Of a DNA stretch of 64,000 nucleotides, positions 1 to 64,000 are shown in pieces. Numbering within the stretch: position 1 is the first letter of the stretch; each line of letters starts with the position of its first letter. The stretch is from Bacillota bacterium (GTDB lineage: Bacteria > Bacillota > Negativicutes > CTSoil-072), in the NCBI GenBank assembly GCA_017889545.1, contig JAGFZV010000016.1, forward strand, positions 9,124 through 73,123. Direction: 5' to 3'. Made by a program: the position numbers and the translations under genes. The notes beneath the pieces are model-generated. The model was not told the DNA's origin. It ran no database searches and saw nothing but the letters and a program-made list of their open reading frames with translations.

Positions 1-104
1 TATCATGAAAACATATACCCAAATTTCTCAGTTCATCTCTGCCAACCAAAAACATATGGCAAAAAACACGCAAGTATGCGGGTTTCAATTCGGATCTTTT
101 AAAA

Positions 105-530
105 TTATTTTGAAGTTTCTTCCCATAATCGGAACAGGTCGGCAACATATTCCGCAACACACTGATCGTCTGCAGGAGCCAATCCACTCACGCCCACCGC
201 CCCTAGAATATTGCCGTCCGTATCCTTTAGTAATGTTCCGCCTGGCAAAGCTGTCAGCAAAGGATCACAAAAATTGCTAATCTCCAACTCTTCTTTACGC
301 AACCGGGCGAGAAAGGCCTCCGTCGACGATTCCATGCGGCTGGCAGTGTAAGCCTTGCTTATGGAAATCTGCACAGTCCTAATCGGCGCTTCTTCCATTC
401 TGGCAAATGCCTTCAGCAATCCATAAGGATCGCAGATAGCGATACTGATAGGTCGACCATATTCGTGTTGTGCTTTCTTACCAGCGCGTTCGAGCAGTAC
501 CTTGGCACAGTCAAGCGTTAAAAAACTCAT
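105..530 (-). CDS. GlcG/HbpS-like heme-binding protein (DUF336 family)
   Basis: 141-aa ORF with the GlcG pattern (AICDPYG..LKAFARMEEA...SISKAYTA...GNILGAVGVSGLAPADDQCVAEY) seen in E. coli GlcG and PduO C-terminal domains. Confidence 0.55.
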   Translation of the reverse strand: MSFLTLDCAKVLLERAGKKAQHEYGRPISIAICDPYGLLKAFARMEEAPIRTVQISISKAYTASRMESSTEAFLARLRKEELEISNFCDPLLTALPGGTLLKDTDGNILGAVGVSGLAPADDQCVAEYVADLFRLWEETSK

Positions 531-544
531 ATTTTCCTCCCCCT

Positions 545-1360
545 TTAGCTACCAGCAATAAATTCTTTCACTATTTTCGACACATCACTTTTTCTTTCTA
601 TAGGCAACATGTGTGTTTCATTCTCAAAAAGCCACAGTTTAGCCCTGGGTATCTTCTCTGCAGTGATTTTAAATTCATCAACCCCAAAAAACTGATCCCG
701 TGTCCCTCCTATTATGAGCGTTTTTGCCCGTATCTCACGTAAATAATTAATATTTTTATACACATCTTCAGAAAAAATTTCTGCCAAGCTGCATTGAATT
801 GCCGGACTAGGTTTTAGTTTTTTTAGGATATTCGCTTTATCTTTCCATATCATGAACTTTGCCAGCCAGTTGAATGAAGGCCGCCGAAATAAAAGGCGGT
901 ACTCTTTGATTAAATCATAAAAATGTTCATTATTTGCTAAATCCAGCATGTGATCGACTTTCATTTTGCCATTAACAGAAAATTGGCAAGCAGAAATCAA
1001 TAGCACTAGCCTCTCTGTCATTTCAGGATATCTGGCGGCAAACCTTATCGCCACGAATCCGCCAAAGGAAATACCAACTACTGCAGCCGCTCCCCCCATC
1101 TCCTTTACGATCTGTGCAAAATCATCCGCTATCTGATCTAAATTGTATTGCCTGACAGGAGATTCTTCGTAACCAAGTATATAATATGTATATCCTTCAG
1201 GAACGTATTCCTGGAAAACATCCAGATAATTCTTTAAACCGCTTTCGGCCAAACCCATTAAAAAAGCGCTTCCTCCATAAAAAAAAACGATATTTTGGGA
1301 ACCAGCGCCACTTTTGATATATGGGATTTTCCCCAAGAACAAGCCGGTTTCAAAAATCAT
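545..1360 (-). CDS. alpha/beta-fold hydrolase
   Basis: 271-aa ORF with a GxSxG nucleophile elbow (GISFGG) and alpha/beta hydrolase layout. RBS GGTGGAGGG lies upstream of the ATG. Confidence 0.55.
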   Translation of the reverse strand: MIFETGLFLGKIPYIKSGAGSQNIVFFYGGSAFLMGLAESGLKNYLDVFQEYVPEGYTYYILGYEESPVRQYNLDQIADDFAQIVKEMGGAAAVVGISFGGFVAIRFAARYPEMTERLVLLISACQFSVNGKMKVDHMLDLANNEHFYDLIKEYRLLFRRPSFNWLAKFMIWKDKANILKKLKPSPAIQCSLAEIFSEDVYKNINYLREIRAKTLIIGGTRDQFFGVDEFKITAEKIPRAKLWLFENETHMLPIERKSDVSKIVKEFIAGS

Positions 1361-1590
1361 TACTAACCCTCCACCGTGTATACCATAATGAGAGTTTACT
1401 GAATGATAACATTCTATTTAGTTTTTAATATAGTTTCTTAGAGCCGTTTTAGCTTGGAAATTCATTGAATAACTCTTTTTTCACACATTATAGATTCATT
1501 ATCAAGCTTCGCCATTCCTGCAAGGATTTTTGCAGCATCTCAATTTACCATAAAAAGGTTCTCCCATTTGTCTTTCATTTGTGTCCGCAC

Positions 1591-1627
1591 ATTTGTGATG
1601 GGCAAGAATTTCTTGCCCATCACAAAT
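1591..1627. promoter_or_regulatory. 37-bp perfect palindrome (17-bp arms, 3-nt centre) between nhaC stop and hydrolase start
   Basis: atttgtgatgggcaagaa-ttcttgcccatcacaaat read directly. No strong U-tract follows on either strand, so it could be a weak terminator for nhaC or a regulator operator. Confidence 0.35.
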
Positions 1628-1649
1628 TACAATGATATTTCCAAAATTG

Positions 1650-3092
1650 TTAACTAACACTAGCCTTTTGCTTTTCTTCAACATTAACTTCCTTCTTATT
1701 TCTAAAAGAAGTCCCATCCGTCCGCCAAATTGCAAACCCGGTATATCCATAAGCAATGGAAAACAATGGGATGATCCAATTCAGGATTGCGTATGGAGCA
1801 TATTCGTAGGCGCTCACGCCAAGAACGCCCAAAATATAAAACGCATGGACACTCCACGGGATGAGCGGACAACCGATCGTCCCGGCATCTTCACACGTCC
1901 GGGATAGAACGCGCAAGTTGATTCCCCGGTCTTTAAACGTCTGGGCAAATGCTCTGGCAGGAATAATTACCGCTACCATCTGGCTGCCGGTACCTAATAG
2001 GATGATATAACATGAAACGACAACAGACACAATCAGCCGTCCGGTATTATGAGCCCAGCGCAATGCCGCTTCGATCAACACTTCCAGCGCCCGCATCTTT
2101 TCCAATACACCACCAAAAGCTACGCCGGTTATGAGCAGGACGAGCGTTCCCATGATGCTGCTGATCCCGCCCCGGGACAGCAAGACGTCCACCTGCTTCA
2201 AGCCGGTCGTCGATTTATAACCAGCCATCATGGATCCAAGAATTTCTTTTAAAGCCGCGCCCTGCAGCAGCCAAGCCGCGATCGCTCCCGCCGCTACGCA
2301 AACCATCAGCAGCGGAATCGCCGGATACCGCCGGTAAGCCAATACCATCAGCAAAACCGGCGGAAGCAGCGTCAGCAAAGACGTGTTGAACTTGCCGCTG
2401 ATCGCCTGTAAAATCAAGGGTATATTGCCGCTTGCTGACGCCTCAGGCGTATTGGACATTCCCAAAAACAAGTAAATCAGCGCCGAGACAACCGCTGCCG
2501 GAATGGTCGTCCACATCATCGAGGCAATATGAGGAAACAGCGGCACTTCACAGACAGATGCCGTAATGTTTGTCGAATCCGAAACCGGCGACATTTTATC
2601 GCCAAAATAAGCTCCCGACACGATCGCACCCACTACCATCGGCAATGGATATCCGAGTGCCTGCCCCACTCCCAGCAGAGCAACCCCAACCGTTCCCATT
2701 GTCCCAAATGACGTCCCCGTTGCGGTAGATGCAACAACACACAACAAAAATGCCGTCATCAAAAACGTCGTTGGCGATATCAGCGTCAAACCCCAGTAAA
2801 CAATGGTGGGAATTGTTCCCGCTAATATCCACACACCGATCAACATGCCAACCGCAATCAAAATCAGAATGGCAACCATGACGCGGGAGATGGAATCGAT
2901 CATTCCTTTCTCAAGTTCTTCCCAGGAATAGCCCGATCCCGCCGCAAATAAGCAGGCAATGATCGTCGCAAGGACCAGCGGCAAGATGGCGCCGATCTTC
3001 AAAATAGCCGTCCCGTAGAGGATAATGCCAACCGGTATCAAAAAAGCCAATAACGCGACAAGGGTAGATGGTTTTCTTTCGACGTTGCTCAT
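1650..3092 (-). CDS. nhaC: Na+/H+ antiporter NhaC family membrane protein
   Basis: 480-aa highly hydrophobic multi-TM ORF matching the NhaC antiporter family. RBS GGGAGGAAAG precedes the ATG; the ATGA start overlaps the upstream gene stop. Confidence 0.6.
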   Translation of the reverse strand: MSNVERKPSTLVALLAFLIPVGIILYGTAILKIGAILPLVLATIIACLFAAGSGYSWEELEKGMIDSISRVMVAILILIAVGMLIGVWILAGTIPTIVYWGLTLISPTTFLMTAFLLCVVASTATGTSFGTMGTVGVALLGVGQALGYPLPMVVGAIVSGAYFGDKMSPVSDSTNITASVCEVPLFPHIASMMWTTIPAAVVSALIYLFLGMSNTPEASASGNIPLILQAISGKFNTSLLTLLPPVLLMVLAYRRYPAIPLLMVCVAAGAIAAWLLQGAALKEILGSMMAGYKSTTGLKQVDVLLSRGGISSIMGTLVLLITGVAFGGVLEKMRALEVLIEAALRWAHNTGRLIVSVVVSCYIILLGTGSQMVAVIIPARAFAQTFKDRGINLRVLSRTCEDAGTIGCPLIPWSVHAFYILGVLGVSAYEYAPYAILNWIIPLFSIAYGYTGFAIWRTDGTSFRNKKEVNVEEKQKASVS

Positions 3093-4540
3093 GAATCACT
3101 TTCCTCCCCTTCTCCTGCAGCAGCAACACATAACGCAGTATCGCCCTGAAATGGTATAACTCCCGGGACCGCAATTTCTCTTTTCCAACCCCCGGGTGAT
3201 GCTCCCGGCATGCGGAATGTTTTTACATCAAGCGGTTTCACAGGTGTTTCCAGCGGTTGACTAAGCTGAGGTATCCAGTCATACGGCACGCGATAGGCCC
3301 GATAAATCATATTAATCTTAAATTGTTTGCCCCAGTACGGACTGATATATTCCCATACAATTTCATGATCAGCCGTAACCTCAATGAGTCTCCCCCCGGA
3401 ACCTTCCGTAATCAATGTATTTCCATTCGGCAATCGCTGCGCTCCGCTGATAAACGGGCTATAAAAACGGCTGGCGTCAACCGGAACAATATAACCTGCT
3501 TCCGCCGGCGTATACTGCCAAACAATTTTTAGCGAAACGGGATCAAATTCGAGCACCCTGGAGTAGTCTCTGAGCGCATTCATCCTGCCGGTAGGAGAAC
3601 CAGGATTTGGCGCCCCGTAGCCGCCCCATCCGCCGTTATCAAAGACGATAATATTGCCTTCTCCCGGCAAACCGCGTGGAATCATATGAGCATGATGCTG
3701 TCCGATGATCCAGCCAAGCTTTTTCAATTCCTCGCTTGTATCGTATTCAGGCCCGACTTTCCAAACAATTTTGCCGGTTTTTTTGCTGATAATGGCGATA
3801 ATATTGGCTTCCCGTCCGTCCCAGATAATATTGTCGGGGTGAAACCGTTCGTCACCGGCATCATACCATTTATTCGGTCCAAGCACAGACATAGAGTTTA
3901 TATGCATCCAGTCACCCATCCCGCCGCCGGCGGAACGCATGTTAGGATCACGGAACAAAATGTTTTTGGCTGCTTCACTGAAGCCAAATTCATCAAAATG
4001 CTCGTTGCAATTCCATTCCCAAACAATATCTCCGTCCCAATTCACTTCGATGATGCTGTCATCCAGAAGCACTTTATCGCTGATTTTGGGATTCTTAACA
4101 TTCTTATGCACAAGTATCAACGTGTTGCCGCTGTCGACTTTCGGGTCCATCCCCGGCACATAGTAGCCTACCGGATTGCCTTCTCTTTGATAATCATGAT
4201 GCTGTCTTGCCATCCAGCGCGGTTTTTCGCCTGGATCTTCAATAAATTCGTGTTTGTCAAACTTCCACACGATATTTCCATCCCAGTCAATTTGAACTAA
4301 ATCGACTAAATCCTGCATTCCAAAGGCGTTGTTTCTTTCACCGCTTTGCCCCATGACATAACCGCCGGGCAAAATTTTGTTAGGAAAACCATGCAATCCT
4401 TTCCAGAGTTGAAGTTCTGTCCCGTTCATGTCCATTAACATAGCGCCGAGTTCCCTGGCAGGAAAGATCGTGTACCCGTTCCAACATTTCTGTGGATTGT
4501 AAACTGTAACTCCGGTTGGATAAACACTGGGGTAAGACAT
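3089..4540 (-). CDS. arylsulfotransferase (ASST)-like beta-propeller protein
   Basis: The ORF track gives 3089..4696. The start is reset to the internal ATG (MSYPSVYP...) preceded by AAAGGAGGAGAAAAATTT. The W/D-rich repeats (WDGNIVWKF, VNWDGDIVWEW, KIVWKVGPEY, EIVWEY) fit the ASST propeller family. Confidence 0.45.
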   Translation of the reverse strand: MSYPSVYPTGVTVYNPQKCWNGYTIFPARELGAMLMDMNGTELQLWKGLHGFPNKILPGGYVMGQSGERNNAFGMQDLVDLVQIDWDGNIVWKFDKHEFIEDPGEKPRWMARQHHDYQREGNPVGYYVPGMDPKVDSGNTLILVHKNVKNPKISDKVLLDDSIIEVNWDGDIVWEWNCNEHFDEFGFSEAAKNILFRDPNMRSAGGGMGDWMHINSMSVLGPNKWYDAGDERFHPDNIIWDGREANIIAIISKKTGKIVWKVGPEYDTSEELKKLGWIIGQHHAHMIPRGLPGEGNIIVFDNGGWGGYGAPNPGSPTGRMNALRDYSRVLEFDPVSLKIVWQYTPAEAGYIVPVDASRFYSPFISGAQRLPNGNTLITEGSGGRLIEVTADHEIVWEYISPYWGKQFKINMIYRAYRVPYDWIPQLSQPLETPVKPLDVKTFRMPGASPGGWKREIAVPGVIPFQGDTALCVAAAGEGEESDS

Positions 4541-4565
4541 AAATTTTTCTCCTCCTTTATAAAAT

Positions 4566-5672
4566 TTACTTGGCAACAAATTTTCCTTGCAGGTGCAAAA
4601 TTTTATCCAGTTTTTCCTCCGCAATATGATCGGCGACTCTGTATGTCGGAACATTTGTTTTCTGAGAAATTTCAAAAATGCGGCTGACTGTCTCATAAAT
4701 TAAGCTGGCATTTTTAAACGCACGATCTTTATTAAACCCTTCAAATTCATCGGCTACCGCAATCAGTCCGCCGGCATTGACCACATAATCCGGCGCATAG
4801 AAAATCCCTTTTTCATGCAGGATATCACCATAACATGGGTCCGCCAATTGATTATTCGCCGCTCCGCAAATTGCTTTGCATTGAAACTGCGAAATGGTTT
4901 CGCCATTAATAATTGCTCCCATGGCATTAGGAGAAAGAATGTCGCATTCTACGCCTAATATCTCGTCTGGCTGAACCATCTTAATTGCCGGATATGCTGC
5001 ACTGACAGCATGAACATTATCCTCAAAGATGTCAGTAGCAATCACCAAAGCCTTTTCGCTTAACAAATGTTTCACCAATTCCTGCCCCACTTTGCCAAGC
5101 CCCTGAACAGCAACCGTTAATCCTTCCAGAGAATCACTTCCAAATGCTTTTTTGGCTGTCGCTTTCATTCCTCTATATACCCCAAAAGCAGTAATGATGC
5201 CAGAGTTCCCGCTTCCGCCATACTCTTCCGGCAATCCATTCACAAAGTCGGTTTGCTTATGAGCCGAAACGAAATCCATACTTACGGTACCCACATCGGT
5301 TCCAGTCCAAAAACGTCCTTTCAAAGTTTCAACAAACGAGCCTAACGCTTGAAAAAGTTCATCGGATTTTTCGTCCTTCGGATCACCGATGATCACTGTT
5401 TTTCCGCCGCCGCACATGACATTGGAAATAGCACATTTATAGGTCATGCCGCGCGAAAGACGCAATGCATCAATGATAGCATCTTTTTCTGACCGGTAAT
5501 TCCACATCCGGCATCCGCCCAGCGCCGGTCCCAGGGTAGTGTCATGGATCCCAATAATTGCCTTTAATCCTGTCGCTTTGTCATAATTAAAAATCAGTTG
5601 TTCATGTCCATGTTTTTCCATTTGTTCAAAAATACTGAATTCTTGTTCTCTGTTTGCAGTCAATTCTACCAT
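4566..5672 (-). CDS. Glu/Leu/Phe/Val dehydrogenase family enzyme (leucine/phenylalanine dehydrogenase-like)
   Basis: N-terminal block ...KAIIGIHDTTLGPALGGCRMW and the catalytic Lys motif CGGGKTVIIGDP match this family. The start is set at the internal ATG (MVELTAN...) with RBS AGAGAGGA. Confidence 0.7.
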   Translation of the reverse strand: MVELTANREQEFSIFEQMEKHGHEQLIFNYDKATGLKAIIGIHDTTLGPALGGCRMWNYRSEKDAIIDALRLSRGMTYKCAISNVMCGGGKTVIIGDPKDEKSDELFQALGSFVETLKGRFWTGTDVGTVSMDFVSAHKQTDFVNGLPEEYGGSGNSGIITAFGVYRGMKATAKKAFGSDSLEGLTVAVQGLGKVGQELVKHLLSEKALVIATDIFEDNVHAVSAAYPAIKMVQPDEILGVECDILSPNAMGAIINGETISQFQCKAICGAANNQLADPCYGDILHEKGIFYAPDYVVNAGGLIAVADEFEGFNKDRAFKNASLIYETVSRIFEISQKTNVPTYRVADHIAEEKLDKILHLQGKFVAK

Positions 5673-5932
5673 TCCTCTCTTTTCAAAAGATCCGTGCAGA
5701 TAACTCAAACCAAACCCACTCTTGTCAGTCAACCCGGTTCCATTCATGGTTTCACCTTGTCCTATTTTCATCATAGTCCAACTTTTCACATAAATCTGTT
5801 GTCAACTTTACTTTTTATAAAATATTACAACGTGTTAAAGCCTGATCATTCGCATAAATAATCTCACTTATGGCGAAAAGCATTAATGACTTTATAGTCT
5901 ATTCAGAATATAATATATTTACTTAGGTAATA

Positions 5933-6643
5933 ATGGAGAAGGGAGTGCTTGGGCTGAATAAACAAAATACCGATTTACTGGCTTCACCTTGGATCCGCAT
6001 CAACCCCAACATAGACTGGGATCATATCTTAGCAACCAGCAATGTCCGTGTGTGTAAAAAAGGCGATGTGATTATTAATGCCGGCGACTCAATTGAATCT
6101 CTATATTTTCTAAAAACAGGACGAATAAAAACAATTGCAATCAGTTCTGCCGGAAACCAAAAAATCATCTGGTATATCGATCATGACTGTTTTTTTGGCG
6201 AAACTCCTTTTTTCAACCACAAAACATGCGATTATATTTTTGTTGCAGACACGGAATGCGAAATTTATCTTTTCCCGCGCGAAATCGTCCAAAAAGAGAT
6301 CATTCCTAATCATTCCGATATCACCTTATCCATTATTGAAACATTAGCCCGTAAAGTACATATATTATCGACCCAAGTGGAAGATTTTACGTTTAGCAAG
6401 GCGATCATTCGTATTGCCAAAGTGATCTACTTTTTTTATGAAGGATATGCGCTTACTGAAAAGAAAGTACCTCTGAAAATACCCCTGACTCAGGAAATCA
6501 TAGCAGAAATGGTCGGCATACATCGAGTAACGGTAAATCAAGTTCTTAAACAATTTAAAAGTCAGCAAATTTTAGAAGAGCATTCGCATTTAATCATCAT
6601 CAAAAATTTAGAAAAACTAAAAGAAATTATTTATTCGAGTTAA
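5933..6643 (+). CDS. Crp/Fnr family transcriptional regulator
   Basis: A 236-aa cNMP-binding beta-barrel followed by a C-terminal HTH (EIIAEMVGIHRVTVNQVLK). Confidence 0.6.
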   Translation: MEKGVLGLNKQNTDLLASPWIRINPNIDWDHILATSNVRVCKKGDVIINAGDSIESLYFLKTGRIKTIAISSAGNQKIIWYIDHDCFFGETPFFNHKTCDYIFVADTECEIYLFPREIVQKEIIPNHSDITLSIIETLARKVHILSTQVEDFTFSKAIIRIAKVIYFFYEGYALTEKKVPLKIPLTQEIIAEMVGIHRVTVNQVLKQFKSQQILEEHSHLIIIKNLEKLKEIIYSS

Positions 6644-6731
6644 ACATCCAAATATGTTGTAAAATAACCCCATTTTTAATCGTACCACTATATAATATGC
6701 CTTTGTGGCCTTCAGATAAAAACGCATAAAC

Positions 6732-6775
6732 AAAGAAACCGTTAAGGCTGGTCTTCCAGCTTTAACGGTTTCTTT
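6732..6775. terminator. bidirectional Rho-independent terminator between convergent crp (+) and gntR (-)
   Basis: Perfect 13-bp stem aagaaaccgttaa/ttaacggtttctt flanked by A- and T-runs. Confidence 0.55.
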
Positions 6776-6888
6776 TACGCCATGATTCAGAGAACCTTGC
6801 CGAAGTCTATGAACAACTTCCATCAAATAGTATTTTAAGAAATCCTTTACAAAAAATTGCTCATTCCTGTATTTAACACTTGTTGAAG

Positions 6889-7578
6889 TTAAAAAAAGGT
6901 CCGAACAAATTGCATATGTTCCGCCATTGCATCGCGAGCTTGCTTAGCGTTCCCAGTAGTAATACTTTCATAAATCAGTATATGCTGTTTTAATAAAACT
7001 TTAGAGTTTTCAGGGTTAGCAATAATTAAACGATGCATAGTGCCAATGTAAGATCTGACAACCTCATGAATAGAAGAATATAAATAATACAGCAACTTAT
7101 TGTGACTTGCCATGACAATTAAAGTGTGAAAATCTTTATCAATCTCTGCCAATTTAGACTCTTCCTGCGAATTTATCAATTGTTCTATGTATTCCTTCAA
7201 AGTTGCTTTTTCTTCCGGACTAATCCTTTCCGCAGCCAAACCGGCACACTGAATTTCCAGGATAGATCTCACTTCACTCAATTCAGTTAGATTGTCTTCT
7301 AGCGCATAAATCAGAGAAAGAGGTTCAAACAATTTTTCTTGAGGAAAAGAATCTGCAACAAAAGTGCCGCGGCCATGAGAACTAACAAGAAGGCCCATCA
7401 TTTCCAATGAACGCAATGCCTCTCGCACTGCAGAACGGCTTACCCCTAATCGGCTGGCTAGTTCTCGTTCTGATGGCAATTTATCTCCTTTGCGCAATTT
7501 CTTATGATAGACCATCTGCTTGATTTGATCGGTCACCAATTTATATATTTTAGATGTCACAATTTGCTGAAATTCCAT
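6889..7578 (-). CDS. GntR family (FadR/FCD subfamily) transcriptional regulator
   Basis: N-terminal GntR wHTH (LPSERELASRLGVSRSAVREALRSLEMMGLL) plus an FCD-type C-terminal domain. RBS AAAGGAG. It sits next to larA and the lactate operon, consistent with a LutR/LldR-like role. Confidence 0.7.
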   Translation of the reverse strand: MEFQQIVTSKIYKLVTDQIKQMVYHKKLRKGDKLPSERELASRLGVSRSAVREALRSLEMMGLLVSSHGRGTFVADSFPQEKLFEPLSLIYALEDNLTELSEVRSILEIQCAGLAAERISPEEKATLKEYIEQLINSQEESKLAEIDKDFHTLIVMASHNKLLYYLYSSIHEVVRSYIGTMHRLIIANPENSKVLLKQHILIYESITTGNAKQARDAMAEHMQFVRTFF

Positions 7579-7612
7579 ATTGTGGTCTCCTTTTCACCAA
7601 GCAGGTGATGCG

Positions 7613-7656
7613 CATTGCCCAATAGCCTGTCAAATCTTGACTATGCTATTGGGCAA
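7613..7656. promoter_or_regulatory. 13-bp inverted repeat (attgcccaatagc ... gctattgggcaat) with an internal gtcaaatcttgac palindrome, between gntR start and larA stop
   Basis: Read directly. No U-tract follows on the minus strand, so it is more likely an operator (GntR autoregulation) than a terminator. Confidence 0.3.
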
Positions 7657-7852
7657 TACTGGTAGATTATTGTATATGATCAATTCGTTACGCTTCGGTC
7701 TGATTCCTGTTGGAACTACAATATAACTATTGAATTGCTTCAGGGTATTTCACCAAAAGTAATTCTAGGAACAACCAAAATCCTGCGACAGAGTTGTTAA
7801 CCAAATACCCCAAGATACTTTTATAACGGTTTACTTTATTATTTTGCCGCAT

Positions 7853-9130
7853 TTACTCTTTCACAATAACAGATACGCCGTCAGGAATAACTGTTATCTT
7901 AGCTTCTTTCCCTACTAGCTCTTCCGCCATAATCATGGCTTCCTCAAGAGAGCTGGCAGCACGCATATGCATACTTTCGATCAGGCGATGATCACATTGA
8001 TCGGTAACAATGATGATTTTGTGCCTGATCTGTATACGAGCCAAAATTTGGGCTTCCCACTGATCTGCAATTGTTGAGAAGGCATCAATAGCCATAATCT
8101 TGTCCAATATTTCTTGTGGACTGCTTGCTTTTGCAAACCAATTATAAAAAGCGTCACCACCATGTCCATCGTTACAGGCAGAACAAATAATAATAACTCC
8201 GCCTTTTTTGCATGTTGCTTCTGCCGCTGACATGCCTTTTACGCTTTGGTAGATATTTTGATCCAACGGATATCCACCGTTCGAAGTAATGACAATATCG
8301 GCTGGCTTCGCATCTACCGCAGCCAATCTGCCAACAAAAATACAGCCTTCTTCATGTGCCTTTTCAAAGTCGCCGGCAAACGCTTTTATTACTTTTTTAT
8401 CCGCATCAATGACAACATTTACGATAAAGGCCAATTTAGCCTGACGGGCAGCGCTGATCATATCGCGGTGAAGCGGATTGCCTTCTAAAATACCCGTTCT
8501 GGCATTTTCTGAGGCAATAAAATTAGAACAGTGATTTGCCAGAACAGTAACTTGGCTTACAACTCCTGGCAAAACGCTTTTGCGTCCACCGGAAAATCCA
8601 GCGAAAAAGTGAGGTTCAATAAAGCCTTCAGAAACTAAAAGATCTGCCTCAGCTGCTACTTTATTCAGCAAAATATCTCCGCCAGATGGCAATTTCCCGA
8701 TATTGACCATATCCTCTTGTTTGCGTGAATCATGTATTACGATATTTTCCTCATTAACAATTTTTTCGCCGAACTTATTCAACAGCTCTTCTTGTGTGCT
8801 AGCCCGATGAAACCCAGTGGCAATCAACAGCGTAATACTGGCGTCAGGATTATCTGACCTGATTTCCTCTAATATCAGCGGCATAACAATTCTACTTGGT
8901 ACAGGCCTTGTGTGGTCACTGCTGATAATGACAATATTTTTTTTGTCCTTGGCTAAATCTCTCAGCCTGGCAGAATCAATTGGATGCTTCAATGCGCTCT
9001 GCACTAAATCTGTCTCACTGGCTTCCGGAGTATAATCATTCGCTTTGGAAGTCAATATTCCTAACAAACGCTCATCCGGCAGTTCGAAATCCATCGTTCG
9101 CTTGGCGTAGGGTATTTTTACAATTGCCAC
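7853..9130 (-). CDS. larA: nickel-pincer-nucleotide-dependent lactate racemase LarA (DUF2088)
   Basis: 425-aa ORF carrying the LarA-family SDHTRP motif and conserved His/Lys region. GTG start with RBS GGAGGG. It is the last gene of the lactate-utilisation operon. Confidence 0.75.
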   Translation of the reverse strand: MAIVKIPYAKRTMDFELPDERLLGILTSKANDYTPEASETDLVQSALKHPIDSARLRDLAKDKKNIVIISSDHTRPVPSRIVMPLILEEIRSDNPDASITLLIATGFHRASTQEELLNKFGEKIVNEENIVIHDSRKQEDMVNIGKLPSGGDILLNKVAAEADLLVSEGFIEPHFFAGFSGGRKSVLPGVVSQVTVLANHCSNFIASENARTGILEGNPLHRDMISAARQAKLAFIVNVVIDADKKVIKAFAGDFEKAHEEGCIFVGRLAAVDAKPADIVITSNGGYPLDQNIYQSVKGMSAAEATCKKGGVIIICSACNDGHGGDAFYNWFAKASSPQEILDKIMAIDAFSTIADQWEAQILARIQIRHKIIIVTDQCDHRLIESMHMRAASSLEEAMIMAEELVGKEAKITVIPDGVSVIVKE

Positions 9131-9230
9131 TTATCATTCCCTCCATACACAAAATTATTACATCATTTTTTTAAAAGCAATATTGAAATTATTCTTTGTA
9201 AAAAGAAATGGACTGAATTTTTTACTGTAT

Positions 9231-10550
9231 TTATGAAACTTTACTCTTTTTCACAGTAGTTTCAGCGCCGACCTGATAAGATTTGTCCAGCAATTGGATG
9301 ACATGGACAACGTCTTGGGGCAGCTTATAACGTTCGAGACCGTCAATAATATGCATCCGGCACATGCCGCAACTTGTGGCGACAATATCCGCCTTTGTGT
9401 CCGCAATGTTTTCGATCTTGCGATTATTAATTTTTAAAGCTACATCGTAATGCGCCACGCTGAACGATCCACCCGCGCCGCAACAACGGTCGGCGTCTTT
9501 CATTTCAACAAATTTGAGTCCGGGAATAGATTGTAAAATTTCGCGAGGCTGTGAAGTCACTTTGATTCCCCTGGCCATATGGCAGGGATCATGCATGGTT
9601 ACTGTAATATTCACTTCGCCCAGCTTGGATTGATCAAACTTCACAACGTCAACCAAAAATTCGCTGATTTCGTAGGTTTTCTTTGCAATGGCTTCCGCCC
9701 GTTCTTTCATTTCCGGATCATCATGGAACATTTCCGGGTATTCTTTTTTGAAAGCCATTGTGCAGGAGCCGCAACTGGCGACGATGTAATCCAACTTGTA
9801 ACGCTCAAAGGTTTCAATATTGTGTTTGGCAAATACTTTCGCCAATTCAATATCGCCGGATGTGAAAACCGGAATACCGCAGCAGTGCTGCATGGGCGGC
9901 ATCACCACTTCCACATTGTTCTTTTTCAACACATTGATGACGGCTTTGCCAACATCCGTATAAATATAATTGATTGTGCAGCCGGTGAAGAAGCCAACCC
10001 GCATTTTGGGGTTATCGACTTTGATCACTTCGGGATACTGACTGCGCAGCGGCGTGGCGGCAAAAGGCGCCAAAACCCGGCGTCGATCCAGACCAGGCAT
10101 GGGGAAACGTAGGAGTCTCGCCATTGGCCGCGGTAATTTTTTAAAGCTTAATGGTCCGAACAAGCCGGCCATGCGAAGAGAAAAATCAAACAGCCGCCGA
10201 TTTTTCAATAACTTAAACACCATATTTTTGACTGGATGCAAACCACGCGAACTTACAGCGGCTTGACGGGCGCGGATAATCAGTTCGTCCGCTTTGACTC
10301 CGCACGGACATTTGGCAGTGCAGGCCTTGCAAGATACGCACATCGACATCCGTTTGTCGAAACCGGCGGTGATCTCGCTGTTGCCGTTGAGTACAGCTTC
10401 CATTAACGAAAGTTTACCGCGGGCGACAGCAGATTCTGTCTTCAGTTCTTTATAAATCGGGCAGACCTCCATACAGTTGCCGCATTTCATGCAATTGGAA
10501 ATGGCGTCGTTGATATCCCTCAGAAGTTCTTTATCTTTGATCATTATCAA
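9231..10550 (-). CDS. (Fe-S)-binding CCG-domain oxidoreductase subunit (GlcF/LutA-like) of lactate/glycolate dehydrogenase
   Basis: Two N-terminal 4Fe-4S ferredoxin motifs (CMKCGNCMEVCP; CVSCKACTAKCP) and two C-terminal cysteine-rich CCG domains. The start overlaps the upstream glcD-like stop. Confidence 0.65.
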   Translation of the reverse strand: MIMIKDKELLRDINDAISNCMKCGNCMEVCPIYKELKTESAVARGKLSLMEAVLNGNSEITAGFDKRMSMCVSCKACTAKCPCGVKADELIIRARQAAVSSRGLHPVKNMVFKLLKNRRLFDFSLRMAGLFGPLSFKKLPRPMARLLRFPMPGLDRRRVLAPFAATPLRSQYPEVIKVDNPKMRVGFFTGCTINYIYTDVGKAVINVLKKNNVEVVMPPMQHCCGIPVFTSGDIELAKVFAKHNIETFERYKLDYIVASCGSCTMAFKKEYPEMFHDDPEMKERAEAIAKKTYEISEFLVDVVKFDQSKLGEVNITVTMHDPCHMARGIKVTSQPREILQSIPGLKFVEMKDADRCCGAGGSFSVAHYDVALKINNRKIENIADTKADIVATSCGMCRMHIIDGLERYKLPQDVVHVIQLLDKSYQVGAETTVKKSKVS

Positions 10551-11905
10551 CCCTCCTTGACGCGATTGACGGGATTTAAAATGTTGTTAGGATCTAAAGA
10601 AAATTTAATCGCTTGTTTGGCGTACGTTTCCGGCTGTCCTGACCGATCCTCTTGGAACCGGCTGCAAAAAATTCCGCCTAATTCAAGAGCAGCGGCTGAT
10701 ATCTCCTTCATTGCATTCGAGGCATGAGAAATCAAGCTTTTATCGGATGCATTAAAAAGAATTGTCGGATGCAGTACGCCATCACCAATGTGGCCAAAGG
10801 CAGCAATTGTAAGCTTGTTTTTCGAAGCAATCGAGGTAATTTTGTCGACCATATCTGCCGCCTTGCTTCGGGGGATGATCGCATCGGTCATCCACATAAT
10901 GTCATTCGATTTGGCGAGCGACGTGATGGCTGCTCTACGGGCATTCCAAAATGCATCTTGTTCTATTTCGGTTTCGGCTACCGTAACCTGTTGTACATTG
11001 TGGGCTTGCAAAATGGCGCTTATTTTTGCCATATCATTTTCGACAACCTTTGTAATCCCGTCAATTTCGATGATCAGCGCCGCTTTGATATCAGGCGGCA
11101 AGCTGGACGGAGCTTTGCTGCCCAAAGCTTGAATTGTCACGGAATCCATAAATTCGAGGGTCGCAGGTACTATTTTATCGTCAAGGATAGCTTTGACCGC
11201 TTTACCGGCATCGACAAAGTTTTTAAAGCCTGCCAGCAGGCATTTTTGGGTTTCTGGGGCCGGCATCAATTTTACAATCACTTTGGTAATAATGCCTAAC
11301 GTTCCTTGGGATCCGGTCATTAGTTTCGTTAGGTCATATCCGGCTACGTCCTTTACATTTTTGCCGCCGGTTTTTAATATTTTTCCGTCAGCTAAGACAA
11401 CTTCCAATCCCATAATGTAATGTTTGGTACTCCCATACTTCAGACTCCGTATATTCGTTGCGTTTTGTGCCACCATGCCGCCGATTGTAGCGGTAAAAAT
11501 AGTTCCCGGATCAGGGGGAAATATCAGACCGAATTTTTTTACTTCCTTGTTCAAGTCGGCGACAAAAATGCCTGGTTCTACAGTTGCCGCCAGGTTTGCC
11601 GTATCAATTTCCAGAAGAGAATTCATTCGCCTGAGAAGCAAGATAATTCCACCTTCAACAGGAGTTATGGCATTGTATAAGTTAGATCCATAGCCTCGAG
11701 GATATACCGGGATTTTTTCTGCATTGGCCAATGCCAGAACCCGGGACACTTCCGCAGTATCGGCTGGCTCTATGATTGCATCCGGAAGTCTTGAAAAACC
11801 CGGATCCTTATCATATGCATATTCCAGCAACGTGTCGTTAGCAGTAAGCACATGATTCGCTCCGACAATTCGGGAGAAAGCATCAATGAGGTCTTGTCGC
11901 ATCAT
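10547..11905 (-). CDS. FAD-linked oxidase (GlcD/D-lactate dehydrogenase family), copy 2
   Basis: 452-aa FAD-binding PCMH domain plus C-terminal FAD-oxidase domain (GHIGDGVLHP). RBS AAAGGAG. Confidence 0.7.
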   Translation of the reverse strand: MMRQDLIDAFSRIVGANHVLTANDTLLEYAYDKDPGFSRLPDAIIEPADTAEVSRVLALANAEKIPVYPRGYGSNLYNAITPVEGGIILLLRRMNSLLEIDTANLAATVEPGIFVADLNKEVKKFGLIFPPDPGTIFTATIGGMVAQNATNIRSLKYGSTKHYIMGLEVVLADGKILKTGGKNVKDVAGYDLTKLMTGSQGTLGIITKVIVKLMPAPETQKCLLAGFKNFVDAGKAVKAILDDKIVPATLEFMDSVTIQALGSKAPSSLPPDIKAALIIEIDGITKVVENDMAKISAILQAHNVQQVTVAETEIEQDAFWNARRAAITSLAKSNDIMWMTDAIIPRSKAADMVDKITSIASKNKLTIAAFGHIGDGVLHPTILFNASDKSLISHASNAMKEISAAALELGGIFCSRFQEDRSGQPETYAKQAIKFSLDPNNILNPVNRVKEG

Positions 11906-11949
11906 TACAAGCTCCTTTACAAAAAATAGTTATATCACCAAATCCAACT

Positions 11950-13335
11950 TCAAGGTACCTGCATTTCACCAAGCATTTTTCCTGGATTTAAAATGTTGTT
12001 CGGGTCTATTGCTTGTTTAATCGATCGCATTACACTCATACCCGCTTCACCAAACTGATTGGGCATATATTTTAACTTACCTAGCCCAATGCCATGCTCA
12101 CCGGAAAGTGTTCCTCCCAACGCCAAGGCAGTCATGAAAATTTCTTCCATCGCCTGGTAAACACGTTTCATCTCTTCTTTATCACGAAGATCGGTAACAA
12201 TTGTGGGATGTAAATTTCCATCTCCGGCATGGCCGAACGTACCGATCTGCACATTGTATTTTTGGGCAATATCAATAACGGCCCGCAACATATCCGGAAC
12301 CTTGCTTCTCGGAACAGTCGCATCTTCGCAAAATGTTGACGGCCGCAACTTAGCTAATGAAGGAAGTGCCGCCCGGCGTGCCGCCCACACCTGATCCCGT
12401 TCCTGCGAACTTTTCGCAACCTTTACTTCACCATGATTTTCACGCAATACCTTCTCCATCTTCAAAGCATCTTGTTCAACCGTATCATAATCGCCGTCAA
12501 CCTCGGCAAGAATAATTGCTTCCGCCTCTACCGGAAGACCTAATTTCACAAAACTTTCCACCGTACGAATCGTATAGTTATCCATTATTTCCAGCGTAGC
12601 AGGAATAATATTATGACTGATAATATCAGCAATCGCCTTGCCAGCATCATTCAAATCGCCAAAAACCGCCATCATACTCTTACGGTGGGCCGGTGCCGGC
12701 ATAAGGCGTACGACAATTTTGGTAATAATGCCCAACGTTCCTTCAGATCCGGTTAACAACATGACCATATCATAGCCCGGAGCATGGGCTGTCCGGCCGC
12801 CGAATTCCACAATTTGACCATCCGCTAGAACCGCCTGCAAGCCAATCACATAATGTTTGGTTACGCCATACTTCAATCCCCTCAGACCGCCTGAATTTTC
12901 CGCAACCGTTCCGCCAATCGACGCGGTTGCCACGGTTCCCGGATCAGGTGGGTATATCAATCCGAATTTTTCTACAGCCACATTTAATTCCTGAACAATC
13001 ACCGCCGGTTCTACAACGGCAATCCGGTCAATCGGATCGATCTCGACGATTTTATTCATTCGAATTGTAAACAGCACAATCCCACCCGACATCGGGACTG
13101 CACCTGCACTGAGATTGGTCCCTGATCCGCGGGTATACACCGGAATTTTTTCTCGATTGGCTAATTTTACTATTTGCGATATTTCCTCTGCATTCGCAGG
13201 TTGTACAATGGCGTCCGGCAAATTAAAGAACCCCGGGGTAGCATCATAACCAAAGCAGATTAAATCTTCTTTTTCAGTCTGGACCCATTCATTGCCGACA
13301 ATAGCCTCTAATTCTTTGATCAACTGCTCTTTCAT
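11950..13335 (-). CDS. FAD-linked oxidase (GlcD/D-lactate dehydrogenase family), copy 1
   Basis: 461-aa paralog of the adjacent gene (GHAGDGNLHP) and first gene after the promoter palindrome. Confidence 0.7.
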   Translation of the reverse strand: MKEQLIKELEAIVGNEWVQTEKEDLICFGYDATPGFFNLPDAIVQPANAEEISQIVKLANREKIPVYTRGSGTNLSAGAVPMSGGIVLFTIRMNKIVEIDPIDRIAVVEPAVIVQELNVAVEKFGLIYPPDPGTVATASIGGTVAENSGGLRGLKYGVTKHYVIGLQAVLADGQIVEFGGRTAHAPGYDMVMLLTGSEGTLGIITKIVVRLMPAPAHRKSMMAVFGDLNDAGKAIADIISHNIIPATLEIMDNYTIRTVESFVKLGLPVEAEAIILAEVDGDYDTVEQDALKMEKVLRENHGEVKVAKSSQERDQVWAARRAALPSLAKLRPSTFCEDATVPRSKVPDMLRAVIDIAQKYNVQIGTFGHAGDGNLHPTIVTDLRDKEEMKRVYQAMEEIFMTALALGGTLSGEHGIGLGKLKYMPNQFGEAGMSVMRSIKQAIDPNNILNPGKMLGEMQVP

Positions 13336-13400
13336 CGATCATTCCCCATCTTTCAATTTAATTAACTACCCGGTTTCTTCATGCAAAACAAGTTTGCGTC

Positions 13401-13420
13401 ACCACTATGATCATAGTGGT
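13401..13420. promoter_or_regulatory. perfect 20-bp palindrome ACCACTATGATCATAGTGGT in the glcD-operon promoter (candidate GntR/LutR-type operator)
   Basis: Read directly. A second partial copy aaccactatgatca lies at 13464-13477, and a ttgactatcgtcaa palindrome at 13442-13455. Confidence 0.4.
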
Positions 13421-13579
13421 TAATTGTATCTTGCGAAGTATTTGACTATCGTCAAGATCATTTAACCACTATGATCAATTTGTTTTTGGCTGATTTTATG
13501 CAATTAGATTAAATTATCGTTACTATTTGTGGTAAAATCGTCCTCTAAATATTTTCTCCATACCCTTTCAAAAATTTCA

Positions 13580-15241
13580 TTATGGAAGCATCCAGCCGAG
13601 AACGTAGGCTTGCAAATAAGTCAATACCCCCATAAAGATAACCATCGCAATGCTGTGCGGCAACGCAAACCGGAAGATGGTTGACTCCTGCCCAACCAAA
13701 CCGGTAGCAGCGCACGCAACGGAGATACTTTGCGGCGAAATCATTTTACCGCAAACACCGCCGGACGAGTTGGCCGCCACAGTAAGTGTCGGGTCAATAC
13801 CAAGCTGCTCCGCAGCTGTTTTTTGCATCGAACCAAACAAAGCGTTGGATGAAGTATCTGACCCTGTCAAGAAAACCCCCATCCAGCCCAACAGTGGCGA
13901 GAAGAAGGGGAATAATGCCCCAGTGGCAGTAAAAGCAAGACCCAGCGTAGAGCTCATGCCCGAATAGTTCATGATGTAAGCCAAACCAAGGATCATCGCG
14001 ATCGTGGCAATCGGGAACATCAGTTGCTTGATCGTTCGGAAAAAGCAAGTGAACGCTCTCCCAAAACTATAATTTGGCATAATAAAAATGGAAAGCAGAC
14101 CCGATAAAAAGATCGCTGTACCGGCTGCAGACAAGAAATTGATCGCATAACCGGCCGCATATGGAGTATTTTTAATCACAACAGGAGCCGTTTTAATCAC
14201 GAGGTTATGCAATCCAGGCCAGACCAAAGGAGTCAATCCAAGGGCTTTCTCCCAGCCAACCAGTGTGTTTTTAAAACCAAGGAATTTATCATCCGCCCAT
14301 AAGAATACGAGGACGGCCAGAATCAAGTACGGTGCCCATGCACGCAAAATCTCTCCCATTGAATAGTCACTTTTGGTTATGCCCACAGACGGTTTTTCAT
14401 CCGGAAAATGCCACACCTGGCTCGGCTTCCAGAATTTAAGAAAAACCAGCAAACCAACCATAGTAACAAAAGCTGACGTAATATCCGGCAAATACACGCT
14501 AATGTAGTTGGAAGTATAAAATTGCGTAGCGGCAAAGCAAACACCGGCAACAATAACCGCCGGCAAGACTTCCATTGACCGTTTCCAGCCGCACATTAAA
14601 ACAACCAGCCACAAAGGTACGATAACCGAAAGAAACGGCAGTTGACGGCCAACAACCTTGCTGATCGCCATTGGATCAATACCGGTAACCTGCCCGGCCA
14701 CTACGACCGGAATGCCGATAGCGCCAAAGGCGACCGGCGCCGTATTGGCGATCAGGCAAATACCGGCGGCATAGACCGGGTTAAAGCCAAGACCCACCAG
14801 CATAGCGGCAGTAATTGCCACAGGCGTGCCAAAACCGGCGGTGCCTTCAATGAATGAACCAAAGGCGAACGCGATGAACAACGCTTGCAGCCTCCGGTCA
14901 TCGGTAATCGCCGCCAACGAATTCTTAATAATCTCAAATTCGCCGGATTCGACGGTCATATTATAAACCCAAATCGCGGTGACGACGATCCAGACGATCG
15001 GGAATATGCCTACCATTGCACCATTTAACGTGGCACTAATTGCAAGTCCGACAGGCATTTTAAAAACAAATATTGCAATCAAAATAGCGGATAAAACCCC
15101 GAAAAACGCCGCATTGTGTCCTTTGGACCGTTTAATGCCCAGCATATACAATAAGATAAATAATGGGATCGCTGCAACTAAAGCGGATAAACCGATACTT
15201 CCTAACGGAGCATAGTTCTGAAGCCACATGAATGAATACAC
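13580..15241 (-). CDS. lctP: L-lactate permease (LctP family)
   Basis: 553-aa polytopic membrane protein with an LctP-family N-terminus (MWLQNYAPLGSIGLSALVAAIPL...). Confidence 0.75.
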   Translation of the reverse strand: MYSFMWLQNYAPLGSIGLSALVAAIPLFILLYMLGIKRSKGHNAAFFGVLSAILIAIFVFKMPVGLAISATLNGAMVGIFPIVWIVVTAIWVYNMTVESGEFEIIKNSLAAITDDRRLQALFIAFAFGSFIEGTAGFGTPVAITAAMLVGLGFNPVYAAGICLIANTAPVAFGAIGIPVVVAGQVTGIDPMAISKVVGRQLPFLSVIVPLWLVVLMCGWKRSMEVLPAVIVAGVCFAATQFYTSNYISVYLPDITSAFVTMVGLLVFLKFWKPSQVWHFPDEKPSVGITKSDYSMGEILRAWAPYLILAVLVFLWADDKFLGFKNTLVGWEKALGLTPLVWPGLHNLVIKTAPVVIKNTPYAAGYAINFLSAAGTAIFLSGLLSIFIMPNYSFGRAFTCFFRTIKQLMFPIATIAMILGLAYIMNYSGMSSTLGLAFTATGALFPFFSPLLGWMGVFLTGSDTSSNALFGSMQKTAAEQLGIDPTLTVAANSSGGVCGKMISPQSISVACAATGLVGQESTIFRFALPHSIAMVIFMGVLTYLQAYVLGWMLP

Positions 15242-15790
15242 CTCTCTCTTCTAATCGAATAACAAAGCATAACCATCTTTCGACTCTTTGCCCTTTCACC
15301 TCCCTTTCATTTTTTTTGCTCGCCCAAAAATGTTCGTCTACAAACCTCCTCCAACATTACAAGATCCGGGCTGTGACAAGCTTTGTCGACTGCAAAAGCT
15401 ATAGGTTGGACTTATATCTGCCACAAAAAATATCTTTTCTGATGAATAAGAAATAATAACGATAGATCCTAATTGAGAAGCTGTTTAGAACCAAATCATA
15501 TTAGTCCAAGTCATACCTGCCTTGCTGTTTGCAGTTACAGGGAACTGTGATGACATCTCATTTCCATTCGCCTTTGAATGATTGGCGCATGATATTGTTG
15601 GCGTCAGCTGCTTCTTCTTAAACGGCAAATCATAGTCGCGATACTTTCTAAGACTTAGCAAACTTCATAAGATCTTCCGTTTTTTAGACTGATTGATTCC
15701 AACATTGCTTGTCCCAATGTTGTGGTTGTTTGGCAAAGCCGATCCGTTCTCGTCCTTCCATCTATTTCATGCAATAAAAACCAGTCACCC

Positions 15791-15805
15791 AGTGGTCCTA
15801 CCACT
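15791..15805. promoter_or_regulatory. AGTGGTcctACCACT inverted repeat matching the GntR/FadR-type TGGTnnnACCA operator consensus
   Basis: Read directly inside the 880-bp non-coding stretch upstream of lctP. It shares the ACCACT/AGTGGT half-site with the 13401 palindrome. Confidence 0.3.
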
Positions 15806-16124
15806 ATTCCAATTATTATTGTAAATTATTTTAACTGAAAAAACAATGTATTTAGACAAGTTAAAATATTAACATGATTTTGCTTTTTGTCCGATCAGCG
15901 AGACACATTACGTTCAAGCACTACTGACTTCATCAATAAAATTGTTATACCATAATTCGGTAAATTTGCTTAGTCTTTTCAAAAAGAAAGATCTAAAACT
16001 TTATAAATTATGTTTTTTGTGGTATCCTTATCCATGTTCCGCTTCCTTATGTTAGAGGTTATGGATAGAGTTCCCTGCCCCATCTCTATTGGCACAGCAT
16101 AAATTTATGAGGAGAGTTGATAAT

Positions 16125-16826
16125 ATGGAGTTAACGAACGAGCAGAGAACTGCATTGAAAGGAAAGGGCTATATCACCATGAAGGACGGCCTTCATTTTT
16201 CCTGCCGGGTTGTAATCTCAGCCGGAAAAATAAGTGCGTTACAAGCCCAAAAAATAACAGAAATCTGTCAATCCTATGGAAAAGGATATTTCACTATAAC
16301 CCATCGCTCCAATGTACAGATCCCATGGGTGCAGTATGAAGACTTGGACAATGTGGCTAAGTCGCTTGAAGAGGCCGGCTTATCGATTGGCGGAACCGGG
16401 CCGAGAGTACGACCGGCTCATAACTGCAAAGGCCCTGCATGTCGGTTCCATTTGTATGATACGGAAGCTGCTGCGCAACAAATGAATGAACGATTTTACA
16501 AGGGTTATTACGACGTTAAACTTCCCAGCAAGTTTAGAATACAACTAAGCGGATGCCCAAACAATTGCGCTAAGACTCAGTTAGGCTGCGTAAGTCTGCA
16601 AGGCAGAAGACCTAATCAAGTAGCTGTTTTAATCGGCGGAATGTCGGGAAGAAACACTATCGTTGGCAAAGAAATAGCCGGCCTTTACTCCATTCCTGAA
16701 GCCATGGATATGATAGAAACCGCTTTGCAATTTTATAAAGAAAACGGTCTTCCAGGTGAACGCTTTGCCAAAATGGTGGATCGAGTAGGGTTCGAAAATG
16801 TCGAGAAAGCTTTGTTAGGCAACTGA
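16125..16826 (+). CDS. nitrite/sulfite reductase ferredoxin-like half-domain protein (siroheme/4Fe-4S type)
   Basis: The track ORF starts at a TTG at 16089. The ATG at 16125 is preferred because of the GAGGAGAG RBS. Cys motifs CKGPACRF and CPNNC match the NiR/SiR siroheme-[4Fe-4S] coupling signature. Confidence 0.5.
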   Translation: MELTNEQRTALKGKGYITMKDGLHFSCRVVISAGKISALQAQKITEICQSYGKGYFTITHRSNVQIPWVQYEDLDNVAKSLEEAGLSIGGTGPRVRPAHNCKGPACRFHLYDTEAAAQQMNERFYKGYYDVKLPSKFRIQLSGCPNNCAKTQLGCVSLQGRRPNQVAVLIGGMSGRNTIVGKEIAGLYSIPEAMDMIETALQFYKENGLPGERFAKMVDRVGFENVEKALLGN

Positions 16827-16854
16827 AAAATTTTTGTTTTAGACAACGCAAAAG

Positions 16855-16908
16855 AAAACATTGGAAGCGCACTGATCCTTGTCAGTGCGCTTCCAATGTT
16901 TTCTTTTT
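16855..16908. terminator. bidirectional Rho-independent terminator (19-bp perfect stem, loop tccttg, T-tract)
   Basis: aacattggaagcgcactga-tccttg-tcagtgcgcttccaatgtt followed by ttctttttat, between convergent genes. Confidence 0.65.
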
Positions 16909-16949
16909 ATAAACGAATCCATAATTCCCTGTTTTATTTATGTTGCAAA

Positions 16950-17768
16950 CTACTCAATCCAAGTTACCTTTAACGGATTTCTGTCGACTAACCGTTTGAA
17001 TGTATATTGGGGATAACCCAGCATCATTGTTCCGGCCACAGTAAATCCCTCCGGTATTTGCATTAATTCTAAAAGTGGTTTATATTGTGAACCTGCAACC
17101 ATTTCTACAAAACCAGCCCAGCAAGTTCCAAGTCCCATTGCTGTTGCATACAATTCTACATACTCCAGTGAAAAACGCGCATTGTCATGTGCCATTTCAA
17201 AACCTTGCGGCGCAATGGCCGCGATCAGACAAGGAGCGTCACGCAAAATAACATCCACGTTTTGTTTACGATAAGCTTCTGCCAATCCAGCAAACGGCCT
17301 TACCCATTCAACCTTATCCGCAAGTTGCTTTTCCAACCAAATTATTGTTGCTTCCGTTATTTTTTTAAGCTTTTCAGCATTTTCAATTACAACATAGGAT
17401 AAGCCCTGCGAATTACAGCCCGAAGGTGCAAATCTAGCAATGTCGAGCAATTTTGCGACCGTTTCTTTGGCTATTTTATCTTTTTTATATTTCCGTATGG
17501 AACGTCGTGACCGCAAAAATACGGCTGCCGTATCTGCATCAATTATTGGATATTTATCTAATGCCACTTGGTTATTAAGTGGTGCTTTCACATGATCCAA
17601 CGCCGCTGTCGGGCAAACTGCCGTACAGTGTCCACAAGCAATACAAGCTGATGCATAAAGCATTTGCGGTCCTTCCGGTCTCATGCCGATAATACCGCTG
17701 GGGCATACCTCAGAACAAATCCCACATTTTATACAAAGATTATGATCAATTTTTAATAGTTCCACCAA
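16950..17768 (-). CDS. 2x[4Fe-4S] ferredoxin-nitroreductase family fusion protein
   Basis: An N-terminal CIKCGICSEVCP / CIACGHCTAVCP pair is followed by a nitroreductase-fold domain. TTG start with RBS AGGGGGG. Confidence 0.6.
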   Translation of the reverse strand: MVELLKIDHNLCIKCGICSEVCPSGIIGMRPEGPQMLYASACIACGHCTAVCPTAALDHVKAPLNNQVALDKYPIIDADTAAVFLRSRRSIRKYKKDKIAKETVAKLLDIARFAPSGCNSQGLSYVVIENAEKLKKITEATIIWLEKQLADKVEWVRPFAGLAEAYRKQNVDVILRDAPCLIAAIAPQGFEMAHDNARFSLEYVELYATAMGLGTCWAGFVEMVAGSQYKPLLELMQIPEGFTVAGTMMLGYPQYTFKRLVDRNPLKVTWIE

Positions 17769-18067
17769 ATCGCCCCCCTAAATTATCATTTACTAGCAAT
17801 GAAATGAGATAGCTTGCCTCGCAAACAGATTTAAGCAAACGCTCACTCTCCCGGGTGAGCGTTTGTTCTTTTTCAACGGGTGATGGGTTTTCGGCATGCT
17901 TTCCTTGGCAACCCAGATAATCTCCAGCCGGCATTAGGTGGTGAGCCCTCCTCTTACTGTTGCTGCATCTCTACTTTATCCCGTTGTTAGATCTTAAATA
18001 CATTTTTGATAACAGAATTCCTTTTCCCAAAAAACATAATGACTCTTTCTTCACCAATGGCTGTTCT

Positions 18068-19330
18068 TCATTTAAAAGAAAACTTTATCTTGAACTCAGT
18101 CCCTACCCCTATAGTGCTTTTAACACTTATCTTGCCACCGTGCTTATTGACTATCCATTCTCCAATAGCCAAACCCAAGCCGTAGCTTGCGTCATTACCG
18201 GACCGAGCCTTGTCGGCACGGTAGAAACGCTGAAAAATCAAGGGAAGGTCGCTTTCGGCTATGCCGATACCAGTGTCCTTTACGATCAAATCCACGGAAG
18301 CGTCCTTTTTGGTACAAGTTACCGTAATGCTTCCACCGGCCGGAGTGTATTTAACCGCATTGTCGAGCAAAATAACCGACAACTGATAAAGCCTTTCGCG
18401 GTCCCCGGTCATGGCGATAGCCCCCTCAATATTGGTATGAATGCTGATATTCTTGTATGCCGCAAGAGCTTGAAACTGTTGTGTAACATCGACAAGTATA
18501 GTATCAAGCATAACAGGACCCAAATTCAGCTCTAACTCATCGGAATCCGCCCTGGCCAGCGTCAGCAAGGATGAAACCAATTTGCCCATCCGCGTGGACT
18601 GATTGATAATGGCCGCAATTCGCTCACTTTCTTTTTCGATGGAATTGCCGGGATTTTGCAGAAGCAATTCCGCATTAGATCTAATAACCGCGAGGGGCGT
18701 TCTCAATTCATGGGATGCGTCGGCAACAAATTGCCGCTGTTTTTCCCACGCGGCCCTGATGGTCAATAACAGCTTCCGTGTCATGTAATAGGTGAGCAAT
18801 GCGAACAGAACGGCGCCAGCTATGCCGCCTGGCACATTGAGCAGTAGAAAGGTGTCAAGAATATCCACTTCCGATGAAATATTAGCCAGCGCCACCAACT
18901 CTTTGGCAACATAGCTCTCCGTCCCTTCCCATAAAACCGGGTATTGATTTTCGGGGAAGGAAAGCCGAAAAATCCGGTAGGAACTGCCATGAACCTTTGC
19001 CGTGTGGCCGCCGGGCGACGGAGGTTCGTCAAGCAGGGTCTTAATATCTTCAGGGGGAATTCTCCCCGACGGATGAAGATCGATATACCGGTCATTTTCG
19101 TCGCGAATATATACCACCGGCAAGATGCCCATAGGCAATCGCATGGAATGAAACTCCGGCCCCTGATGGGCGCGGTAAAAGCCATTTATTTCGAATTGCA
19201 TATCAGCATCGATTTTTTCATATATCCGGTATTCAAAATACGAGTGGGAAACAACGTTATAGAGGATAAACAAACAGAATATGGCTATGGCATTTAATGT
19301 GGACAGTTTAAGCTGGACATTTTGGAACAA
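18068..19330 (-). CDS. sensor histidine kinase (periplasmic sensor, HisKA + HATPase_c)
   Basis: Two TM segments flank a ~150-aa extracytoplasmic domain. H-box ASHELRTPLAVIRSNAELL and G1/G2 boxes (DTGIGI, GLGLAI) are present. Confidence 0.7.
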   Translation of the reverse strand: MFQNVQLKLSTLNAIAIFCLFILYNVVSHSYFEYRIYEKIDADMQFEINGFYRAHQGPEFHSMRLPMGILPVVYIRDENDRYIDLHPSGRIPPEDIKTLLDEPPSPGGHTAKVHGSSYRIFRLSFPENQYPVLWEGTESYVAKELVALANISSEVDILDTFLLLNVPGGIAGAVLFALLTYYMTRKLLLTIRAAWEKQRQFVADASHELRTPLAVIRSNAELLLQNPGNSIEKESERIAAIINQSTRMGKLVSSLLTLARADSDELELNLGPVMLDTILVDVTQQFQALAAYKNISIHTNIEGAIAMTGDRERLYQLSVILLDNAVKYTPAGGSITVTCTKKDASVDLIVKDTGIGIAESDLPLIFQRFYRADKARSGNDASYGLGLAIGEWIVNKHGGKISVKSTIGVGTEFKIKFSFK

Positions 19331-19391
19331 GGACAGTCTGGTCAGTCACATTTCTCTCATCCCACCTTTGACGAATATTTGGCATCGGCTG

Positions 19392-20078
19392 TTATTCCCT
19401 GCCGCTATGGCCTTTTAGCATATAACCAACATTGCGGATGGTCCGGATGATGAAATCGTTCCTTGCTGCAACAAGCTTCTTGCGCAAATGGTGAATGTAC
19501 ACATCCACAATGCCATAACTGCTTTCCGTTTCGAAACCCCAAAGACGGTCGAAAATTTGTTCACGGGTCAAAATGCGTTCACGATTTATTATAAAGAATT
19601 CGAGCAAGTCGAATTCTTTTGTTGTCAGACTCAATGCAAGAGATTTATAAAACCCTTCTTTTTGTTCCAGATCCAAAACCAGTTCTTTGTAGGCAATGGA
19701 AGAATGATTGGGACCATAGCCCTTCCGTCGCAGCAAGGCCCGTGATCTCGCCGTCAATTCAGCCAGTGAAAAAGGTTTTACGAGATAGTCATCCGCCCCC
19801 GTGTTCAGGCCGAGGACGCGGTTTTCCACACTGTCCTTGGCAGTAACGAGCAAAATGGGAATTTGATTGCCCTGATGGCGCAGACGTCTGATTACTTCCA
19901 GTCCATCCACTTCCGGCAGCAGAATATCCAATACCAGCAAGTCATAAATTCCTTTTTGGACCTCGAAAATACAATGATCCCCCTGCCCGGTTTCATCGAC
20001 GGTATATCCTTCCTTCCGCAAGGCATCAGCAATTGATTTTCTGAGCATTTCATCATCTTCGGTAACAAGAACCTTCAT
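19392..20078 (-). CDS. OmpR-family response regulator
   Basis: REC domain (VLVTEDDE...DLLVLDILLP) plus a winged-helix trans_reg_C. RBS AAAGGAG. Confidence 0.75.
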   Translation of the reverse strand: MKVLVTEDDEMLRKSIADALRKEGYTVDETGQGDHCIFEVQKGIYDLLVLDILLPEVDGLEVIRRLRHQGNQIPILLVTAKDSVENRVLGLNTGADDYLVKPFSLAELTARSRALLRRKGYGPNHSSIAYKELVLDLEQKEGFYKSLALSLTTKEFDLLEFFIINRERILTREQIFDRLWGFETESSYGIVDVYIHHLRKKLVAARNDFIIRTIRNVGYMLKGHSGRE

Positions 20079-20225
20079 TTATCAAGCTCCTTTCACCTGA
20101 TTGCTGCAGCCAATAAAATGCCATGCCCTTACACTTCATCGTGTTTTGGAAGATGGCTCACGGCCCGTTCCGTTGGTATTTTGGCCTGATAGCAAGAAAC
20201 TACTAAAAATATTATTAATGACTGT

Positions 20226-20334
20226 ATTATATCACGGTCTTTTTTTATTTTGCGAAAATTTTGGCATATTGAACTTGATTTTAAGAAATTTTTAAGAATA
20301 TTATCCAATAATTATATTATATCATTGTCTTTTC
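20226..20334. promoter_or_regulatory. two copies of the 19-bp direct repeat TATTATATCAnnGTCTTTT (20226-20244 and 20316-20334) in the divergent RR / napG-dms promoter region
   Basis: Read directly. OmpR-family regulators bind direct repeats, so these are candidate binding sites. Confidence 0.35.
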
Positions 20335-20359
20335 TATTCGAATCAGAAAATGTTAAATT

Positions 20360-20986
20360 ATGGCAAAACGGAGGCAAACCCAAACTATGCGTGATGGCTT
20401 TTTGATGACCAGGCGGGGATTTTTGCGAACAGCGGGTCTGACAATCATGATGACCTCCGCCGGAGGCGCCTTAAGTTTCCTTGAACTACATAAACAGTTT
20501 TTACGCCCTCCCGGCGCATTGCCCGAACAAGACTTTCTTGCCCGTTGCCTCAAGTGCCAGAAATGCCTTGCCGTATGTCCCACAAGCGTGATTATGCCGC
20601 TTTCTTTGTCTGAAAGTATCCGTGGGTTAGGCACTCCCGCACTGAATTATAAAAACGGTTTCTGCAACCTCTGTCTCAAGTGTATTGAAGTTTGTCCTAC
20701 CGGAGCCCTCAAGTCCCTACGGCCGGAACAAGTCAGCATCGGTGTGGCCCGGATCGATCCGGCCAATTGCGTTGCGTGGAATTGGATGGGCTGCACCGTA
20801 TGTGCCGCCCAATGTCCGCTTAACGCCATTTCCCTTGACGATGGCAAGCGCCCGGTAGTTGACGCCGAAAAGTGCAACGGCTGCGGCATATGTGAAATGT
20901 CCTGCCCCAGTACGTCCCTTCGCGCATACAACAAGCAGTCTCAGGGAAAAGGCGTCGTAGTGACGCCGCTAAAAAGCGGGGTATAG
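20360..20986 (+). CDS. Tat-exported NapG-like ferredoxin (4x 4Fe-4S)
   Basis: Twin-arginine motif TRRGFLRTAGL and four CxxCxxCxxxCP motifs. An alternative start lies at the ATG at 20387. Confidence 0.6.
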   Translation: MAKRRQTQTMRDGFLMTRRGFLRTAGLTIMMTSAGGALSFLELHKQFLRPPGALPEQDFLARCLKCQKCLAVCPTSVIMPLSLSESIRGLGTPALNYKNGFCNLCLKCIEVCPTGALKSLRPEQVSIGVARIDPANCVAWNWMGCTVCAAQCPLNAISLDDGKRPVVDAEKCNGCGICEMSCPSTSLRAYNKQSQGKGVVVTPLKSGV

Positions 20987-20989
20987 CCG

Positions 20990-21823
20990 ATGAAATTTAA
21001 ACCGAAAATCCAATGGCTGCGTCAATTAATCATTTTATCGCTATTGGGTGTGGTTGTTTATGGAGCTTCGTCGAAGGAAGCATGGGGAACTATTTGTGAT
21101 ATTTGCCCCATCGGACTGTTGGGCGTCTCCGTGGCAGGCAAGGTGCTGTTACCCCAGGCAATGGTGCTGATTGGCCTTGAAGTAGCAGCAGTTGTCGTCT
21201 TGGGGAAGTTTTTTTGCTCCTGGGTTTGTCCTACCGCCCTATTTCTCCGCAATAACAAACCGCAAGTAACCACAGAGCAACAGGCAAGCACGGCAAAAAC
21301 GTCTCTTTCCTCTAACGTCGGAATACTGGGGGCTGCCCTTCTTTCCACTTTACTTGTCGGCTTTCCAATTTTTTGCCTCATCTGTCCCATCGGTTTGGTT
21401 TTTGTATTTATCTTTGCCGTATATAAACTGTTTTCTATTTACCAACCCGGCTGGGAATTGATTGTCGTCCCGGTGGTACTGACGCTGGAATTGCTGTTCT
21501 TCAAATCTTGGTGCCGCTCTTATTGTGCGGTGGGAGCCTTTATGAGCATCATCAGCCGCTTGTTCAGATTTGGCCCGAGCCCCATGATCCAGGGCAAAAC
21601 TTGTTTGGCGGATCAAGGGTGCCGGGTATGCAAGACCAATTGTCCCGAACAGCTTGATCTGCACAAAGACAGTTCATCAGCAACTGCCGATTGCACTCTT
21701 TGTCTTGAATGTTATGAGAAATGCCCCACAAAGGCCGTTAGAATAGGCCTGGGCAAGTCGCCAAAAACACACTTATGTAACACTTCAATAAACGATAATT
21801 CAAGGAGGTCAAGCAATGAATAA
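20990..21823 (+). CDS. NapH-like membrane polyferredoxin (quinol dehydrogenase membrane subunit)
   Basis: TM-embedded CxxxCP motifs (CSWVCPTALF, CLICPIGLVF, CRSYCAVGAF) and two C-terminal 4Fe-4S motifs (CRVCKTNCP, CTLCLECYEKCP). Confidence 0.6.
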   Translation: MKFKPKIQWLRQLIILSLLGVVVYGASSKEAWGTICDICPIGLLGVSVAGKVLLPQAMVLIGLEVAAVVVLGKFFCSWVCPTALFLRNNKPQVTTEQQASTAKTSLSSNVGILGAALLSTLLVGFPIFCLICPIGLVFVFIFAVYKLFSIYQPGWELIVVPVVLTLELLFFKSWCRSYCAVGAFMSIISRLFRFGPSPMIQGKTCLADQGCRVCKTNCPEQLDLHKDSSSATADCTLCLECYEKCPTKAVRIGLGKSPKTHLCNTSINDNSRRSSNE

Positions 21824-24386
21824 TCTCAACCTGACAAGACGGCAGTTTCTGAAAGTCGCAGCCGTCGCCGGCTCAGCTGCATCTCTGTTTCCCCTAGGGA
21901 ATGAAGTCCTCAAGGGATTGGCGACCGCCGCGCCCGCGCAACCATCGGACATGAAAGTCATTCAGAGCGCTTGCCGCCAGTGCTACGGCCGCTGCACAAT
22001 CAATGGCTTTGTCAAAGATGGACGCGTGCTCAAAGTCGAAGGTAAACCAGGGACTTTTTCGGAGGGAACGGTGTGCAGCCGTGCTTTCAGCATCCCGCAG
22101 ATCATGCACAGTCCCCTGCGCATTAAATATCCCATGAAGCGCGTGGGGGCTCGCGGCGAAGGCAAGTGGCAGCGAATCACCTGGGAGGAAGCCTGGGACA
22201 TTATCATCCCCAAAATGAAAGAAGTTCAGGAGAAATACGGCGGGCATACAATCGTCTTCAATAATGGCACAGGCCGGGACCAATTGATTCTGATGACCAT
22301 GCAGAAATGCTTCTACGAAATGGGCAGCACCGGGGGCTTCGGTGTCGGCAATGTATGCAAGATCGCCAACGACGACGTGCAGCGGCGCATTGTCGGCAAT
22401 CCCTGCCAGTTCACCGGGTGGGATGGCCCCAAGACAAAAACCATCCTGATGATGGGACGGGCCCTCTACTCGTGGGGTTATTACGATTGGCTCACTATAA
22501 AACGGGCCCAAGAACGAGGCGCCAAACTGATCGTGGTAGACCCTCGTTACACGGTGGCGGCATCCAAAGCGGATCTGTGGCTTCCTGTCCGCCAGGGCAG
22601 CGATTTGGCGCTCATCCTGACCTTCATCAACATGCTGATCACAGAAAACAGATATGATAAGACTTTTGTCGCCCAGTGGACCAACGCTCCCTTCCTAGTC
22701 AAGGAAGACGGCTTTTTGCTCCGGCAAAGCGATCTGGTCCCCGGTGGAAGCACCGACCAATTCATTGTGTGGGATGAGACATCCAATAGTATACAGCACT
22801 GGGACGCCAAGGCGATGGCCTGGAGTTCCTCGGATGCACAGCCAGCCCTATTGGGTACCCATGCCGTTCCTAGCGGCAAACAGTACAGGACCGCCTTTCA
22901 GGCCTTGGCTGACAGCGTCAAAATGTGGACTCCGGAAAAGGCCGCCGAGGTCACCTGGGTCCCGGCGGAGAAAATTCGGGAAGCCGCCAGGCTTTACATC
23001 GATAACAGCCCGGGCGCCTGCTTCATGCGCGGCCAAAAAATTGAATTCAGCAACCACAGCAGCAGCAAGAGCCATGCCATCGCCATCATGATGGCCCTTG
23101 CGGGCAATCTGGACGCAGAGGGAGGAAACCTGGTCCGTCCTGACACGCCCCATTCGGTAAGCGCCGTGTTTCAAGCATTGCCTCCCCATGGCAAAATCCG
23201 CAAGGAAACTATTGCCAATATTAAAAAATACAGCCTGTGTCCGGGTCAGGCCAAAATTTCCGGTGAGATCGGCGGCTTTGCCGCCGCCACTACCCGCGCC
23301 CTTATCACCGAGAAACCTTTCCTGCCGAGGGTGTACTGGGGTCAGACCACCGAGCCCATGGCTGGCTCTCTTGACAGTCGGCAAGTCTGCGAAGCCCTCA
23401 AAAAATTCGAATTGACCGTGAATGTGGATCTGTTTATGACGCCCACCGGCGAACTGTCGGACATTATTCTGCCTGCCGCTCATCCAAACGAGGTCGACCG
23501 TATCGAATACCCTCAGTCCGGTCACAGTTGGCCGGCGGCCAATACCTGCTCCATCCGTCAACCCTTCGTTCCCCCGCCTGGTGAGTGTCGGGACGATGTG
23601 GATATCATATTTGACCTTGCCAAGCGCATGAATGTGGATATGGGCTGGAAGGACAAATATCACTGGTTTGAGTTTGCTTTGGCTCCCTCCAAAATAACGT
23701 TTGAAGAATTACGAAAAAAAGGTCATCTCACCAGGCCGGTGACTTACCGCCGCTACCAGACCGGAAAGCTCCGCCGTGATAATAAACCGGGCTTTCAGAC
23801 TTCTTCAGGCAAAGTTAACCTGTATTCGGAAGATCTAAAAAAAGACGGTTGGGGACCGCTGCCCGCCTATATCGAAGAGCCCTTCTCCCCTCTGAGCAAT
23901 CCGGAGATGCTTAAGGATTATCCGTATATCTTCTTTACCGGCGGCCGATCCCATGCCTACTTCCACAGCGAATACCGCATGTCTCCCTTCATGCGTGAGA
24001 TTCATCCCTTCCCTACTGTCGAAATCAATCCGAAAACAGCGGAAAAGCATGGCATCAATGATGGCGACTGGGTCTATATCGAGACCCAGCATGGAAGATG
24101 CAAGCAAAGAGCGTGCCTGACCACAGCCATCGCCCCCCACAGCATTCACTGCGACCACGACTGGTGGTTCCCGGAGAAACCCGTAACCGATGACTTGCAC
24201 GGCATTTTTGAGTGCAACCCGAACGCTATTGTCTCTAACGACCGTGTGCACGACCCGGCAGTGGGAACGTCTAATTACGGCGGTCTGTGCAAAATTTACA
24301 AAGCTGAGGACGGACCGCCTAATGGCATTTATATGACAGCCCAACAACTTGAAGCGTTTATGCCCAAAGCGCCGGGGAGGGAGTAA
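21816..24386 (+). CDS. dmsA: Tat-exported molybdopterin oxidoreductase catalytic subunit, DmsA family (anaerobic S-/N-oxide reductase)
   Basis: Tat signal (RRQFLKVAAVAGSAASL), N-terminal Cx2Cx3C...C FeS motif, and a block IKYPMKRVGARGEGKWQRITWEEAWDII that from memory is almost identical to E. coli DmsA. 856 aa with RBS AAGGAGG. Confidence 0.75.
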   Translation: MNNLNLTRRQFLKVAAVAGSAASLFPLGNEVLKGLATAAPAQPSDMKVIQSACRQCYGRCTINGFVKDGRVLKVEGKPGTFSEGTVCSRAFSIPQIMHSPLRIKYPMKRVGARGEGKWQRITWEEAWDIIIPKMKEVQEKYGGHTIVFNNGTGRDQLILMTMQKCFYEMGSTGGFGVGNVCKIANDDVQRRIVGNPCQFTGWDGPKTKTILMMGRALYSWGYYDWLTIKRAQERGAKLIVVDPRYTVAASKADLWLPVRQGSDLALILTFINMLITENRYDKTFVAQWTNAPFLVKEDGFLLRQSDLVPGGSTDQFIVWDETSNSIQHWDAKAMAWSSSDAQPALLGTHAVPSGKQYRTAFQALADSVKMWTPEKAAEVTWVPAEKIREAARLYIDNSPGACFMRGQKIEFSNHSSSKSHAIAIMMALAGNLDAEGGNLVRPDTPHSVSAVFQALPPHGKIRKETIANIKKYSLCPGQAKISGEIGGFAAATTRALITEKPFLPRVYWGQTTEPMAGSLDSRQVCEALKKFELTVNVDLFMTPTGELSDIILPAAHPNEVDRIEYPQSGHSWPAANTCSIRQPFVPPPGECRDDVDIIFDLAKRMNVDMGWKDKYHWFEFALAPSKITFEELRKKGHLTRPVTYRRYQTGKLRRDNKPGFQTSSGKVNLYSEDLKKDGWGPLPAYIEEPFSPLSNPEMLKDYPYIFFTGGRSHAYFHSEYRMSPFMREIHPFPTVEINPKTAEKHGINDGDWVYIETQHGRCKQRACLTTAIAPHSIHCDHDWWFPEKPVTDDLHGIFECNPNAIVSNDRVHDPAVGTSNYGGLCKIYKAEDGPPNGIYMTAQQLEAFMPKAPGRE

Positions 24387-24388
24387 TC

Positions 24389-24955
24389 ATGACCAGAAAA
24401 ATTATGATCGTGGATCTAGACAGATGTATCGGCTGTCATTCCTGTGCAGTTGCCTGCAAACAGGAAAATGGCATCAGCTTGGGAGTGTTTTACAACAAAG
24501 TGCGGACGGTTGGTCCCTTCGGCAATTACCCCGACCTTGAGCTATATTATCTGCCTGTTATATGCCAGCACTGCAATAAACCAGAATGCGTCAATGTATG
24601 CCCCACGGCCGCTTCGTACAAACGGCAAGACGGCATTGTGCTCGTCGACCATAATAAATGCATTGGCTGCCAGTATTGCATCATGGCCTGCCCGTACGGT
24701 GTCCGTACTTATGACAAGGCCAAGGGCGTCATCGAGAAGTGCACTCTGTGCGCCCATCGCGTGGAGGTAAACGAAGTTCCCGCCTGTGTGTCCATCTGCC
24801 CGGGCAAGGCGCGAATCTTCGGCGACCTTGACGATCCCAATTCAGAAGTTTCCAAAGCTGTGCGGGAGGCCGGTTCTTTCCTGCATCGCTTCGCCGATGT
24901 GGGCAATGAACCCGGTGTCGGCTATATTCTAAAAAGCCGGAAATGGAGGAGTTAA
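24389..24955 (+). CDS. dmsB: four-cluster 4Fe-4S electron-transfer subunit (DmsB-like)
   Basis: 188 aa with four Cys clusters (CIGCHSCAVACK, CQHCNKPECVNVCP, CIGCQYCIMACP, CTLCAHR...CVSICP). Confidence 0.75.
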   Translation: MTRKIMIVDLDRCIGCHSCAVACKQENGISLGVFYNKVRTVGPFGNYPDLELYYLPVICQHCNKPECVNVCPTAASYKRQDGIVLVDHNKCIGCQYCIMACPYGVRTYDKAKGVIEKCTLCAHRVEVNEVPACVSICPGKARIFGDLDDPNSEVSKAVREAGSFLHRFADVGNEPGVGYILKSRKWRS

Positions 24956-24956
24956 T

Positions 24957-25874
24957 ATGGAAATACAATGGACGCTTCTCATTTTTAGTCTATTTGTCAG
25001 TCTGGGTATGGGGTCTTTCGCGATTGTGGCCATCACAGAGTTGCGGGGAATCATGCCTGGCATCCGCCTGCCTGGAGCGATTACCAGTCTAGCAGCCCTC
25101 GGCATTGGCAGTGCTGCCAGTTATTTTCATTTGGGTCATCCAGAAAAGATCTTTCATATTCTCGGCAACATCCGCTCCGGCATAGCCCAGGAACTTATCG
25201 TCACCTCCATCGCCAGCGCGGTGATTTTCGTCTATACCGTTTTGCTATGGAAAGATTCCGCGCCTGATGTCCGCAGAAAGCTGGCATTGGTCGGCCTGAT
25301 CCTCTCACCAGTCGTTCCCTTTGCCACAGGTCGGATATATGTGCTAGCCGCACGACCAGCCTGGGATACCTGGCTGCTACCGCTGATGTATGTGGCATCG
25401 GCCGCCGTCCTGGGAGCATTCACCATGTACCTTTGGATAATGCTGCGTGAACCTGACCAGAAGACGCTGGCTACTGTGAACAAAGCGGCGCTGTTGGGGC
25501 AGGTGGCTTTTACCGTAACAATTGCAGCATATTTAATATATGTGGCTATGGCACCCCACCCCCACTCCAGCCGTTCGGTGGCCCGCCTGCTAACCGGCGA
25601 CCTAGCTTTGCTGTTCTGGGGCGCCGTGGTACTTATCGGCCAACTTGGGCCACTGTTTTTGACCTGGCGAAACATGCAGGGGCCACCGACATCTTTACAG
25701 GCCGGTGTTCCAGTCAGCCCCGCATCAGGAGGAATCAGCGGGGCAGTTGCTGCTACAGCTGAAAACCGACTTATTCTGGCGATTATGGGCTTGCTCTGTG
25801 CGTTGGTCGGTTCGACGGCCATCCGGATGATTGTCTATCTTATCGGCAGCAGCGTACAGTCATACATCTATTAA
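24957..25874 (+). CDS. dmsC: membrane anchor subunit (DmsC family)
   Basis: 305 aa and about 8 TM segments. The FHLGHPEKIF motif matches the E. coli DmsC LHLGSPMRAF region. RBS GGAGGAG. Confidence 0.65.
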   Translation: MEIQWTLLIFSLFVSLGMGSFAIVAITELRGIMPGIRLPGAITSLAALGIGSAASYFHLGHPEKIFHILGNIRSGIAQELIVTSIASAVIFVYTVLLWKDSAPDVRRKLALVGLILSPVVPFATGRIYVLAARPAWDTWLLPLMYVASAAVLGAFTMYLWIMLREPDQKTLATVNKAALLGQVAFTVTIAAYLIYVAMAPHPHSSRSVARLLTGDLALLFWGAVVLIGQLGPLFLTWRNMQGPPTSLQAGVPVSPASGGISGAVAATAENRLILAIMGLLCALVGSTAIRMIVYLIGSSVQSYIY

Positions 25875-25960
25875 AGCTGAGCCCAATCCTTTACCTCGCC
25901 ACTGCAGTTTGTCACAGGCAGACGCAGGCAGGCAGTCTACATGCAGAAAGGTGTTTTAAA

Positions 25961-26635
25961 ATGAACGAACTTAATACCCTCGAACTTGAACAGCTATTTT
26001 CCTTCCGGGGTGCCATATACCAGTTGCTTTCCCGGTTCTATCGCCGGGAAATGGATCAAGAACTTCTGAACCAACTACACCAACTGGAATTTGAAGCGGA
26101 TATCACTTTACCGGAAATTCTGGAAGGTAATCGATTGTTGAAGATCTTCTTGGCACAGATGGGAGAAAATGCGCTGACCGATCTTGCGGTAGACTACGCA
26201 AAGATTTTCCTCGGAGCAGGTCCAACATGCGGGGAAGGAGCATATCCCTATGAATCCGTATATACCAGCCCCGACCGCCTGCTGATGCAAAACGCCAGAG
26301 ACCAGGCTGTCGCCATCTACAGAAGCGAGGATATCCGACTTGAAGACAGCTTCAACGAACCGGAGGATCATATTGCCATTGAATTGACATTCATGGCTTA
26401 TCTATGCCAGAAGACTTCGGAGGCAATCCGTCGCAACGATGAAGCTGCCGCCAATAGCTGCCTGCTGAAACAGCGACAATTTCTTCAAGATCATCTGCTA
26501 TCTTGGGTACCCAATTTTTGCGCCGATGTTCAGCGCATTGCTGCAACCGACTTTTATAAAGCGATTGCTATGATTACGTATGGTTTTCTTATCATGGATC
26601 GGGATATGACTTTAGGCAAGCATAGCACAACTTGA
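25961..26635 (+). CDS. TorD/DmsD-family redox enzyme maturation chaperone
   Basis: 224 aa with an EPEDHIAIELTFMAYL motif typical of the TorD family, located directly after dmsC. Confidence 0.65.
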   Translation: MNELNTLELEQLFSFRGAIYQLLSRFYRREMDQELLNQLHQLEFEADITLPEILEGNRLLKIFLAQMGENALTDLAVDYAKIFLGAGPTCGEGAYPYESVYTSPDRLLMQNARDQAVAIYRSEDIRLEDSFNEPEDHIAIELTFMAYLCQKTSEAIRRNDEAAANSCLLKQRQFLQDHLLSWVPNFCADVQRIAATDFYKAIAMITYGFLIMDRDMTLGKHSTT

Positions 26636-26698
26636 GCCCAAGGCCTTATAACGACTACATTGGCAGGTTTTAAAACAAAAAAATCGTTGATATAAAGC

Positions 26699-26737
26699 AA
26701 AATAGCTTGCCACTAATCTGGCAAGCTATTTTGCACC
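26699..26737 (+). terminator. Rho-independent terminator of the dms operon
   Basis: aaatagcttgcca-ctaatc-tggcaagctattt followed by a T-run. Confidence 0.6.
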
Positions 26738-26739
26738 GT

Positions 26740-27035
26740 AAGACGTGTATATAGGGACGTTCCTTGGGGTCGGGATATAGCGGGATTGTTTTTTGTCACT
26801 TTTTTGCCATAATTCCACGAGATATTCCCGTCACCCGTTCGATTTCAAGGATAGAAACTCTTGTCGCCTTCGAAACTCACAGCGTTTTGTCCCGCTCCAC
26901 TTAGATCAAAGTCATTCTCGACTAAAGTTTGATGAACATTGGTCCAGTTGCCCAAATAGGCTTTAAAAAGGCTTTTACTAATCCTTTTCGAATTTCCGAC
27001 GCAATCATCTCCTTAGCTCCTCCTAGTTGGACCTG
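26740..27035 (-). pseudogene. decayed ORF remnant (strong SD + ATG, then frameshifts/stops) at the left edge of the AT-rich island
   Basis: On the minus strand, AGGAGGAGCTAAGGAG-ATG opens a reading frame MIASEIRKGLVKAFLKPIWATGPMFIKL*. Coding-like sequence continues in shifted frames (…LVENDFDLSGAGQNAVSFEGDKSFYP*, …ILEIERVTGISRGIMAKK*). Confidence 0.25.
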
Positions 27036-28160
27036 CTAAAAATCCATAATTTCCGGTTTATAGTCGTCAGGCAATTCTTCTTCCTGTAAAAATTTGAAAT
27101 TGTCATCATTCAGTATAGGGATAAAGATTTCGTATGGAATCATAGAGAACTCACAAGCATAATTACTTGCGCCGAACAACATTCCTGCTTTGCTGCTCAG
27201 ATTTAAACCTCTTGCAAACTTTGTGTAGTTTGAACAATCATGAACAGCTAAATCCCAGTTTTCCTCGTCAGCTATTTTCATGAACTGCAAAGTTAACTCC
27301 CTGCTCCAAATTGGAGAAATATAGCCATGTCGGGAGATATACATATTTTCCCCATAATAATTACCTATGTTATTCTCGTTCAAATGGAGTTCCGCACAGT
27401 TGATGAAATCGAGCTTTGTTTCGAATATTGCCTGCTTTTTCTTGAAAAATGCTTCGAAAAACTCAGGAGTCATCGGAGTTTCGATACCGACACTGTGAAT
27501 ATATTTTTTCGCTAAGCCAATATTTTCAATTACTTTGTCTGAACACGCAGAGGCGCCTAGGTTGAAACGGATCTCATCAAGACCGGCTTCTCCTAATGCT
27601 TTCAATGTCTCTTCTGTAGCCAAAGTGCCATTCGTGTATAAATGTTGATGAATTTGAGCATCACTAAATTTCTTTATAACCGAATAATATTTTTCAATTT
27701 CCATGAAAGGTTCTAAATAAACATAGGAAATCCCCGTAGGTTTTGGGTAAACGGAAAGAAGCAGTTCAATATCCTTCTCGTAAAATTTCGTGCCGCCAAT
27801 TTCCCACAACCCTTCTCCAACTGGATGAATATCTTCCAGCTCGCCATAATTATAACAGAACTTACACTCTAAATTACATTTGTTCGTTTTCCTGATTGCA
27901 CTCAACCCAGTGCCTAACAGACAAGATCGACATCCTTGGGGGAATTTGCTTTCATTGCCTACAAAAAAAGTTCTATTTTCCAAAGTTTTTAAATTTCTAA
28001 TTTCCGACATCAACAGTTCATTTCTATGATCAATTGCTGCCTCAATTTGCGCAAAGGTAGAGTAAATGATTTCTTCATGTTTTACACTAATTTCTTCTTC
28101 CTCCGACAATTGTGCAAAAAAATCAAACCATATCAACGCATCATTCTTTGAAATTTTCAT
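27036..28160 (-). CDS. radical SAM enzyme (QueE/NrdG/PflA-like CxxxCxxC activase-type core, with a distinctive N-terminal extension)
   Basis: 374 aa with the canonical cluster motif KCNLECKFCYN. Upstream is CRSC plus a ~90-aa N-terminal region. No SPASM domain. Very AT-rich codon usage. Confidence 0.55.
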   Translation of the reverse strand: MKISKNDALIWFDFFAQLSEEEEISVKHEEIIYSTFAQIEAAIDHRNELLMSEIRNLKTLENRTFFVGNESKFPQGCRSCLLGTGLSAIRKTNKCNLECKFCYNYGELEDIHPVGEGLWEIGGTKFYEKDIELLLSVYPKPTGISYVYLEPFMEIEKYYSVIKKFSDAQIHQHLYTNGTLATEETLKALGEAGLDEIRFNLGASACSDKVIENIGLAKKYIHSVGIETPMTPEFFEAFFKKKQAIFETKLDFINCAELHLNENNIGNYYGENMYISRHGYISPIWSRELTLQFMKIADEENWDLAVHDCSNYTKFARGLNLSSKAGMLFGASNYACEFSMIPYEIFIPILNDDNFKFLQEEELPDDYKPEIMDF

Positions 28161-28200
28161 AACGCATCCGCCTATCTATTTCATTTTAAACTTCACATTC

Positions 28201-28353
28201 TTACCAATTGTGAACGTTCTCTTGATTCCGTCTCCACGCTTCTTGACACAGCTCGAACCGAATCAAACTTGTACCCTCAATGATATATTCGTATCGTTCA
28301 TCCACTGCAACTGAACCTGAATTGAAGCAACATGCTTTACTTCCTTTCATCAT
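28201..28353 (-). CDS. hypothetical 50-aa small ORF between ATP-grasp and radical SAM genes (possible precursor/substrate peptide)
   Basis: The ATG directly abuts the ATP-grasp TAG stop (translational coupling). Product: MMKGSKACCFNSGSVAVDERYEYIIEGTSLIRFELCQEAWRRNQENVHNW. It is below the 60-aa track cutoff and was found by manual translation. Confidence 0.2.
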   Translation of the reverse strand: MMKGSKACCFNSGSVAVDERYEYIIEGTSLIRFELCQEAWRRNQENVHNW

Positions 28354-29571
28354 CTACTTTACTGTCAATTTAAAACTAGCGAAGGCATCGAATAATTTCT
28401 CTTTAAGACGCTCATAATCCGTATCTTCAATAATAATATATCCTGTTCGTACGGATGAACTACTCTGCGTCATCAAGCGATCGCCAGGCTTATTTAAAAA
28501 CGTGATCTCTTTGATGCCGTCCAAATGAGAAAAATCTTTTTCAGTAGAGATATCGACTAATTGACCCGCCTTAGACGGAAATGCAAGATACCCGGTAAAA
28601 ACGGGTCGATCATTCACGGCCTCCGCGTCATAGTGATTTATCGCTACGTCAATAAAAGCTTTATTAATATTAAGTCCCCGAGTGTTTTTTATACAAGCTC
28701 CAATACATGGCGATCCCCCGATTCTGGCTGCAATCTCGCCAAGATAAATTTTTCCCTCCCGCGTGACAAAAACCTCCATATGACAAACGGCATTTTTTAT
28801 GTCATAACAGCAAATAAGGTGCTCATTGAAATGCTTAATCTCCCGAATTATCTCATCGCTGTCGCAATACGCCGGAAATGCGATTGACCCTTTAGGCTTG
28901 CCATTCCTCACTGTATCCAAATTATTAAACAAGTTCTTTCCGACTGAAGCAAACATCACCTTTCCATTCAAAACAACTGAATCACAATGATATTCTTCTC
29001 CGTCGATAAAATTTTCGACAATAAACTCCCTATGCCGAACCAACATCTTGATTACTCTAAAGAAAAAAAAATCCTTAAAGGTATTTACTCTGTAAGTGCA
29101 TCTAGTGCCAAATCCACTCACCGGCTTTATAATGATCGGATATCTGTTTTCTTTTATGAATGCACACACATCAACCAGACTCTTTGCCAGTTTGCATTTT
29201 GCCGTAGCAATACCGTGCTTGAGAGCTGTCTGTTTCATAATATATTTATTGCGAACCTGAAGCGTTTCGGTATAATTCATACCGGGTATATTAAATTTCC
29301 CCCGTAAATATCCGGCTAACTCCACCACCGCTTCATACGTTCCATAAACGGCCCGCACCTGCTTAGTTTCAAGGATGCCGGCAAAGGCCTTTTCCACTTC
29401 ATCTCTACGCTGTATGTCAGACACAATCAGAATTCTGTCGTAATGACGATGCAGCACAGTAATATCGATCTTTCGCTTCCGATCCACAATAACTACTTTA
29501 TAATAGTCGTTGTACCCGGCAAGAAATTGATGAATATATGGAAAATCCAACAAAAAAACCAAAGCGTTCAT
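28354..29571 (-). CDS. ATP-grasp domain ligase (carboxylate-amine/L-amino-acid-ligase-like)
   Basis: 405 aa with ATP-grasp signatures (PIIIKPVSGFGTRCTYRV; EYHCDSVVLNGK; HMEVFVTREGKIYLGEIAARIGG). Confidence 0.6.
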   Translation of the reverse strand: MNALVFLLDFPYIHQFLAGYNDYYKVVIVDRKRKIDITVLHRHYDRILIVSDIQRRDEVEKAFAGILETKQVRAVYGTYEAVVELAGYLRGKFNIPGMNYTETLQVRNKYIMKQTALKHGIATAKCKLAKSLVDVCAFIKENRYPIIIKPVSGFGTRCTYRVNTFKDFFFFRVIKMLVRHREFIVENFIDGEEYHCDSVVLNGKVMFASVGKNLFNNLDTVRNGKPKGSIAFPAYCDSDEIIREIKHFNEHLICCYDIKNAVCHMEVFVTREGKIYLGEIAARIGGSPCIGACIKNTRGLNINKAFIDVAINHYDAEAVNDRPVFTGYLAFPSKAGQLVDISTEKDFSHLDGIKEITFLNKPGDRLMTQSSSSVRTGYIIIEDTDYERLKEKLFDAFASFKLTVK

Positions 29572-29593
29572 GCATCGCTACCACCTCTACAAG

Positions 29594-29746
29594 TTATGCA
29601 CCTGTCGAAAAACCCGATTTGACATCTAAGTGAAAACGACTATATGCTTCATACAACTTGTTTAGCAATCGATTACGATCGGCATCTTCGATAATAATAT
29701 AGCCTGTTCGAATGGTCGTATTTTTACGACGGCCCAAAAACTTCAT
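29594..29746 (-). pseudogene. truncated C-terminal fragment of a second ATP-grasp ligase paralog
   Basis: A manually translated 50-codon ORF MKFLGRRKNTTIRTGYIIIEDADRNRLLNKLYEAYSRFHLDVKSGFSTGA aligns with the C-terminus of the adjacent ATP-grasp protein (…VRTGYIIIEDTDYERLKEKLFDAFASFKLTVK). DNA-level similarity is also visible (tcttcgataataatatagcctgttcg vs tcttcaataataatatatcctgttcg). Confidence 0.5.
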
Positions 29747-29825
29747 TCGGTTGAAAATATGGTCTTAAGAATACATAAAAACAAGACCGCAACCCTCTTT
29801 TTATAAGGTTTACGGTTTCTCGCCG

Positions 29826-30305
29826 TTACCAATGATACGGTTCACCCCGGTTGATCTTAAACGCCCGATAGATCTGCTCGACCAAAAAAAAGCGAACCAT
29901 TTGATGGGTAAAAGTCATCTTGGAGAAAGATAGCCGTTCCTTTGCTGCGGCAATCAGCGCCGGCGAAAGGCCAAACGCTCCGCCAATGACAAACGTGACA
30001 TCACTTTGTCCGTCAACGCCCAAACCGGCCAGTTTTCCGGCGAATTCTTCCGATGATACTTGGCGTCCGGCAACGTCCAGCACAATCAAATGACTGGCGC
30101 TCCTAACCTGTTTCAGCAGTCGTTCGCCTTCCCGTTCCAGCGCCTTGGCCTTATCGGCAGCCGAAGGAGCATTCGGCATCCGTTCTTCGTCAATTTCGAT
30201 TATTTCCAGACGGCAATATGGCCCCAGACGTTTGCGGAACTCATCAATGCCGGCAGTAAGATATTTTTCTTTGATTTTTCCCACAGCAATAATTGTAATA
30301 TGCAT
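29826..30305 (-). CDS. rlmH: 23S rRNA (pseudouridine1915-N3)-methyltransferase RlmH
   Basis: The start is reset to MHITIIAVGKIKEKYL (track ORF 30407). This is a SPOUT-fold RlmH of 159 aa. Confidence 0.75.
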   Translation of the reverse strand: MHITIIAVGKIKEKYLTAGIDEFRKRLGPYCRLEIIEIDEERMPNAPSAADKAKALEREGERLLKQVRSASHLIVLDVAGRQVSSEEFAGKLAGLGVDGQSDVTFVIGGAFGLSPALIAAAKERLSFSKMTFTHQMVRFFLVEQIYRAFKINRGEPYHW

Positions 30306-30306
30306 C

Positions 30307-31419
30307 TTACTGCTGCACCGGCATTTCTTCCAGAAGCACAGAAACTGTCCGATTTCTGCCGTTCCGCACAAATTCCACTTCCACTCGGCTGCCAATCGCC
30401 TGCGCATCCAATACCGCCCGTAATTCAGCCACGCTATTGGTCTCAGTCCCGGCTACTTTCAGGATAATGTCTCCGGTTCGCAGACCGGATTTTCCGGCCG
30501 GACCTGCATCATCCACCCGGGCCACATAAATGCCCTTGTCAATATCCCACTCATATCCATAGCTTGCAGCTAAATTCTTATCCAGTACTCCGACGCCCAA
30601 AAAAGCCCTGGCAACATGTCCTTTTTCAATAATCGCCTGCAAAATCGGCCGTGCGGTATTGATCGGAATGGAAAAACCAATCCCTTCTACTCCTGCAACC
30701 GCAATTTTAGCGCTGTTGATTCCGATTACCATGCCGTCGGCATTGGCCAGCGCGCCGCCGGAATTACCGGGGTTAATCGCCGCATCAGTCTGAAGCAGTT
30801 TGAATTTTCGTTCGCCGATTTCCAGCGACCGGTTCAACGCGCTGATCACGCCGGTCGTAACGCTGCCGCGAAACTCCAATCCCAGCGGATTACCGATCGC
30901 TATGGCCGGTTCACCAACCAGCAACGCATCCGAATCACCGAATACCGCGGCAGGCAACCCAGCAGCTTCCACTTTGACAACCGCCAAATCAGTCGCAGAA
31001 TCGACCCCCAGCACTTTTCCCGGCAAAGTTCGCCCGTCAGCCAAAGAAACCGTCAATTCCTGCGCTCCGTCCACTACATGAAAATTCGTGGCGATATATC
31101 CGTTGGAATCAAAGATCACACCCGAACCAACTCCTTGTTCCACAAGAACTCGCCGACTAAACAGATCACGAGTGTATGCTTTGTTGGCAATTCCCACCAC
31201 ACTGGGGCCTACGGCCTGTGCGGCCCGAACGATTGCCGTATTGCGAACGCCGGAAATTTCAGCCTGCGCAAGAGGCGGCTGCAGCAAATTGGGAAGAGAC
31301 GCAGCGCTTTGCGGGACAGGCTTGGCAATAAACCGATCCCCATATCCCAATACCAGTCCTCCGCCGACCAATGCGCCAAAAACAGCAATTAAAAAATAAG
31401 ATGCAACTTTTTTATACAC
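30307..31419 (-). CDS. htrA: HtrA/DegP-family trypsin-like serine protease with PDZ domain
   Basis: N-terminal TM segment, catalytic triad context (ATNFHVV; D; GNSGGAL) and a C-terminal PDZ domain. GTG start with RBS GGAGGAAG. Confidence 0.75.
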   Translation of the reverse strand: MYKKVASYFLIAVFGALVGGGLVLGYGDRFIAKPVPQSAASLPNLLQPPLAQAEISGVRNTAIVRAAQAVGPSVVGIANKAYTRDLFSRRVLVEQGVGSGVIFDSNGYIATNFHVVDGAQELTVSLADGRTLPGKVLGVDSATDLAVVKVEAAGLPAAVFGDSDALLVGEPAIAIGNPLGLEFRGSVTTGVISALNRSLEIGERKFKLLQTDAAINPGNSGGALANADGMVIGINSAKIAVAGVEGIGFSIPINTARPILQAIIEKGHVARAFLGVGVLDKNLAASYGYEWDIDKGIYVARVDDAGPAGKSGLRTGDIILKVAGTETNSVAELRAVLDAQAIGSRVEVEFVRNGRNRTVSVLLEEMPVQQ

Positions 31420-31477
31420 CTGACTTCCTCCTTGCGCTCCCGGTTATCTGAAAAATCCAATAAAGCCTACTTTACTT

Positions 31478-32254
31478 TCATTCTTTCCAGCTCACAATGG
31501 CATCAGGCAAAGTAACATGCAAGGTAATATCCGCACCGATTTCAAGGCCCTGATCCCTCAGAATTTGGGCAACAGTGTTTTCCGCAAGTTCCCGCCGGTT
31601 GTTCTCTTTGCTGATATGTGCCAAAAAAACCTGGCAATGTTCCCCCAATTCCAAATTTGCCAACGTCCGTCCGGCTTCCACATTCGAAAGGTGGCCCCGA
31701 TTGCTCAAGATTCGGCGCTTCAAATGCCAAGGATAGGTTCCGTTCCGCAGCATGTCGAGGTCATGATTGGTTTCCAAAACCATCCCGTCACTGCCCGTCA
31801 GCGCCTTTTTCACACCATCCGTAACAAAACCCAAATCAGTAGCCAAGCTATATTTTCGGTCTTTCTCATAAAAAGTGTACCCGACAGGATCGGCGGCATC
31901 ATGAGAAGTATTGAAAGACTCCACCTTTACCGCTCCAAAATCCATTGACTGATAGAAATTCCGGCAGCACTCCGGCGCGAATTGCCGGCACGATGACATT
32001 TTCCGCCAGGTTTCCGGGCGGGCATAAATCGGCAGTCGATATTTTTTGACCAAGGTCGGCAATCCGCTGATATGATCGCTATGTTCATGGGTGATCAAGA
32101 TTCCATCCAAATCTTCCACGGCTGTGCCCACCTCTGCCAGCGCATTCTTGATGCGGCGAGCGCTGATGCCGGCATCCACCAAAATATTGGTATCATCAAA
32201 CTTAAATAAAGTAGCGTTTCCGCTACTGCCGCTGGCCAATACATGTATTTGCAT
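31478..32254 (-). CDS. yycJ: MBL-fold metallo-hydrolase (YycJ/WalJ-like)
   Basis: HxHxDH motif (THEHSDHISG). The yycJ-htrA-rlmH order matches the Bacillus wal locus tail. Confidence 0.65.
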   Translation of the reverse strand: MQIHVLASGSSGNATLFKFDDTNILVDAGISARRIKNALAEVGTAVEDLDGILITHEHSDHISGLPTLVKKYRLPIYARPETWRKMSSCRQFAPECCRNFYQSMDFGAVKVESFNTSHDAADPVGYTFYEKDRKYSLATDLGFVTDGVKKALTGSDGMVLETNHDLDMLRNGTYPWHLKRRILSNRGHLSNVEAGRTLANLELGEHCQVFLAHISKENNRRELAENTVAQILRDQGLEIGADITLHVTLPDAIVSWKE

Positions 32255-32359
32255 AATTGCTCCTTACAATGGGAACCACTATCTTCCCCACAGTTCATCT
32301 TTGTATAGAAGTTTCGCTTTATTTGCTCGATCTCCTGCTTGTTGCTGCAGTCTACAGCA

Positions 32360-33703
32360 TCACAGTTGCAGCAGTTTTTCGTTAACCGCATTTTGCACTG
32401 CCGACGGCAAGGAGGCAAGCAAAACAGCAGTAATTTCCCTCAGCCGTTCTTGCGTCTTTGCTTCAAACCGCAGCGTAAACAACGGTTCCGTAACGGAAGA
32501 GCGGATCATTCCCCACCCATCGGCAAATTCAACGCGAACACCGTCAATTCGGTTCACGCTATACTGTGCAAGAGCCTGGGCCGCTGCATCCAATATTTCC
32601 TCTTTATCCGGCCCGAGGTAAGGAACGCGAATATCCGGCGTAATCAAGTAACGGGGGATATTCGCAATCAGCGAGGAAAGCGAACCATGACGGTCAATGA
32701 ATTCGCATATCTTTAAGCCGGCAAACATTCCATCGTCATACCCCAATTCCCGAAAGAAGAAATGACCGCTGATTTCACCGGCAAAAAGAGCCTTTTCCCG
32801 TAAAAACGCCGCCTTGCTGAAGGTATGTCCCGCCCTTGCCATCACAGGAGTCCCACCGGCTTTAATAATTTCTTCCGGGACGACCATCGAACATTTTGCA
32901 TCATAAATAATGGTTCCCTTAGTCTGCTCCAAATAAGAGCGGGCGAGAAGAACCAGGATATCGTCATTATTGACCGGTTGGCCGTTTTCATCCACTACCC
33001 CTACCCGGTCACCGTCACCGTCAAAGCCGATCCCCAAATCAGCACCGCAGGCTCGCACCTGTTCGCCAAGCACCAGCAAGTTTTCCGCTAAAGCCGGATT
33101 GGGCGGCCGATGTGGGAACCGGCCATCCGACTGGCAGTGAAGCTCTACAACATCGTATCCTAATCGCCTGTATAAATCCGGCGCAATGTTTGATGTTGCT
33201 CCATTTCCAGCATCCAAAACTACGCGCAAACGGCCCTTTGCCGCCTGAGCCGCAGTAGCCGCTAAATATTGTTCAATCACCGGCAGCGTCTGGACACTGC
33301 CAGCACCGACAGTACCGGCATCGGCTTCGACCAAAGCAGCGATCTCGGCAATTTCCGCTTCACTGACCGGTTCTTGCCCGAAGACAAATTTGAAGCCGTT
33401 GTATTCCGCCGGATTATGCGAAGCGGTCACCATCACGCCGCCGTCCGACTGAGTCGCTTTGATTGCATAATAAAAAACCGGCGTAGCGACTGTGCCGATA
33501 TCAATCACTTTGCAGCCTGATTCAGCCAAACCGGCTACTATACTCTGCTGCAAACGCGGAGTTGACAAGCGGATATCGCCGCCGACAACGACTTGACGGC
33601 CGGCCAGCTTGACGCCAAGCGCGCGGGCGATCTTGCGGACCATCGTAGTTGGCAATTCAGTTTCTGCTTTGCCGCGTATGTCACAGGCATGAAAAATTGT
33701 CAT
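32360..33703 (-). CDS. alpha-D-phosphohexomutase family enzyme (phosphomannomutase/phosphoglucomutase; possible phosphopentomutase role)
   Basis: Active-site phosphoserine loop TASHNPAEYNGFK and metal-binding DGDGDR motif. It sits immediately downstream of deoC. Confidence 0.65.
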   Translation of the reverse strand: MTIFHACDIRGKAETELPTTMVRKIARALGVKLAGRQVVVGGDIRLSTPRLQQSIVAGLAESGCKVIDIGTVATPVFYYAIKATQSDGGVMVTASHNPAEYNGFKFVFGQEPVSEAEIAEIAALVEADAGTVGAGSVQTLPVIEQYLAATAAQAAKGRLRVVLDAGNGATSNIAPDLYRRLGYDVVELHCQSDGRFPHRPPNPALAENLLVLGEQVRACGADLGIGFDGDGDRVGVVDENGQPVNNDDILVLLARSYLEQTKGTIIYDAKCSMVVPEEIIKAGGTPVMARAGHTFSKAAFLREKALFAGEISGHFFFRELGYDDGMFAGLKICEFIDRHGSLSSLIANIPRYLITPDIRVPYLGPDKEEILDAAAQALAQYSVNRIDGVRVEFADGWGMIRSSVTEPLFTLRFEAKTQERLREITAVLLASLPSAVQNAVNEKLLQL

Positions 33704-33734
33704 GGGAACCCTCTTTTCATTTATTCGTTGTCAC

Positions 33735-34376
33735 CTATTCTCCGACAAGCAATGGCCCAGAACTGGTTCCAATCCGGTCCGCGCCGGCCGCAATCATTTT
33801 TTCCGCCTGTTCGCGGGTGCGGATTCCGCCCGCAGCCTTGATCTTTATTTTATCGCCTACTATTTCTTTCATCAGCCGGACATCCTCTTGTGCAGCGCCG
33901 CCTGAAGCGAAACCGGTAGATGTTTTTACAAACTGCGCGCCCCCATCCATGACTGCCTGACAGGCTTGTCTTTTTTCCCCGGTAGTCAGCAGCGCCGTTT
34001 CAATAATCACTTTCACCACTGCTCCGTCTGCCGCATCAACGACCTGCTTAATTTCATCAACCACAACTTCCCATCGTCCAGATTTGGCCGCGCCGATATT
34101 CATCACCAAATCCACTTCCTTTGCTTTGCGCAAAACAGCTTCCTTGGTTTCCAATACTTTTACTTCCGGCAAATTCGCTCCCAATGGGAACCCAATCACT
34201 GTGCAGACATTCACCTTGCTGTCCGCCAAAAGATGTGCAGCCAGATCCACATAACAAGGGTTCACACATACTGCGGCAAAGCCATATTCTTCCGCTTCCT
34301 TGCATAGTCGGATAATATCCTCCACGATCGCATCCGCTTTTAAACAGGTGTGATCGATATATTTTGCCAATTCCAT
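33735..34376 (-). CDS. deoC: deoxyribose-phosphate aldolase
   Basis: 213-aa class I aldolase TIM barrel with the conserved Lys context (FVKTSTGF) and the DeoC N-terminal pattern IDHTxLK. Confidence 0.75.
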   Translation of the reverse strand: MELAKYIDHTCLKADAIVEDIIRLCKEAEEYGFAAVCVNPCYVDLAAHLLADSKVNVCTVIGFPLGANLPEVKVLETKEAVLRKAKEVDLVMNIGAAKSGRWEVVVDEIKQVVDAADGAVVKVIIETALLTTGEKRQACQAVMDGGAQFVKTSTGFASGGAAQEDVRLMKEIVGDKIKIKAAGGIRTREQAEKMIAAGADRIGTSSGPLLVGE

Positions 34377-34409
34377 TTGTTCTTTCCCCTTTCACCAGGT
34401 ACAACCCGG

Positions 34410-35270
34410 TTACCCTAATGATAAAACAGCCAGTCCGATGACCATTGAGCCCGCCGCCGCCATGCGCGACTTCAAATTTCCTTCCGACAGCAGCTTTGCT
34501 CCAAGTACCGTACCTACCAATATACTGATTTCCCGCGCTGGGGCAATATAACTGACCGGGCTGAATACTAAAGCAGTAAGAACCAATATATACGCCAAAG
34601 GACATAGAATTCCTACTCCGAAAGCAAGCTTTTTGTTCGTTTTCCATTGCTCATAGACTTTGCTCCGGTTTTGAACAGCATAGGGCGTTAACAATAAGGT
34701 TCGCCCCAAATTCGCCGACCAGTCCAGCAGCAGCGGCGGTACCAGATACAAACTCACCGCCATTTTATCCCAGACTGTATAGGATGCAATCACTATGCCG
34801 CACAAGATGGCAAATAAGGCCGGTTTGCGCGCGTCAGCTTTTTTTAACAATAAAGGATTCCCTGTCAAAAAGAATACCCCGGCAAGGATCATCAGCCCTC
34901 CAGTGATTGTCACAAGCGTCGGTTTCTCGCCCAGAAAAAGCACAGCGGTTATCATCGCCAGCAACGGTCCGGTACTGCGGGCAAGAGGATAAATGAGCGA
35001 GAGATCGCCAATCCTATACCCTCTATCCAGCAAATAAAAGTATGCACAATGCAAAACTGCCGTACCAGCCATAAAAATAAGTTGGTTCAGTCCGATAACC
35101 GGCTGTTGGTACAGCAAGATCCCTATCGCCAGAGGAAAATACACTACGGTTGAAATTGCTCCGAACAACCACCCAAAAGCAGTCCCGCCACACGCTTTTT
35201 TGGCCAGATAGTTCCAAGTAGCATGCGCAAATGCCGCAGATAACACCAGAAGCAATGCAAAATCAGACAT
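34410..35270 (-). CDS. EamA/DMT-family transporter
   Basis: 286 aa with ten predicted TM helices and two EamA repeats. Confidence 0.6.
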   Translation of the reverse strand: MSDFALLLVLSAAFAHATWNYLAKKACGGTAFGWLFGAISTVVYFPLAIGILLYQQPVIGLNQLIFMAGTAVLHCAYFYLLDRGYRIGDLSLIYPLARSTGPLLAMITAVLFLGEKPTLVTITGGLMILAGVFFLTGNPLLLKKADARKPALFAILCGIVIASYTVWDKMAVSLYLVPPLLLDWSANLGRTLLLTPYAVQNRSKVYEQWKTNKKLAFGVGILCPLAYILVLTALVFSPVSYIAPAREISILVGTVLGAKLLSEGNLKSRMAAAGSMVIGLAVLSLG

Positions 35271-35437
35271 ATGGATATCCTTTCAACAACCATTACTATG
35301 TTCTTGCTTCAAGACGATATCGTCTTCATTAATAGACTATAAGACCTCGCCCTCTAATGTCAAGAATAAACAGCAAAAAAAGACTTGTTTCAGATGAATT
35401 CAAAACTCCACCTGAAGCAAGTCTCTCTTTAGGATGA

Positions 35438-37165
35438 TCAGATATCGAACCCGCCGCCGCGGTTGCTGCCGATAGCAAGCTTACGGTATAACCGTACTAC
35501 CGGCGTAGCTTCCTTGACCGGCAACTGTTTCACAGCCTTGCGTTGCGCGAACACTTTTGCCACTTCTTCTGCCGAAGCAGGTTGTCCCTTAATCCCCACA
35601 ATATCAAGTTTACGGGCGGCAACATCCATCTTGATGAGATCACCGTCTTCAATATACGCAATCGGCCCGCCATCAGCGGCTTCCGGACTGATGTGTCCTA
35701 CTGCCGGACCCCGGGTAGCGCCCGAGAAGCGGCCATCGGTAAACAATGCCACGCTTTTCGACAATTCGTGCATATTCCATAACGCTTCCGTAGTGCGCAG
35801 CATTTCCGGCATTCCCGACCCCCGTGGTCCTTCAAAACGGATAAATACGGCGCTATGGGGTTTAATTCCGCCGCTCAACAATTCGGCAACCGCCTCTTCT
35901 TCAGAATCGAACACTCTGGCGGAACCGGTAAAATTATTGATCGCTTCGTCAACGCCCGATAATTTGATCACCGCGCCTTCCGGAGCCAAATTCCCGCTTA
36001 ATATTTTGAGATTGCCCTGAGGCTTGGTTGGCTTTTGGCGAGTGGTGATGATATCCGAAGCGGCCAGCTTGTAGTTTGTCAGGTAGCTGTTCACTTCCCG
36101 GAACCAGCCGGTTGCCTCTAGTTTCTCCAGGTTTTCGCCAAGGGTTTTTCCCGTCACCGTCATAACATCCAAATGCAAAAGGTCTTTCAATTGCCGCATG
36201 ATACCCGGGATACCGCCGGCATACCAGAAGATGTCGGTCGGCCATTCTCCTCCGGTTTTCAGACTGACCAGCACAGGAATTTCCCGATTAATCTGATCAA
36301 AATCTTTCGGCGTTATTTCAATTCCTATTTCTCGGGCAATAGCCGGCAAATGCAACAAAGCATTCGTCGAACCGCCAATGGCTGCATGAACCATCATCGC
36401 GTTGAGAAAATTCTTTTTCGTTATAAACTGACGCGGCTTCAAACCATTTTTAACATTTTCAATCACCTGCCGTCCGGCCGCCCGGGCATAGCGGGTAATA
36501 TGCGCAGTATAAGCGGGAGCCAAAGCGTTTCCGGGCAAGGACAAGCCCAGCGCTTCCGATACGGATTGCATGGTGCTGGCTGTACCAATGAACTGGCAGG
36601 CGCCGGCGCTGGGGCAGCAATTCATGGAATAATACATCAACTCATTGTCGCTGATTTCCCCCTTGGCATATTTATCACCGGCTCCATACAGGATCTCGGA
36701 AGACATAAAGCCCGGGCCGCTCAGCATCGAACCGCCGCAAACATGAACAGACGGCAGGTCGATCCGCAGCATGGTCATGAGCTGCGCAGGAACCGATTTG
36801 TCGCAGGACGCCATAAAAACCGCGCCGTCAAATGGCGAGGCCAATGCATGGATTTCATACATGTAGGACATAATCTCCCGGCTGACCAGCGAATAGTTCA
36901 TCCCGTCATGAGCCATAGCGATCCCATCACAAATATCGGTCACAGAATATAAAGCCGGTTTTCCCTGCGACTCATACACAGACAATTTCGCTTCCTCAGC
37001 CAGTTTGCCTAAATGAACACTGCCTGGGTGGCTATCTCCGTGCGCGGTGTCAATCAAAATCTGACACTTTCCAAGGTCTGCTTCATCCCATTGTGTTCCG
37101 GCCCGCAAACCATCCCCCTGGTAATTCACCTTCCGTAAGGATTGACTATGGCAATTACAACTCAT
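35438..37165 (-). CDS. IlvD/EDD-family dehydratase (acid-sugar dehydratase)
   Basis: The start is reset to MSCNCHS (RBS GAGGAGG). It has the conserved SCDKSVPA Fe-S ligand loop and IlvD-like N-terminal blocks (GIAMAHDGMNYSLVSREI). Confidence 0.7.
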   Translation of the reverse strand: MSCNCHSQSLRKVNYQGDGLRAGTQWDEADLGKCQILIDTAHGDSHPGSVHLGKLAEEAKLSVYESQGKPALYSVTDICDGIAMAHDGMNYSLVSREIMSYMYEIHALASPFDGAVFMASCDKSVPAQLMTMLRIDLPSVHVCGGSMLSGPGFMSSEILYGAGDKYAKGEISDNELMYYSMNCCPSAGACQFIGTASTMQSVSEALGLSLPGNALAPAYTAHITRYARAAGRQVIENVKNGLKPRQFITKKNFLNAMMVHAAIGGSTNALLHLPAIAREIGIEITPKDFDQINREIPVLVSLKTGGEWPTDIFWYAGGIPGIMRQLKDLLHLDVMTVTGKTLGENLEKLEATGWFREVNSYLTNYKLAASDIITTRQKPTKPQGNLKILSGNLAPEGAVIKLSGVDEAINNFTGSARVFDSEEEAVAELLSGGIKPHSAVFIRFEGPRGSGMPEMLRTTEALWNMHELSKSVALFTDGRFSGATRGPAVGHISPEAADGGPIAYIEDGDLIKMDVAARKLDIVGIKGQPASAEEVAKVFAQRKAVKQLPVKEATPVVRLYRKLAIGSNRGGGFDI

Positions 37166-37187
37166 GCAGAATACCTCCTCATAAATT

Positions 37188-38459
37188 TTATCGGATGATA
37201 GGCAACATATCCGGTGCATGGGTAAGCACGGTTACTTTCGCTGTTTTCCCCTGGTTTTCAAAGGCCGCATTCAATGCGTCCTGCACAGTGGCAAACGGAC
37301 GGAAGCCGAGTTTTTGAGCCTCTTCGGGAGCAATGCCGTCAGAAACAATATAGACCGTTTCCCGTTCCTTGACTTGGGCCCAAGCGATCGCCAAGGCGGC
37401 CGCAACTTCGTCCCCAACTTGTTTCTTCGTTACCATTTGTCGCAATTCTTCGGCTGAATAACCGGTAATATCCACGATATCGGAATGAGTCACAGCAACG
37501 CCTTCATAGCAAGGGGTTGCAAGAATAATTGTCCCGCCGGCTTTTACGGCCAGGTCCGACGGATACAGCGTCTTGTGCGCCTGCCAAAATTCAAGATCGC
37601 AAGGGTGGGAACTGGAGATAACAATATCGGCTTCTTCCGGGATCTCGACAGCATATACTTCTTTCGACGAGACAACGCCCGCTTGAAATGCTTCCTCCAA
37701 ATCACCGAAGAAAGCGCCTACCACTTCTCCGTGGCGATTTAAAACCGTATTAAAGATCGTATGCATGCCAATCTGACCGGCGATCCTGTTCAGTTCTTTA
37801 CGAACCGGATTATCTTCTATTCCCAGATAGGAACGCGGCGCCCGCACACTGAGCAAATGAGTTTCGGCTGTAGTGTGTTCGCCGGAAATACCCGGCTGAA
37901 CAATCTTGGCTCCGCCGGCAAAGCCGGGAATGTGGTGAGGAACAATGCTGCCGATGCCGATCTTAAAATCTGCTTCGTATGCTTCGCGATTAACCCAGAT
38001 ACTTGTCCCGTTTGGCGTATTGCCAAGGTCAATCAACGCTTCCGGATTTTTGAAGTCGTGATTTTTGATTTGAACCCGTTTTACTACGTCTTCGCCAAAC
38101 TTAACGGCAATTTCTTCCTCCGTCATAAAGCGGTGAGTGCCAAGCGCGATGATGATCGTGATCTGTTCGTCGGCAATTCCAGCGGCATTCATTTCATCAA
38201 GAAGAACAGGAATGATTTTTTCCGTTGGCGTTAAACGCGTATTATCATCCGCTACAATCACCACTTTTTGCGCGCCGGCTGCCAGCTCGCGCAAGGTTTT
38301 TGTGCCGATCGGCTGGTTTAACGCACGAACGACTTCCTGTTTGACATCAGACACCGGCTTCACATCTTTGGGTGAATAAGCGCCAATCAGATTTTCTTTC
38401 GGAACAGCGACTTTTATCGTTTTTTGTCCGTAGGGCAATGATAAAATGATCTCTTCCAT
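37188..38459 (-). CDS. LarA-family (DUF2088) nickel-pincer-nucleotide-dependent 2-hydroxyacid racemase/epimerase homolog
   Basis: The start is reset to MEEIILSLPYGQ (RBS GGAAGGAAG). It is a paralog of larA at 7853, and the ADDNTRLTP motif aligns to the LarA SDHTRP motif. It lies inside an acid-sugar operon rather than a lactate operon. Confidence 0.65.
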   Translation of the reverse strand: MEEIILSLPYGQKTIKVAVPKENLIGAYSPKDVKPVSDVKQEVVRALNQPIGTKTLRELAAGAQKVVIVADDNTRLTPTEKIIPVLLDEMNAAGIADEQITIIIALGTHRFMTEEEIAVKFGEDVVKRVQIKNHDFKNPEALIDLGNTPNGTSIWVNREAYEADFKIGIGSIVPHHIPGFAGGAKIVQPGISGEHTTAETHLLSVRAPRSYLGIEDNPVRKELNRIAGQIGMHTIFNTVLNRHGEVVGAFFGDLEEAFQAGVVSSKEVYAVEIPEEADIVISSSHPCDLEFWQAHKTLYPSDLAVKAGGTIILATPCYEGVAVTHSDIVDITGYSAEELRQMVTKKQVGDEVAAALAIAWAQVKERETVYIVSDGIAPEEAQKLGFRPFATVQDALNAAFENQGKTAKVTVLTHAPDMLPIIR

Positions 38460-38538
38460 GAAACAATCTTCCTTCCACATCGATATTTTCATCTGCACTG
38501 GTAACCCACAAACTTCACATCTTCTTCCGGTAATCGGT

Positions 38539-39543
38539 TTATTCACCCGCCCCTTCCGCCATGCGGGCGGCAAACTCAATCGCAGCGATCATGCTGCTGC
38601 TGTCGGCAATGCCTTTGCCGGCAATATCAAAAGCGGTTCCGTGATCGACGGAAGTGCGGATAAAGGGAAGACCAACCGTAATATTGACCCCATTATCAAA
38701 CCCAAGCAGTTTAATCGGAATGTGTCCCTGATCATGATACATGACGACAACAATATCAAATTCCTTGCGGCAAACAGCGCGAAAAAATACGGTGTCAGGC
38801 GGAATAGGACCACTCGCGTCAATACCGCTGTTCCGGGCATCCTCTACAGCCGGAGTGATTTCGTCTATTTCTTCCCGGCCAAACAAACCGTGCTCTCCGG
38901 CATGCGCATTGAAACCGGCTACAGCAATTCTAGGCTGTTTTAAACCAAGCAGCCGCAGCGTCCGATCAGCCAAACGAATGATTCTGAGGACGCGATCCCG
39001 CTTGATAAGGCCTGCAGCGTCGCGCATAGAAACATGGGTCGTGACATGAATGACTTTCAAAGTATCGCCTGCAAGCATCATGGCATAGTCTTTCGTGTTG
39101 CTGAGTTCGGCGAGTATCTCCGTGTGTCCGGGAAAATTATGCCCCCCCATATGAAGCGCTTCTTTGTTGAGAGGAGCGGTGACAATACCGGCTACCTCGT
39201 GGTTCATAGCCTGCTTTATGGCAGCCTCCAAATAGATATAAGCCGCATGTCCGGCCAGTGCGTCGACCTTTCCAAACGGCAAATCTTCAGGAATATTAGC
39301 AAAATCAAGTACATCAATCTTGCCAAACTGATACGTTCCTTCCCGTGCATCAGAAAGACTCCGCACTTCAATTGAACTCTGCAAAATAGCCGCAGCAAGG
39401 CGGATACGGCCCGCATCACCAAAAACTAACGGACGGCAGATACGGTAAACCTTTTCGTCCAAAAGCGCCTTAACGATAATTTCAGCTCCGCATCCGGCGG
39501 CATCCCCCATGGTAATCGCCAAAATTGGCCGTTGTTCCACCAT
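38539..39543 (-). CDS. pdxA2: PdxA family NAD-dependent 4-phospho-hydroxy-acid dehydrogenase (PdxA2-like, decarboxylating)
   Basis: The start is reset to MVEQRPILAITMGDAAGCGAEI (RBS GGAGGAG). The PdxA fold shows HTEIL and HVSMRDAAG blocks. Confidence 0.7.
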   Translation of the reverse strand: MVEQRPILAITMGDAAGCGAEIIVKALLDEKVYRICRPLVFGDAGRIRLAAAILQSSIEVRSLSDAREGTYQFGKIDVLDFANIPEDLPFGKVDALAGHAAYIYLEAAIKQAMNHEVAGIVTAPLNKEALHMGGHNFPGHTEILAELSNTKDYAMMLAGDTLKVIHVTTHVSMRDAAGLIKRDRVLRIIRLADRTLRLLGLKQPRIAVAGFNAHAGEHGLFGREEIDEITPAVEDARNSGIDASGPIPPDTVFFRAVCRKEFDIVVVMYHDQGHIPIKLLGFDNGVNITVGLPFIRTSVDHGTAFDIAGKGIADSSSMIAAIEFAARMAEGAGE

Positions 39544-39544
39544 C

Positions 39545-40828
39545 TCATCTCCTCCGAATCCGTTTGACAATTTTGAGCAAAACGTCAGGACTGCCAAACG
39601 CGCCCGCCTTTGTAATCACTTTTAACACAATTCCTTCCGTGGTCCTCATCTCACCCAACGGAATTCCCGGCGCCAATTCTTCAATCACTTGGATACCGGA
39701 TACGCCAAGATCCCGGCAAACCGCAGCGGCAGTATCACCACCGGTAAGAACCACGCAGGCAACTTCCTGTTGAAGAAGAATAGACGCGCCAATGCGGCCA
39801 AGGATGCCGGCCACAGCCTCACCAACCTCAACCGATGACATTCCCAGCTTGGATCCTGTGTTTTGCGTCTCCTGTACTGCATCGCTTTGATAACCGGACG
39901 CAAGAACAATATTTTTCCCATTTTCCATATAGCCGATCGCCGTTTGAATATATGGCTGAATACAGTCGTTTTGATTAGAAAAACAGTCTGCCGCCCGAAC
40001 TTCAATCAGTTCAAACCCGCCATCCAGGAGCAAAGCAATTTGTCTGTGCGTCACCAAACTGACGCTGCCGGCAACAACCAATATCGGCTTAAAATTCTGC
40101 ACCTCAGCCTGGAGATTCAACAATTGCGGCAAACAGTCAGCCAAACCTGCTGAACCGGACCAGAGAACCCGGCTGGATATGAGCGTTGCAGCCCGTGCTG
40201 CCATCTGGAATTGTTCATCCAGCCATGCATCGCAGCTGATGATCCGGCAACCTTCTGCTAAATACTGCTGAATTGCTTTTACAATAGCTTCTTCTCCTTG
40301 GCAAATTTCATCAATCCCGATATGGCCTACTTTTAATCCAGATTGTTGTCGCAATAATTTCGGCAGGACCGTTTCACATACCGGGCATTTTGGATCATGA
40401 GCGATTTCTGTCGCTGCCAGAGGAAGGCCATGCAAAAGGTGGTTCCCGCCGATCGTTGTCCGCCCATTTTTAGGAAAAGCCGGCATCACAAACGCAAAGT
40501 CATGGAGGCCTAAGTCAAGAATTGCTTTTAATTCCACACCTACGTTTCCGCGCAAGGTAGAGTCTATTTTCTTGTAACAATGAAAAAAGCCCGCATCATA
40601 AGCTTGTTTTACCGCTGCTTGCACTTTCCGGTAAGCTTCTTGTGCAGGGATGGCCCGGCTGCCTGTGTCGATAACAATCGCGGTCGCGCCGGATGAGGTT
40701 TGAAATTCCGCGCCTTCTAAAATAACCCATGTCTGCAATCCATGGCGCGCAAATTGCACCCCGGTATCATTCGCGCCAGTCAAATCATCTGCAATGACAA
40801 CGATGGATTGAGTTATTTCCTTCAACAT
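39545..40828 (-). CDS. four-carbon acid-sugar kinase (DUF1537/DUF4392; OtnK/DtnK family)
   Basis: The start is reset to MLKEITQSIVVIADDLTGANDTG (RBS AAGAGG). The N-terminal ADDLTGA nucleotide motif is characteristic of the YgbK/OtnK family. Confidence 0.65.
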   Translation of the reverse strand: MLKEITQSIVVIADDLTGANDTGVQFARHGLQTWVILEGAEFQTSSGATAIVIDTGSRAIPAQEAYRKVQAAVKQAYDAGFFHCYKKIDSTLRGNVGVELKAILDLGLHDFAFVMPAFPKNGRTTIGGNHLLHGLPLAATEIAHDPKCPVCETVLPKLLRQQSGLKVGHIGIDEICQGEEAIVKAIQQYLAEGCRIISCDAWLDEQFQMAARAATLISSRVLWSGSAGLADCLPQLLNLQAEVQNFKPILVVAGSVSLVTHRQIALLLDGGFELIEVRAADCFSNQNDCIQPYIQTAIGYMENGKNIVLASGYQSDAVQETQNTGSKLGMSSVEVGEAVAGILGRIGASILLQQEVACVVLTGGDTAAAVCRDLGVSGIQVIEELAPGIPLGEMRTTEGIVLKVITKAGAFGSPDVLLKIVKRIRRR

Positions 40829-40899
40829 GTATACCTCTTTTCCCATAAAAAGTATTCCGCTGAGTTTGACTGAAAAGAAGGACTCTATTTTAATTTTCT

Positions 40900-40918
40900 C
40901 ATTTGCCCTAAGCAAATG
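40900..40918. promoter_or_regulatory. palindrome CATTTGC-cctaa-GCAAATG about 75 bp upstream of the otnK-like operon
   Basis: Read directly; a candidate operator for the acid-sugar operon. Confidence 0.3.
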
Positions 40919-41046
40919 CAACATTCTTTTTATTATTTACATGCTAACGCGCCGCATCGTCCGGCATTATCGAATGCAGTTCCTAATTCAAAAAACACTT
41001 TTCCTCCTGACCTTAACCAATTCATCGGACAAAGTGAATACTGCGA

Positions 41047-41475
41047 TTAGTTGCTGCTTATCTTCCCTTGACAATCCGGACAAACACCATAGAAATAGAA
41101 CTGTTGCCCGGTCACCTGATAAGAAGTGGTTTGCGACACAGTATGGACAAAACCGGAGACATCAACCCCATCCATATCGTCGACGCGGCCGCAGGACATG
41201 CAGCGGATATGAGGATGATCGTCCGTATTGGCATCATACCGGAAACAATCTTCCCCGGCATTCAATACCTGTACGAGACCAATTTCCCGCAAGATGTCGA
41301 TCGTTTTGTATACAGTAGCCAAACTCATCGTTGGGTAAAGGGTTTGCAAATCATTAAAAATCATTTCCGCGCTCGGATGCGACTTGGTAGCCGCCAACAC
41401 ACTGTATATAGCCAATCGTTGTGGGGTTACTTTGAAGCCCTTGTCCCGCAGCATATTCGTAACAGACGCTTCCAT
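41047..41475 (-). CDS. Fur-family metalloregulator (Fur/PerR/Zur type)
   Basis: The start is reset to MEASVTNMLRDKG. It has a DNA-binding helix (VTPQRLAIYSVL), a HPHIRCMSCGRVDD motif and the C-terminal CPDC pair typical of the family. Confidence 0.65.
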   Translation of the reverse strand: MEASVTNMLRDKGFKVTPQRLAIYSVLAATKSHPSAEMIFNDLQTLYPTMSLATVYKTIDILREIGLVQVLNAGEDCFRYDANTDDHPHIRCMSCGRVDDMDGVDVSGFVHTVSQTTSYQVTGQQFYFYGVCPDCQGKISSN

Positions 41476-41491
41476 TTTACCAACACCTACT

Positions 41492-41518
41492 TTATAAATA
41501 ATAACTGTTATAAATAAT
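41492..41518. promoter_or_regulatory. tandem TTATAAATAAT repeats overlapping the Fur-family gene promoter (candidate Fur/PerR box)
   Basis: Two identical 11-mers lie 16 bp apart immediately upstream of the preferred start. They are AT-rich like PerR/Fur boxes. Confidence 0.25.
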
Positions 41519-41706
41519 GATTCTCGCATAATATCTATAGCTTATACAATTTTACCTCACTTTCCCCGTTTTCGCAATACTTCCCGGCTTTAAATATACA
41601 ATATCCGCAATCGACCTTCAAAAAAATCCCCGCCAGAAAGGATCGCTGCTGCCTACACAGAATATACTAGGTACAGATCACTTCCCATTCATTATCCAAA
41701 TAGGAG

Positions 41707-42555
41707 TTGACGCCTTTGTTCTTGCCAAAAGGATACGGCGAGGTCATTACCGCAATGCTCATCTGGGGCAGTGTCGGAGTTTTTGTGCGGATCGCCGATC
41801 AACCCGCTGCAACGATTGTTTTCGTTCGCGTATTTACTGCTTTTTTGGTGCTTGCCCTTTTCGCCTTGCTGCGAAAGCAACCTTTCTCACTCGCCGGCTA
41901 TGGGCCTCTTGCTGTGCTCAGCGGCATATTCATCGCAGCCAATTGGTTGTTTTTTTTCAAATCGATTCAGACAACTACCATTGGCAACGCAGTATTAACG
42001 TATTACATGGCACCCGTTCTGGCAATGCTTTGGGCTCGCCTCTTCCTCAAAGAACGCTTGGAGCGCCGAATTTTCCAAGCACTCCCGTTAGCTGGAGCAG
42101 GAATATTTCTTATGACTTCGGAATACAATTTTTCCTTATCCAGCAATGATTTTATCGGCATTCTGTTTGGCCTCGCCGGCGCGTTCTTTTATTCCTTTGT
42201 TGTTGTCATGGCCAAATACATGTCCGGTATAACACCCCGCAATCTGGTTATGGTTCAAATGGGAATATCTTCTTTGTTTTTTCTTCCTTTTGTGATCCTG
42301 AATCCACCAACTCTTACGCTGCTATCGACAAGCGCTATGCTAACGATGGGCGTCGTTCACTCGGCATTGGCCCTGAGTATTTATTTTTCAAGCTTGCAAA
42401 AAATTAAAATTCAGCATGCCAGTATTTTATCCTATATTGATCCAGTGAGCGCTTTGTTGTATGCGTATCTTATTTTTAATGAAACACCGGGATTGTATAC
42501 ACTTTTGGGCGGCGCCTGCATTTTGCTGGCCAGTTGGCTTGTAATTCGCCGCTAA
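41707..42555 (+). CDS. EamA/DMT-family transporter
   Basis: 282 aa with 10 TM segments. The start codon is uncertain (TTG at 41707 or a downstream start). Confidence 0.55.
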   Translation: MTPLFLPKGYGEVITAMLIWGSVGVFVRIADQPAATIVFVRVFTAFLVLALFALLRKQPFSLAGYGPLAVLSGIFIAANWLFFFKSIQTTTIGNAVLTYYMAPVLAMLWARLFLKERLERRIFQALPLAGAGIFLMTSEYNFSLSSNDFIGILFGLAGAFFYSFVVVMAKYMSGITPRNLVMVQMGISSLFFLPFVILNPPTLTLLSTSAMLTMGVVHSALALSIYFSSLQKIKIQHASILSYIDPVSALLYAYLIFNETPGLYTLLGGACILLASWLVIRR

Positions 42556-42620
42556 GCGAAAATGAATAGCAGGGTTTGTGTTATAATACGAATTGAACAA
42601 TGCAAAAGGTTGGTGAATGT

Positions 42621-44798
42621 ATGCAAATTTCTTCTATTCCCGGTTTGATCGCCGGCGAACTTCATGTGAAAACTTCTCAGGTAGAAGCCGTTATCCAATT
42701 ACTGGACCAGGAAAACACGGTTCCGTTTATTGCCCGCTACCGCAAAGAAGCTACCGGTGAGTTGGATGAAGAACAGATACGGACGATTATGGAACGTTTG
42801 CAATACTTGCGAAATCTTGCCAAACGTCAGCAAGAAATTTTATCGAGCATCGAAGAGCAAGGCAAGTTGACGCCGGAGCTGGCTTCCGCCATTCAACAGG
42901 CAGTGAAACTGCAGGAACTTGAGGATCTATACCTTCCTTTCCGGCCCAAACGGCGCACGCGTGCCCAAATCGCCCGGGAAAAAGGACTGGAACCATTGGC
43001 CGAAATCATCCTGGCGCAAAAATTAACTGACGCTGATCCTGTAAAGGTTAGCGCGCCATTTGTTTCTGAAGAAAAAGGGGTCGCTTCCGAACAAGATGCT
43101 CTCGCCGGCGCTCTGGATATTATCGCTGAAAACATCAGTGAACAGGCGGATATCCGTGCTTTATTGCGCCGACAGCTTTGGCAAAATGCACAAATTGCCA
43201 CTGAATTGGCAGTGAGTGAAACGGAAGGCAGAGAATACATTACCTACAAAGAATACCATGAACCGGTTAACCGGATCCCATCTCACCGCATCCTGGCCAT
43301 CAACCGGGGAGAAAAAAAAGATGTGCTCAAGGTGCACATTCAAACGCCTCATGAAACAAATATTGCCCACATCGCACGAAAAATCATTACCGTTCCATCC
43401 TCTTTTACCGAACTCTTGCAAGAATGCATTGCCGATGGTTATAAACGACTGCTATTGCCTGCATTGGAAAGAGAGATCCGATCCTTATTGACCGAAAATG
43501 CCGAAAAACAAGCCATCCGGGTTTTCGGCCTCAATCTGCGCCAGCTCCTGCTGCTGCCTCCTTTGACCAATCATACGGTAATGGGTCTCGATCCCGGTCT
43601 GCGCACGGGATGCAAAATGGCAGTAGTGAATGCAACCGGCGCCGTTTTGGAAACCGCTACTTTGTATTTGACCGCCAGCGATGCCCAACGGGAAAAAGCG
43701 GAAAAAGCAATCTTGCAAGCGATTCGCGATCACGCCGTCAGCCTGATTTCCATCGGCAATGGCACGGGCTCTTATGAAACGGAAGAGGTGATCGCCCGAT
43801 TGATCCACGATCATGATTTGCCCGTCCATTATCTCATTACCAATGAGGCCGGCGCTTCCGTATATTCGGCGTCTAAATTGGCGAAAGACGAACTTCCCGA
43901 TCTCGATGTTACCCTGCGCGGTGCCGTATCCATAGCCCGCCGGGTTCAGGATCCTTTATCGGAATTGGTGAAGATCGACCCAAAATCAGTCGGCGTCGGA
44001 CAATATCAGCACGACGTCAACCAAAAGGAACTTGCCGCAACACTTGATACCGTAGTCGAATCCTGTGTAAACCATGTAGGCGTCGATCTGAATACCGCCT
44101 CGCCGGCATTGCTCACTCACGTAGCTGGCATCAACTCCACAGTGGCCAAAAACATTGTCGGGTACCGTGACACCAACGGCAGCTTTAAAAGCCGGCGGGA
44201 ATTATTGAAAGTAGCCCGCCTTGGACAAGCGGCATTCACCCAATGTGCCGGTTTTCTTCGCCTGAGGGATCAAAAAAACCCCCTCGATAATACCCCTGTT
44301 CACCCCGAGTCCTATGCATTGGCGGAAAAAATTCTTGCACAACTTCATTTTTCCCTCACAGACCTTCGTGACCGGGACCGTCTGAAAGCGCTGCAGCTTG
44401 CAGTCCAAGCTGTTGACCCGGCCAAACTGGCTGAGGCGCTTGAAGCCGGCGAACCGACCGTTCGCGATATATTGGCGGCTCTTGTTAAGCCAGGTCGCGA
44501 TCCCCGTGAAGATATGCCCGTGCCGCTAACCCGTAAAAACATTGTAAAGTTGACTGATCTGTCACCTGGTGCCATCATGCGGGGCACAGTTCACAATGTC
44601 ATTGATTTTGGCGTGTTTGTAGACATCGGTATCAAAACAAACGGACTCATTCACCGCTCTGAACTGAGCTATAAACCGTTCCGCCATCCGCTCGACGTCG
44701 TGTCCGTCGGAGACATCATCGACTGCATGATCTTGCATGTTGATGAAGAACGCGGGCGGATTGGATTGAGCTTGAAACAAGCGCAAAAAAAACCGTAG
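42621..44798 (+). CDS. tex: transcription accessory protein Tex (S1 RNA-binding, YqgF, HhH domains)
   Basis: The start is reset to MQISSIPGL. The Tex N-terminal signature VPFIARYRKEATGELDEEQIR is present, with YqgF/HhH in the middle and a C-terminal S1 domain (GAIMRGTVHNVIDFGVFVDIG). Confidence 0.8.
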   Translation: MQISSIPGLIAGELHVKTSQVEAVIQLLDQENTVPFIARYRKEATGELDEEQIRTIMERLQYLRNLAKRQQEILSSIEEQGKLTPELASAIQQAVKLQELEDLYLPFRPKRRTRAQIAREKGLEPLAEIILAQKLTDADPVKVSAPFVSEEKGVASEQDALAGALDIIAENISEQADIRALLRRQLWQNAQIATELAVSETEGREYITYKEYHEPVNRIPSHRILAINRGEKKDVLKVHIQTPHETNIAHIARKIITVPSSFTELLQECIADGYKRLLLPALEREIRSLLTENAEKQAIRVFGLNLRQLLLLPPLTNHTVMGLDPGLRTGCKMAVVNATGAVLETATLYLTASDAQREKAEKAILQAIRDHAVSLISIGNGTGSYETEEVIARLIHDHDLPVHYLITNEAGASVYSASKLAKDELPDLDVTLRGAVSIARRVQDPLSELVKIDPKSVGVGQYQHDVNQKELAATLDTVVESCVNHVGVDLNTASPALLTHVAGINSTVAKNIVGYRDTNGSFKSRRELLKVARLGQAAFTQCAGFLRLRDQKNPLDNTPVHPESYALAEKILAQLHFSLTDLRDRDRLKALQLAVQAVDPAKLAEALEAGEPTVRDILAALVKPGRDPREDMPVPLTRKNIVKLTDLSPGAIMRGTVHNVIDFGVFVDIGIKTNGLIHRSELSYKPFRHPLDVVSVGDIIDCMILHVDEERGRIGLSLKQAQKKP

Positions 44799-44802
44799 AG
44801 AA

Positions 44803-44834
44803 TAGTGAAAACCCGGCCCTTGGCCGGGTTTTCA
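44803..44834. terminator. bidirectional Rho-independent terminator between tex (+) and the cyclodeaminase gene (-)
   Basis: GTGAAAACCCGGCC-CTT-GGCCGGGTTTTCAC perfect hairpin. Confidence 0.65.
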
Positions 44835-44847
44835 CTATTCATCTCTT

Positions 44848-45492
44848 TTAGCCTTTCATTACTGTAAATGGCGGCTCAGCATACATAACCTTATAGATCG
44901 TTTCGGCTTGCGCATCAGCAACAGCAATAATCTCCCGCAATCGCTTTTCCATTGAAGCCGCCACGGCAGGATCCTTTAACCCCGGCAAATTAATGGCGGT
45001 ATTCAGCAAAGCGCTTCGCACCGCCGCATGGCTGGACAAAGCGGAGACCAGCAAATCACTGGCTGCATGCGGATTAATTTTTCCCATCAGCGTTCCGGCA
45101 ATCTGCAGCATCTGCAGGCATAAACCGGCTACTTCCAGCGGCACTTCCGATGCCTTTATCGTAGCTTCTTGGATAGCCCGACTGCGAAATTTTTTTTCTT
45201 CCTCTGTCGACTTAGGAAGGGCAAACGTTGCCATAAGTTCATTAAAGGCGGTTGCATCGGCGTCAATCATCTCTTCTACTTTTTTGTGCAGCACTGCTAA
45301 TTCCTTTTGTTTCTGCACTAAGAAATCTGCCTGGTCCGCAAAATCCGAACGGCCAACGGTCAAATTTAACACCATCTCCAACAAACTGACTCCCAACAAT
45401 CCTGATACAGCAGCGGCACTTCCACCGCCCGGAGCCGGTTCACGGGAAGCCAACCGGACAGCAAATTCTTGAATACTGGTCGTTGCTAACAA
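44848..45492 (-). CDS. formiminotetrahydrofolate cyclodeaminase-like protein (FtcD C-terminal domain family)
   Basis: 214-aa all-helical protein with the family motif PAPGGGSAAAVSGLLGVSLLEMV. Confidence 0.65.
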   Translation of the reverse strand: MLATTSIQEFAVRLASREPAPGGGSAAAVSGLLGVSLLEMVLNLTVGRSDFADQADFLVQKQKELAVLHKKVEEMIDADATAFNELMATFALPKSTEEEKKFRSRAIQEATIKASEVPLEVAGLCLQMLQIAGTLMGKINPHAASDLLVSALSSHAAVRSALLNTAINLPGLKDPAVAASMEKRLREIIAVADAQAETIYKVMYAEPPFTVMKG

Positions 45493-45519
45493 AGCAATCC
45501 CTCCATTACTATTAAAAAA

Positions 45520-47148
45520 TCATTCCACACTGATGATCCATTGGTAATTAGGCTGTCCTCCATAATAAAGTTCAACGCCCAGGTCCGGAAACCTGTCGAT
45601 GAGAAATGCCGACATTGTTTTTGCTTCATCGGCGCTAACTTGTTGCCCGTAATACAAACTGATAATCTCGCTGTCAGCCTCAATCAATTGTCGGATCGTT
45701 TCAACCAACACGGTTCCCAATTCCTGCCCTGTCGCTGCAAGCTGATTTTCACAAAAACCGATAAATGCGCCGGCAGCAATGGTATGGCCGTCTAAAACGC
45801 TGTCACGAACAGCATTCGTTACACTGCCGGAACGCACTTGCAGCAAGCGCTGCTGCATGGAAGTCAAGTTCTCCGGCAAACTGTGCCCGGCGTTGAAGCC
45901 CAATAATGCGGCAAAACCTTGCGGTATCGTCAGCGTAGGAAGAACGGCTACTTTGTCGCCCAGTATTTTTTTTGCCTGTGCCGCAGCCAAAACAATATTT
46001 TTATTGTTAGGTAAAATAATATACTGTTTTGCATTTCCGGTTTGTACGGCAGTTACAAATTCTTCCACCGGTGGGTTCATTGTCTGCCCCCCGGAAATCA
46101 CTACCTCAGCACCTAGTTTTACCATCATATCGGTAATTCCTTTGCCGGCAGCAACACTAATCACCGCTAGACCGGCTTTTCGAGGAGAAGGTTGATGCAA
46201 TGTACGATGCTGATCCTGCATATTATCCACTTTAATGTCATGCAAACTGCCCCACTGAATAGCCGCACCCAGTACAGCGCCTGGATTCGCAGTATGAATA
46301 TGAACCTTCAGCAGCGCGTTATCCGCCGCTAATACGATGGATTCCCCTAGCGGGAGCAATTTTTTCTGCGCTGCCTTGGCACTCACTCTGCACCGTTTGA
46401 CGATAAATTCCGTACAATACGGATGAACTTGCTCCGTCATTCCTTCATTCAAGCCAAATGCTTCCGGCTGGACCATTTCAAACTGCGGCCTGACATCCAT
46501 GATTTCAGTTTCTATCTCGTTTTCTTCCAGTCCTTTCAGACAGCCTTGAAAAAAAACGATTAACCCTTGGCCGCCTGCATCAACCACGCCGGCTTCTTTC
46601 AAAACCGGTAATAATTCTGGCGTCCGGGCCAATTCCACTTGACCGGTTTGGATCGATGCCGATAAGATTTCTTTGAACGAGGACCCGTCTCGGACTGCCA
46701 TATAGGCCCCTTTGGCGATCCCTTTTGCTACTGTTAAGATCGTTCCCTCCATGGGTTTTGCCACAGCCCGGTATGCGTATAAAACTCCATATCGGAACGC
46801 CTTAGCCAATTCTGCTGTCGTGGCCTCTTTTTTTCCAGCTAACCCGCGGGCAATCCCCCGGAAAAGTTGCGATAATATGACTCCGGAGTTTCCTCTTGCT
46901 CCCATAATGGCACTGTCTGCCGCCCGTTTACTCAAAGTGCCAATACTGGTTTCTGGAGCGCAGGAGACCTCTTTCGACACTGCATCGAGCGTCAATAACA
47001 TATTTGTGCCGGTGTCTCCGTCAGGAACAGGAAAGACATTCAAACTGTTAATATATTCATATTCCTGCAGAAAAGACTGATAGGCCCCGGCAATCATCCG
47101 GCGATAGTCTTCGCCGGTTATCCGTTCTTTATCCTCTGGCAAAATCAC
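45520..47148 (-). CDS. fakA: DAK2-domain protein, fatty acid kinase subunit FakA (YloV-like)
   Basis: NVFPVPDGDTGTNM motif near the N-terminus plus a C-terminal DegV-like domain. The start is set approximately (GTG/TTG with RBS AAGGAG; track ORF 47193). Confidence 0.65.
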   Translation of the reverse strand: MILPEDKERITGEDYRRMIAGAYQSFLQEYEYINSLNVFPVPDGDTGTNMLLTLDAVSKEVSCAPETSIGTLSKRAADSAIMGARGNSGVILSQLFRGIARGLAGKKEATTAELAKAFRYGVLYAYRAVAKPMEGTILTVAKGIAKGAYMAVRDGSSFKEILSASIQTGQVELARTPELLPVLKEAGVVDAGGQGLIVFFQGCLKGLEENEIETEIMDVRPQFEMVQPEAFGLNEGMTEQVHPYCTEFIVKRCRVSAKAAQKKLLPLGESIVLAADNALLKVHIHTANPGAVLGAAIQWGSLHDIKVDNMQDQHRTLHQPSPRKAGLAVISVAAGKGITDMMVKLGAEVVISGGQTMNPPVEEFVTAVQTGNAKQYIILPNNKNIVLAAAQAKKILGDKVAVLPTLTIPQGFAALLGFNAGHSLPENLTSMQQRLLQVRSGSVTNAVRDSVLDGHTIAAGAFIGFCENQLAATGQELGTVLVETIRQLIEADSEIISLYYGQQVSADEAKTMSAFLIDRFPDLGVELYYGGQPNYQWIISVE

Positions 47149-47155
47149 ACGCTCC

Positions 47156-48004
47156 TTATGCAGACACAATTCTTTGCTGAAACACAAATCCAATCAATCC
47201 CGGCCCCAGATGAGTTGCCAAAACTGTCCCTCCATCGGTAACCGATAAGCTAAGTCCCGGACAGCATTCCGCTATTCTAGCACACAATTGCTGCGCTTCT
47301 TCCAATGCTTCAATCTGAACCACGCCGACATATTCCAGATCATCGTATTTTTTCAGTTCTTCCAGCAAGCGAGTGATCGCTCGCGCCCGGGTTCTTATCT
47401 TATCCAGCACCGCCACCCGTCCATCTACAAGCTGTAAAATAGGGCGAATTTGCAGTATTCCGCCGAAAAGTGCAGCTGCTCCGCCGATACGCCCGCCACG
47501 ATGCAGGTACTCTAAAGATCCAGGAACAAACATTGTACACGTTGCTTTCGCCAACAGGTGCAAATAATCGGCAATCTCGGCAGCCGGAACCTGATCAGCG
47601 GCTAAACGCAAAGCAGTTTGCGCCATTTTGACCATCCCGATTGCAGTTGTCCCCGAATCAATCACGAATACATTTTTTCCAAGCATTCGGGCGGCAATTT
47701 CAGCGCTTTGCACCGTCCCGCTCAAACCTCCGCTCATTGTGATCACAATGATGTCGGCGCCATTGGCAGATAACGGCTCCATCACGGCCATAAAATCGCC
47801 AGGCGACGGTTGGGAAGTTCTCACTTGAAAATTACTGTCTTTCATCTGTTGAAACAATTGCTCATTCGTTAATTCTCCATCCAACCATACTTGACTGCCA
47901 CGAATTACTTTTAATGGCACTACATGCAAGTTAGCGTATTCTTTTAACATTTGCTGCGGAACATTCGCTGTACTGTCAAGAATTATGTGGATTGTTTTTG
48001 CCAT
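47156..48004 (-). CDS. DegV-family fatty-acid-binding protein (FakB-like)
   Basis: The start is reset to MAKTIHIILDSTANVP, the classic DegV N-terminus. 282 aa. Confidence 0.7.
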   Translation of the reverse strand: MAKTIHIILDSTANVPQQMLKEYANLHVVPLKVIRGSQVWLDGELTNEQLFQQMKDSNFQVRTSQPSPGDFMAVMEPLSANGADIIVITMSGGLSGTVQSAEIAARMLGKNVFVIDSGTTAIGMVKMAQTALRLAADQVPAAEIADYLHLLAKATCTMFVPGSLEYLHRGGRIGGAAALFGGILQIRPILQLVDGRVAVLDKIRTRARAITRLLEELKKYDDLEYVGVVQIEALEEAQQLCARIAECCPGLSLSVTDGGTVLATHLGPGLIGFVFQQRIVSA

Positions 48005-48189
48005 AATCAAGCCCCTTTGTAAATCCTTACCTCTCTTTATTTTATCAGATTTATTCTCGGAGTACATACAAAAACCTGATCCAGCCGTAAGAACTCGCAA
48101 GGCTGCCAAATCGTTGCCAGCAACAAAAAAGGAGTTTAAGGTTTAAAATCGAAGTAATTACTATTCAAATGAGTATGCAGGAGTAATAT

Positions 48190-50343
48190 ATGGGAAAAAA
48201 TCTATTATTTGCGCTGGATATCGGCACCCGAAATGTTGTCGGCCTGGTTGGCAAACGCATCGGCGATTCGATCGATATCCTGGCTGTACACCGGCAAGAG
48301 CATAATACCCGTTCGATGCTGGATGGGCAAATCCATGATGTCCCTGAAGTAGCAAAAGTGATTGCCGCTGTAAAAAATCATCTTGAGGCTTCCGTTGGGC
48401 CGTTGCGGAGAGTATCTGTTGCTGCCGCCGGCCGTGCTTTGTTTACTATTCATACAAGGGCGGAAATAGAGACTTCACTCAGCAAAACGCTGACTTCGGA
48501 CGAGGAAAGAACGCTTGAACTTGCCGCCATTCAAGCTGCACAGAAACAATTGGCCGCAACGAAATCAATTGCAGATCCTGGCAGCTATTATTGCGTTGGC
48601 TACAGTGTTGTGAGTTTCTCGTTGGATCAAACGCCTTTAAAAACTCTGGAGGGACAGCGGGGTAAACTAGCGGCAATCGAGTTAATCGCTACCTTTTTGC
48701 CCCGGCAGGTCATTGATTCACTGCAGTCCGCTCTTGAATCAATCGACTTGGAAATGTCTACGCTGACCCTCGAGCCTATTGCCGCAATCAGTGTCCTGAT
48801 CCCCCCTTCCATGCGCCATCTGAACCTGACACTTGTCGATATTGGCGCGGGAACATCCGACGTTGCCGTCACACGCACGGGGTCGGTTGTGGGTTACGGA
48901 ATGGTGCCTTGTGCCGGTGACGAGATAACCGAAGCGATTTCTTCGAAATTTCTTTTAGACTTTAACGTTGCAGAAACAGTGAAACGTCGCCTCGGCAGCA
49001 GTAAGTCACGGAAAATCCCGTGCACTGACGTTCTGGGTATAAAGCACAAGCTTACCCCAAAAGAAATCATTGACGTCATTTCACCCGATGTAAAAGAATT
49101 GGCTCAGACGATTGCGGACCAAATTCTGGTTCTGAACATTACGCCGCCGCAAGCGGTCTTACTCGTTGGCGGTGGAGCAATGACGCCCTTGCTGCCCGAA
49201 TTTCTTGCCGAAGCATTGAAACTTCCGGCTTCGCGAGTAGGAATCCGAAGGCCCGATAAAAGTGCGGGAATGGTGAAAATTCCTGATGAGTTGTGCGCAC
49301 CGGACGCCGTAACGCCACTCGGCATTTTAAAACTGGCCGATAGCCGCGCTCTGACGTTTGTCAACGTGACTGTCAATAATCAATTACTGCGGCTTTTCAA
49401 CCTTGGCGGCCTCACCATCGGCGATGCCCTGCTGACAGCCGGCATCGATGTACGCAGTCTGCATGGCCGGCCCGGTTTAGGAATTACGGTAAGCATCAAT
49501 GGGCAAACGGCCTTTATTCCCGGCGGCAATCCCGAACCTGGCAGTATCCATAAAAACGGGATCACGGCAAAGATTTCCGATCTCCTGCAAGAACAGGATG
49601 TCATCGAAGTCACCAAAGGCGCCAATGGAATAACTCCTCAGCCCCCTTTACATACTGTTGCGAAAATCCCTTCTTCCTATAACATTACAGTAAACGCTCA
49701 GGACTATGTAATCCAGCCTAAAATCACAATTAACGGCGCACCCGCCTCAACGGATACCCCGTTAACAGATCGGGATCGAATTATCATATACCTCCCAACA
49801 ACCCTTGAAGACGTCATCCAATCGCTTGGTTTTTCGCCGGCGCCAACCCGCTTTTCCTATACAGTCAATGGCCAGCCCCGATTATACAGCGTAGCGCCTC
49901 ATTTCACCGTCAACAATTTACCTGCTGAGTTATCGACTGTTCTTCATAATCACGATACAATCAACATTATTGCGCCTTCGTTTCCGACAATTTCTTCCTT
50001 ACTGGGATTGAATGAAACCGGCAATGAATTTATTACCATCGTATTCAACAATTCCGAGATCCAAATACCCGCATTTCGCTATACCATCCTGTTAAATAAA
50101 CAACCCGCCAAGTTAACTGATACAGCCGTGAACGAAGCTTATATCGACTATGTATGTCATGATCAATCCCATCCTACAATTGGCGAGGTTCTGCTGGCAG
50201 TTGATTTTGATCCCCGAAAACTATCCAGCAGGACGCAAGTAACGATTTTACACAACAACCAGCCGGCTGAATTTACCACCTTAATTCATAACGGCGACCA
50301 AATCCAACTACTCCTTTCAAAGGAAACTGCAGTCAAAGAATGA
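48190..50343 (+). CDS. FtsA-like actin-fold ATPase fused to about five tandem ThiS/MoaD-like beta-grasp repeats
   Basis: The N-terminal ~400 aa has FtsA/actin-fold motifs (LDIGTRNVVGLVG; LVDIGAGTSDVAV; LVGGGAMTPLL). The C-terminal ~310 aa contains repeating modules of the form (I/V)T(V/I)N(G/N)Q...P(A)...GD.I..(I/L), for example TVSINGQTAF...DVIEV, KITINGAPAS...DRIIIY and TILHNNQPAEF...GDQIQL. Confidence 0.5.
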   Translation: MGKNLLFALDIGTRNVVGLVGKRIGDSIDILAVHRQEHNTRSMLDGQIHDVPEVAKVIAAVKNHLEASVGPLRRVSVAAAGRALFTIHTRAEIETSLSKTLTSDEERTLELAAIQAAQKQLAATKSIADPGSYYCVGYSVVSFSLDQTPLKTLEGQRGKLAAIELIATFLPRQVIDSLQSALESIDLEMSTLTLEPIAAISVLIPPSMRHLNLTLVDIGAGTSDVAVTRTGSVVGYGMVPCAGDEITEAISSKFLLDFNVAETVKRRLGSSKSRKIPCTDVLGIKHKLTPKEIIDVISPDVKELAQTIADQILVLNITPPQAVLLVGGGAMTPLLPEFLAEALKLPASRVGIRRPDKSAGMVKIPDELCAPDAVTPLGILKLADSRALTFVNVTVNNQLLRLFNLGGLTIGDALLTAGIDVRSLHGRPGLGITVSINGQTAFIPGGNPEPGSIHKNGITAKISDLLQEQDVIEVTKGANGITPQPPLHTVAKIPSSYNITVNAQDYVIQPKITINGAPASTDTPLTDRDRIIIYLPTTLEDVIQSLGFSPAPTRFSYTVNGQPRLYSVAPHFTVNNLPAELSTVLHNHDTINIIAPSFPTISSLLGLNETGNEFITIVFNNSEIQIPAFRYTILLNKQPAKLTDTAVNEAYIDYVCHDQSHPTIGEVLLAVDFDPRKLSSRTQVTILHNNQPAEFTTLIHNGDQIQLLLSKETAVKE

Positions 50344-50356
50344 GAGAACCGCATCC

Positions 50357-50404
50357 AAAAATAGAGACCGGAGAGCATCGATGTGCTGTCCGGTCTCTAT
50401 TTTG
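50357..50404. terminator. bidirectional terminator between the ftsA-like gene (+) and crp (-)
   Basis: 12-bp stem atagagaccgga/tccggtctctat with flanking A- and T-runs. Confidence 0.55.
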
Positions 50405-50442
50405 GATATTGCAATGACAACGGCAATCCAGTTCAGCCAAAG

Positions 50443-51141
50443 TTATGAAATCAGTGCTTTTAAATCCTCAAGGTCAAGAATCGTGATCTGGTGACCATCT
50501 ATTTCAATAATACCATCTTTTTTCAAAGCACTGAGCGTGCGGGTTACTGTTTCCCTAGTCGTTCCTACCAAGGCCGCCAAATCCTGACGCGAAAAATCCA
50601 AACTCAAAGCAGCACTGCCTTTAGAATGTTCCACCCCTTGTTGCTGAAGCAATTTTAAAAGCACCGCCGCAGTACGGGTTTTTACATCGCTTAATGCCAA
50701 ATCCTTAATTTTCCCCTGAGCAAACAGCAACCGGCGGCTAAGTTCCCGTATCAAATGCAATGCCAATAAATTATTTTGCATCACCAATTTTTCCAGTTCA
50801 GCATTGCGAATCACGCCAACCCGGGAATCCTCGACAGCAATCGCCGTGGCTGGATAAGCAGCATTATTAAATAATAACACTTCAGCAAATAAATCTCCCG
50901 AGCCCAAAATATTAATAATATGTTCGCGGCCATCGTCACTTGTTTTTACGATTTTTACTTTTCCTGTCTGTACGTAGTAGAAACCGTCGCCAGGATCCCC
51001 TTCAAGAAAAATCGTCGTTCCCTTACGATAGAGACGTTCCGCCGTTTTTGCATGAATTTGTTCCAGCTGCACGTCAGTAAGTTCTGCAAAAATCGGGATA
51101 TTGCGTAAATACTGGATTTCATGATGATCCGTTTTCGCCAT
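50443..51141 (-). CDS. Crp/Fnr family transcriptional regulator
   Basis: 232-aa cNMP-binding domain plus HTH (RQDLAALVGTTRETVTRTLSAL), immediately upstream of the heme operon. Confidence 0.6.
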   Translation of the reverse strand: MAKTDHHEIQYLRNIPIFAELTDVQLEQIHAKTAERLYRKGTTIFLEGDPGDGFYYVQTGKVKIVKTSDDGREHIINILGSGDLFAEVLLFNNAAYPATAIAVEDSRVGVIRNAELEKLVMQNNLLALHLIRELSRRLLFAQGKIKDLALSDVKTRTAAVLLKLLQQQGVEHSKGSAALSLDFSRQDLAALVGTTRETVTRTLSALKKDGIIEIDGHQITILDLEDLKALIS

Positions 51142-51203
51142 TGATCACGTTCTCCTTCTCGCTGCAGTCAAATGCTTCATTGCTTATAGCATAAAAGGCA
51201 GCT

Positions 51204-52508
51204 TCACGCTTGTCGCGCCAGTTTTTGAAAGGCGATACTGCTGGCAGCAATTGTTGCCTCGATGTCTGCATCCGTATGCGCAATCGACATAAACCCGGCT
51301 TCAAATTGTGAAGGAGCCAAGTAAATACCCTGTTCCAGCATAGAGTGAAAATACCGGTTGAAAGCGCCCACATCCGAACACTTGGCGGTTTCGTAATCAA
51401 CCACCTCTTGATCGGAAAAGAATGTACAGAACATCGTCCCAATATGATGAAACTGCAAATGAAATCCGTACTTTTCCGCCTCATTCCGGATGCCATTGCA
51501 CATCCGCTGGGTCAGAACTGTCATCCGCGTATACAGGTCCGGATCATCTTCCAGAATTTTCAATGTAGTAATCCCTGCTACCATCGCCAGCGGGTTGCCG
51601 CTTAACGTACCCGCCTGATAGACCGGACCTGCCGGCGAAATCAGTTCCATGATTTCCCTGCGGCCGCCATAAGCGCCAACCGGCAAACCACCGCCAATCA
51701 CCTTGCCCAAGCAGGTCAAATCCGGTTTAATTCCGTAAACCGACTGTGCACCACCAAACGCAACTCGGAAACCCGACATCACCTCATCAAAAATCAGCAG
51801 AGCGCCATGGGCAGCAGTAATTTTGCGCACTTGGGCCAAGTAACCCTGTTTTGGCAAAACCAATCCCATGTTTCCTGGAACGGGTTCAATAATGACTGCG
51901 GCAATATCCTCGCCTTGCCGGGCAAAAACTTCCGCCAAGGTTTCCGCGTCATTATAAGGGACCGTAATTGTTCCGGCAGCAACATTGCCAGGCACGCCAG
52001 GGCTATCCGGCGTTCCCAGCGTCAAGGCGCCGGATCCGGCCTTGACCAGTAAACTGTCATGGTGGCCATGGTAACAGCCGGCAAATTTAATAATCTTATT
52101 TCTTCCGGTATAGGCCCGCGCCAAGCGAAGAACGCTCATTGTCGCTTCCGTACCGGAGTTAACCATTCTGACCATTTCCATAGAGGGGACAATCTGCGTA
52201 ATTTTCTTTGCCAACTCTGTTTCCAGCAATGTCGGCGCTCCATAGCTCGTTCCCCGGGTAGCCGCCTGCTGCAGCGCCTGGATGACGTCGGGGTGGGCAT
52301 GACCTAAAATCATCGGCCCCCAAGAGCCAACATAATCGATGTATGTATTGCCATCAATGTCTGTTAATCGACTGCCTGAACCGCTGGCAATGAACGGCGG
52401 CGTCCCGCCTACGCCTCGAAAAGACCGAACGGGACTGTTAACCCCACCGGGAATATATTGTTTTGCTTCGGCAAACGCCGCTGCCGACTTCTCCAAATGA
52501 ATACTCAT
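51204..52508 (-). CDS. hemL: glutamate-1-semialdehyde 2,1-aminomutase
   Basis: 434-aa PLP aminotransferase class III with the HemL N-terminus ([23 protein letters not shown]). Confidence 0.85.
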
Positions 52509-52532
52509 ATTTTGCCTCCTCTTGTCAAATTG

Positions 52533-53510
52533 TCAAGATTCTTGCAACCAACGGGCAGCATCCAAGGCATGATACGTAATGATCATCTCGGCGCCCGCAC
52601 GTTTCATTCCCAGCAGTGTCTCCAGAACAATTTGCCGCTCATCCACCCATCCATTCGCCGCTGCCGCTTTCACCATAGCATATTCGCCACTTACGTTATA
52701 AACAGCAACCGGAAGATCAAAGCTGTCTCGAACCTGCCGCACAACATCCAAATAAGCCAACGCCGGTTTTACCATGATAATGTCGGCGCCCTCTTCAATA
52801 TCCAACGCCACTTCCCGCAGCGCTTCCCGGACATTGGCCGGATCCATCTGATACGTCTTTCGATCGCCAAATTGAGGCGCAGAGTCAGCGGCTTCCCGGA
52901 AAGGTCCATAGTAAGCCGATGCATATTTGGCTGCATACGACATAATCGCAACTTGTTCATAGCCCCGACTGTCAAGGGCCTCCCGGATCGCACGAACCCG
53001 CCCATCCATCATATCGGATGGAGCGACCATATCCGCACCGGCTTCGGCATGACTCAATGCAACCCGCCCCAGCAAACTTAATGTGAGATCATTGTCAACA
53101 TTCTGCCCGCGAAGCAACCCGCAATGGCCATGGCTGGTATATTGACACAGACAAACATCGGTTATTACAGTCAACTCCGGAATTTCCTTCTTAATGAGGC
53201 GAACCGCCTTCTGCACAGGGCTGGCCGGATCCCAGGCACTGGACCCCTGATCATCTTTGTATTCCGGCAAACCAAAAACCAATACAGCCGGAATGCCAAG
53301 TCCATAAGCTTCCCGTGCCACTTCCAAAGCCATGTCAACCGATAAATGACAAGAGCCCGGCAAAGAAGGAATTTCGCACTGCACATTTTCTCCCGGTACA
53401 ACAAACAATGGATAAATAAGATCCGCTGCATTGAGCTCGGTCTCCCTTACCATATTCCTGATCGTCGGAGACCTCCTTAGCCGTCTCGGTCGAATAAATG
53501 GTCTGCTCAT
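52533..53510 (-). CDS. hemB: porphobilinogen synthase (delta-aminolevulinate dehydratase)
   Basis: 325-aa HemB signature ([18 protein letters not shown]...; active-site Lys region). Confidence 0.85.
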
Positions 53511-55036
53511 TTTTCCGCCTCCCCTGCAACCAGCAATACAATTGCATCAACTAATCCTTGTATTGTATATTCACTGGCGATACAATCCGTCGCAATTCCG
53601 TGTTCCTGACAAGTTAACGCAGTGATCGGCCCAATGCAGGCCGTTTTCGCATGCGAAATTAATTCTGTCCCCCGTTCTCCCAGTATACTGAGTAAATTGG
53701 TGACAGTTGAGGAACTGGTAAAAGTAATGAAATCAATCGCGCCAGACGCCAGTTCTTTCACCAAATAACCGCCATCCGCATCGCCGATTTCGGTACGGTA
53801 GGCTTCCACTACATCCACGACGGCGCCAATTTCCGCCAACTGCTTGGGCAGCACATCACGGGCCACTGCCGCGCGTGCAATGAGCACCTTCGCGCCAGGC
53901 TGCAACCTGTCTTGCAAGGCGGCAACAATGCCTTCAGCCCGGAATTCCAAGGGAACAACGTCTGCTTTGATCCCGTTCTCACGCAAACGCTCTGCGGTCT
54001 GCGAGCCAATCGCTGCAATCTGGATACCGGCTAAGGCCCGGCTGTCAAGGCCGGCCGCCCATAACCGCCGATAAAAATAATCCACACCATTCGCACTGGT
54101 AAAAATCAGCCATTGATAGCTAAATAAATTGTCAATCGCTGCATCAAGAGCGGCGAAGCTTTCCGGCGGAACAATTTTAATTGCCGGCGCCTCAAAACAT
54201 TCCGCACCGAGAGCTTCCAATTTATCCGTCAGCAGGCTCGCCTGCTCCCGGGCACGGGTAACCAATATTCTTTTACCGAATAACGGACGCTTGTCAAACC
54301 AAGCCAACTGTTCCCGCAGGTTCACTACATCACCGACAATAAAAATAGCCGGCGGCTTGATTCCCTGCCGGGCTACCTCTTGTGCTGCCCGTCCTATCGT
54401 AGTAACCAACGTTTGCTGCTCCGGCTTCGTACCCCAGCGAATAACCGCTGCAGGCGTAGTTTCCGGCCGCCCATTGGCAATTAAACTAGCCGTAATATGC
54501 GGCAAATTTTCAACGCCCATTAAAAACACCAGGGTATCGACACTGGTCGCAAGTTTATCCCACCGAATGGAAGACTCGGATTTATCGGGATCCTCGTGGC
54601 CTGTGATCACTGCAAAAGAAGCTGCAACTCCCCGATGCGTAACCGGAATACCCGCATAAGCCGGAACGGAAATCGCAGAGGTGATACCGGGCACAATCTC
54701 AAAAAGTATTCCCGCTTCCTTTAGTTTTATCGCTTCTTCACCGCCGCGCCCAAACACAAAGGGATCGCCGCCTTTCAGGCGAACGACCGTTTTTCCCGCA
54801 AGTGCTTTATCGACAAGCAATTGATTGATGTCTTCCTGTCGCATCGTATGATCGCTGGAAGCCTTGCCTACATAGACCAATTCCGCGTCAGAACGCGCAT
54901 CACGCAATAAACGGCTGTCTGCCAAACGATCGTAAACAATCGTATCCGCTTCGCGGATACAGTCTACAGCCTTCAAACTGATCAGCCGGTAATCTCCCGG
55001 CCCGGCTCCCACTAAATATACTTTACCGTTCTTCAC
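53507..55036 (-). CDS. bifunctional uroporphyrinogen-III C-methyltransferase / uroporphyrinogen-III synthase (CobA-HemD fusion)
   Basis: N-terminal SUMT motif ([18 protein letters not shown]) and a C-terminal HemD domain. 509 aa. Confidence 0.8.
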
Positions 55037-55991
55037 TATGATTGCCTCCTGTCACAGTAAAATCCTCAAGCGCTGCTAATATCTCCCGGCCCCCGGCCGC
55101 CAGCATTCGCTTCGCCAACTCATCACCAAGCGCCTCACCGTCTGCAGCATCCCCACATACTTGATCCTTAATCATCGTTTGCCCGTCAACAGAAGCAATC
55201 AATGCCGATAAACTCAACCGCTGCCCGGAAATTTCCCCATATACTCCGACCGGAACTTGGCAGCCCCCCTCTATCACACGCAAAAAAGCCCGCTCGGCAA
55301 ATACTGCTGCACGGGTTTCCTGATCATTCAAAAAAGACAGCAATTCCAAGACTTCAACATCATCTTGCCGGGCTTCAATCGCCAAAGCTCCCTGCCCAAC
55401 AGCCGGCAAACAAATAGAATGCGGCAACACCTGGGAAATCTCCTGTTCCCAGTCCAAACGTTTTAATCCCGCAACAGCAAGAATAATAGCGTCCAGTTCC
55501 TGTGTTCTCACCTTATTCAGCCTGGTATCCAGGTTTCCCCGCAAATCGCTGATCAGCAAATCCGGACGATAGTGTAACAACTGTGCACGACGACGCAAAC
55601 TAGAAGTTCCAACCCGGGCGCCACGCGGTAATTCATCCAGCGTTGAAAAACGGGGGCTGATCAAAGCATCTCCCGGATCCGCGCGTCGCGTAACAGCTGC
55701 AAGGGTCAATCCCGGCGGCAATTCCGTCGGCATATCTTTCAAGCTATGAACAGCCAGATCGATCTCGCCCTGCAGCATGGCAGTCTCCAGCTCTTTGGTG
55801 AATAATCCTTTTCCGCCAATTTTTGCCAGAGGCACATCCAAGATGCGATCGCCGGTCGTGACGATCCGGACAATGGTCACTTCAACGGATGGATAGCGCG
55901 TCCGTATTGACTCAGCAATATGGTTCGCCTGCCACAGCGCCAGCTTACTTCCGCGCGTACCGATAACAAGATTTTTTTTCAATGGTGACAT
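55023..55991 (-). CDS. hemC: hydroxymethylbilane synthase (porphobilinogen deaminase)
   Basis: VIGTRGSKLALWQANHI N-terminal signature. Its start appears to overlap the hemA 3' end. Confidence 0.85.
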   Translation of the reverse strand: MSPLKKNLVIGTRGSKLALWQANHIAESIRTRYPSVEVTIVRIVTTGDRILDVPLAKIGGKGLFTKELETAMLQGEIDLAVHSLKDMPTELPPGLTLAAVTRRADPGDALISPRFSTLDELPRGARVGTSSLRRRAQLLHYRPDLLISDLRGNLDTRLNKVRTQELDAIILAVAGLKRLDWEQEISQVLPHSICLPAVGQGALAIEARQDDVEVLELLSFLNDQETRAAVFAERAFLRVIEGGCQVPVGVYGEISGQRLSLSALIASVDGQTMIKDQVCGDAADGEALGDELAKRMLAAGGREILAALEDFTVTGGNHSEER

Positions 55992-57261
55992 CCTCTCCTA
56001 AATCATCCAGATGAAACAAACTGCGTAAAGCTTCCTGGTAATACTGTTCCTTATCGGTTCCAGCCACTTCATTCATTCTGATCATCGGTTCGCGTAATAA
56101 TTTGCGAACTAACATTTTTGACATATTTTCCAATACTTTTCGTTCCTCAGCGGTACAATCCGGCAATTTAGCCAATGCCCTTTTCATTTCCCGCTGCCGT
56201 ATCCGCTCCGCCTTATCTTTTAACAAGGCAAGCGTCGGTTGAAACGACAAATAGCGAAACTTGGCAACCAGTTCAGCCAGTTCTTCTTCCACAATGCCAT
56301 CAGCAATCAGAGCTTCTTTTTCCCGGCCGCGCAAATTGGATTCAACCACAGCTTCCAAATCGTCAATATTATGCAAACTGACGCCGGCAATCGCTGCCAC
56401 CTCCGGTTCGACGTCCCGCGGCACGGCAATATCGATAAAAATAATCGGACGTCCCTTGCGTTTCGGCATAATGTGCGCCACTTCTCTGGATCGGACAATA
56501 TAGTGCGGCGCTCCAGTCGAAGTAATCACGATATCGGCGTCCACTGCCGCCTTCATAAAACGATCAAACGGTACCGCAACGCCCTTAAAATTCTCCGCCA
56601 ATCGAACAGCCCGGTCATAATTCCGATTGGAAACGAAGACCGTTTTTACTCCATTGGCAACAAGATGGCGAGCCGTCAATTCACCCATTTCGCCGGCGCC
56701 AAGGATCAACACATTCGATTGAGATAAATCGCCAAACGTTTTTTTCGCCAGTTCCACCGCAGCATAGCTGACCGACACGGCACTGTACGCAATGCGGGTT
56801 TCCGTCCGTACTTTTTTCCCTACCGCAATCGCCCGGTTAAATAAAGTATTTAATACCGTTCTGGTTGTCCCTGCATCGCGGCCGATTGCATAGGCGTCCT
56901 TCACTTGGCTCAATATCTGGCCCTCGCCAATCACAAGTGAATCCAGTCCGGATGCGACCCGGAACAAATGACGGATACAGGCTTCTTCCACATAATAAAA
57001 AAAATACTCTCCGACTTGCGGATCGCTGGCCGCCATTTTTTTAAAATAAGTGCACAGCACAGGGTAAGCCTCTTGAACATCCGTAACTACAGCATACAAT
57101 TCAGTGCGGTTACAGGTAGATAAAATGACGCACTCGTCAATCATATCCTGTTCCCGCATGTGATGCAGAGCCACCCGAATCTGCTCTTCAGAAAATGAAA
57201 ATTGTTCCCGAACTTCTACGGGTGCAGTTTTATGGTTTAATCCCAATACAATCAATTGCAT
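55945..57261 (-). CDS. hemA: glutamyl-tRNA reductase
   Basis: The start is reset to MQLIVLGLNHKTAPVEVRE. The active-site Cys context (LSTCNRTELY) and an NADP Rossmann motif (LILGAGEMG) are present. Confidence 0.85.
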   Translation of the reverse strand: MQLIVLGLNHKTAPVEVREQFSFSEEQIRVALHHMREQDMIDECVILSTCNRTELYAVVTDVQEAYPVLCTYFKKMAASDPQVGEYFFYYVEEACIRHLFRVASGLDSLVIGEGQILSQVKDAYAIGRDAGTTRTVLNTLFNRAIAVGKKVRTETRIAYSAVSVSYAAVELAKKTFGDLSQSNVLILGAGEMGELTARHLVANGVKTVFVSNRNYDRAVRLAENFKGVAVPFDRFMKAAVDADIVITSTGAPHYIVRSREVAHIMPKRKGRPIIFIDIAVPRDVEPEVAAIAGVSLHNIDDLEAVVESNLRGREKEALIADGIVEEELAELVAKFRYLSFQPTLALLKDKAERIRQREMKRALAKLPDCTAEERKVLENMSKMLVRKLLREPMIRMNEVAGTDKEQYYQEALRSLFHLDDLGEDVTIEKKSCYRYARK

Positions 57262-57877
57262 CGTTAATCTTTGCCTCCGCCTCTTGCATTCTGCCCTGCC
57301 GCAGCAGAGCCAATATTTCACTATCCAATGTTTCCCGCCAAAAACAAACCCTCTCATCGGCGGAATGGATACGATTTTTCACTTTTTGCCGCGCCTTTGC
57401 GATCAATTCCAAGTACTGGCCATACTCCGGGCCATATTCTGCCGCTAATTTCTCCCGCAAACGCCGGGATAACGCGGGACTATGACCGCCTGTCGAGACC
57501 GTCAACAAAAGGTCGCCCCGGGCCACTTGCGCCGGCACCAAAAAATCGCCCTTCTCAGGCGCATCAACCACATTCACTAAAATACGTTGTGCCTGAGCTT
57601 CTTCGCTTACAAGACGATTAATTTCCGAACGATCAGCAGCACAGATAACCAATAAATGGCCTGTTGTATCTCCCGTTTGATACGGCCTGTCGACATGAAT
57701 AATTTGTCTGTCAGCAGCCAACTTTGCAAGTCCATCCGTCAAGCGCGGACTGATGACCGTTACAACAGCCCCGGCAAGCAGCAAAGACCGTACTTTGCGC
57801 TCTGCCACTGCGCCGCCGCCAATAACCAGGCAAGGCTTCCCTTCAATCAGCAGGTTCACCGGATAACAGTTCACCAT
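57230..57877 (-). CDS. sirC: precorrin-2 dehydrogenase / sirohydrochlorin ferrochelatase (SirC/Met8-like)
   Basis: 215 aa with the N-terminal NAD motif (LVIGGGAVAERK). It is the first gene of the heme operon. Confidence 0.7.
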   Translation of the reverse strand: MVNCYPVNLLIEGKPCLVIGGGAVAERKVRSLLLAGAVVTVISPRLTDGLAKLAADRQIIHVDRPYQTGDTTGHLLVICAADRSEINRLVSEEAQAQRILVNVVDAPEKGDFLVPAQVARGDLLLTVSTGGHSPALSRRLREKLAAEYGPEYGQYLELIAKARQKVKNRIHSADERVCFWRETLDSEILALLRQGRMQEAEAKINDAIDCIGIKP

Positions 57878-57988
57878 GGATCACCCACTTCAGTAAAATT
57901 CTAAAATCACATCGATTTCTATACTATGCACCAATATTATAGCACATTCTGCCACGTCGTTTCACTAAGACATTCAGGGAAAACACTG

Positions 57989-58018
57989 CAAAAAAAAAGT
58001 GCCCCCACGACGGGGGCC
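57989..58018 (-). terminator. Rho-independent terminator after the LCP gene (minus strand)
   Basis: GCCCCC-acgac-GGGGGC hairpin followed on the minus strand by a 9-nt U-run. Confidence 0.6.
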
Positions 58019-58095
58019 AAAGCGAGGGTGTACTAATTACGTACGTGAAAATTATAACACCTGTAATCATTATTATGCAATATTTTTTTGTTTTT

Positions 58096-59475
58096 TTATT
58101 TTTCGACAAAGTCGCTTCCCAAAATAATCGTTACCGGGATGGCACGGCTATCGTCTTTTGTAATCTGCAAAACGTAGTTGAACGGCAACGCCGTAAGCTT
58201 GTTTACTACTGCATTATTCATCGTATGGGATATGACCAGCGTATTTTTTTGCCGCGTAGAGCTTCCGCTTATGCCGGTTACTTCAAAACCGCGGCTTCGT
58301 GCCATCGCGGCCGCACGGTCCCCTGCATCAGGAGAACCGCTGGCATTTACAATTTCAAGCCGCACTTTACCATCATTGGCCGGCGCTGATAAAGACGTGG
58401 AAGGCGATGTCGTTTGTCCGGCAGTCTTTGGCTTTTCAATTATTTTCGATTTGTCTGCCGGAGTTTCAGGGAGCATCGGCTTCAAGGTCTTCGGCAGTTC
58501 GGTCACTTTCATTTCGGGCGGTATCGAGGCGGTGTATTCATTCGACATCCGCTGTGTTTCCGTTTCATAGCGATTATTGACCGGTAAGTTTTCCGTCTGT
58601 GCGACATGAGCGCGCAAAGCGGCAATATCCGGCAGCCAATAACTGATTTCCCCAATAAAAGCCGGTTTACCCGGAACCATATATGTTTTTAGCCCTTGCT
58701 TATATGCATCATGAAGCAAATTCGCCAACTGGATCATCTTGCTGGTAGGCATATCCGTTTTCACAGCGCCGCTGACCTCACGGATAATAGATGGTACACG
58801 AGGAATCACGCTTGGACTCATTACTTCGGCAAACATTGCTTTAATAAACTTTTGCTGCCGATTAATACGGCCGATATCGCCTTCTTCATCACGATACCGA
58901 ACGTATTGGATGGCAGTTTTGCCATCCATTCTCTGCTCGCCAGGCTTCAAGTTGATGACTAAATCATCGTAAGGATCTGTGTAATACATCCGTTTTTCCA
59001 CATTGATCGTGACACCGCCAACGGCGTCAATCATTTTGTAAAAGCCGTTGAAATTAACCGCAATATAGTAGTCCATCGGAATTCCCATCAATGATTCCAC
59101 CGCTTGGCGGGCCAATTTTTGCCCCCCTAATGCATACGCATGATTGATTTTATCCCAGCCGTGTCCGGGAATTTTCATTCGCGTATCCCGCGGCACGGAT
59201 AAAAGGGAAACCTCCCTGGTTTTTGGGTCAATCGTAAAAACCATCATTGTATCCGACCGTCCTGTATCATCAGAACGCTCATCAACACCCAGAACCAATA
59301 CGTTCAGTTTGCCATTTCCCCCCATCAGCGCGCTGCCCAGATTGCCGCCGAAAAACCACCAATAGGAAGCTGCCGCGACAGCAAAAAACAGGAATAGCAA
59401 CCCGATGATCACAACAATGCGCTTCTTCCGGTTCCTTTTTTGTTCCGTCAAACGTCTTTCTAATCTTGATGCCAT
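58096..59475 (-). CDS. LytR-CpsA-Psr (LCP) family cell-envelope phosphotransferase with a C-terminal LytR_C domain
   Basis: The start is reset to MASRLERRL. A TM anchor is followed by the LCP core (VLVLGVDERSDDTGRSDTMMVFTI...LSVPRDT). Confidence 0.7.
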   Translation of the reverse strand: MASRLERRLTEQKRNRKKRIVVIIGLLFLFFAVAAASYWWFFGGNLGSALMGGNGKLNVLVLGVDERSDDTGRSDTMMVFTIDPKTREVSLLSVPRDTRMKIPGHGWDKINHAYALGGQKLARQAVESLMGIPMDYYIAVNFNGFYKMIDAVGGVTINVEKRMYYTDPYDDLVINLKPGEQRMDGKTAIQYVRYRDEEGDIGRINRQQKFIKAMFAEVMSPSVIPRVPSIIREVSGAVKTDMPTSKMIQLANLLHDAYKQGLKTYMVPGKPAFIGEISYWLPDIAALRAHVAQTENLPVNNRYETETQRMSNEYTASIPPEMKVTELPKTLKPMLPETPADKSKIIEKPKTAGQTTSPSTSLSAPANDGKVRLEIVNASGSPDAGDRAAAMARSRGFEVTGISGSSTRQKNTLVISHTMNNAVVNKLTALPFNYVLQITKDDSRAIPVTIILGSDFVEK

Positions 59476-59585
59476 AAAGCGCATTCCTTCTCTCTGCTTG
59501 TTCTTGTAAAATATCAGAAAACACGCCTCCAAATCGCAGGAGGCGTGTTTACGTGTACCAAAATGAATAACACAGTTCAAGCCAA

Positions 59586-59825
59586 CTAGTCGATCGTGTA
59601 GCCCGCATCCTCTACTGCAGATTTGATGTCTTGCAGTGAAGTCTTAGCAGGATCAAAATCCACTTGCAAACTGTTTGCCGCCAAATCAACTTCAGCCGTC
59701 AGCACTCCAGGCAATCCTCTAACTGCCTTTTCCACTGCGTTTTTACAATGCCCGCAAGTCATCCCTGCTACCATAAGCTTAACATGCGTCATTTCAGGTC
59801 CATGACAACCACAATTTTTGCACAT
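59586..59825 (-). CDS. small heavy-metal-associated (HMA, CopZ-like) protein with an N-terminal CxxCGCHG extension
   Basis: 79 aa with the MTCGHC metal-binding loop in a ferredoxin-like fold, preceded by MCKNCGCHG. RBS AAGGAG. Confidence 0.65.
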   Translation of the reverse strand: MCKNCGCHGPEMTHVKLMVAGMTCGHCKNAVEKAVRGLPGVLTAEVDLAANSLQVDFDPAKTSLQDIKSAVEDAGYTID

Positions 59826-60126
59826 ATTCCTTCACTCCTTGTCCAATATGAAATTTGCCAAGATGATAGTGTCCCGCCGATATGCATTCCGTTACGGTAT
59901 AGCCGGCGGCCTTCACTGCCGCTTCTATCTCTTCCATCGGTGTTTTTGCCGGATCGAAGTCAACTTGCAGCCGCCTTGCCACTAAATCCACTTCAGCCAT
60001 CATCACGCCCGGCAGACATCTTACCGCTTTTTCCACCATCTTTTTACAATCGTTATTTTTCATATCCGGCACTATAATAGTTGCTTTTTCCACCTTGCCC
60101 CCATGACAGCCACAACTTTTGCACAT
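59794..60126 (-). CDS. HMA-like paralog with a degenerate metal-binding loop and the same CxxCGCHG N-terminal motif
   Basis: The start is reset to MCKSCGCHGGK (RBS GGGAGCGAAGG). The HMA-fold sequence is conserved (…MAEVDLVARRLQVDFDPAKT…AAVKAAGYTV), but the MxCxxC loop is replaced by DMKNNDC. The 3' end overlaps the downstream gene start. Confidence 0.5.
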   Translation of the reverse strand: MCKSCGCHGGKVEKATIIVPDMKNNDCKKMVEKAVRCLPGVMMAEVDLVARRLQVDFDPAKTPMEEIEAAVKAAGYTVTECISAGHYHLGKFHIGQGVKEYVQKLWLSWT

Positions 60127-60463
60127 ACACCTTCGCTCCCTATCCGGTATAATCAGTTTCATGCTATGACAGCATCGAAATTGTATGAAACTACTTTTCC
60201 ATTATTATTCGCCCCGAAAAAACAAAAACCTGCCAAGATTGAACAATAGACAATATTTACCCCACTAAAAAGTCTTACGGACAAAAATGGGTAAGGTCGA
60301 TAATTGTCAGAATGTTAACATAAGCATAGGTTAATTAACCCTATCTTTGTTATGGGGTTCTAGTCGCTGATTTTGCCCTTTTCCCGCTACGCTTTATTCG
60401 TATGAACATGATATAATGCAGGTAATAACAAATTACATACTTTCCTGAAGGGAGCGTGTTCTC

Positions 60464-60739
60464 ATGAATTCCAGCATTCCAGCCAAACCAATGCCCCCAC
60501 TTGATGGTTTCGCAGTTCAAAAGTTGGAAGACGCACTCAGCAAATCCCCTAGGAATGCTATCTTACTAAAAATCGGCAATGTTCTTTATCAACTATCGCG
60601 GGAAGGAAACTGGTTCAAATTCTCCTTGTTAACCAAAAAAAGAACCATCAAACGGGCTACCTTGTTTCAAACGCTGACGGAAGTATACAACCAGGCAATG
60701 CATGGTCAAAACTGGCAGATTGCCGGTTGTACGGCATAA
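60464..60739 (+). CDS. hypothetical small protein (91 aa)
   Basis: Good RBS GAAGGGAG 8 nt upstream of the ATG. No recognisable domain. Confidence 0.35.
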   Translation: MNSSIPAKPMPPLDGFAVQKLEDALSKSPRNAILLKIGNVLYQLSREGNWFKFSLLTKKRTIKRATLFQTLTEVYNQAMHGQNWQIAGCTA

Positions 60740-60862
60740 AAATCACTTCTTTCAGGTGGAATTGCCTGTGCAAAGGGGAAAGAAACTTTTCATAAAAACG
60801 AAGCGGGTTCAGGAAACTGGATCCGTTTCATTTTTTTAATCTAATCTTTCGCCCGGAAATGA

Positions 60863-61498
60863 CTAGCATATTTTTCGATAAACATTTAAAAAGTTGCGGA
60901 CAACCTGCGCCGTAAGCCCCCAGATGACATACGGTCCATAAGAATAAAAAAACACTTGATAAGTTTTACGCCGTTTCCATTCTGCTGAATATCCTTGCGG
61001 CAGCAGATCAAACGGAAAATTCGCCATGGGGCGGGTCGCCAATTCCATTTGCGCAGTTAAGGGTTCAGCCTTCAGCAAAAATTGCAGCGGCACCGAAAAA
61101 ACTTCGGCGACCTCGCTATGGTTCGGCTTAATAGAAGTATCCTTTTGTATCAGTGCGACAAAAGGATACAAGGTGACGCCGATCGGACTCACGATATAAT
61201 CAAGAGGTCCTACGACTTGAATTTCATTTACTGCAATTCCCAATTCCTCGCTAGTTTCCCGCACGGCAGCTGCTTGCGGACTGACATCGCCAGACTCAAT
61301 ACGGCCACCAGGCAAGCAAATTTCTCCCGGTTGCCAATTCAGCCGCTGTGAGCGTACCTCAAATAAAATCGACAGCTCGCCATCACGCTGAACTAACGGC
61401 AAAGTCACTGCTGAACCCCAATCATCCACTTCGCTGCTAACGACAGGCAGATGAGCTGACAACAATGCGGAAAGCCGTTGGCAGCATTCTTTATCCAT
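60863..61498 (-). CDS. Nudix hydrolase (CoA pyrophosphatase NudL-like)
   Basis: Nudix box LPGGRIESGDVSPQAAAVRETSEELGI. The start is set to MDKECCQRL (RBS GGAGACGG). Confidence 0.6.
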   Translation of the reverse strand: MDKECCQRLSALLSAHLPVVSSEVDDWGSAVTLPLVQRDGELSILFEVRSQRLNWQPGEICLPGGRIESGDVSPQAAAVRETSEELGIAVNEIQVVGPLDYIVSPIGVTLYPFVALIQKDTSIKPNHSEVAEVFSVPLQFLLKAEPLTAQMELATRPMANFPFDLLPQGYSAEWKRRKTYQVFFYSYGPYVIWGLTAQVVRNFLNVYRKIC

Positions 61499-61530
61499 TA
61501 TACAAACCGTCTCCATTCTTTAATTCCAAG

Positions 61531-62556
61531 TTATTCTTGCCCTGCTAATTCGACCTTTCCCTGTAAACCGGGAGTAACGACAAGCCTGCCATCTTTCGTG
61601 ACAACAATAGCCTCTGTCCCGGGAAACTGTTTTAACAATTCGAAGCCTCGTTCAATACCAAGAACAAAAACAGCCGTTCCCAAAATATCCCCATCGCCAG
61701 AACTGCTGTTAATCGTCGTAACACTAATGATCTCACGCGGCTGCATTCCTGTACGCGGATCCAGAATATGGGAATAACGAACCTGATCTTTCATAAAATA
61801 GCGCTGATAATCGCCGGAAGTTTCCATTGTGTCCCAATCGGTCAGTGATAGTTTGGCAATGACTTTATCCGAGTTGCGAGGATCTTGAACCCCGATCCGC
61901 CACGGCTTTTTATCCGGCCGTTGGCCGATCACCCGGACATCCCCGCCGGCATTAACCAACGCGGATGTGATGCCTTTGTTCTTTAAAATTTCAATCGCTT
62001 TATCCGTTGAATATCCTTTTGCAATACCGCCCAAATCGAGAAGCATGCCCTTCTGTGCAAGATAAATCGTCTGATCCGTCGAATCAACTTCAATTTGATG
62101 ATAATTAACCAGTGGCAGAACCTGTTGAATCTCGTCACGGGAAGGAATAAACTCACTCTTGTGCCCAATCCCCCATAAGGAGGTCAGTGGCCCAATACTG
62201 AGATCAAACACACCGTCTAACCGGTCTGACAATTCGTTAGACCGAGAAATCATGGCAATCAGATCAGGATCCGCCTTCACTTTCTCTTTTCCGGCCTGCT
62301 GATTGATTTTGGAAACCTGGCTATCCGGCGAGAAATGATCCGTGATGTCATGAAGCCTTTTAAACTCAGCAAACGCTGCTTTCACCGCCGACTCTGCGTT
62401 TGGCCCATAAGCAGTAATTTCGATCACTGTATCCATCAAAAACTGCGTCTCTTTATAAGGTTTAAGTTCCGACACCGAATTGAAAGAACAGCCAAGACAA
62501 ACCAGCGCAATCCCCAGAAGCACACCAAAAGCTTTCCATCTTTGCTTAAATCGCAT
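61531..62556 (-). CDS. apbE: FAD:protein FMN transferase ApbE (lipoprotein)
   Basis: Lipobox LGIALVCLGCS. ApbE blocks are present (FLMDTVIEITAYG; LDLGGIAKGYSTD). Confidence 0.75.
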   Translation of the reverse strand: MRFKQRWKAFGVLLGIALVCLGCSFNSVSELKPYKETQFLMDTVIEITAYGPNAESAVKAAFAEFKRLHDITDHFSPDSQVSKINQQAGKEKVKADPDLIAMISRSNELSDRLDGVFDLSIGPLTSLWGIGHKSEFIPSRDEIQQVLPLVNYHQIEVDSTDQTIYLAQKGMLLDLGGIAKGYSTDKAIEILKNKGITSALVNAGGDVRVIGQRPDKKPWRIGVQDPRNSDKVIAKLSLTDWDTMETSGDYQRYFMKDQVRYSHILDPRTGMQPREIISVTTINSSSGDGDILGTAVFVLGIERGFELLKQFPGTEAIVVTKDGRLVVTPGLQGKVELAGQE

Positions 62557-62869
62557 TCCTAGTCCCTTTCCCAGATATATTTTAATTTGAAGATCTGTAG
62601 TAACGGCTGCAAGACTTCTTAAGAATTAAGCCTCACTATATATTGTACTGTAAAAACGCTTATATGAAAAGAAAAAGACGGACCTTCACGGCAGGGGAAA
62701 TGCATGCTCAAGGCAACGCATAACCACCGCTAACAGGTCTGTCTTTTTCATTACGAACTATGCCTTCATTATAGCGCATCAAAGATCACGTGTCTACAGA
62801 ATTTTGTATACATTATTACAAGTTTTAAAATAAACGTCTATTTAGCCGAAAATATTTTCCCAAAACAAA

Positions 62870-62897
62870 AAGGTCATGCCGCCAGCATGACCTTTTT
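62870..62897. terminator. Rho-independent terminator downstream of tRNA-Arg (hairpin flanked by an A-run and a T-run)
   Basis: aaaacaaaa-AGGTCATGC-cgcca-GCATGACCT-ttttt. Confidence 0.5.
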
Positions 62898-63063
62898 GCG
62901 GGAAAAAAGAACTTCGATCTATGTCATCGAATACATAGTTTCCGTTCCGAGGTTCTTTTTTCCCTATCCCCCAACCACATCACCATAATCAAATATATCG
63001 TAAAAACCCAAATTTGTCAATCAATTTAGACAATCGTCCAACATGGATTTTCTTTAAATAATA

Positions 63064-63140
63064 TGGTGACCCCGGAGGGATTCGAACCCCCGACCCTCTG
63101 GTTCGAAGCCAGATGCTCTATCCAGCTGAGCTACGGAGTC
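63064..63140 (-). tRNA. tRNA-Arg (anticodon UCG), CCA-encoded
   Basis: A manual cloverleaf fold of the reverse complement gives a 7-bp acceptor stem, D-stem GCTC/GAGC, and anticodon stem TCTGG/CCAGA. The anticodon loop is CTTCGAA (U33, anticodon TCG, A37). The T-loop is TTCGAAT, the discriminator is A73, and there is a 3' CCA. Confidence 0.65.
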
Positions 63141-63212
63141 ACTATTTTCATTGTTATATTCTTGAAAAAAGCTTAGAATCCTTCTGCCTAGTAAAAAAGT
63201 GATTTTGCAGAC

Positions 63213-64000
63213 TCAATCTTTAAGTACATCGATCATATTTTGCACAGCAAGATAATCCATCTGCCGCAAAATCTCGGAAGTATAAGAAGCAATGTGCGCG
63301 GTAGCAACCAGATTATCGAATTTTTCATTTAATAAAGGATCGTTTACAGCGGGCTCTACAGGATGCACATCAATGCCGGCGCCGGCTATCTGTTTTGTCA
63401 GCAAAGCGTTTCTTAATCCCGCCCCATCGATCAGACCTGCACGGGCTGCATTAATCAAAAAAGCGCTTGACTTCATCATTGCAAATTGGTCCGGCCCGAT
63501 CAAACCACGTGTTTGATCGTTTAAGCTGCAATGAAGAGTTACAAAATCACTGTTTCGTAATAATGTTTCAAAATCACAAACCTCAATGTTTTCCTGAGTG
63601 AGATATTTTTCGTCCGCATAAGGATCAAAAGCAATTACTTTCATGTCAAATCCTTTGGCGCGTTTCGCTACCGCCTTGCCAATACGTCCTAATCCGACAA
63701 TGCCCAGCGTTTTTCCCCATACGTTAGAAGCGACCGGCCGGAACCAGCGGTTAGAGCGCAACGCACGGTCCACTTCGGCAATCCTTCTGGCAACGGAAAT
63801 CATCAAACCGAACGTCAAGTCCGCTACTGCTTCATGGTCTTGACACCGGTCCGTGGTTCTTACCGCAACACCATAATCGGTTGCTGCACGCAAGTCAATA
63901 TTGTCGGTTCCCACTCCATGTCTGGATACAACTTTCAAATCCGGGCATTGTTCAAATACTTGGCGCGTCATTTCATCCGAGCCGGAATAAACAAGGATCC
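63213..64000 (-). CDS. D-isomer-specific 2-hydroxyacid dehydrogenase (partial; N-terminus beyond window end)
   Basis: NAD-binding GxGxxG (GIVGLGRIGKAVAKRA) and the catalytic His/Glu/Arg region (ATAHIASYT) of the 2-Hacid_dh family. The ORF runs off the window edge. Confidence 0.65.
   Translation of the reverse strand, partial: ILVYSGSDEMTRQVFEQCPDLKVVSRHGVGTDNIDLRAATDYGVAVRTTDRCQDHEAVADLTFGLMISVARRIAEVDRALRSNRWFRPVASNVWGKTLGIVGLGRIGKAVAKRAKGFDMKVIAFDPYADEKYLTQENIEVCDFETLLRNSDFVTLHCSLNDQTRGLIGPDQFAMMKSSAFLINAARAGLIDGAGLRNALLTKQIAGAGIDVHPVEPAVNDPLLNEKFDNLVATAHIASYTSEILRQMDYLAVQNMIDVLKD

Follow-up and report, generated by a model that had tools for sequence, protein, structure and literature searches.

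We find a four-gene operon on the minus strand (positions 35438-40828) of the window, as we call the whole 64,000-nucleotide stretch of DNA analyzed, which comes from an anaerobic bacterium of the Negativicutes. It encodes, in order, a DUF1537-family kinase, a PdxA2-type dehydrogenase, a homologue of lactate racemase LarA (LarAH) and an IlvD/EDD-family dehydratase. We favor, tentatively and with a confidence a little short of even, a role in the catabolism of tetronates, the four-carbon acid sugars, in which a nickel-dependent enzyme epimerizes C2; D-erythronate and D-threonate are the likeliest substrates. What the analysis establishes is which enzymes the genes encode, how the operon is organized, that the catalytic residues of LarA are intact and that synteny is conserved. 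The operon had been noted in a preliminary description, and that observation is confirmed. Its interpretation stands as to gene identities, the PdxA2 type, the LarAH catalytic set and the conserved unit, and is revised below as to stereochemistry, gene overlaps, the role of an EamA gene and conservation of the dehydratase.

All four open reading frames are co-directional, and ORF calls and Pfam searches recovered the domains that had been claimed for them. The spacers are 1, 79 and 22 nt in operon order. Two of these junctions had been described as start/stop overlaps, but they are short spacers: the pdxA2 ATG (39543) follows the kinase stop codon (TGA, 39547-39545) after 1 nt, with its Shine-Dalgarno sequence GGAGGAG inside the kinase gene, and the dehydratase ATG (37165) follows the LarAH stop, which ends at 37188, after 22 nt that contain the Shine-Dalgarno sequence GAGGAGG. 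The 79-nt spacer separates pdxA2 from the LarAH gene. On the 3' side of the fourth gene, RNA folding predicts an intrinsic-terminator-like hairpin with a U-run (35374..35431, minus strand; -28.4 kcal/mol, z = -5.49), and none of 200 shuffled sequences folds equally well.

An EamA-family permease gene (34410..35270, minus strand; Pfam EamA, 62 bits) lies 167 nt downstream of the dehydratase gene on the same strand, close to the 170 bp first estimated. Upstream of eamA, between it and the dehydratase gene, is a near-consensus sigma-70 promoter-like site (TTGACA-16-TATAGT, 35336..35363, minus strand; 11 of 12 positions match), the best match of a 10-kb promoter scan. The total number of promoter-like sites across the scanned region does not exceed the shuffled expectation, so the call of an eamA promoter depends on how well this site matches and on its place between the two genes. 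Given the hairpin and this site, the operon most likely consists of four genes, and eamA is probably not part of it but transcribed separately. The adjacency of eamA is repeated in one related locus, L001 (83% identity), whereas transporters in all other related loci are of the TRAP, GntP or MFS types. The EamA permease is thus a candidate, unproven transporter for the pathway.

The 218-nt leader or intergenic region 5' of the kinase gene (40829..41046, minus strand) gave no match in an Rfam search and folds no better than shuffled sequences (z = +0.33). The gene beyond it encodes a PerR-type Fur-family regulator, and no pathway regulator adjoins the window operon.

The kinase (39545..40828, minus strand; 427 aa) has both domains of DUF1537-family four-carbon acid-sugar kinases (Pfam SBD_N, 218 bits; NBD_C, 106 bits). 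Although its longest ORF begins at 40924, and 40918 had been given as the start, translation most likely begins at the ATG at 40828, because the Shine-Dalgarno sequence AAGAGG precedes this codon and homologues are 414-430 aa long. Among NCBIfam models, D-threonate kinase scores best (321 bits), compared with 190 bits for 3-oxo-tetronate kinase and 60 bits for OiaK (3-oxo-isoapionate kinase), and kinases of related clusters rank the models identically, D-threonate kinase first. The window kinase also matches a DUF1537 structure in the PDB (4xfm, 177 bits) and is 59% identical to kinases of Sporomusa kinase-pdxA2-larAH clusters. The second gene (38539..39543, minus strand; 334 aa; Pfam PdxA, 370 bits) encodes a predicted NAD-dependent decarboxylating 4-phospho-hydroxyacid dehydrogenase. 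Its assignment to the PdxA2 type is borne out by scores of 365 bits to 4jqp, 325 bits to 2hi1 (Salmonella PdxA2) and 313 bits to 6e85 (a D-threonate 4-phosphate dehydrogenase), versus only 197 bits to E. coli PdxA. No operon protein reaches the curated cut-off of a characterized equivalog; since the kinase (321 versus 450 bits) and the dehydrogenase (369 versus 583 bits for the D-threonate 4-phosphate dehydrogenase model) both score below theirs, the substrate assignments are extrapolations.

LarAH (37188..38459, minus strand) starts at 38459, and its 423-aa product is identical to database protein P0001. Matches to Lar_N (219 bits) and LarA_C (39.5 bits) and the ADDNTR motif bear out its recognition as a second LarA paralog, a predicted nickel-pincer-nucleotide-dependent 2-hydroxyacid epimerase. 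Known members of this superfamily are LarA, malate racemase Mar2, D-gluconate 2-epimerase GntE and broad-spectrum LarAHs (PMC7583248, PMC11770544). LarAH resembles them in its two-domain fold, in its two catalytic histidines, in the Arg/Lys/His that bind the cofactor and in the Gln/Lys that bind the carboxylate. Loss of the catalytic His/Lys residues had been raised as a possible objection; instead, the equivalents of LarA R75, H108, H174, K184, H200, Q295 and K298 are all present, and the catalytic and cofactor-binding set is invariant across 63 orthologs. In a fold search with its AlphaFold model (pTM 0.76), all 19 significant PDB matches were LarA-family proteins (TM 0.62-0.81).

Unlike the characterized members, to which it is 30-36% identical, LarAH misses the score cut-offs of all named NCBIfam LarA families (best model malate racemase LarAH6, 356 versus 500 bits) and represents an unnamed subfamily. 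At its specificity positions, His-Ile follows the second catalytic His and His precedes the catalytic Lys, and helix 14 starts with Asp-Glu-Val, without a Lys as in malate racemases. Within the superfamily, GntE is a precedent for placement in a sugar-acid operon, and C2 epimerization is on record for 4-deoxy-threonate and 4-deoxy-erythronate. LarAH is 31% identical to a canonical LarA in the same window (7853..9130, minus strand; NCBIfam Ni_dep_LarA, 662 bits, cut-off 460), whose gene adjoins those for an L-lactate permease and FAD/Fe-S lactate-oxidizing subunits. This bona fide LarA points indirectly to synthesis of the nickel-pincer cofactor by the organism; larB, larC and larE were found neither in the window nor in 10 kb past one of its edges.

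The dehydratase (35438..37165, minus strand; 575 aa; ILVD_EDD_N, 354 bits; ILV_EDD_C, 196 bits) is non-canonical. Like the dihydroxy-acid, arabinonate, xylonate and 6-phosphogluconate dehydratases, it has both domains and keeps the Cys, Asp-Lys and Ser motifs (CDG, CDK, GACQF..GTAS and TDGRFSG). However, it scores below both IlvD equivalog cut-offs (513 versus 618 and 524 versus 644 bits) and under all named sugar-acid dehydratase models, has AGAC instead of CGSC, and belongs to a distinct ortholog group marked by its own 16-aa insertion.

We compared 80 related genome loci. The order kinase-pdxA2-larAH is found in dozens of genomes, recurring in Negativicutes, Clostridia, Acidobacteriota, Syntrophales and Spirochaetota, and L001 repeats the full order through the ilvD-like gene to eamA. 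Cultivable carriers of the cluster are Sporomusa rhizae, S. aerivorans, S. silvacetica and Pelosinus propionicus. The arrangement is therefore not chance, and this comparison across five bacterial groups upholds the suggestion that kinase, PdxA2 and LarAH form a real conserved functional unit. Of the 65 loci whose upstream sequence covers 3 kb or more, 42 have a kinase or pdxA2 gene on the same strand and 30 have both. Four Spirochaete loci have kinase and LarAH without PdxA2, four Selenomonadales-type loci have PdxA2 and LarAH without the kinase, and nine LarAH loci, mostly in Acidobacteriota, have no partner gene inside 8 kb. Downstream of the core there is usually a TRAP DctPQM or GntP acid transporter (the window has no TRAP system), and upstream of it an RpiR or sigma-54/PrpR-type regulator; IclR is also among the cluster regulators.

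The dehydratase is present in the operon as first described, but it is accessory to the LarAH module and not conserved in it: besides the window, a close ortholog adjoins LarAH only in L001. Its orthologs (58-78% identity) neighbor DUF1537 kinases, PdxA (both in L084), PanB-like genes and a nickel-pincer isomerase of group 22 (NF052515, 467 bits versus a cut-off of 400; PMC7583248 Table S1). The last directly precedes the window-type dehydratase in L084, L086 and L088, which makes isomerase and dehydratase a recurring pair, although group 22 is a very distant, itself uncharacterized branch of the superfamily, with no Pfam match above threshold and a BLASTP E value of 0.027 to the window LarAH. 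These independent links make it plausible that the dehydratase shares a pathway with the LarAH module.

Several clues bear on the substrate. We built a profile from 14 LarAH-adjacent TRAP binding proteins, and its top structures were 4PDD (352 bits), 4P9K/4PAK (345), 4PDH (341) and 4NQ8 (322), of which the supplement of PMC11668362 gives 4P9K, 4PDH and 4NQ8 as structures with bound erythronate or pantoate; 7BBR, a 2-keto-3-deoxygluconate binder of the same clade, scores nearly as high (314 bits). By this similarity the binding proteins are nearest to erythronate/pantoate structures, which independently favors a tetronate. Also, three unrelated dehydratase types occur in LarAH-ortholog operons (the window type, canonical IlvD and UxaA/SAF), so hydroxyls at both C2 and C3 are expected in the acid that is epimerized. 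Since the kinase requires a terminal hydroxyl and PdxA2 a 3-hydroxyl, the smallest molecule that meets the requirements of kinase, PdxA2 and dehydratase is a tetronate. Further clues are the neighbors of the dehydratase orthologs described above and the L044/L080 cluster, which also carries a PanB-like gene and formate-THF ligase. L-threonate is 2R,3S and D-erythronate is 2R,3R, so the conversion first given as an example, L-threonate to D-erythronate, changes C3 and cannot be a C2 epimerization. The pairs open to a C2 epimerase are D-erythronate/D-threonate and L-threonate/L-erythronate. The 4-deoxy-tetronate reactions tabulated in PMC11770544, where LarA homologs epimerize all four 4-deoxy-tetronates, follow identical series logic.

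We infer the substrate, the direction of epimerization, the choice between free acid and phosphate ester, and the role of the dehydratase as follows. LarAH with its nickel-pincer nucleotide would invert C2 of a tetronate or its 4-phosphate, interconverting D-erythronate and D-threonate so that both could be used by stereospecific downstream enzymes. The DUF1537 kinase would phosphorylate the 4-hydroxyl, and the PdxA2-type enzyme would oxidize C3 and decarboxylate the product to dihydroxyacetone phosphate and CO2. The dehydratase may open a second outlet by converting a tetronate of 2R configuration to 2-oxo-4-hydroxybutanoate; threonates are substrates of IlvD/EDD-family and related dehydratases, and enzymes converting L- or D-threonate to this product are known (PMC10079672). 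The window encodes no enzyme for its further fate. In related genomes, a PanB-like hydroxymethyltransferase probably splits it into pyruvate and methylene-tetrahydrofolate, PanB being a promiscuous 2-oxoacid/formaldehyde aldolase (PMC7610986), or DmpG/DHDPS-type aldolases may do so.

The same enzyme logic might instead serve another polyhydroxy acid, either the branched five-carbon D-apionate or a larger aldonate, with the PdxA-family enzyme and kinase acting as in apionate pathways and IlvD- and PanB-type enzymes taking C3-branched analogues of their biosynthetic substrates. We consider this unlikely. C3-branched acids are the native substrates of IlvD and PanB, and L002 has two tandem PanB-like genes beside IlvD and LarAH. 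Apionate catabolism reportedly uses DUF1537 kinases (described by Carter and colleagues in 2018), but the OiaK model matches the window kinase only weakly, far below D-threonate kinase, and a RuBisCO-like or class II aldolase-type partner occurs in none of the loci inspected. Natural D-apionate has one stereocenter, which would leave a racemase without an obvious role. In the S. termitida dehydratase cluster, the binding protein has 4PC9 rather than an erythronate binder as its nearest structure, so larger aldonates may be substrates of the dehydratase family. PMC7583248 (Table S1) links LarAH group 22 to COGs for IlvD/EDD, TRAP and sugar kinases. Nevertheless, the binding proteins adjacent to LarAH itself best match erythronate/pantoate binders.

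It is improbable that the operon serves vitamin B6 synthesis rather than use of a carbon source, with 4-hydroxy-L-threonine or 4-phospho-erythronate being salvaged by the kinase and the PdxA homolog and with LarAH and the dehydratase in ancillary roles. The dehydrogenase does exceed the cut-off of the general pdxA model TIGR00557 (370 versus 290 bits), L044/L080 carry two aminotransferases and an ECF S-component, and the GlcD/CCG-type dehydrogenases added in L084/L088 recall a PdxB replacement proposed in Desulfovibrio. According to PMC9997740, which cites Thiaville et al. 2016, PdxA2 can perform the PdxA reaction, and DUF1537 kinases can return toxic intermediates to PLP precursors; recycling of 4-hydroxythreonine by a DUF1537 kinase and PdxA2 involves the two protein families that are adjacent here. 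Such recycling, however, requires neither an epimerase nor a dehydratase nor a high-capacity acid transporter, and PMC9997740 describes PdxA2 as a catabolic, not a PLP-synthesis, enzyme. LarA substrates are 2-hydroxy acids, not 2-amino acids (PMC7583248, PMC11770544), B6 salvage has no place for a dehydratase, and TRAP/GntP transporters with sigma-54/RpiR/IclR regulators typify catabolic operons; by comparison, the cluster context here looks catabolic.

Equally improbable is that LarAH racemizes pantoate or 2,3-dihydroxyisovalerate with IlvD and PanB, kinase and PdxA2 being mere neighbors. Some of the nearest binding-protein structures bind pantoate (4NQ8, 4PAK), and in Syntrophales, where IlvD lies 5 nt upstream of LarAH, IlvD and PanB score as the canonical biosynthetic enzymes. 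LarAH10-family paralogs adjoin the LarAH ortholog in several loci, and a LarA homolog racemizes 2,3-dihydroxyisovalerate (PMC11770544). Against this, the commonest partners, kinase and PdxA2, would go unexplained, pantoate lacks the 3-hydroxyl needed by PdxA2 or a dehydratase, the window dehydratase is not a canonical IlvD, and PanB is absent from the window. Chance adjacency of four genes that share no pathway, compatible with the rarity of the dehydratase beside LarAH and with the nine partnerless loci, is very improbable in view of the short spacers with Shine-Dalgarno sites, the single terminator after gene four, the core order kept in five bacterial groups and the independent ties of the dehydratase.

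Tetronate catabolism with C2 epimerization, the reading we prefer, extends a known scheme: Zhang and colleagues reportedly described, in PNAS in 2016, catabolism of D-threonate and D-erythronate by a DUF1537 kinase, DtnK or DenK, with PdxA2 (work cited in PMC9997740 and PMC12994016). To our knowledge, these pathways need no epimerase. The window shares with them an adjacent, translationally coupled kinase and PdxA2-type dehydrogenase that match the curated models for D-threonate kinase and D-threonate 4-phosphate dehydrogenase most closely, with DHAP and CO2 as expected products. It differs in that both proteins fall under the equivalog cut-offs, in the added nickel-pincer epimerase and IlvD/EDD dehydratase, and in the strictly anaerobic hosts of LarAH clusters (Negativicutes, Syntrophales, Spirochaetes and others). 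The searchable literature yielded no description of the kinase/PdxA2/LarAH combination, in line with the initial impression that it is not a characterized pathway, and no report of a LarA-family member with PdxA2/DUF1537 context or tetronate substrates. Recurring as it does in five bacterial groups, the kinase-PdxA2-epimerase core is probably the signature of a form of tetronate breakdown that has not been described before.

The four minus-strand genes of the operon encode a DUF1537 kinase (39545-40828), a PdxA2-type dehydrogenase (38539-39543), a LarA homolog of 423 amino acids (LarAH, 37188-38459) and an IlvD/EDD-family dehydratase (35438-37165), and Pfam domain searches confirmed the family given to each in the preliminary description. 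The gene overlaps proposed there are read here as short spacers of 1, 79 and 22 nt. The kinase stop codon (TGA, 39547-39545) is separated by 1 nt from the pdxA2 ATG, which has GGAGGAG just upstream; the PdxA2-LarAH spacer carries the Shine-Dalgarno sequence GGAAGGAAG, and that between LarAH and the dehydratase carries GAGGAGG. The kinase most plausibly starts at the ATG at 40828, which has AAGAGG in front of it. Directly 3' of the dehydratase stop codon, RNA folding predicts a terminator-like hairpin with a U-run (35374-35431; -28.4 kcal/mol, z = -5.5), and no shuffled sequence equals that fold. An 11/12 match to a sigma-70 promoter, TTGACA-16-TATAGT (35363-35336), lies 3' of the hairpin and before the EamA gene (34410-35270). 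On account of this terminator and promoter, EamA was rejected as a probable outsider, and a four-gene operon is the best description, with EamA, then deoC and a PGM/PMM-family mutase, forming the next unit. The deoC gene (TIGR00126, 282 bits) and the phosphomutase gene follow eamA on the same strand (32360-34376, minus); they may be a deoxyribose-phosphate unit that uses the eamA promoter, and we found no tie between them and the four-gene operon.

Searches for a riboswitch in the kinase leader gave no Rfam match at E ≤ 1 across 34000-42000, and the leader (about 218-222 nt) folds no better than its shuffles. The gene upstream of the leader (41047-41529, minus strand) belongs to the Fur family and was considered as a nickel-responsive regulator, but it is a PerR equivalog (NF052545, 200 bits versus a cut-off of 180), not Nur, and has no connection with the pathway. 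In two loci that encode LarAH orthologs, L001 (86% identity) and L058 (42%), the kinase is likewise preceded by a Fur-family gene.

LarAH has the architecture of the LarA superfamily, with Lar_N (219 bits) and LarA_C (39.5 bits) domains and an ADDNTR motif. Its full-length matches in the PDB are Mar2 (212 bits), a broad-spectrum LarA, and L. plantarum LarA (177 bits). An AlphaFold model (pTM 0.76, with low confidence in active-site loops 174-216 and 286-302) gave 19 significant Foldseek matches, all of them LarA-family proteins (TM 0.62-0.81). Loss of the catalytic His/Lys residues, initially named as grounds for refuting the proposal, is not seen. H109 and H175 align with the catalytic H108 and H174 of LarA; R75, K185 and H201 are counterparts of the cofactor-binding R75, K184 and H200; Q293 and K296 correspond to the carboxylate-binding Q295 and K298; and none of the seven varies across 63 orthologs. 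LarAH shares 31% identity with the other LarA in the window and falls under every named NCBIfam LarA cut-off (356/500, 310/540, 307/462, 299/460, 102/740 and 87/500 bits), the subfamilies tested being lactate racemase, malate racemase LarAH5/6, LarAH10, LarAH14-16 and group 18 hexonate epimerase.

At positions used for LarA specificity (PMC7583248, PMC11770544), LarAH has His-Ile after the second catalytic His, a His before the catalytic Lys, and Asp-Glu-Val opening helix 14 in place of the Lys with which this helix starts in malate racemases. These residues, together with the absence of the malate-type Lys, are consistent with a neutral, hydroxylated side chain, but remain tentative because the model has low confidence in the active-site loops. 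Alignments based on LarA and on Mar2 disagree on the residue that matches LarA W358; helix 14 of the model begins at residue 351, which favours the Mar2-based register. Malate or tartrate racemase, the best match in both NCBIfam and the PDB, was rejected as a reading of LarAH since the protein does not reach the cut-off, helix 14 lacks the Lys, and dicarboxylates would leave the kinase and PdxA2 without a role.

The kinase contains SBD_N (218 bits) and NBD_C (106 bits), as expected of the DUF1537 family, and matches five DUF1537 crystal structures in a PDB search, 4XFM presumably among them. Its best curated model by far is D-threonate kinase (DtnK, NF047819), at 321 bits versus a cut-off of 450, followed by 3-oxo-tetronate kinase (OtnK, 190) and 3-oxo-isoapionate kinase (OiaK, 60), all below cut-off. 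For the PdxA homolog (Pfam PdxA, 370 bits), adjacency to a DUF1537 kinase and PDB scores both uphold the original PdxA2-type assignment: it scores 365 bits with 4jqp, 325 with Salmonella PdxA2 (2hi1) and 313 with D-threonate 4-phosphate dehydrogenase (6e85), versus 197 with E. coli PdxA. It stays below the cut-off of the D-threonate 4-phosphate dehydrogenase model NF002891 (369 versus 583) and passes the general pdxA model TIGR00557 (370 versus 290), which cannot tell PdxA from PdxA2.

At 70% identity or above, the database contains over 120 clusters matching LarAH. We fetched 80 genome loci with LarAH orthologs at 61-83% identity and mapped their neighbors. A DUF1537 kinase or PdxA2 gene lies on the same strand in 42 of the 65 loci that have at least 3 kb upstream, and both do in 30 of these; a kinase/PdxA2 or dehydratase gene is beside LarAH in 45 of 54 well-flanked loci. 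The order in the mapped loci is nearly always kinase-pdxA2-larAH, and the gene-neighborhood comparison proposed in the preliminary description finds it recurring in five bacterial groups: Negativicutes (Sporomusa, Pelosinus, Anaerospora), Clostridia/Peptococcaceae, Acidobacteriota, Syntrophales and Spirochaetota. A typical full cluster begins with a sigma-54/PrpR-type or RpiR regulator and ends, after kinase, PdxA2 and LarAH, with a TRAP DctPQM or GntP permease. Such a layout typifies an inducible operon for organic-acid catabolism. The arrangement in the window, with the dehydratase after LarAH and EamA beyond, is shared by L001 only.

Nine LarAH loci have no kinase, PdxA2 or dehydratase gene within 8 kb: L005, L008, L012, L013, L017, L021, L023 and L024 in Acidobacteriota, and L029 in Nitrospiraceae. 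The LarAH proteins of these loci are 71-78% identical to the Negativicutes protein, which suggests either recent horizontal transfer across phyla or very strong constraint.

Several other arrangements were observed. Four spirochaete loci (L066, L071, L072, L077) have a sigma-54 regulator, kinase, LarAH and TRAP genes and lack PdxA2, and four loci of Selenomonadales type (L022, L027, L031, L033) have PdxA2-LarAH without a kinase, adjoining a divergent metallophosphoesterase gene. In some loci, a racemase of the LarAH10 family lies beside or near a LarAH ortholog or IlvD-type genes, giving two nickel-pincer enzymes per cluster; these are L002 6538-7827, L059 3429-4706 and L083 506-1813 (NF052525, 638-668 bits versus a cut-off of 540), with a further candidate at L003 9871-11148 (tblastn, 31% identity to the window LarAH). 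Loci L044 and L080 (about 1-12200) contain a ten-gene co-directional cluster with genes for a class III aminotransferase, IclR, formate-THF ligase, an ECF S-component, a class I/II aminotransferase, an IlvD-type dehydratase, kinase, PdxA2, LarAH and a PanB-like protein. Through this cluster, the module is connected with C1-tetrahydrofolate and amino-group metabolism.

The dehydratase in the window carries both IlvD/EDD domains (N- and C-terminal, 354 and 196 bits in Pfam). Aligned with canonical IlvDs, it keeps CDG, CDK, GAC and TDGRFSG, which cover the Fe-S cysteines, the CDK motif and the catalytic Ser motif of the family. Its ortholog group is marked by a 16-residue insertion of its own, and it is below the cut-offs of the canonical IlvD models (513 versus 618, 524 versus 644) and of the named arabinonate, xylonate and 6-phosphogluconate dehydratase models (322/882, 323/808 and 277/708); canonical IlvDs of related loci score 679-754 bits. 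This type is one of three unrelated kinds of dehydratase that are operon-linked to LarAH orthologs. In eight Syntrophales/delta loci, a canonical-scoring IlvD gene is 5 nt upstream of LarAH, with PanB ahead of IlvD, and in five Negativicutes loci LarAH occurs with a split UxaA/SAF dehydratase.

Orthologs of the window dehydratase elsewhere (58-78% identity) have other partners. The gene order is sigma-54 regulator-DUF1537 kinase-dehydratase-PanB-like in Sporomusa acidovorans (L081), kinase-TRAP-414-aa protein-dehydratase-PanB-like in S. termitida (L086), PanB-like-TRAP-GlcDEF-like-414-aa protein-dehydratase-kinase-PdxA in Desulfofundulus (L084), and TRAP-GlcDEF-like-416-aa protein-dehydratase in Clostridiales PH28 (L088). 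The S. termitida 414-aa protein (L086 6714-7958) has no Pfam match above threshold and is assigned by NCBIfam to "nickel pincer cofactor-dependent isomerase, group 22" (467 bits versus a cut-off of 400). Its counterparts in Desulfofundulus (L084 6717-7961) and PH28 (L088 6707-7957) give only sub-threshold Lar_N matches in Pfam and are taken to be putative members of the same family; similarity of the Desulfofundulus copy to the window LarAH is limited to a PH..G..K segment (BLASTP, E = 0.027). In Table S1 of a 2020 survey, LarAH group 22 is associated with IlvD/EDD and TRAP COGs (PMC7583248). The supply of this dehydratase type by a nickel-pincer isomerase is therefore a recurrent design, built from two very distant members of the superfamily, which argues that the window dehydratase is a functional partner and not a passenger. 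The window itself contains no gene for a PanB-like protein, group-22 isomerase, TRAP binding protein, formate-THF ligase, DmpG-like or DHDPS-like protein detectable by tblastn.

Two DUF1537 kinases near dehydratase and PanB-like genes (L081 6738-7982 and L086 2480-3745) have no PdxA2 alongside. They share 68% identity with each other and about 30% with PdxA2-linked kinases, form a separate subgroup, and may phosphorylate a different substrate.

LarA chemistry requires a 2-hydroxy acid, dehydratases of the IlvD/EDD or UxaA/SAF type a 2,3-dihydroxy acid, PdxA2 a hydroxyl at C3, beta to the carboxylate, and the kinase a terminal one. When all of these requirements are combined, the smallest fitting molecule is 2,3,4-trihydroxybutanoate (tetronate). 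Epimerization at C2 pairs D-erythronate (2R,3R) with D-threonate (2S,3R), and L-threonate (2R,3S) with L-erythronate (2S,3S). Conversion of L-threonate to D-erythronate, the example offered in the preliminary description, is therefore not possible for this enzyme, because a C2 epimerase links epimers within the D or the L series and would pair L-threonate with L-erythronate. Zhang and colleagues reportedly found in 2016 that PdxA2-type enzymes use the D series. The pairing of C2 epimers within a series also holds in 4-deoxy-tetronate reactions measured for LarA homologs (PMC11770544).

The transporters lend independent support to a tetronate substrate. When 14 TRAP binding proteins whose genes immediately follow those of LarAH orthologs were combined into a profile, its best scores were with 4PDD, 4P9K/4PAK, 4PDH and 4NQ8 (352-322 bits), and a single binding-protein sequence gives the same result. 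One binding protein adjacent to LarAH is encoded at L074 11326-12327. Entries in the supplement of PMC11668362 describe 4P9K, 4PDH and 4NQ8 as bound to erythronate or pantoate, with the caveats that many ligands in binding-protein structures were co-purified and that a 2-keto-3-deoxygluconate binder (7BBR) reaches 314 bits with the same profile. Counting against a tetronate, the S. termitida dehydratase cluster encodes a binding protein that resembles another structure.

In the pathway that we propose, LarAH would equilibrate D-erythronate and D-threonate, or their 4-phosphates, and the kinase and PdxA2 would turn one epimer into DHAP and CO2. The dehydratase would convert a 2R tetronate into 2-oxo-4-hydroxybutanoate, which in related clusters might be split to pyruvate and a C1 unit. 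Such cleavage is suggested by the genes of these clusters, namely those for PanB-like proteins such as the paralog at L080 11300-12160, formate-THF ligase (L044/L080) and DmpG/DmpF-like or DHDPS-like aldolases (L003, L006, L009, L002). PanB is a promiscuous 2-oxoacid/formaldehyde aldolase (PMC7610986), and dehydratases that act on threonates exist (PMC10079672).

We consider it fairly probable, judging from sequence and gene context, that LarAH epimerizes a small acid sugar of the 2,3-dihydroxy type, which kinase/PdxA2, the dehydratase, or both then consume. The specific assignment as a tetronate epimerase is tentative, and we place it a little short of an even chance. Against it, no protein attains an equivalog cut-off, PdxA2 or the kinase is missing from some LarAH loci and every partner from nine, and we know of no established tetronate pathway that needs an epimerase. 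Apionate, a larger aldonate or some other polyhydroxy acid would be a rival substrate. Vitamin-B6-related salvage of 4-hydroxythreonine or 4-phosphoerythronate (PMC9997740) is a second rival. A third is racemization of pantoate or dihydroxyisovalerate; the IlvD and PanB beside LarAH in Syntrophales look canonical, which also counts against tetronate. The tetronate model accounts for more of the recurrent partners than any of these rivals, and more than chance adjacency of the four genes.

The tetronate model can be extended to a form that we regard as unlikely. LarAH proteins would be tetronate 2-epimerases, a new activity among nickel-pincer enzymes, organizing a widespread anaerobic pathway with two outlets, one being the known path through kinase/PdxA2 to DHAP and the other, not described before, leading through an IlvD-type enzyme to 2-oxo-4-hydroxybutanoate. 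A PanB paralog would pass the hydroxymethyl group of the latter to tetrahydrofolate, yielding pyruvate and a C1 unit that acetogens and syntrophs could use in the Wood-Ljungdahl pathway.

No larB, larC or larE gene was found among the approximately 45 ORFs scanned in the window or in the 10 kb past its low-coordinate edge. The other LarA in the window (7853-9130) is a bona fide lactate racemase (NF033504, 662 bits versus a cut-off of 460), and the presence of this canonical LarA would indirectly imply that the organism makes the nickel-pincer cofactor. This gene lies in a lactate-utilization cluster (6889-15241, minus strand) with genes for a GntR/FCD regulator, a CCG/Fe-S subunit, two GlcD-like FAD oxidases and an L-lactate permease (13580-15241). 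Elsewhere in the window, a tetrapyrrole biosynthesis block (51204-57357, minus strand) with glutamyl-tRNA reductase, porphobilinogen deaminase, fused uroporphyrinogen methylase/synthase, ALA dehydratase and a class III aminotransferase, probably HemL, is ordinary housekeeping context.

Erythronate and threonate are common in soils, plants and animal fluids, threonate being a breakdown product of ascorbate, and the known bacterial tetronate routes were established mainly in aerobic Proteobacteria. The four protein families are each known already, as is the kinase/PdxA2 module. What is new is the conserved insertion into this module of an unassigned LarA subfamily, IlvD-type dehydratases and PanB paralogs. 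In agreement with the initial view that this is not a characterized pathway, a full-text literature search found no paper tying LarA or nickel-pincer enzymes to PdxA, DUF1537, threonate or erythronate, 4-deoxy substrates aside, and the kinase/PdxA2/LarAH context is unmentioned in two surveys of the LarA superfamily (PMC7583248, PMC11770544).

The current labels "lactate racemase", "PdxA", "dihydroxy-acid dehydratase" and "PanB" for LarAH, PdxA2, IlvD-like and PanB-like genes are probably wrong in hundreds of genomes. From the linkage of IlvD-like and PanB-like genes, cleavage of a sugar-acid product coupled to tetrahydrofolate is suggested, which would be new biochemistry and would bear on engineered 2,4-dihydroxybutyrate and formaldehyde pathways. 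About half of LarA superfamily members have no predicted function (PMC11770544). If the tetronate model is true, the superfamily would gain a physiological role and a new substrate class, anaerobes would use one stereospecific kinase/dehydrogenase pair for more than one stereoisomer, and growth on tetronates would become nickel-dependent.

Follow-up and report, generated by a model that had tools for sequence, protein, structure and literature searches.

The window analysed here is a stretch of 64,000 nucleotides from a member of the Negativicutes (contig JAGFZV010000016.1) and contains, on the forward strand at 48190-50343, an open reading frame that starts with ATG and encodes a protein of 717 amino acids; these coordinates coincide exactly with those given in an earlier annotation made from the DNA letters (hereinafter, the sequence-only reading). 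The coding sequence is complete, including the stop codon, and represents a long paralogue of the FtsA family (hereinafter, the long form). A ribosome-binding site, AGGAG (48179-48183, forward strand), lies 6 bases upstream of the start codon, and the identical protein is called on a second, independent assembly. Full-length homologues show 54-96% identity to the window protein. Between this gene and the convergent neighbour, RNA folding identifies a hairpin (50351-50412) with an A-run on its 5' side and a U-run on its 3' side (-37.4 kcal/mol, z = -7.67, none of 200 shuffled sequences equally stable), which is likely to be an intrinsic terminator that acts in both directions. A scan of the locus for sigma-70 promoter and terminator patterns yielded nothing informative; the hairpin was missed because the loop limit of the scan is 8. 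With its own ribosome-binding site, its own terminator and neighbours on the opposite strand, the gene is monocistronic. An artefact of gene fusion or assembly is ruled out by the presence of the same architecture in hundreds of independent genomes. A search of the PADLOC defence models returns a single marginal match (15 bits, E = 0.0017) that does not make the protein a member of the respective family, and an Rfam check was negative.

The N-terminal portion (residues 1-385; 48190-49344, forward strand) is an FtsA-type actin-fold ATPase core with subdomains 1A, 1C, 2A and 2B, as indicated by profile TIGR01174, an AF2 model and a Foldseek search. The Pfam FtsA profile (PF14450) matches this part of the protein with E = 2.8e-12, and positions 2-368 of the 371 in TIGR01174 (ftsA) align with residues 6-379, with a score of 95 bits that is below the curated FtsA equivalog threshold of 175.85; the score for NF007009 is 46, against a cut-off of 409. 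The AF2 model has a pLDDT of about 85 over the core, and a Foldseek search started with this model ranks FtsA structures first (E = 6e-28, rmsd 3.5 Å over about 400 columns, TM 0.82-0.84 when normalised by target), followed by PilM and then by MreB at about 0.6. The phosphate-1 motif, L9-D-I-G-T13 (48214-48228), falls in conserved columns, and the phosphate-2 motif, D217-I-G-A-G-T-S-D224 (48838-48861), and the adenosine-binding G327-G-G329 (49168-49176), all on the forward strand, fall in invariant ones; across 62 close and 148 broad members, the columns of D10-I-G-T13, D217..D224 and G327-G-G329 show either no variation or at least 90% conservation. The inserted 1C-like subdomain (residues ~85-171; 48442-48702, forward strand) consists, in the AF2 secondary structure, of a strand, a helix and three strands. 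The SHS2_FTSA profile (PF02491) is absent from the Pfam matches of the window protein and of every listed homologue, whereas it is present in all of the best 120 canonical FtsA matches to a B. subtilis FtsA query; the subdomain is too divergent to be detected by this profile. Thus, long-form members retain the complete set of nucleotide-binding motifs together with the 1A/1C/2A/2B core of FtsA, and the proposal of the sequence-only reading that the first ~400 amino acids are an FtsA-type ATPase with nucleotide motifs is borne out by Pfam, TIGR01174 and Foldseek for about 385 of them.

PilM (PDB 2ych, 5eou), the second-best structural match, shares the FtsA-like actin fold and a 1C-type domain with the long form and, similarly, is not membrane-anchored by itself. 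It is nevertheless very improbable that the long form acts, in the manner of PilM, as the cytoplasmic platform of a machine for pili, competence or secretion. Matches to Pfam PilM_2 and TIGR01175, PilM structures that reach a TM of 0.82 and the NCBI label 'pilus assembly protein PilM' attached to several members are compatible with this idea, but the TIGR01175 score of 48.5 bits is far under the 133-bit cut-off and FtsA is ahead of PilM both in sequence (95 vs 48.5 bits) and in structure (E = 6e-28 vs 7e-21). Furthermore, PilM lacks a beta-grasp tail, and the recurrent neighbour families of the long form in 80 loci are housekeeping genes that include neither pilN/O/P/Q nor other pilus or secretion genes, a comparison that covers the recurrent families.

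The C-terminal part, residues 386-717, comprises five ThiS-like units that are homologous to one another (hhalign E of 1e-12 to 7e-22, with unit-versus-unit profile-profile probabilities of 97.7-99.4%, far above chance). An HMM of the unit finds five copies, at residues 404-484, 480-538, 534-597, 595-662 and 657-717, with i-E values from 3.4e-14 to 6.5e-7, and the ThiS-like sequence pattern of the tail is h-T-I-N-G-x...L-x-D-G-D-x-I-x-h. Five ThiS/MoaD-like units had been anticipated in the last ~310 amino acids; the unit HMM, hhalign and the fold search uphold this for about 330. No homologues of the tail were found among 50,697 phage records.

Module 1 (residues 389-475; 49354-49614, forward strand) is complete in the AF2 tail model (pLDDT 85-96), with a hairpin at 389-404, a helix at 410-424, an inserted hairpin at 432-443 and a strand-NG-strand element at 452-475; it is the best-conserved part of the tail and holds the invariant G426-R-P-G429. 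The other units follow on the same strand. Unit 2 (residues 484-536; 49639-49797; unit HMM i-E 2.1e-12) comprises a short helix, a hairpin and the stretch ITINGAPA...DRDRIIIYL, and matches units 1, 3, 4 and 5 with hhalign E of 2e-12 to 6e-19. In unit 3 (residues 537-596; 49798-49977; i-E 3.4e-14, hhalign E as low as 6.6e-22), the helix PTTLEDVIQ is followed by a hairpin and FTVNNLPA...HDTINIIA, and in unit 4 (residues 597-660; 49978-50169; i-E 7e-10, hhalign E of 1e-17 to 6.6e-22 against units 1-3 and 5.8e-13 against unit 5), the helix PTISSLLG precedes a hairpin and TILLNKQPA...AYIDYVC. Unit 5 (residues 661-712; 50170-50325; i-E 6.5e-7) has the helix PTIGEVLL and VTILHNNQPA...NGDQIQLLL, without a hairpin. 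Accordingly, the description of the tail as five beta-grasp modules stands for module 1, which has the full order of elements, but has to be modified for units 2-5, which are shortened (helix, hairpin, strand-NG-strand). Conservation is 0.63 in the core, 0.61/0.50 in module 1 and 0.36-0.44 in units 2-5, where only the structural turns (NG, D-G-D) are kept and the surfaces are variable.

Pfam ThiS (PF02597) does not match the window protein at E ≤ 1. Among the 62 close homologues, 29 match this profile at E ≤ 0.01 (best E = 1.9e-10) and 22 match Ub-Mut7C; for ten ThiS-matching homologues, the scores of 25.5-36.4 bits (cut-off 22.5) are sums of partial matches at 4/5 units. Unit 5 is the most frequent top-scoring ThiS stretch in the homologues, with model positions 21-70 corresponding to residues ~661-708. 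Against PDB sequences, the tail profile yields only sub-threshold matches (MoaD, TtuB, YabO, S4). Mean-field DCA of 1,851 pooled unit sequences detects only the hairpin and the antiparallel strand-NG-strand pairing, a signal that, for units 2-5, is compatible with a meander as well as with the canonical sheet of a beta-grasp fold. Structure prediction of the tail had been proposed beforehand, and the resulting AF2 model (pLDDT 89) has significant fold matches to ubiquitin-fold proteins only, with bacterial multi-ubiquitin proteins at the top and ISG15, OASL tandem Ubl and talin F0-F1 next; the pTM of the AF2 models is 0.56-0.60, so the geometry between domains is uncertain. The single-domain ThiS-like proteins Mth1743 and TtuB align with the tail over 87-89 columns (TM 0.55-0.59) and, judging by this alignment length, probably fall on module 1. 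Thus, the model predicts that the tail has at least one complete beta-grasp domain, which is most likely module 1.

The top fold matches, the Ubl3 multi-ubiquitin proteins (PDB 9cd2, 9d5a, 8u38; E of 3e-6 to 2e-5), resemble the tail at the fold level and likewise are bacterial polypeptides in which several beta-grasp domains follow one another. The differences are, however, considerable: three domains rather than five, a different relative geometry (rmsd >34 Å), other N-terminal domains in place of the ATPase, and a location in ubiquitination-like operons. Such operons are described as containing E1/E2/JAB-type enzymes and two to three beta-grasp domains (PMC1779556, PMC11601603), and bacterial Ubl3 proteins as self-assembling into filaments (Gong et al., PMC11601603). 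The ThiS/MoaD/TtuB/SAMP proteins (PF02597; PDB 1ryj, 5gha, 3po0) have both the sequence pattern and the beta-grasp fold in common with the tail, but are single-domain proteins, whereas the long-form units are in tandem, with neither a Gly-Gly end nor an E1-like partner; compared to the ThiS type, module 1 has an extra inserted hairpin, and units 2-5 are without the canonical N-terminal hairpin. The Pfam ThiS and Ub-Mut7C matches and the 9cd2 and 9d5a structures would fit a tail that is processed and conjugated as a poly-ubiquitin-like modifier, or that serves as a sulfur carrier, of the ThiS/MoaD/TtuB or Ubl3 type. This possibility is effectively refuted because the tail, with a median pI of 5.2, is acidic, there is no Gly-Gly at the C-terminus, which reads ...SKETAVKE in the window protein and is variable in the family, and no E1/ThiF, E2 or JAB genes are present among the recurrent neighbour families of the 80 loci or in the window; Gly-Gly is absent from the unit boundaries as well.

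The acidity of the tail also bears on the suggestion that the protein is an Hsp70/EutJ/reactivase-like ATPase or regulator whose units bind RNA or a small ligand in the manner of TGS, S4-like or SLBB domains. The strand-NG-strand element weakly matches TGS in 3 of the 62 homologues and S4 in 2, YabO and ribosomal protein S4 are among the weak matches in PDB sequences, the TGS domains of SpoT and Rel are among the fold matches of the tail, and the DDR and EutJ models also match the N-domain. Yet the FtsA fold match is far above those to MreB, EutJ and DnaK, and the structures closest to the tail in fold are ubiquitin-like arrays that bind proteins. The tail conserves neither a basic patch nor ligand-type residues; its conserved positions are the turn residues N, G and D. 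We consider such a function quite unlikely. In ISG15, OASL tandem Ubl and talin F0-F1, consecutive ubiquitin-fold domains are used for protein binding, although the likeness of these eukaryotic arrays to the tail is limited to the fold (7-12% identity) and their context is unrelated.

The long-form architecture (~710 amino acids) is present in at least 571 genome loci from Negativicutes, Bacilli and Clostridia, which were retrieved with a family-specific pattern, the phosphate-2 stretch at 48838-48861; the genome scan was seeded with the full-length alignment, the tail-only alignment being too variable. Nearly all of the 499 representatives at 50% identity are proteins of ~700-740 amino acids with a tail at ~381-710, such that the number of units and the total length are constant across classes. 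The N-domain of the window protein is 69% identical to that of Sporomusa and 50% identical to that of Niallia (Bacilli), compared to 24% for B. subtilis FtsA, and the Niallia long form is likewise 24% identical to B. subtilis FtsA. By sequence comparison, the long form therefore constitutes an orthologous group of its own, phylum-wide in Bacillota and apart from canonical FtsA. The carriers in Bacilli include Lysinibacillus, Brevibacillus and Niallia. The best 120 matches to a B. subtilis FtsA query belong to Metabacillus, the B. subtilis group and a small number of other or unclassified Bacillaceae; no genus in which we detected the long form is represented among them. One homologue is labelled 'ftsA 1' in the source annotation, which, if the usual numbering habit of annotators applies, suggests a second ftsA in the same genome. 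Partial records of S. aureus and L. monocytogenes that are labelled 'plasmid' and contain ftsA-ftsZ are devoid of the long form. The long form also occurs in Selenomonas, Mitsuokella, Pectinatus and Kurthia, which are not known to form spores, and a sporulation-specific gene is rejected on this ground.

Searches of the literature, including the accessible papers on cell division, found no description of this family, and the architecture is not mentioned in two large surveys of prokaryotic beta-grasp domains (PMC1779556, PMC1949818); the labels in current use, 'cell division protein FtsA', 'pilus assembly protein PilM' and 'rod shape-determining protein', are misnomers. Given an orthologous group that spans the phylum, the architecture, which had been called unusual, is so relative to the literature but not relative to genomes.

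The genomic context places the gene outside the dcw cluster. No FtsZ signature is present in any frame of the window, in agreement with the sequence-only reading, or in the 80 loci (±10 kb), and neither contains a second FtsA-like open reading frame. The recurrent neighbours, which are housekeeping genes as characterised in the 80 loci and a PGAP-annotated Anoxybacillus locus, are fakA/fakB and crp in Negativicutes and aroA, ccpA and ytxJHG in Bacilli; the long form lies on the strand opposite to its neighbours, between fakB-fakA and crp in the former and between aroA and ytxJ in the latter.

FtsA itself (TIGR01174, PF14450 and PF02491; PDB 7q6g, 7q6d, 1e4g, 3wqt) has the fold, the order of subdomains, the 1C-type insertion and the nucleotide-binding motifs in common with the long form, from which it is separated by ~24% identity, the equivalog cut-off and the undetected SHS2_FTSA domain. 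Canonical FtsA is encoded in the dcw cluster, directly 5' of ftsZ, and ends in a linker and an amphipathic membrane helix (...KMKKLLSMFWE in B. subtilis); as noted in the earlier annotation, the long form has no such end. No signal peptide or transmembrane segment is predicted in the window protein, for which reason a secreted protein is rejected, and the maximum hydropathy is 1.52, without a hydrophobic segment. Instead of the flexible linker and the membrane-targeting helix, there are five ThiS-like units, about 330 amino acids in total.

These comparisons also bear on the view that the long form is a working FtsA which binds FtsZ via subdomain 2B, with the beta-grasp chain reaching the membrane or divisome partners, and which is the sole FtsA in some lineages. 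FtsA is indeed the nearest family by both sequence and fold, and a comparison by eye indicates that the motifs R-x-M-x-D-G-x-I and A-E-x-x-K-R-x-L-G are shared with B. subtilis FtsA. In addition, Acetoanaerobium noterae has a dcw cluster with sbp-ftsZ and without ftsA, and B. subtilis FtsA matches nothing but the long form in the 2.63-Mb record of the replicon that carries ftsZ, which leaves some room for a role in division. Even there, however, the long form is located 417 kb from ftsZ, and in the window and the 80 loci it is never beside ftsZ; the membrane-targeting helix is missing, the score is under the NCBIfam FtsA cut-off, and the long form is present in Lysinibacillus, Brevibacillus and Niallia, which are known to carry ftsA-ftsZ. 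Moreover, C. difficile, which is related to A. noterae, has no FtsA and divides by means of SepF (PMC13584725), so a missing ftsA need not mean that the long form has taken its place. On balance, we regard a working FtsA as unlikely.

In our estimate, the most likely reading, with chances about even, is that the long form is a soluble FtsA-like ATPase in which the beta-grasp chain would serve as a protein-interaction or spacer arm. The protein would be soluble and bind ATP as in FtsA; it might self-associate in a nucleotide-dependent manner and would not be a membrane tether of the Z-ring. Module 1 probably packs on the ATPase or communicates with it because it is conserved like the core and directly follows the last core helix. 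Units 2-5 together would probably form an arm ~10-15 nm long, as estimated from typical domain size, which, by analogy with the usual role of ubiquitin-fold domains, could be a spacer or a multivalent platform for protein binding. A role in the organisation of the envelope or of division would be a guess from family resemblance.

A more far-reaching interpretation, possible but less likely, is that the long form represents a third, unrecognised branch of FtsA-type cytoskeletal proteins, forming filaments or oligomers in an ATP-dependent manner and presenting its ubiquitin-fold arrays as a multivalent docking surface. Across many Bacillota, such a branch might serve a cell-biological process that has been conserved, with the organisation of the envelope or the septum as candidates, and might provide an alternative organiser of the Z-ring where ftsA has been lost, such as in Acetoanaerobium. 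To our knowledge, the long form is absent from B. subtilis. It would have escaped notice because C. difficile (PMC13584725), like B. subtilis, is without one, as S. aureus and L. monocytogenes may be, judging by the partial records mentioned above.

Apart from its exact role, the long form is a real and widespread variant of the FtsA-type ATPase. Genome surveys that count FtsA by Pfam domains will score it as FtsA, and A. noterae, with its dcw cluster devoid of ftsA, exemplifies the resulting risk of miscounting. FtsA, MreB, ParM and PilM serve as the references among bacterial actins, and every additional branch has brought to light a new aspect of cell organisation. Should the long form polymerise, a bacterial actin would for the first time be seen to carry a poly-ubiquitin-fold arm; otherwise, the long form is still a conserved ATPase of industrial, soil, rumen and gut Bacillota.

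The target gene (48190-50343, + strand; 717 aa from an ATG start, with AGGAG six bases 5' of it in the window sequence) is real and complete; an independent public assembly contains a call for the identical protein, with the same neighbors. A long, perfect hairpin bordered by an A-run at one end and a U-run at the other (50351-50412; -37.4 kcal/mol, z -7.7) lies 3' of the stop codon, between the convergent FtsA-like and crp/fnr genes. It is likely to be a two-way terminator, and was missed by the consensus scan because of its long loop.

In the N-terminal half of the protein, a Pfam search identifies FtsA (PF14450, E 2.8e-12), followed by MreB_Mbl and PilM_2. Residues 6-379 align to positions 2-368 of the 371-position NCBIfam model TIGR01174 (ftsA), with a score of only 95 bits versus the cut-off of 175.85, and sequence comparison with solved structures puts FtsA chains first (7q6g, E 4.6e-12). 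A Foldseek search of the PDB with the AlphaFold2 model (mean pLDDT 85.7; alignment of 62 homologs) retrieves at the top FtsA of Xenorhabdus, Vibrio, E. coli, Thermotoga and Staphylococcus (E 6e-28 to 1e-21, TM 0.76-0.84 normalized by target, rmsd 3.5-4.8 A), then PilM (TM up to 0.82) and MreB (about 0.6). The motifs D10-I-G-T13, D217-I-G-A-G-T-S-D224 and G327-G-G329 show no variation in the close alignment (62 sequences) or in a distant one (19 sequences, down to 31% identity). Thus, family, fold and motif evidence confirms what the sequence-only reading proposed: an FtsA-like ATPase whose phosphate and adenosine motifs are intact.

Proteins of this architecture (about 700-740 aa, hereafter the long form) are distinct from canonical FtsA, the short division protein. 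The N-domain of the window protein shows 69% identity to the Sporomusa long form and 50% to that of Niallia (Bacilli), but only 24% to B. subtilis FtsA, from which the Niallia long form is equally distant (24%); the canonical FtsA proteins of B. subtilis and Aeribacillus are 65% identical. Long forms thus make up an orthologous group of their own, one that extends across classes. Canonical FtsA proteins consist of 396-440 aa (mostly 427-440) and all contain PF02491 (SHS2_FTSA), a domain that none of the long-form listings shows; B. subtilis FtsA ends with the amphipathic KMKKLLSMFWE, whereas the C-termini of long forms are variable and lack a hydrophobic segment (maximum hydropathy 1.52). Altogether, the long form fails four FtsA-defining features: the curated score, a recognizable SHS2 domain, the membrane helix, and linkage to dcw and ftsZ. 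It is a descendant of FtsA, putatively FtsA-like in its working.

The tail of the window protein shows no significant Pfam domain beyond residue 380 (Ub-RnfH, E 0.13). Among 62 homologs, the tail matches ThiS in 29 (best E 1.9e-10), Ub-Mut7C in 22, ThiS-like in 8 and TGS in 3, at four sites (about 452-476, 513-535, 572-597 and 661-708). Profile-profile comparison of units cut from the family alignment indicates that units 1-5 are mutually homologous (probability 97.7-99.4%, E 1e-12 to 6.6e-22), and a pooled unit HMM detects five copies in the window protein (404-484, 480-538, 534-597, 595-662 and 657-717; i-E 2e-10 to 6.5e-7). Applied to 438 full-length family members, the same HMM counts five units for 226, four for 202 and three for 10. 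For residues 381-717, modeled separately with AlphaFold2 (mean pLDDT 89.1), there are three fold matches at E <= 0.001, all to bacterial multi-ubiquitin domain proteins (9cd2, 9d5a; E 3e-6 to 2e-5). The weaker matches are ubiquitin-fold proteins almost throughout, including ISG15, talin F0-F1, the OASL tandem Ubl, SAMP1 and the TGS domains of SpoT and Rel; single-domain ThiS-like matches are Mth1743 (TM 0.56) and TtuB (0.55-0.59). The reading of about five tandem ThiS/MoaD-like repeats is supported by copy number, mutual homology and structure prediction, the check proposed with it.

In the model, module 1 (residues 389-475) has the full beta-grasp order of hairpin, helix, inserted hairpin and strand-NG-strand; its 87 residues compare with the 87-89 alignment columns spanned by single-domain fold matches. 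Units 2-4 share a three-part build: a short helix with the consensus P-T-L-x-E-V-L, a hairpin reading x-V-N-G-x, and finally a strand-NG...D-G-D-strand element. Unit 5 lacks the hairpin but has the other two parts. Mean-field DCA of 1,851 pooled units gives the hairpin and the antiparallel strand-NG-strand pairing as its only signals. On the basis of the model, units 2-5 could be either autonomous shortened beta-grasp domains or strand-sharing units.

In sequence pattern and fold, the tail is similar to ThiS/MoaD, but the hallmarks of their function are missing. A role as a ubiquitin-like modifier for conjugation or as a sulfur carrier is rejected: the protein has no Gly-Gly end, and no E1/E2/JAB genes occur among the recurrent neighbor families of 80 loci or in the window. 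Nucleic-acid binding is unlikely given the median pI of 5.2 and the conservation of turn residues (N, G, D) only, and the defense and phage libraries searched lend no support to a role as a defense or phage protein. As a tandem array, the tail has its closest precedent in the bacterial Ubl3 multi-ubiquitin family. PMC11601603 describes these proteins as forming filaments; they have three domains, no ATPase, and are encoded in ubiquitination-like operons.

Searching 1.84 billion cluster representatives with the tail alone yields 499 matches at E <= 0.001 (221 at E <= 1e-10). Among the best 150, an FtsA-like N-domain is also present in 123; the other 27 (131-381 aa, part of the tail only) are most likely fragments. 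At least 590 aa are found in 105 of the 150, and 85 of these 105 have 694-745 aa. A GTDB scan (one genome per species, two family-specific peptide patterns) matched at least 599 stretches, at least 571 of which encode relatives. The best 80 of these loci cover, with few exceptions, residues ~6-710 and represent three classes: Negativicutes (Pelosinus, Selenomonas, Mitsuokella, Pectinatus, Anaerovibrio), Bacilli (Brevibacillus, Lysinibacillus, Sporosarcina, Peribacillus, Niallia, Kurthia, Virgibacillus, Oceanobacillus, Anoxybacillus and others) and Clostridia (Acetatifactor, Heliobacterium). Source annotations conflict: "cell division protein FtsA", "FtsA domain-containing protein", "rod shape-determining protein" and "pilus assembly protein PilM". 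The Acetoanaerobium long form (L081, 7941-10076) retains module 1 and the last unit, with the middle of the tail partly replaced by acidic low-complexity sequence (...DIDEEELEEAKENYFENL...), and shorter members (602-678 aa) match the first two or three units only; hence it is apparently the middle units that are dispensable or variable.

Neither an FtsZ signature nor a second FtsA-like ORF is found in the window, as the sequence-only reading had stated for an adjoining ftsZ, or in 80 loci of +/-10 kb. In Negativicutes, the window included, the gene points away from fakB(degV)-fakA and toward a convergent crp/fnr gene. In 48 Bacilli loci, aroA-ccpA and ytxJ-ytxH-ytxG-murC flank it and it is the only gene on its strand there, an order borne out by the PGAP annotation of Anoxybacillus amylolyticus; B. 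subtilis has this region as well and is not known to carry the long-form gene in it. No neighbor recurs from one class to another in the compared loci, so genome context provides no functional partner. The Bacilli loci L030-L079 place the gene next to ytxJ-ytxH-ytxG, and PDB entry 9a51 is an integrative model of actin-like Mbl with YtxH; this adjacency may be coincidence or may reflect contact of YtxH-type proteins with actin-fold ATPases.

Other parts of the window merit mention. The fatty-acid kinase pair divergent from the target (45520-48109, - strand) comprises FakA (Dak2, FakA-like_M, FakA-like_C) and a DegV/FakB protein, a pairing that recurs beside the long form in 18 Negativicutes loci; the 317-aa version of the DegV ORF in the ORF list (TTG) is too long, with gene callers placing the start near 48004 (282 aa). 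A contiguous heme/tetrapyrrole biosynthesis row (hemL, hemB, cobA-hemD fusion, hemC, hemA) occupies 51204-57357 (- strand). Dihydroxy-acid dehydratase, a LarA-like protein, a PdxA-family dehydrogenase and an SBD_N/NBD_C (DUF1537-type) kinase in series (35438-40924, - strand) look like a four-carbon acid-sugar catabolic cluster. An 856-aa ORF (21816-24386, + strand) lies inside a GC-rich stretch (22000-26000; 0.53-0.55 vs about 0.46 elsewhere), and a single tRNA gene (63067-63140, - strand) is the sole Rfam match.

That the long form is a kind of FtsA is a live alternative on account of Acetoanaerobium noterae (NZ_CP154629.1, 2.63 Mb, labeled plasmid in PLSDB). Its dcw cluster (L082, 1971238-1986191) runs murD-ftsW-murG-ftsQ-DUF881-DUF881-DUF1290(sbp)-ftsZ-nrdR, so that ftsZ is not preceded by ftsA. 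The sole match to B. subtilis FtsA in the record is the 711-aa long-form gene, 417 kb from dcw/ftsZ; this genome may therefore have no FtsA homolog other than the long form. However, loss of ftsA in this order does not by itself imply takeover by the long form, because the related C. difficile lacks FtsA altogether and depends on SepF (PMC13584725). This record and that of A. amylolyticus (NZ_CP015439.1, L083), both PLSDB "plasmids", include either the core genes murC, ccpA and aroA or the entire dcw cluster. Both are chromids or mislabeled chromosomes, a caveat for plasmid statistics.

The long form is most likely a soluble, ATP-binding FtsA-type protein with a chain of ubiquitin-fold modules in place of the membrane tether; by analogy with FtsA, polymerization is a candidate property of the core. 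The mean major-residue frequency of module 1 (0.61) is close to that of the ATPase core (0.63); the module starts right behind the last core helix, contains an invariant G-R-P-G loop, and probably acts jointly with the ATPase. By the same measure, units 2-5 (0.36-0.44) vary far more despite preserved number and total length, which fits a spacer or a multivalent protein-docking arm.

Two broad surveys of prokaryotic beta-grasp proteins (PMC1779556, PMC1949818) mention no FtsA, actin or Hsp70 fusion, and neither a Firmicutes-wide survey of division genes nor the other literature searched mentions a long FtsA paralog. Overall, the original observation is confirmed and its interpretation supported: the long form is real, widespread and uncharacterized. 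It is of interest chiefly because this branch of the bacterial actins is untouched and because it leads to mis-annotation of FtsA.
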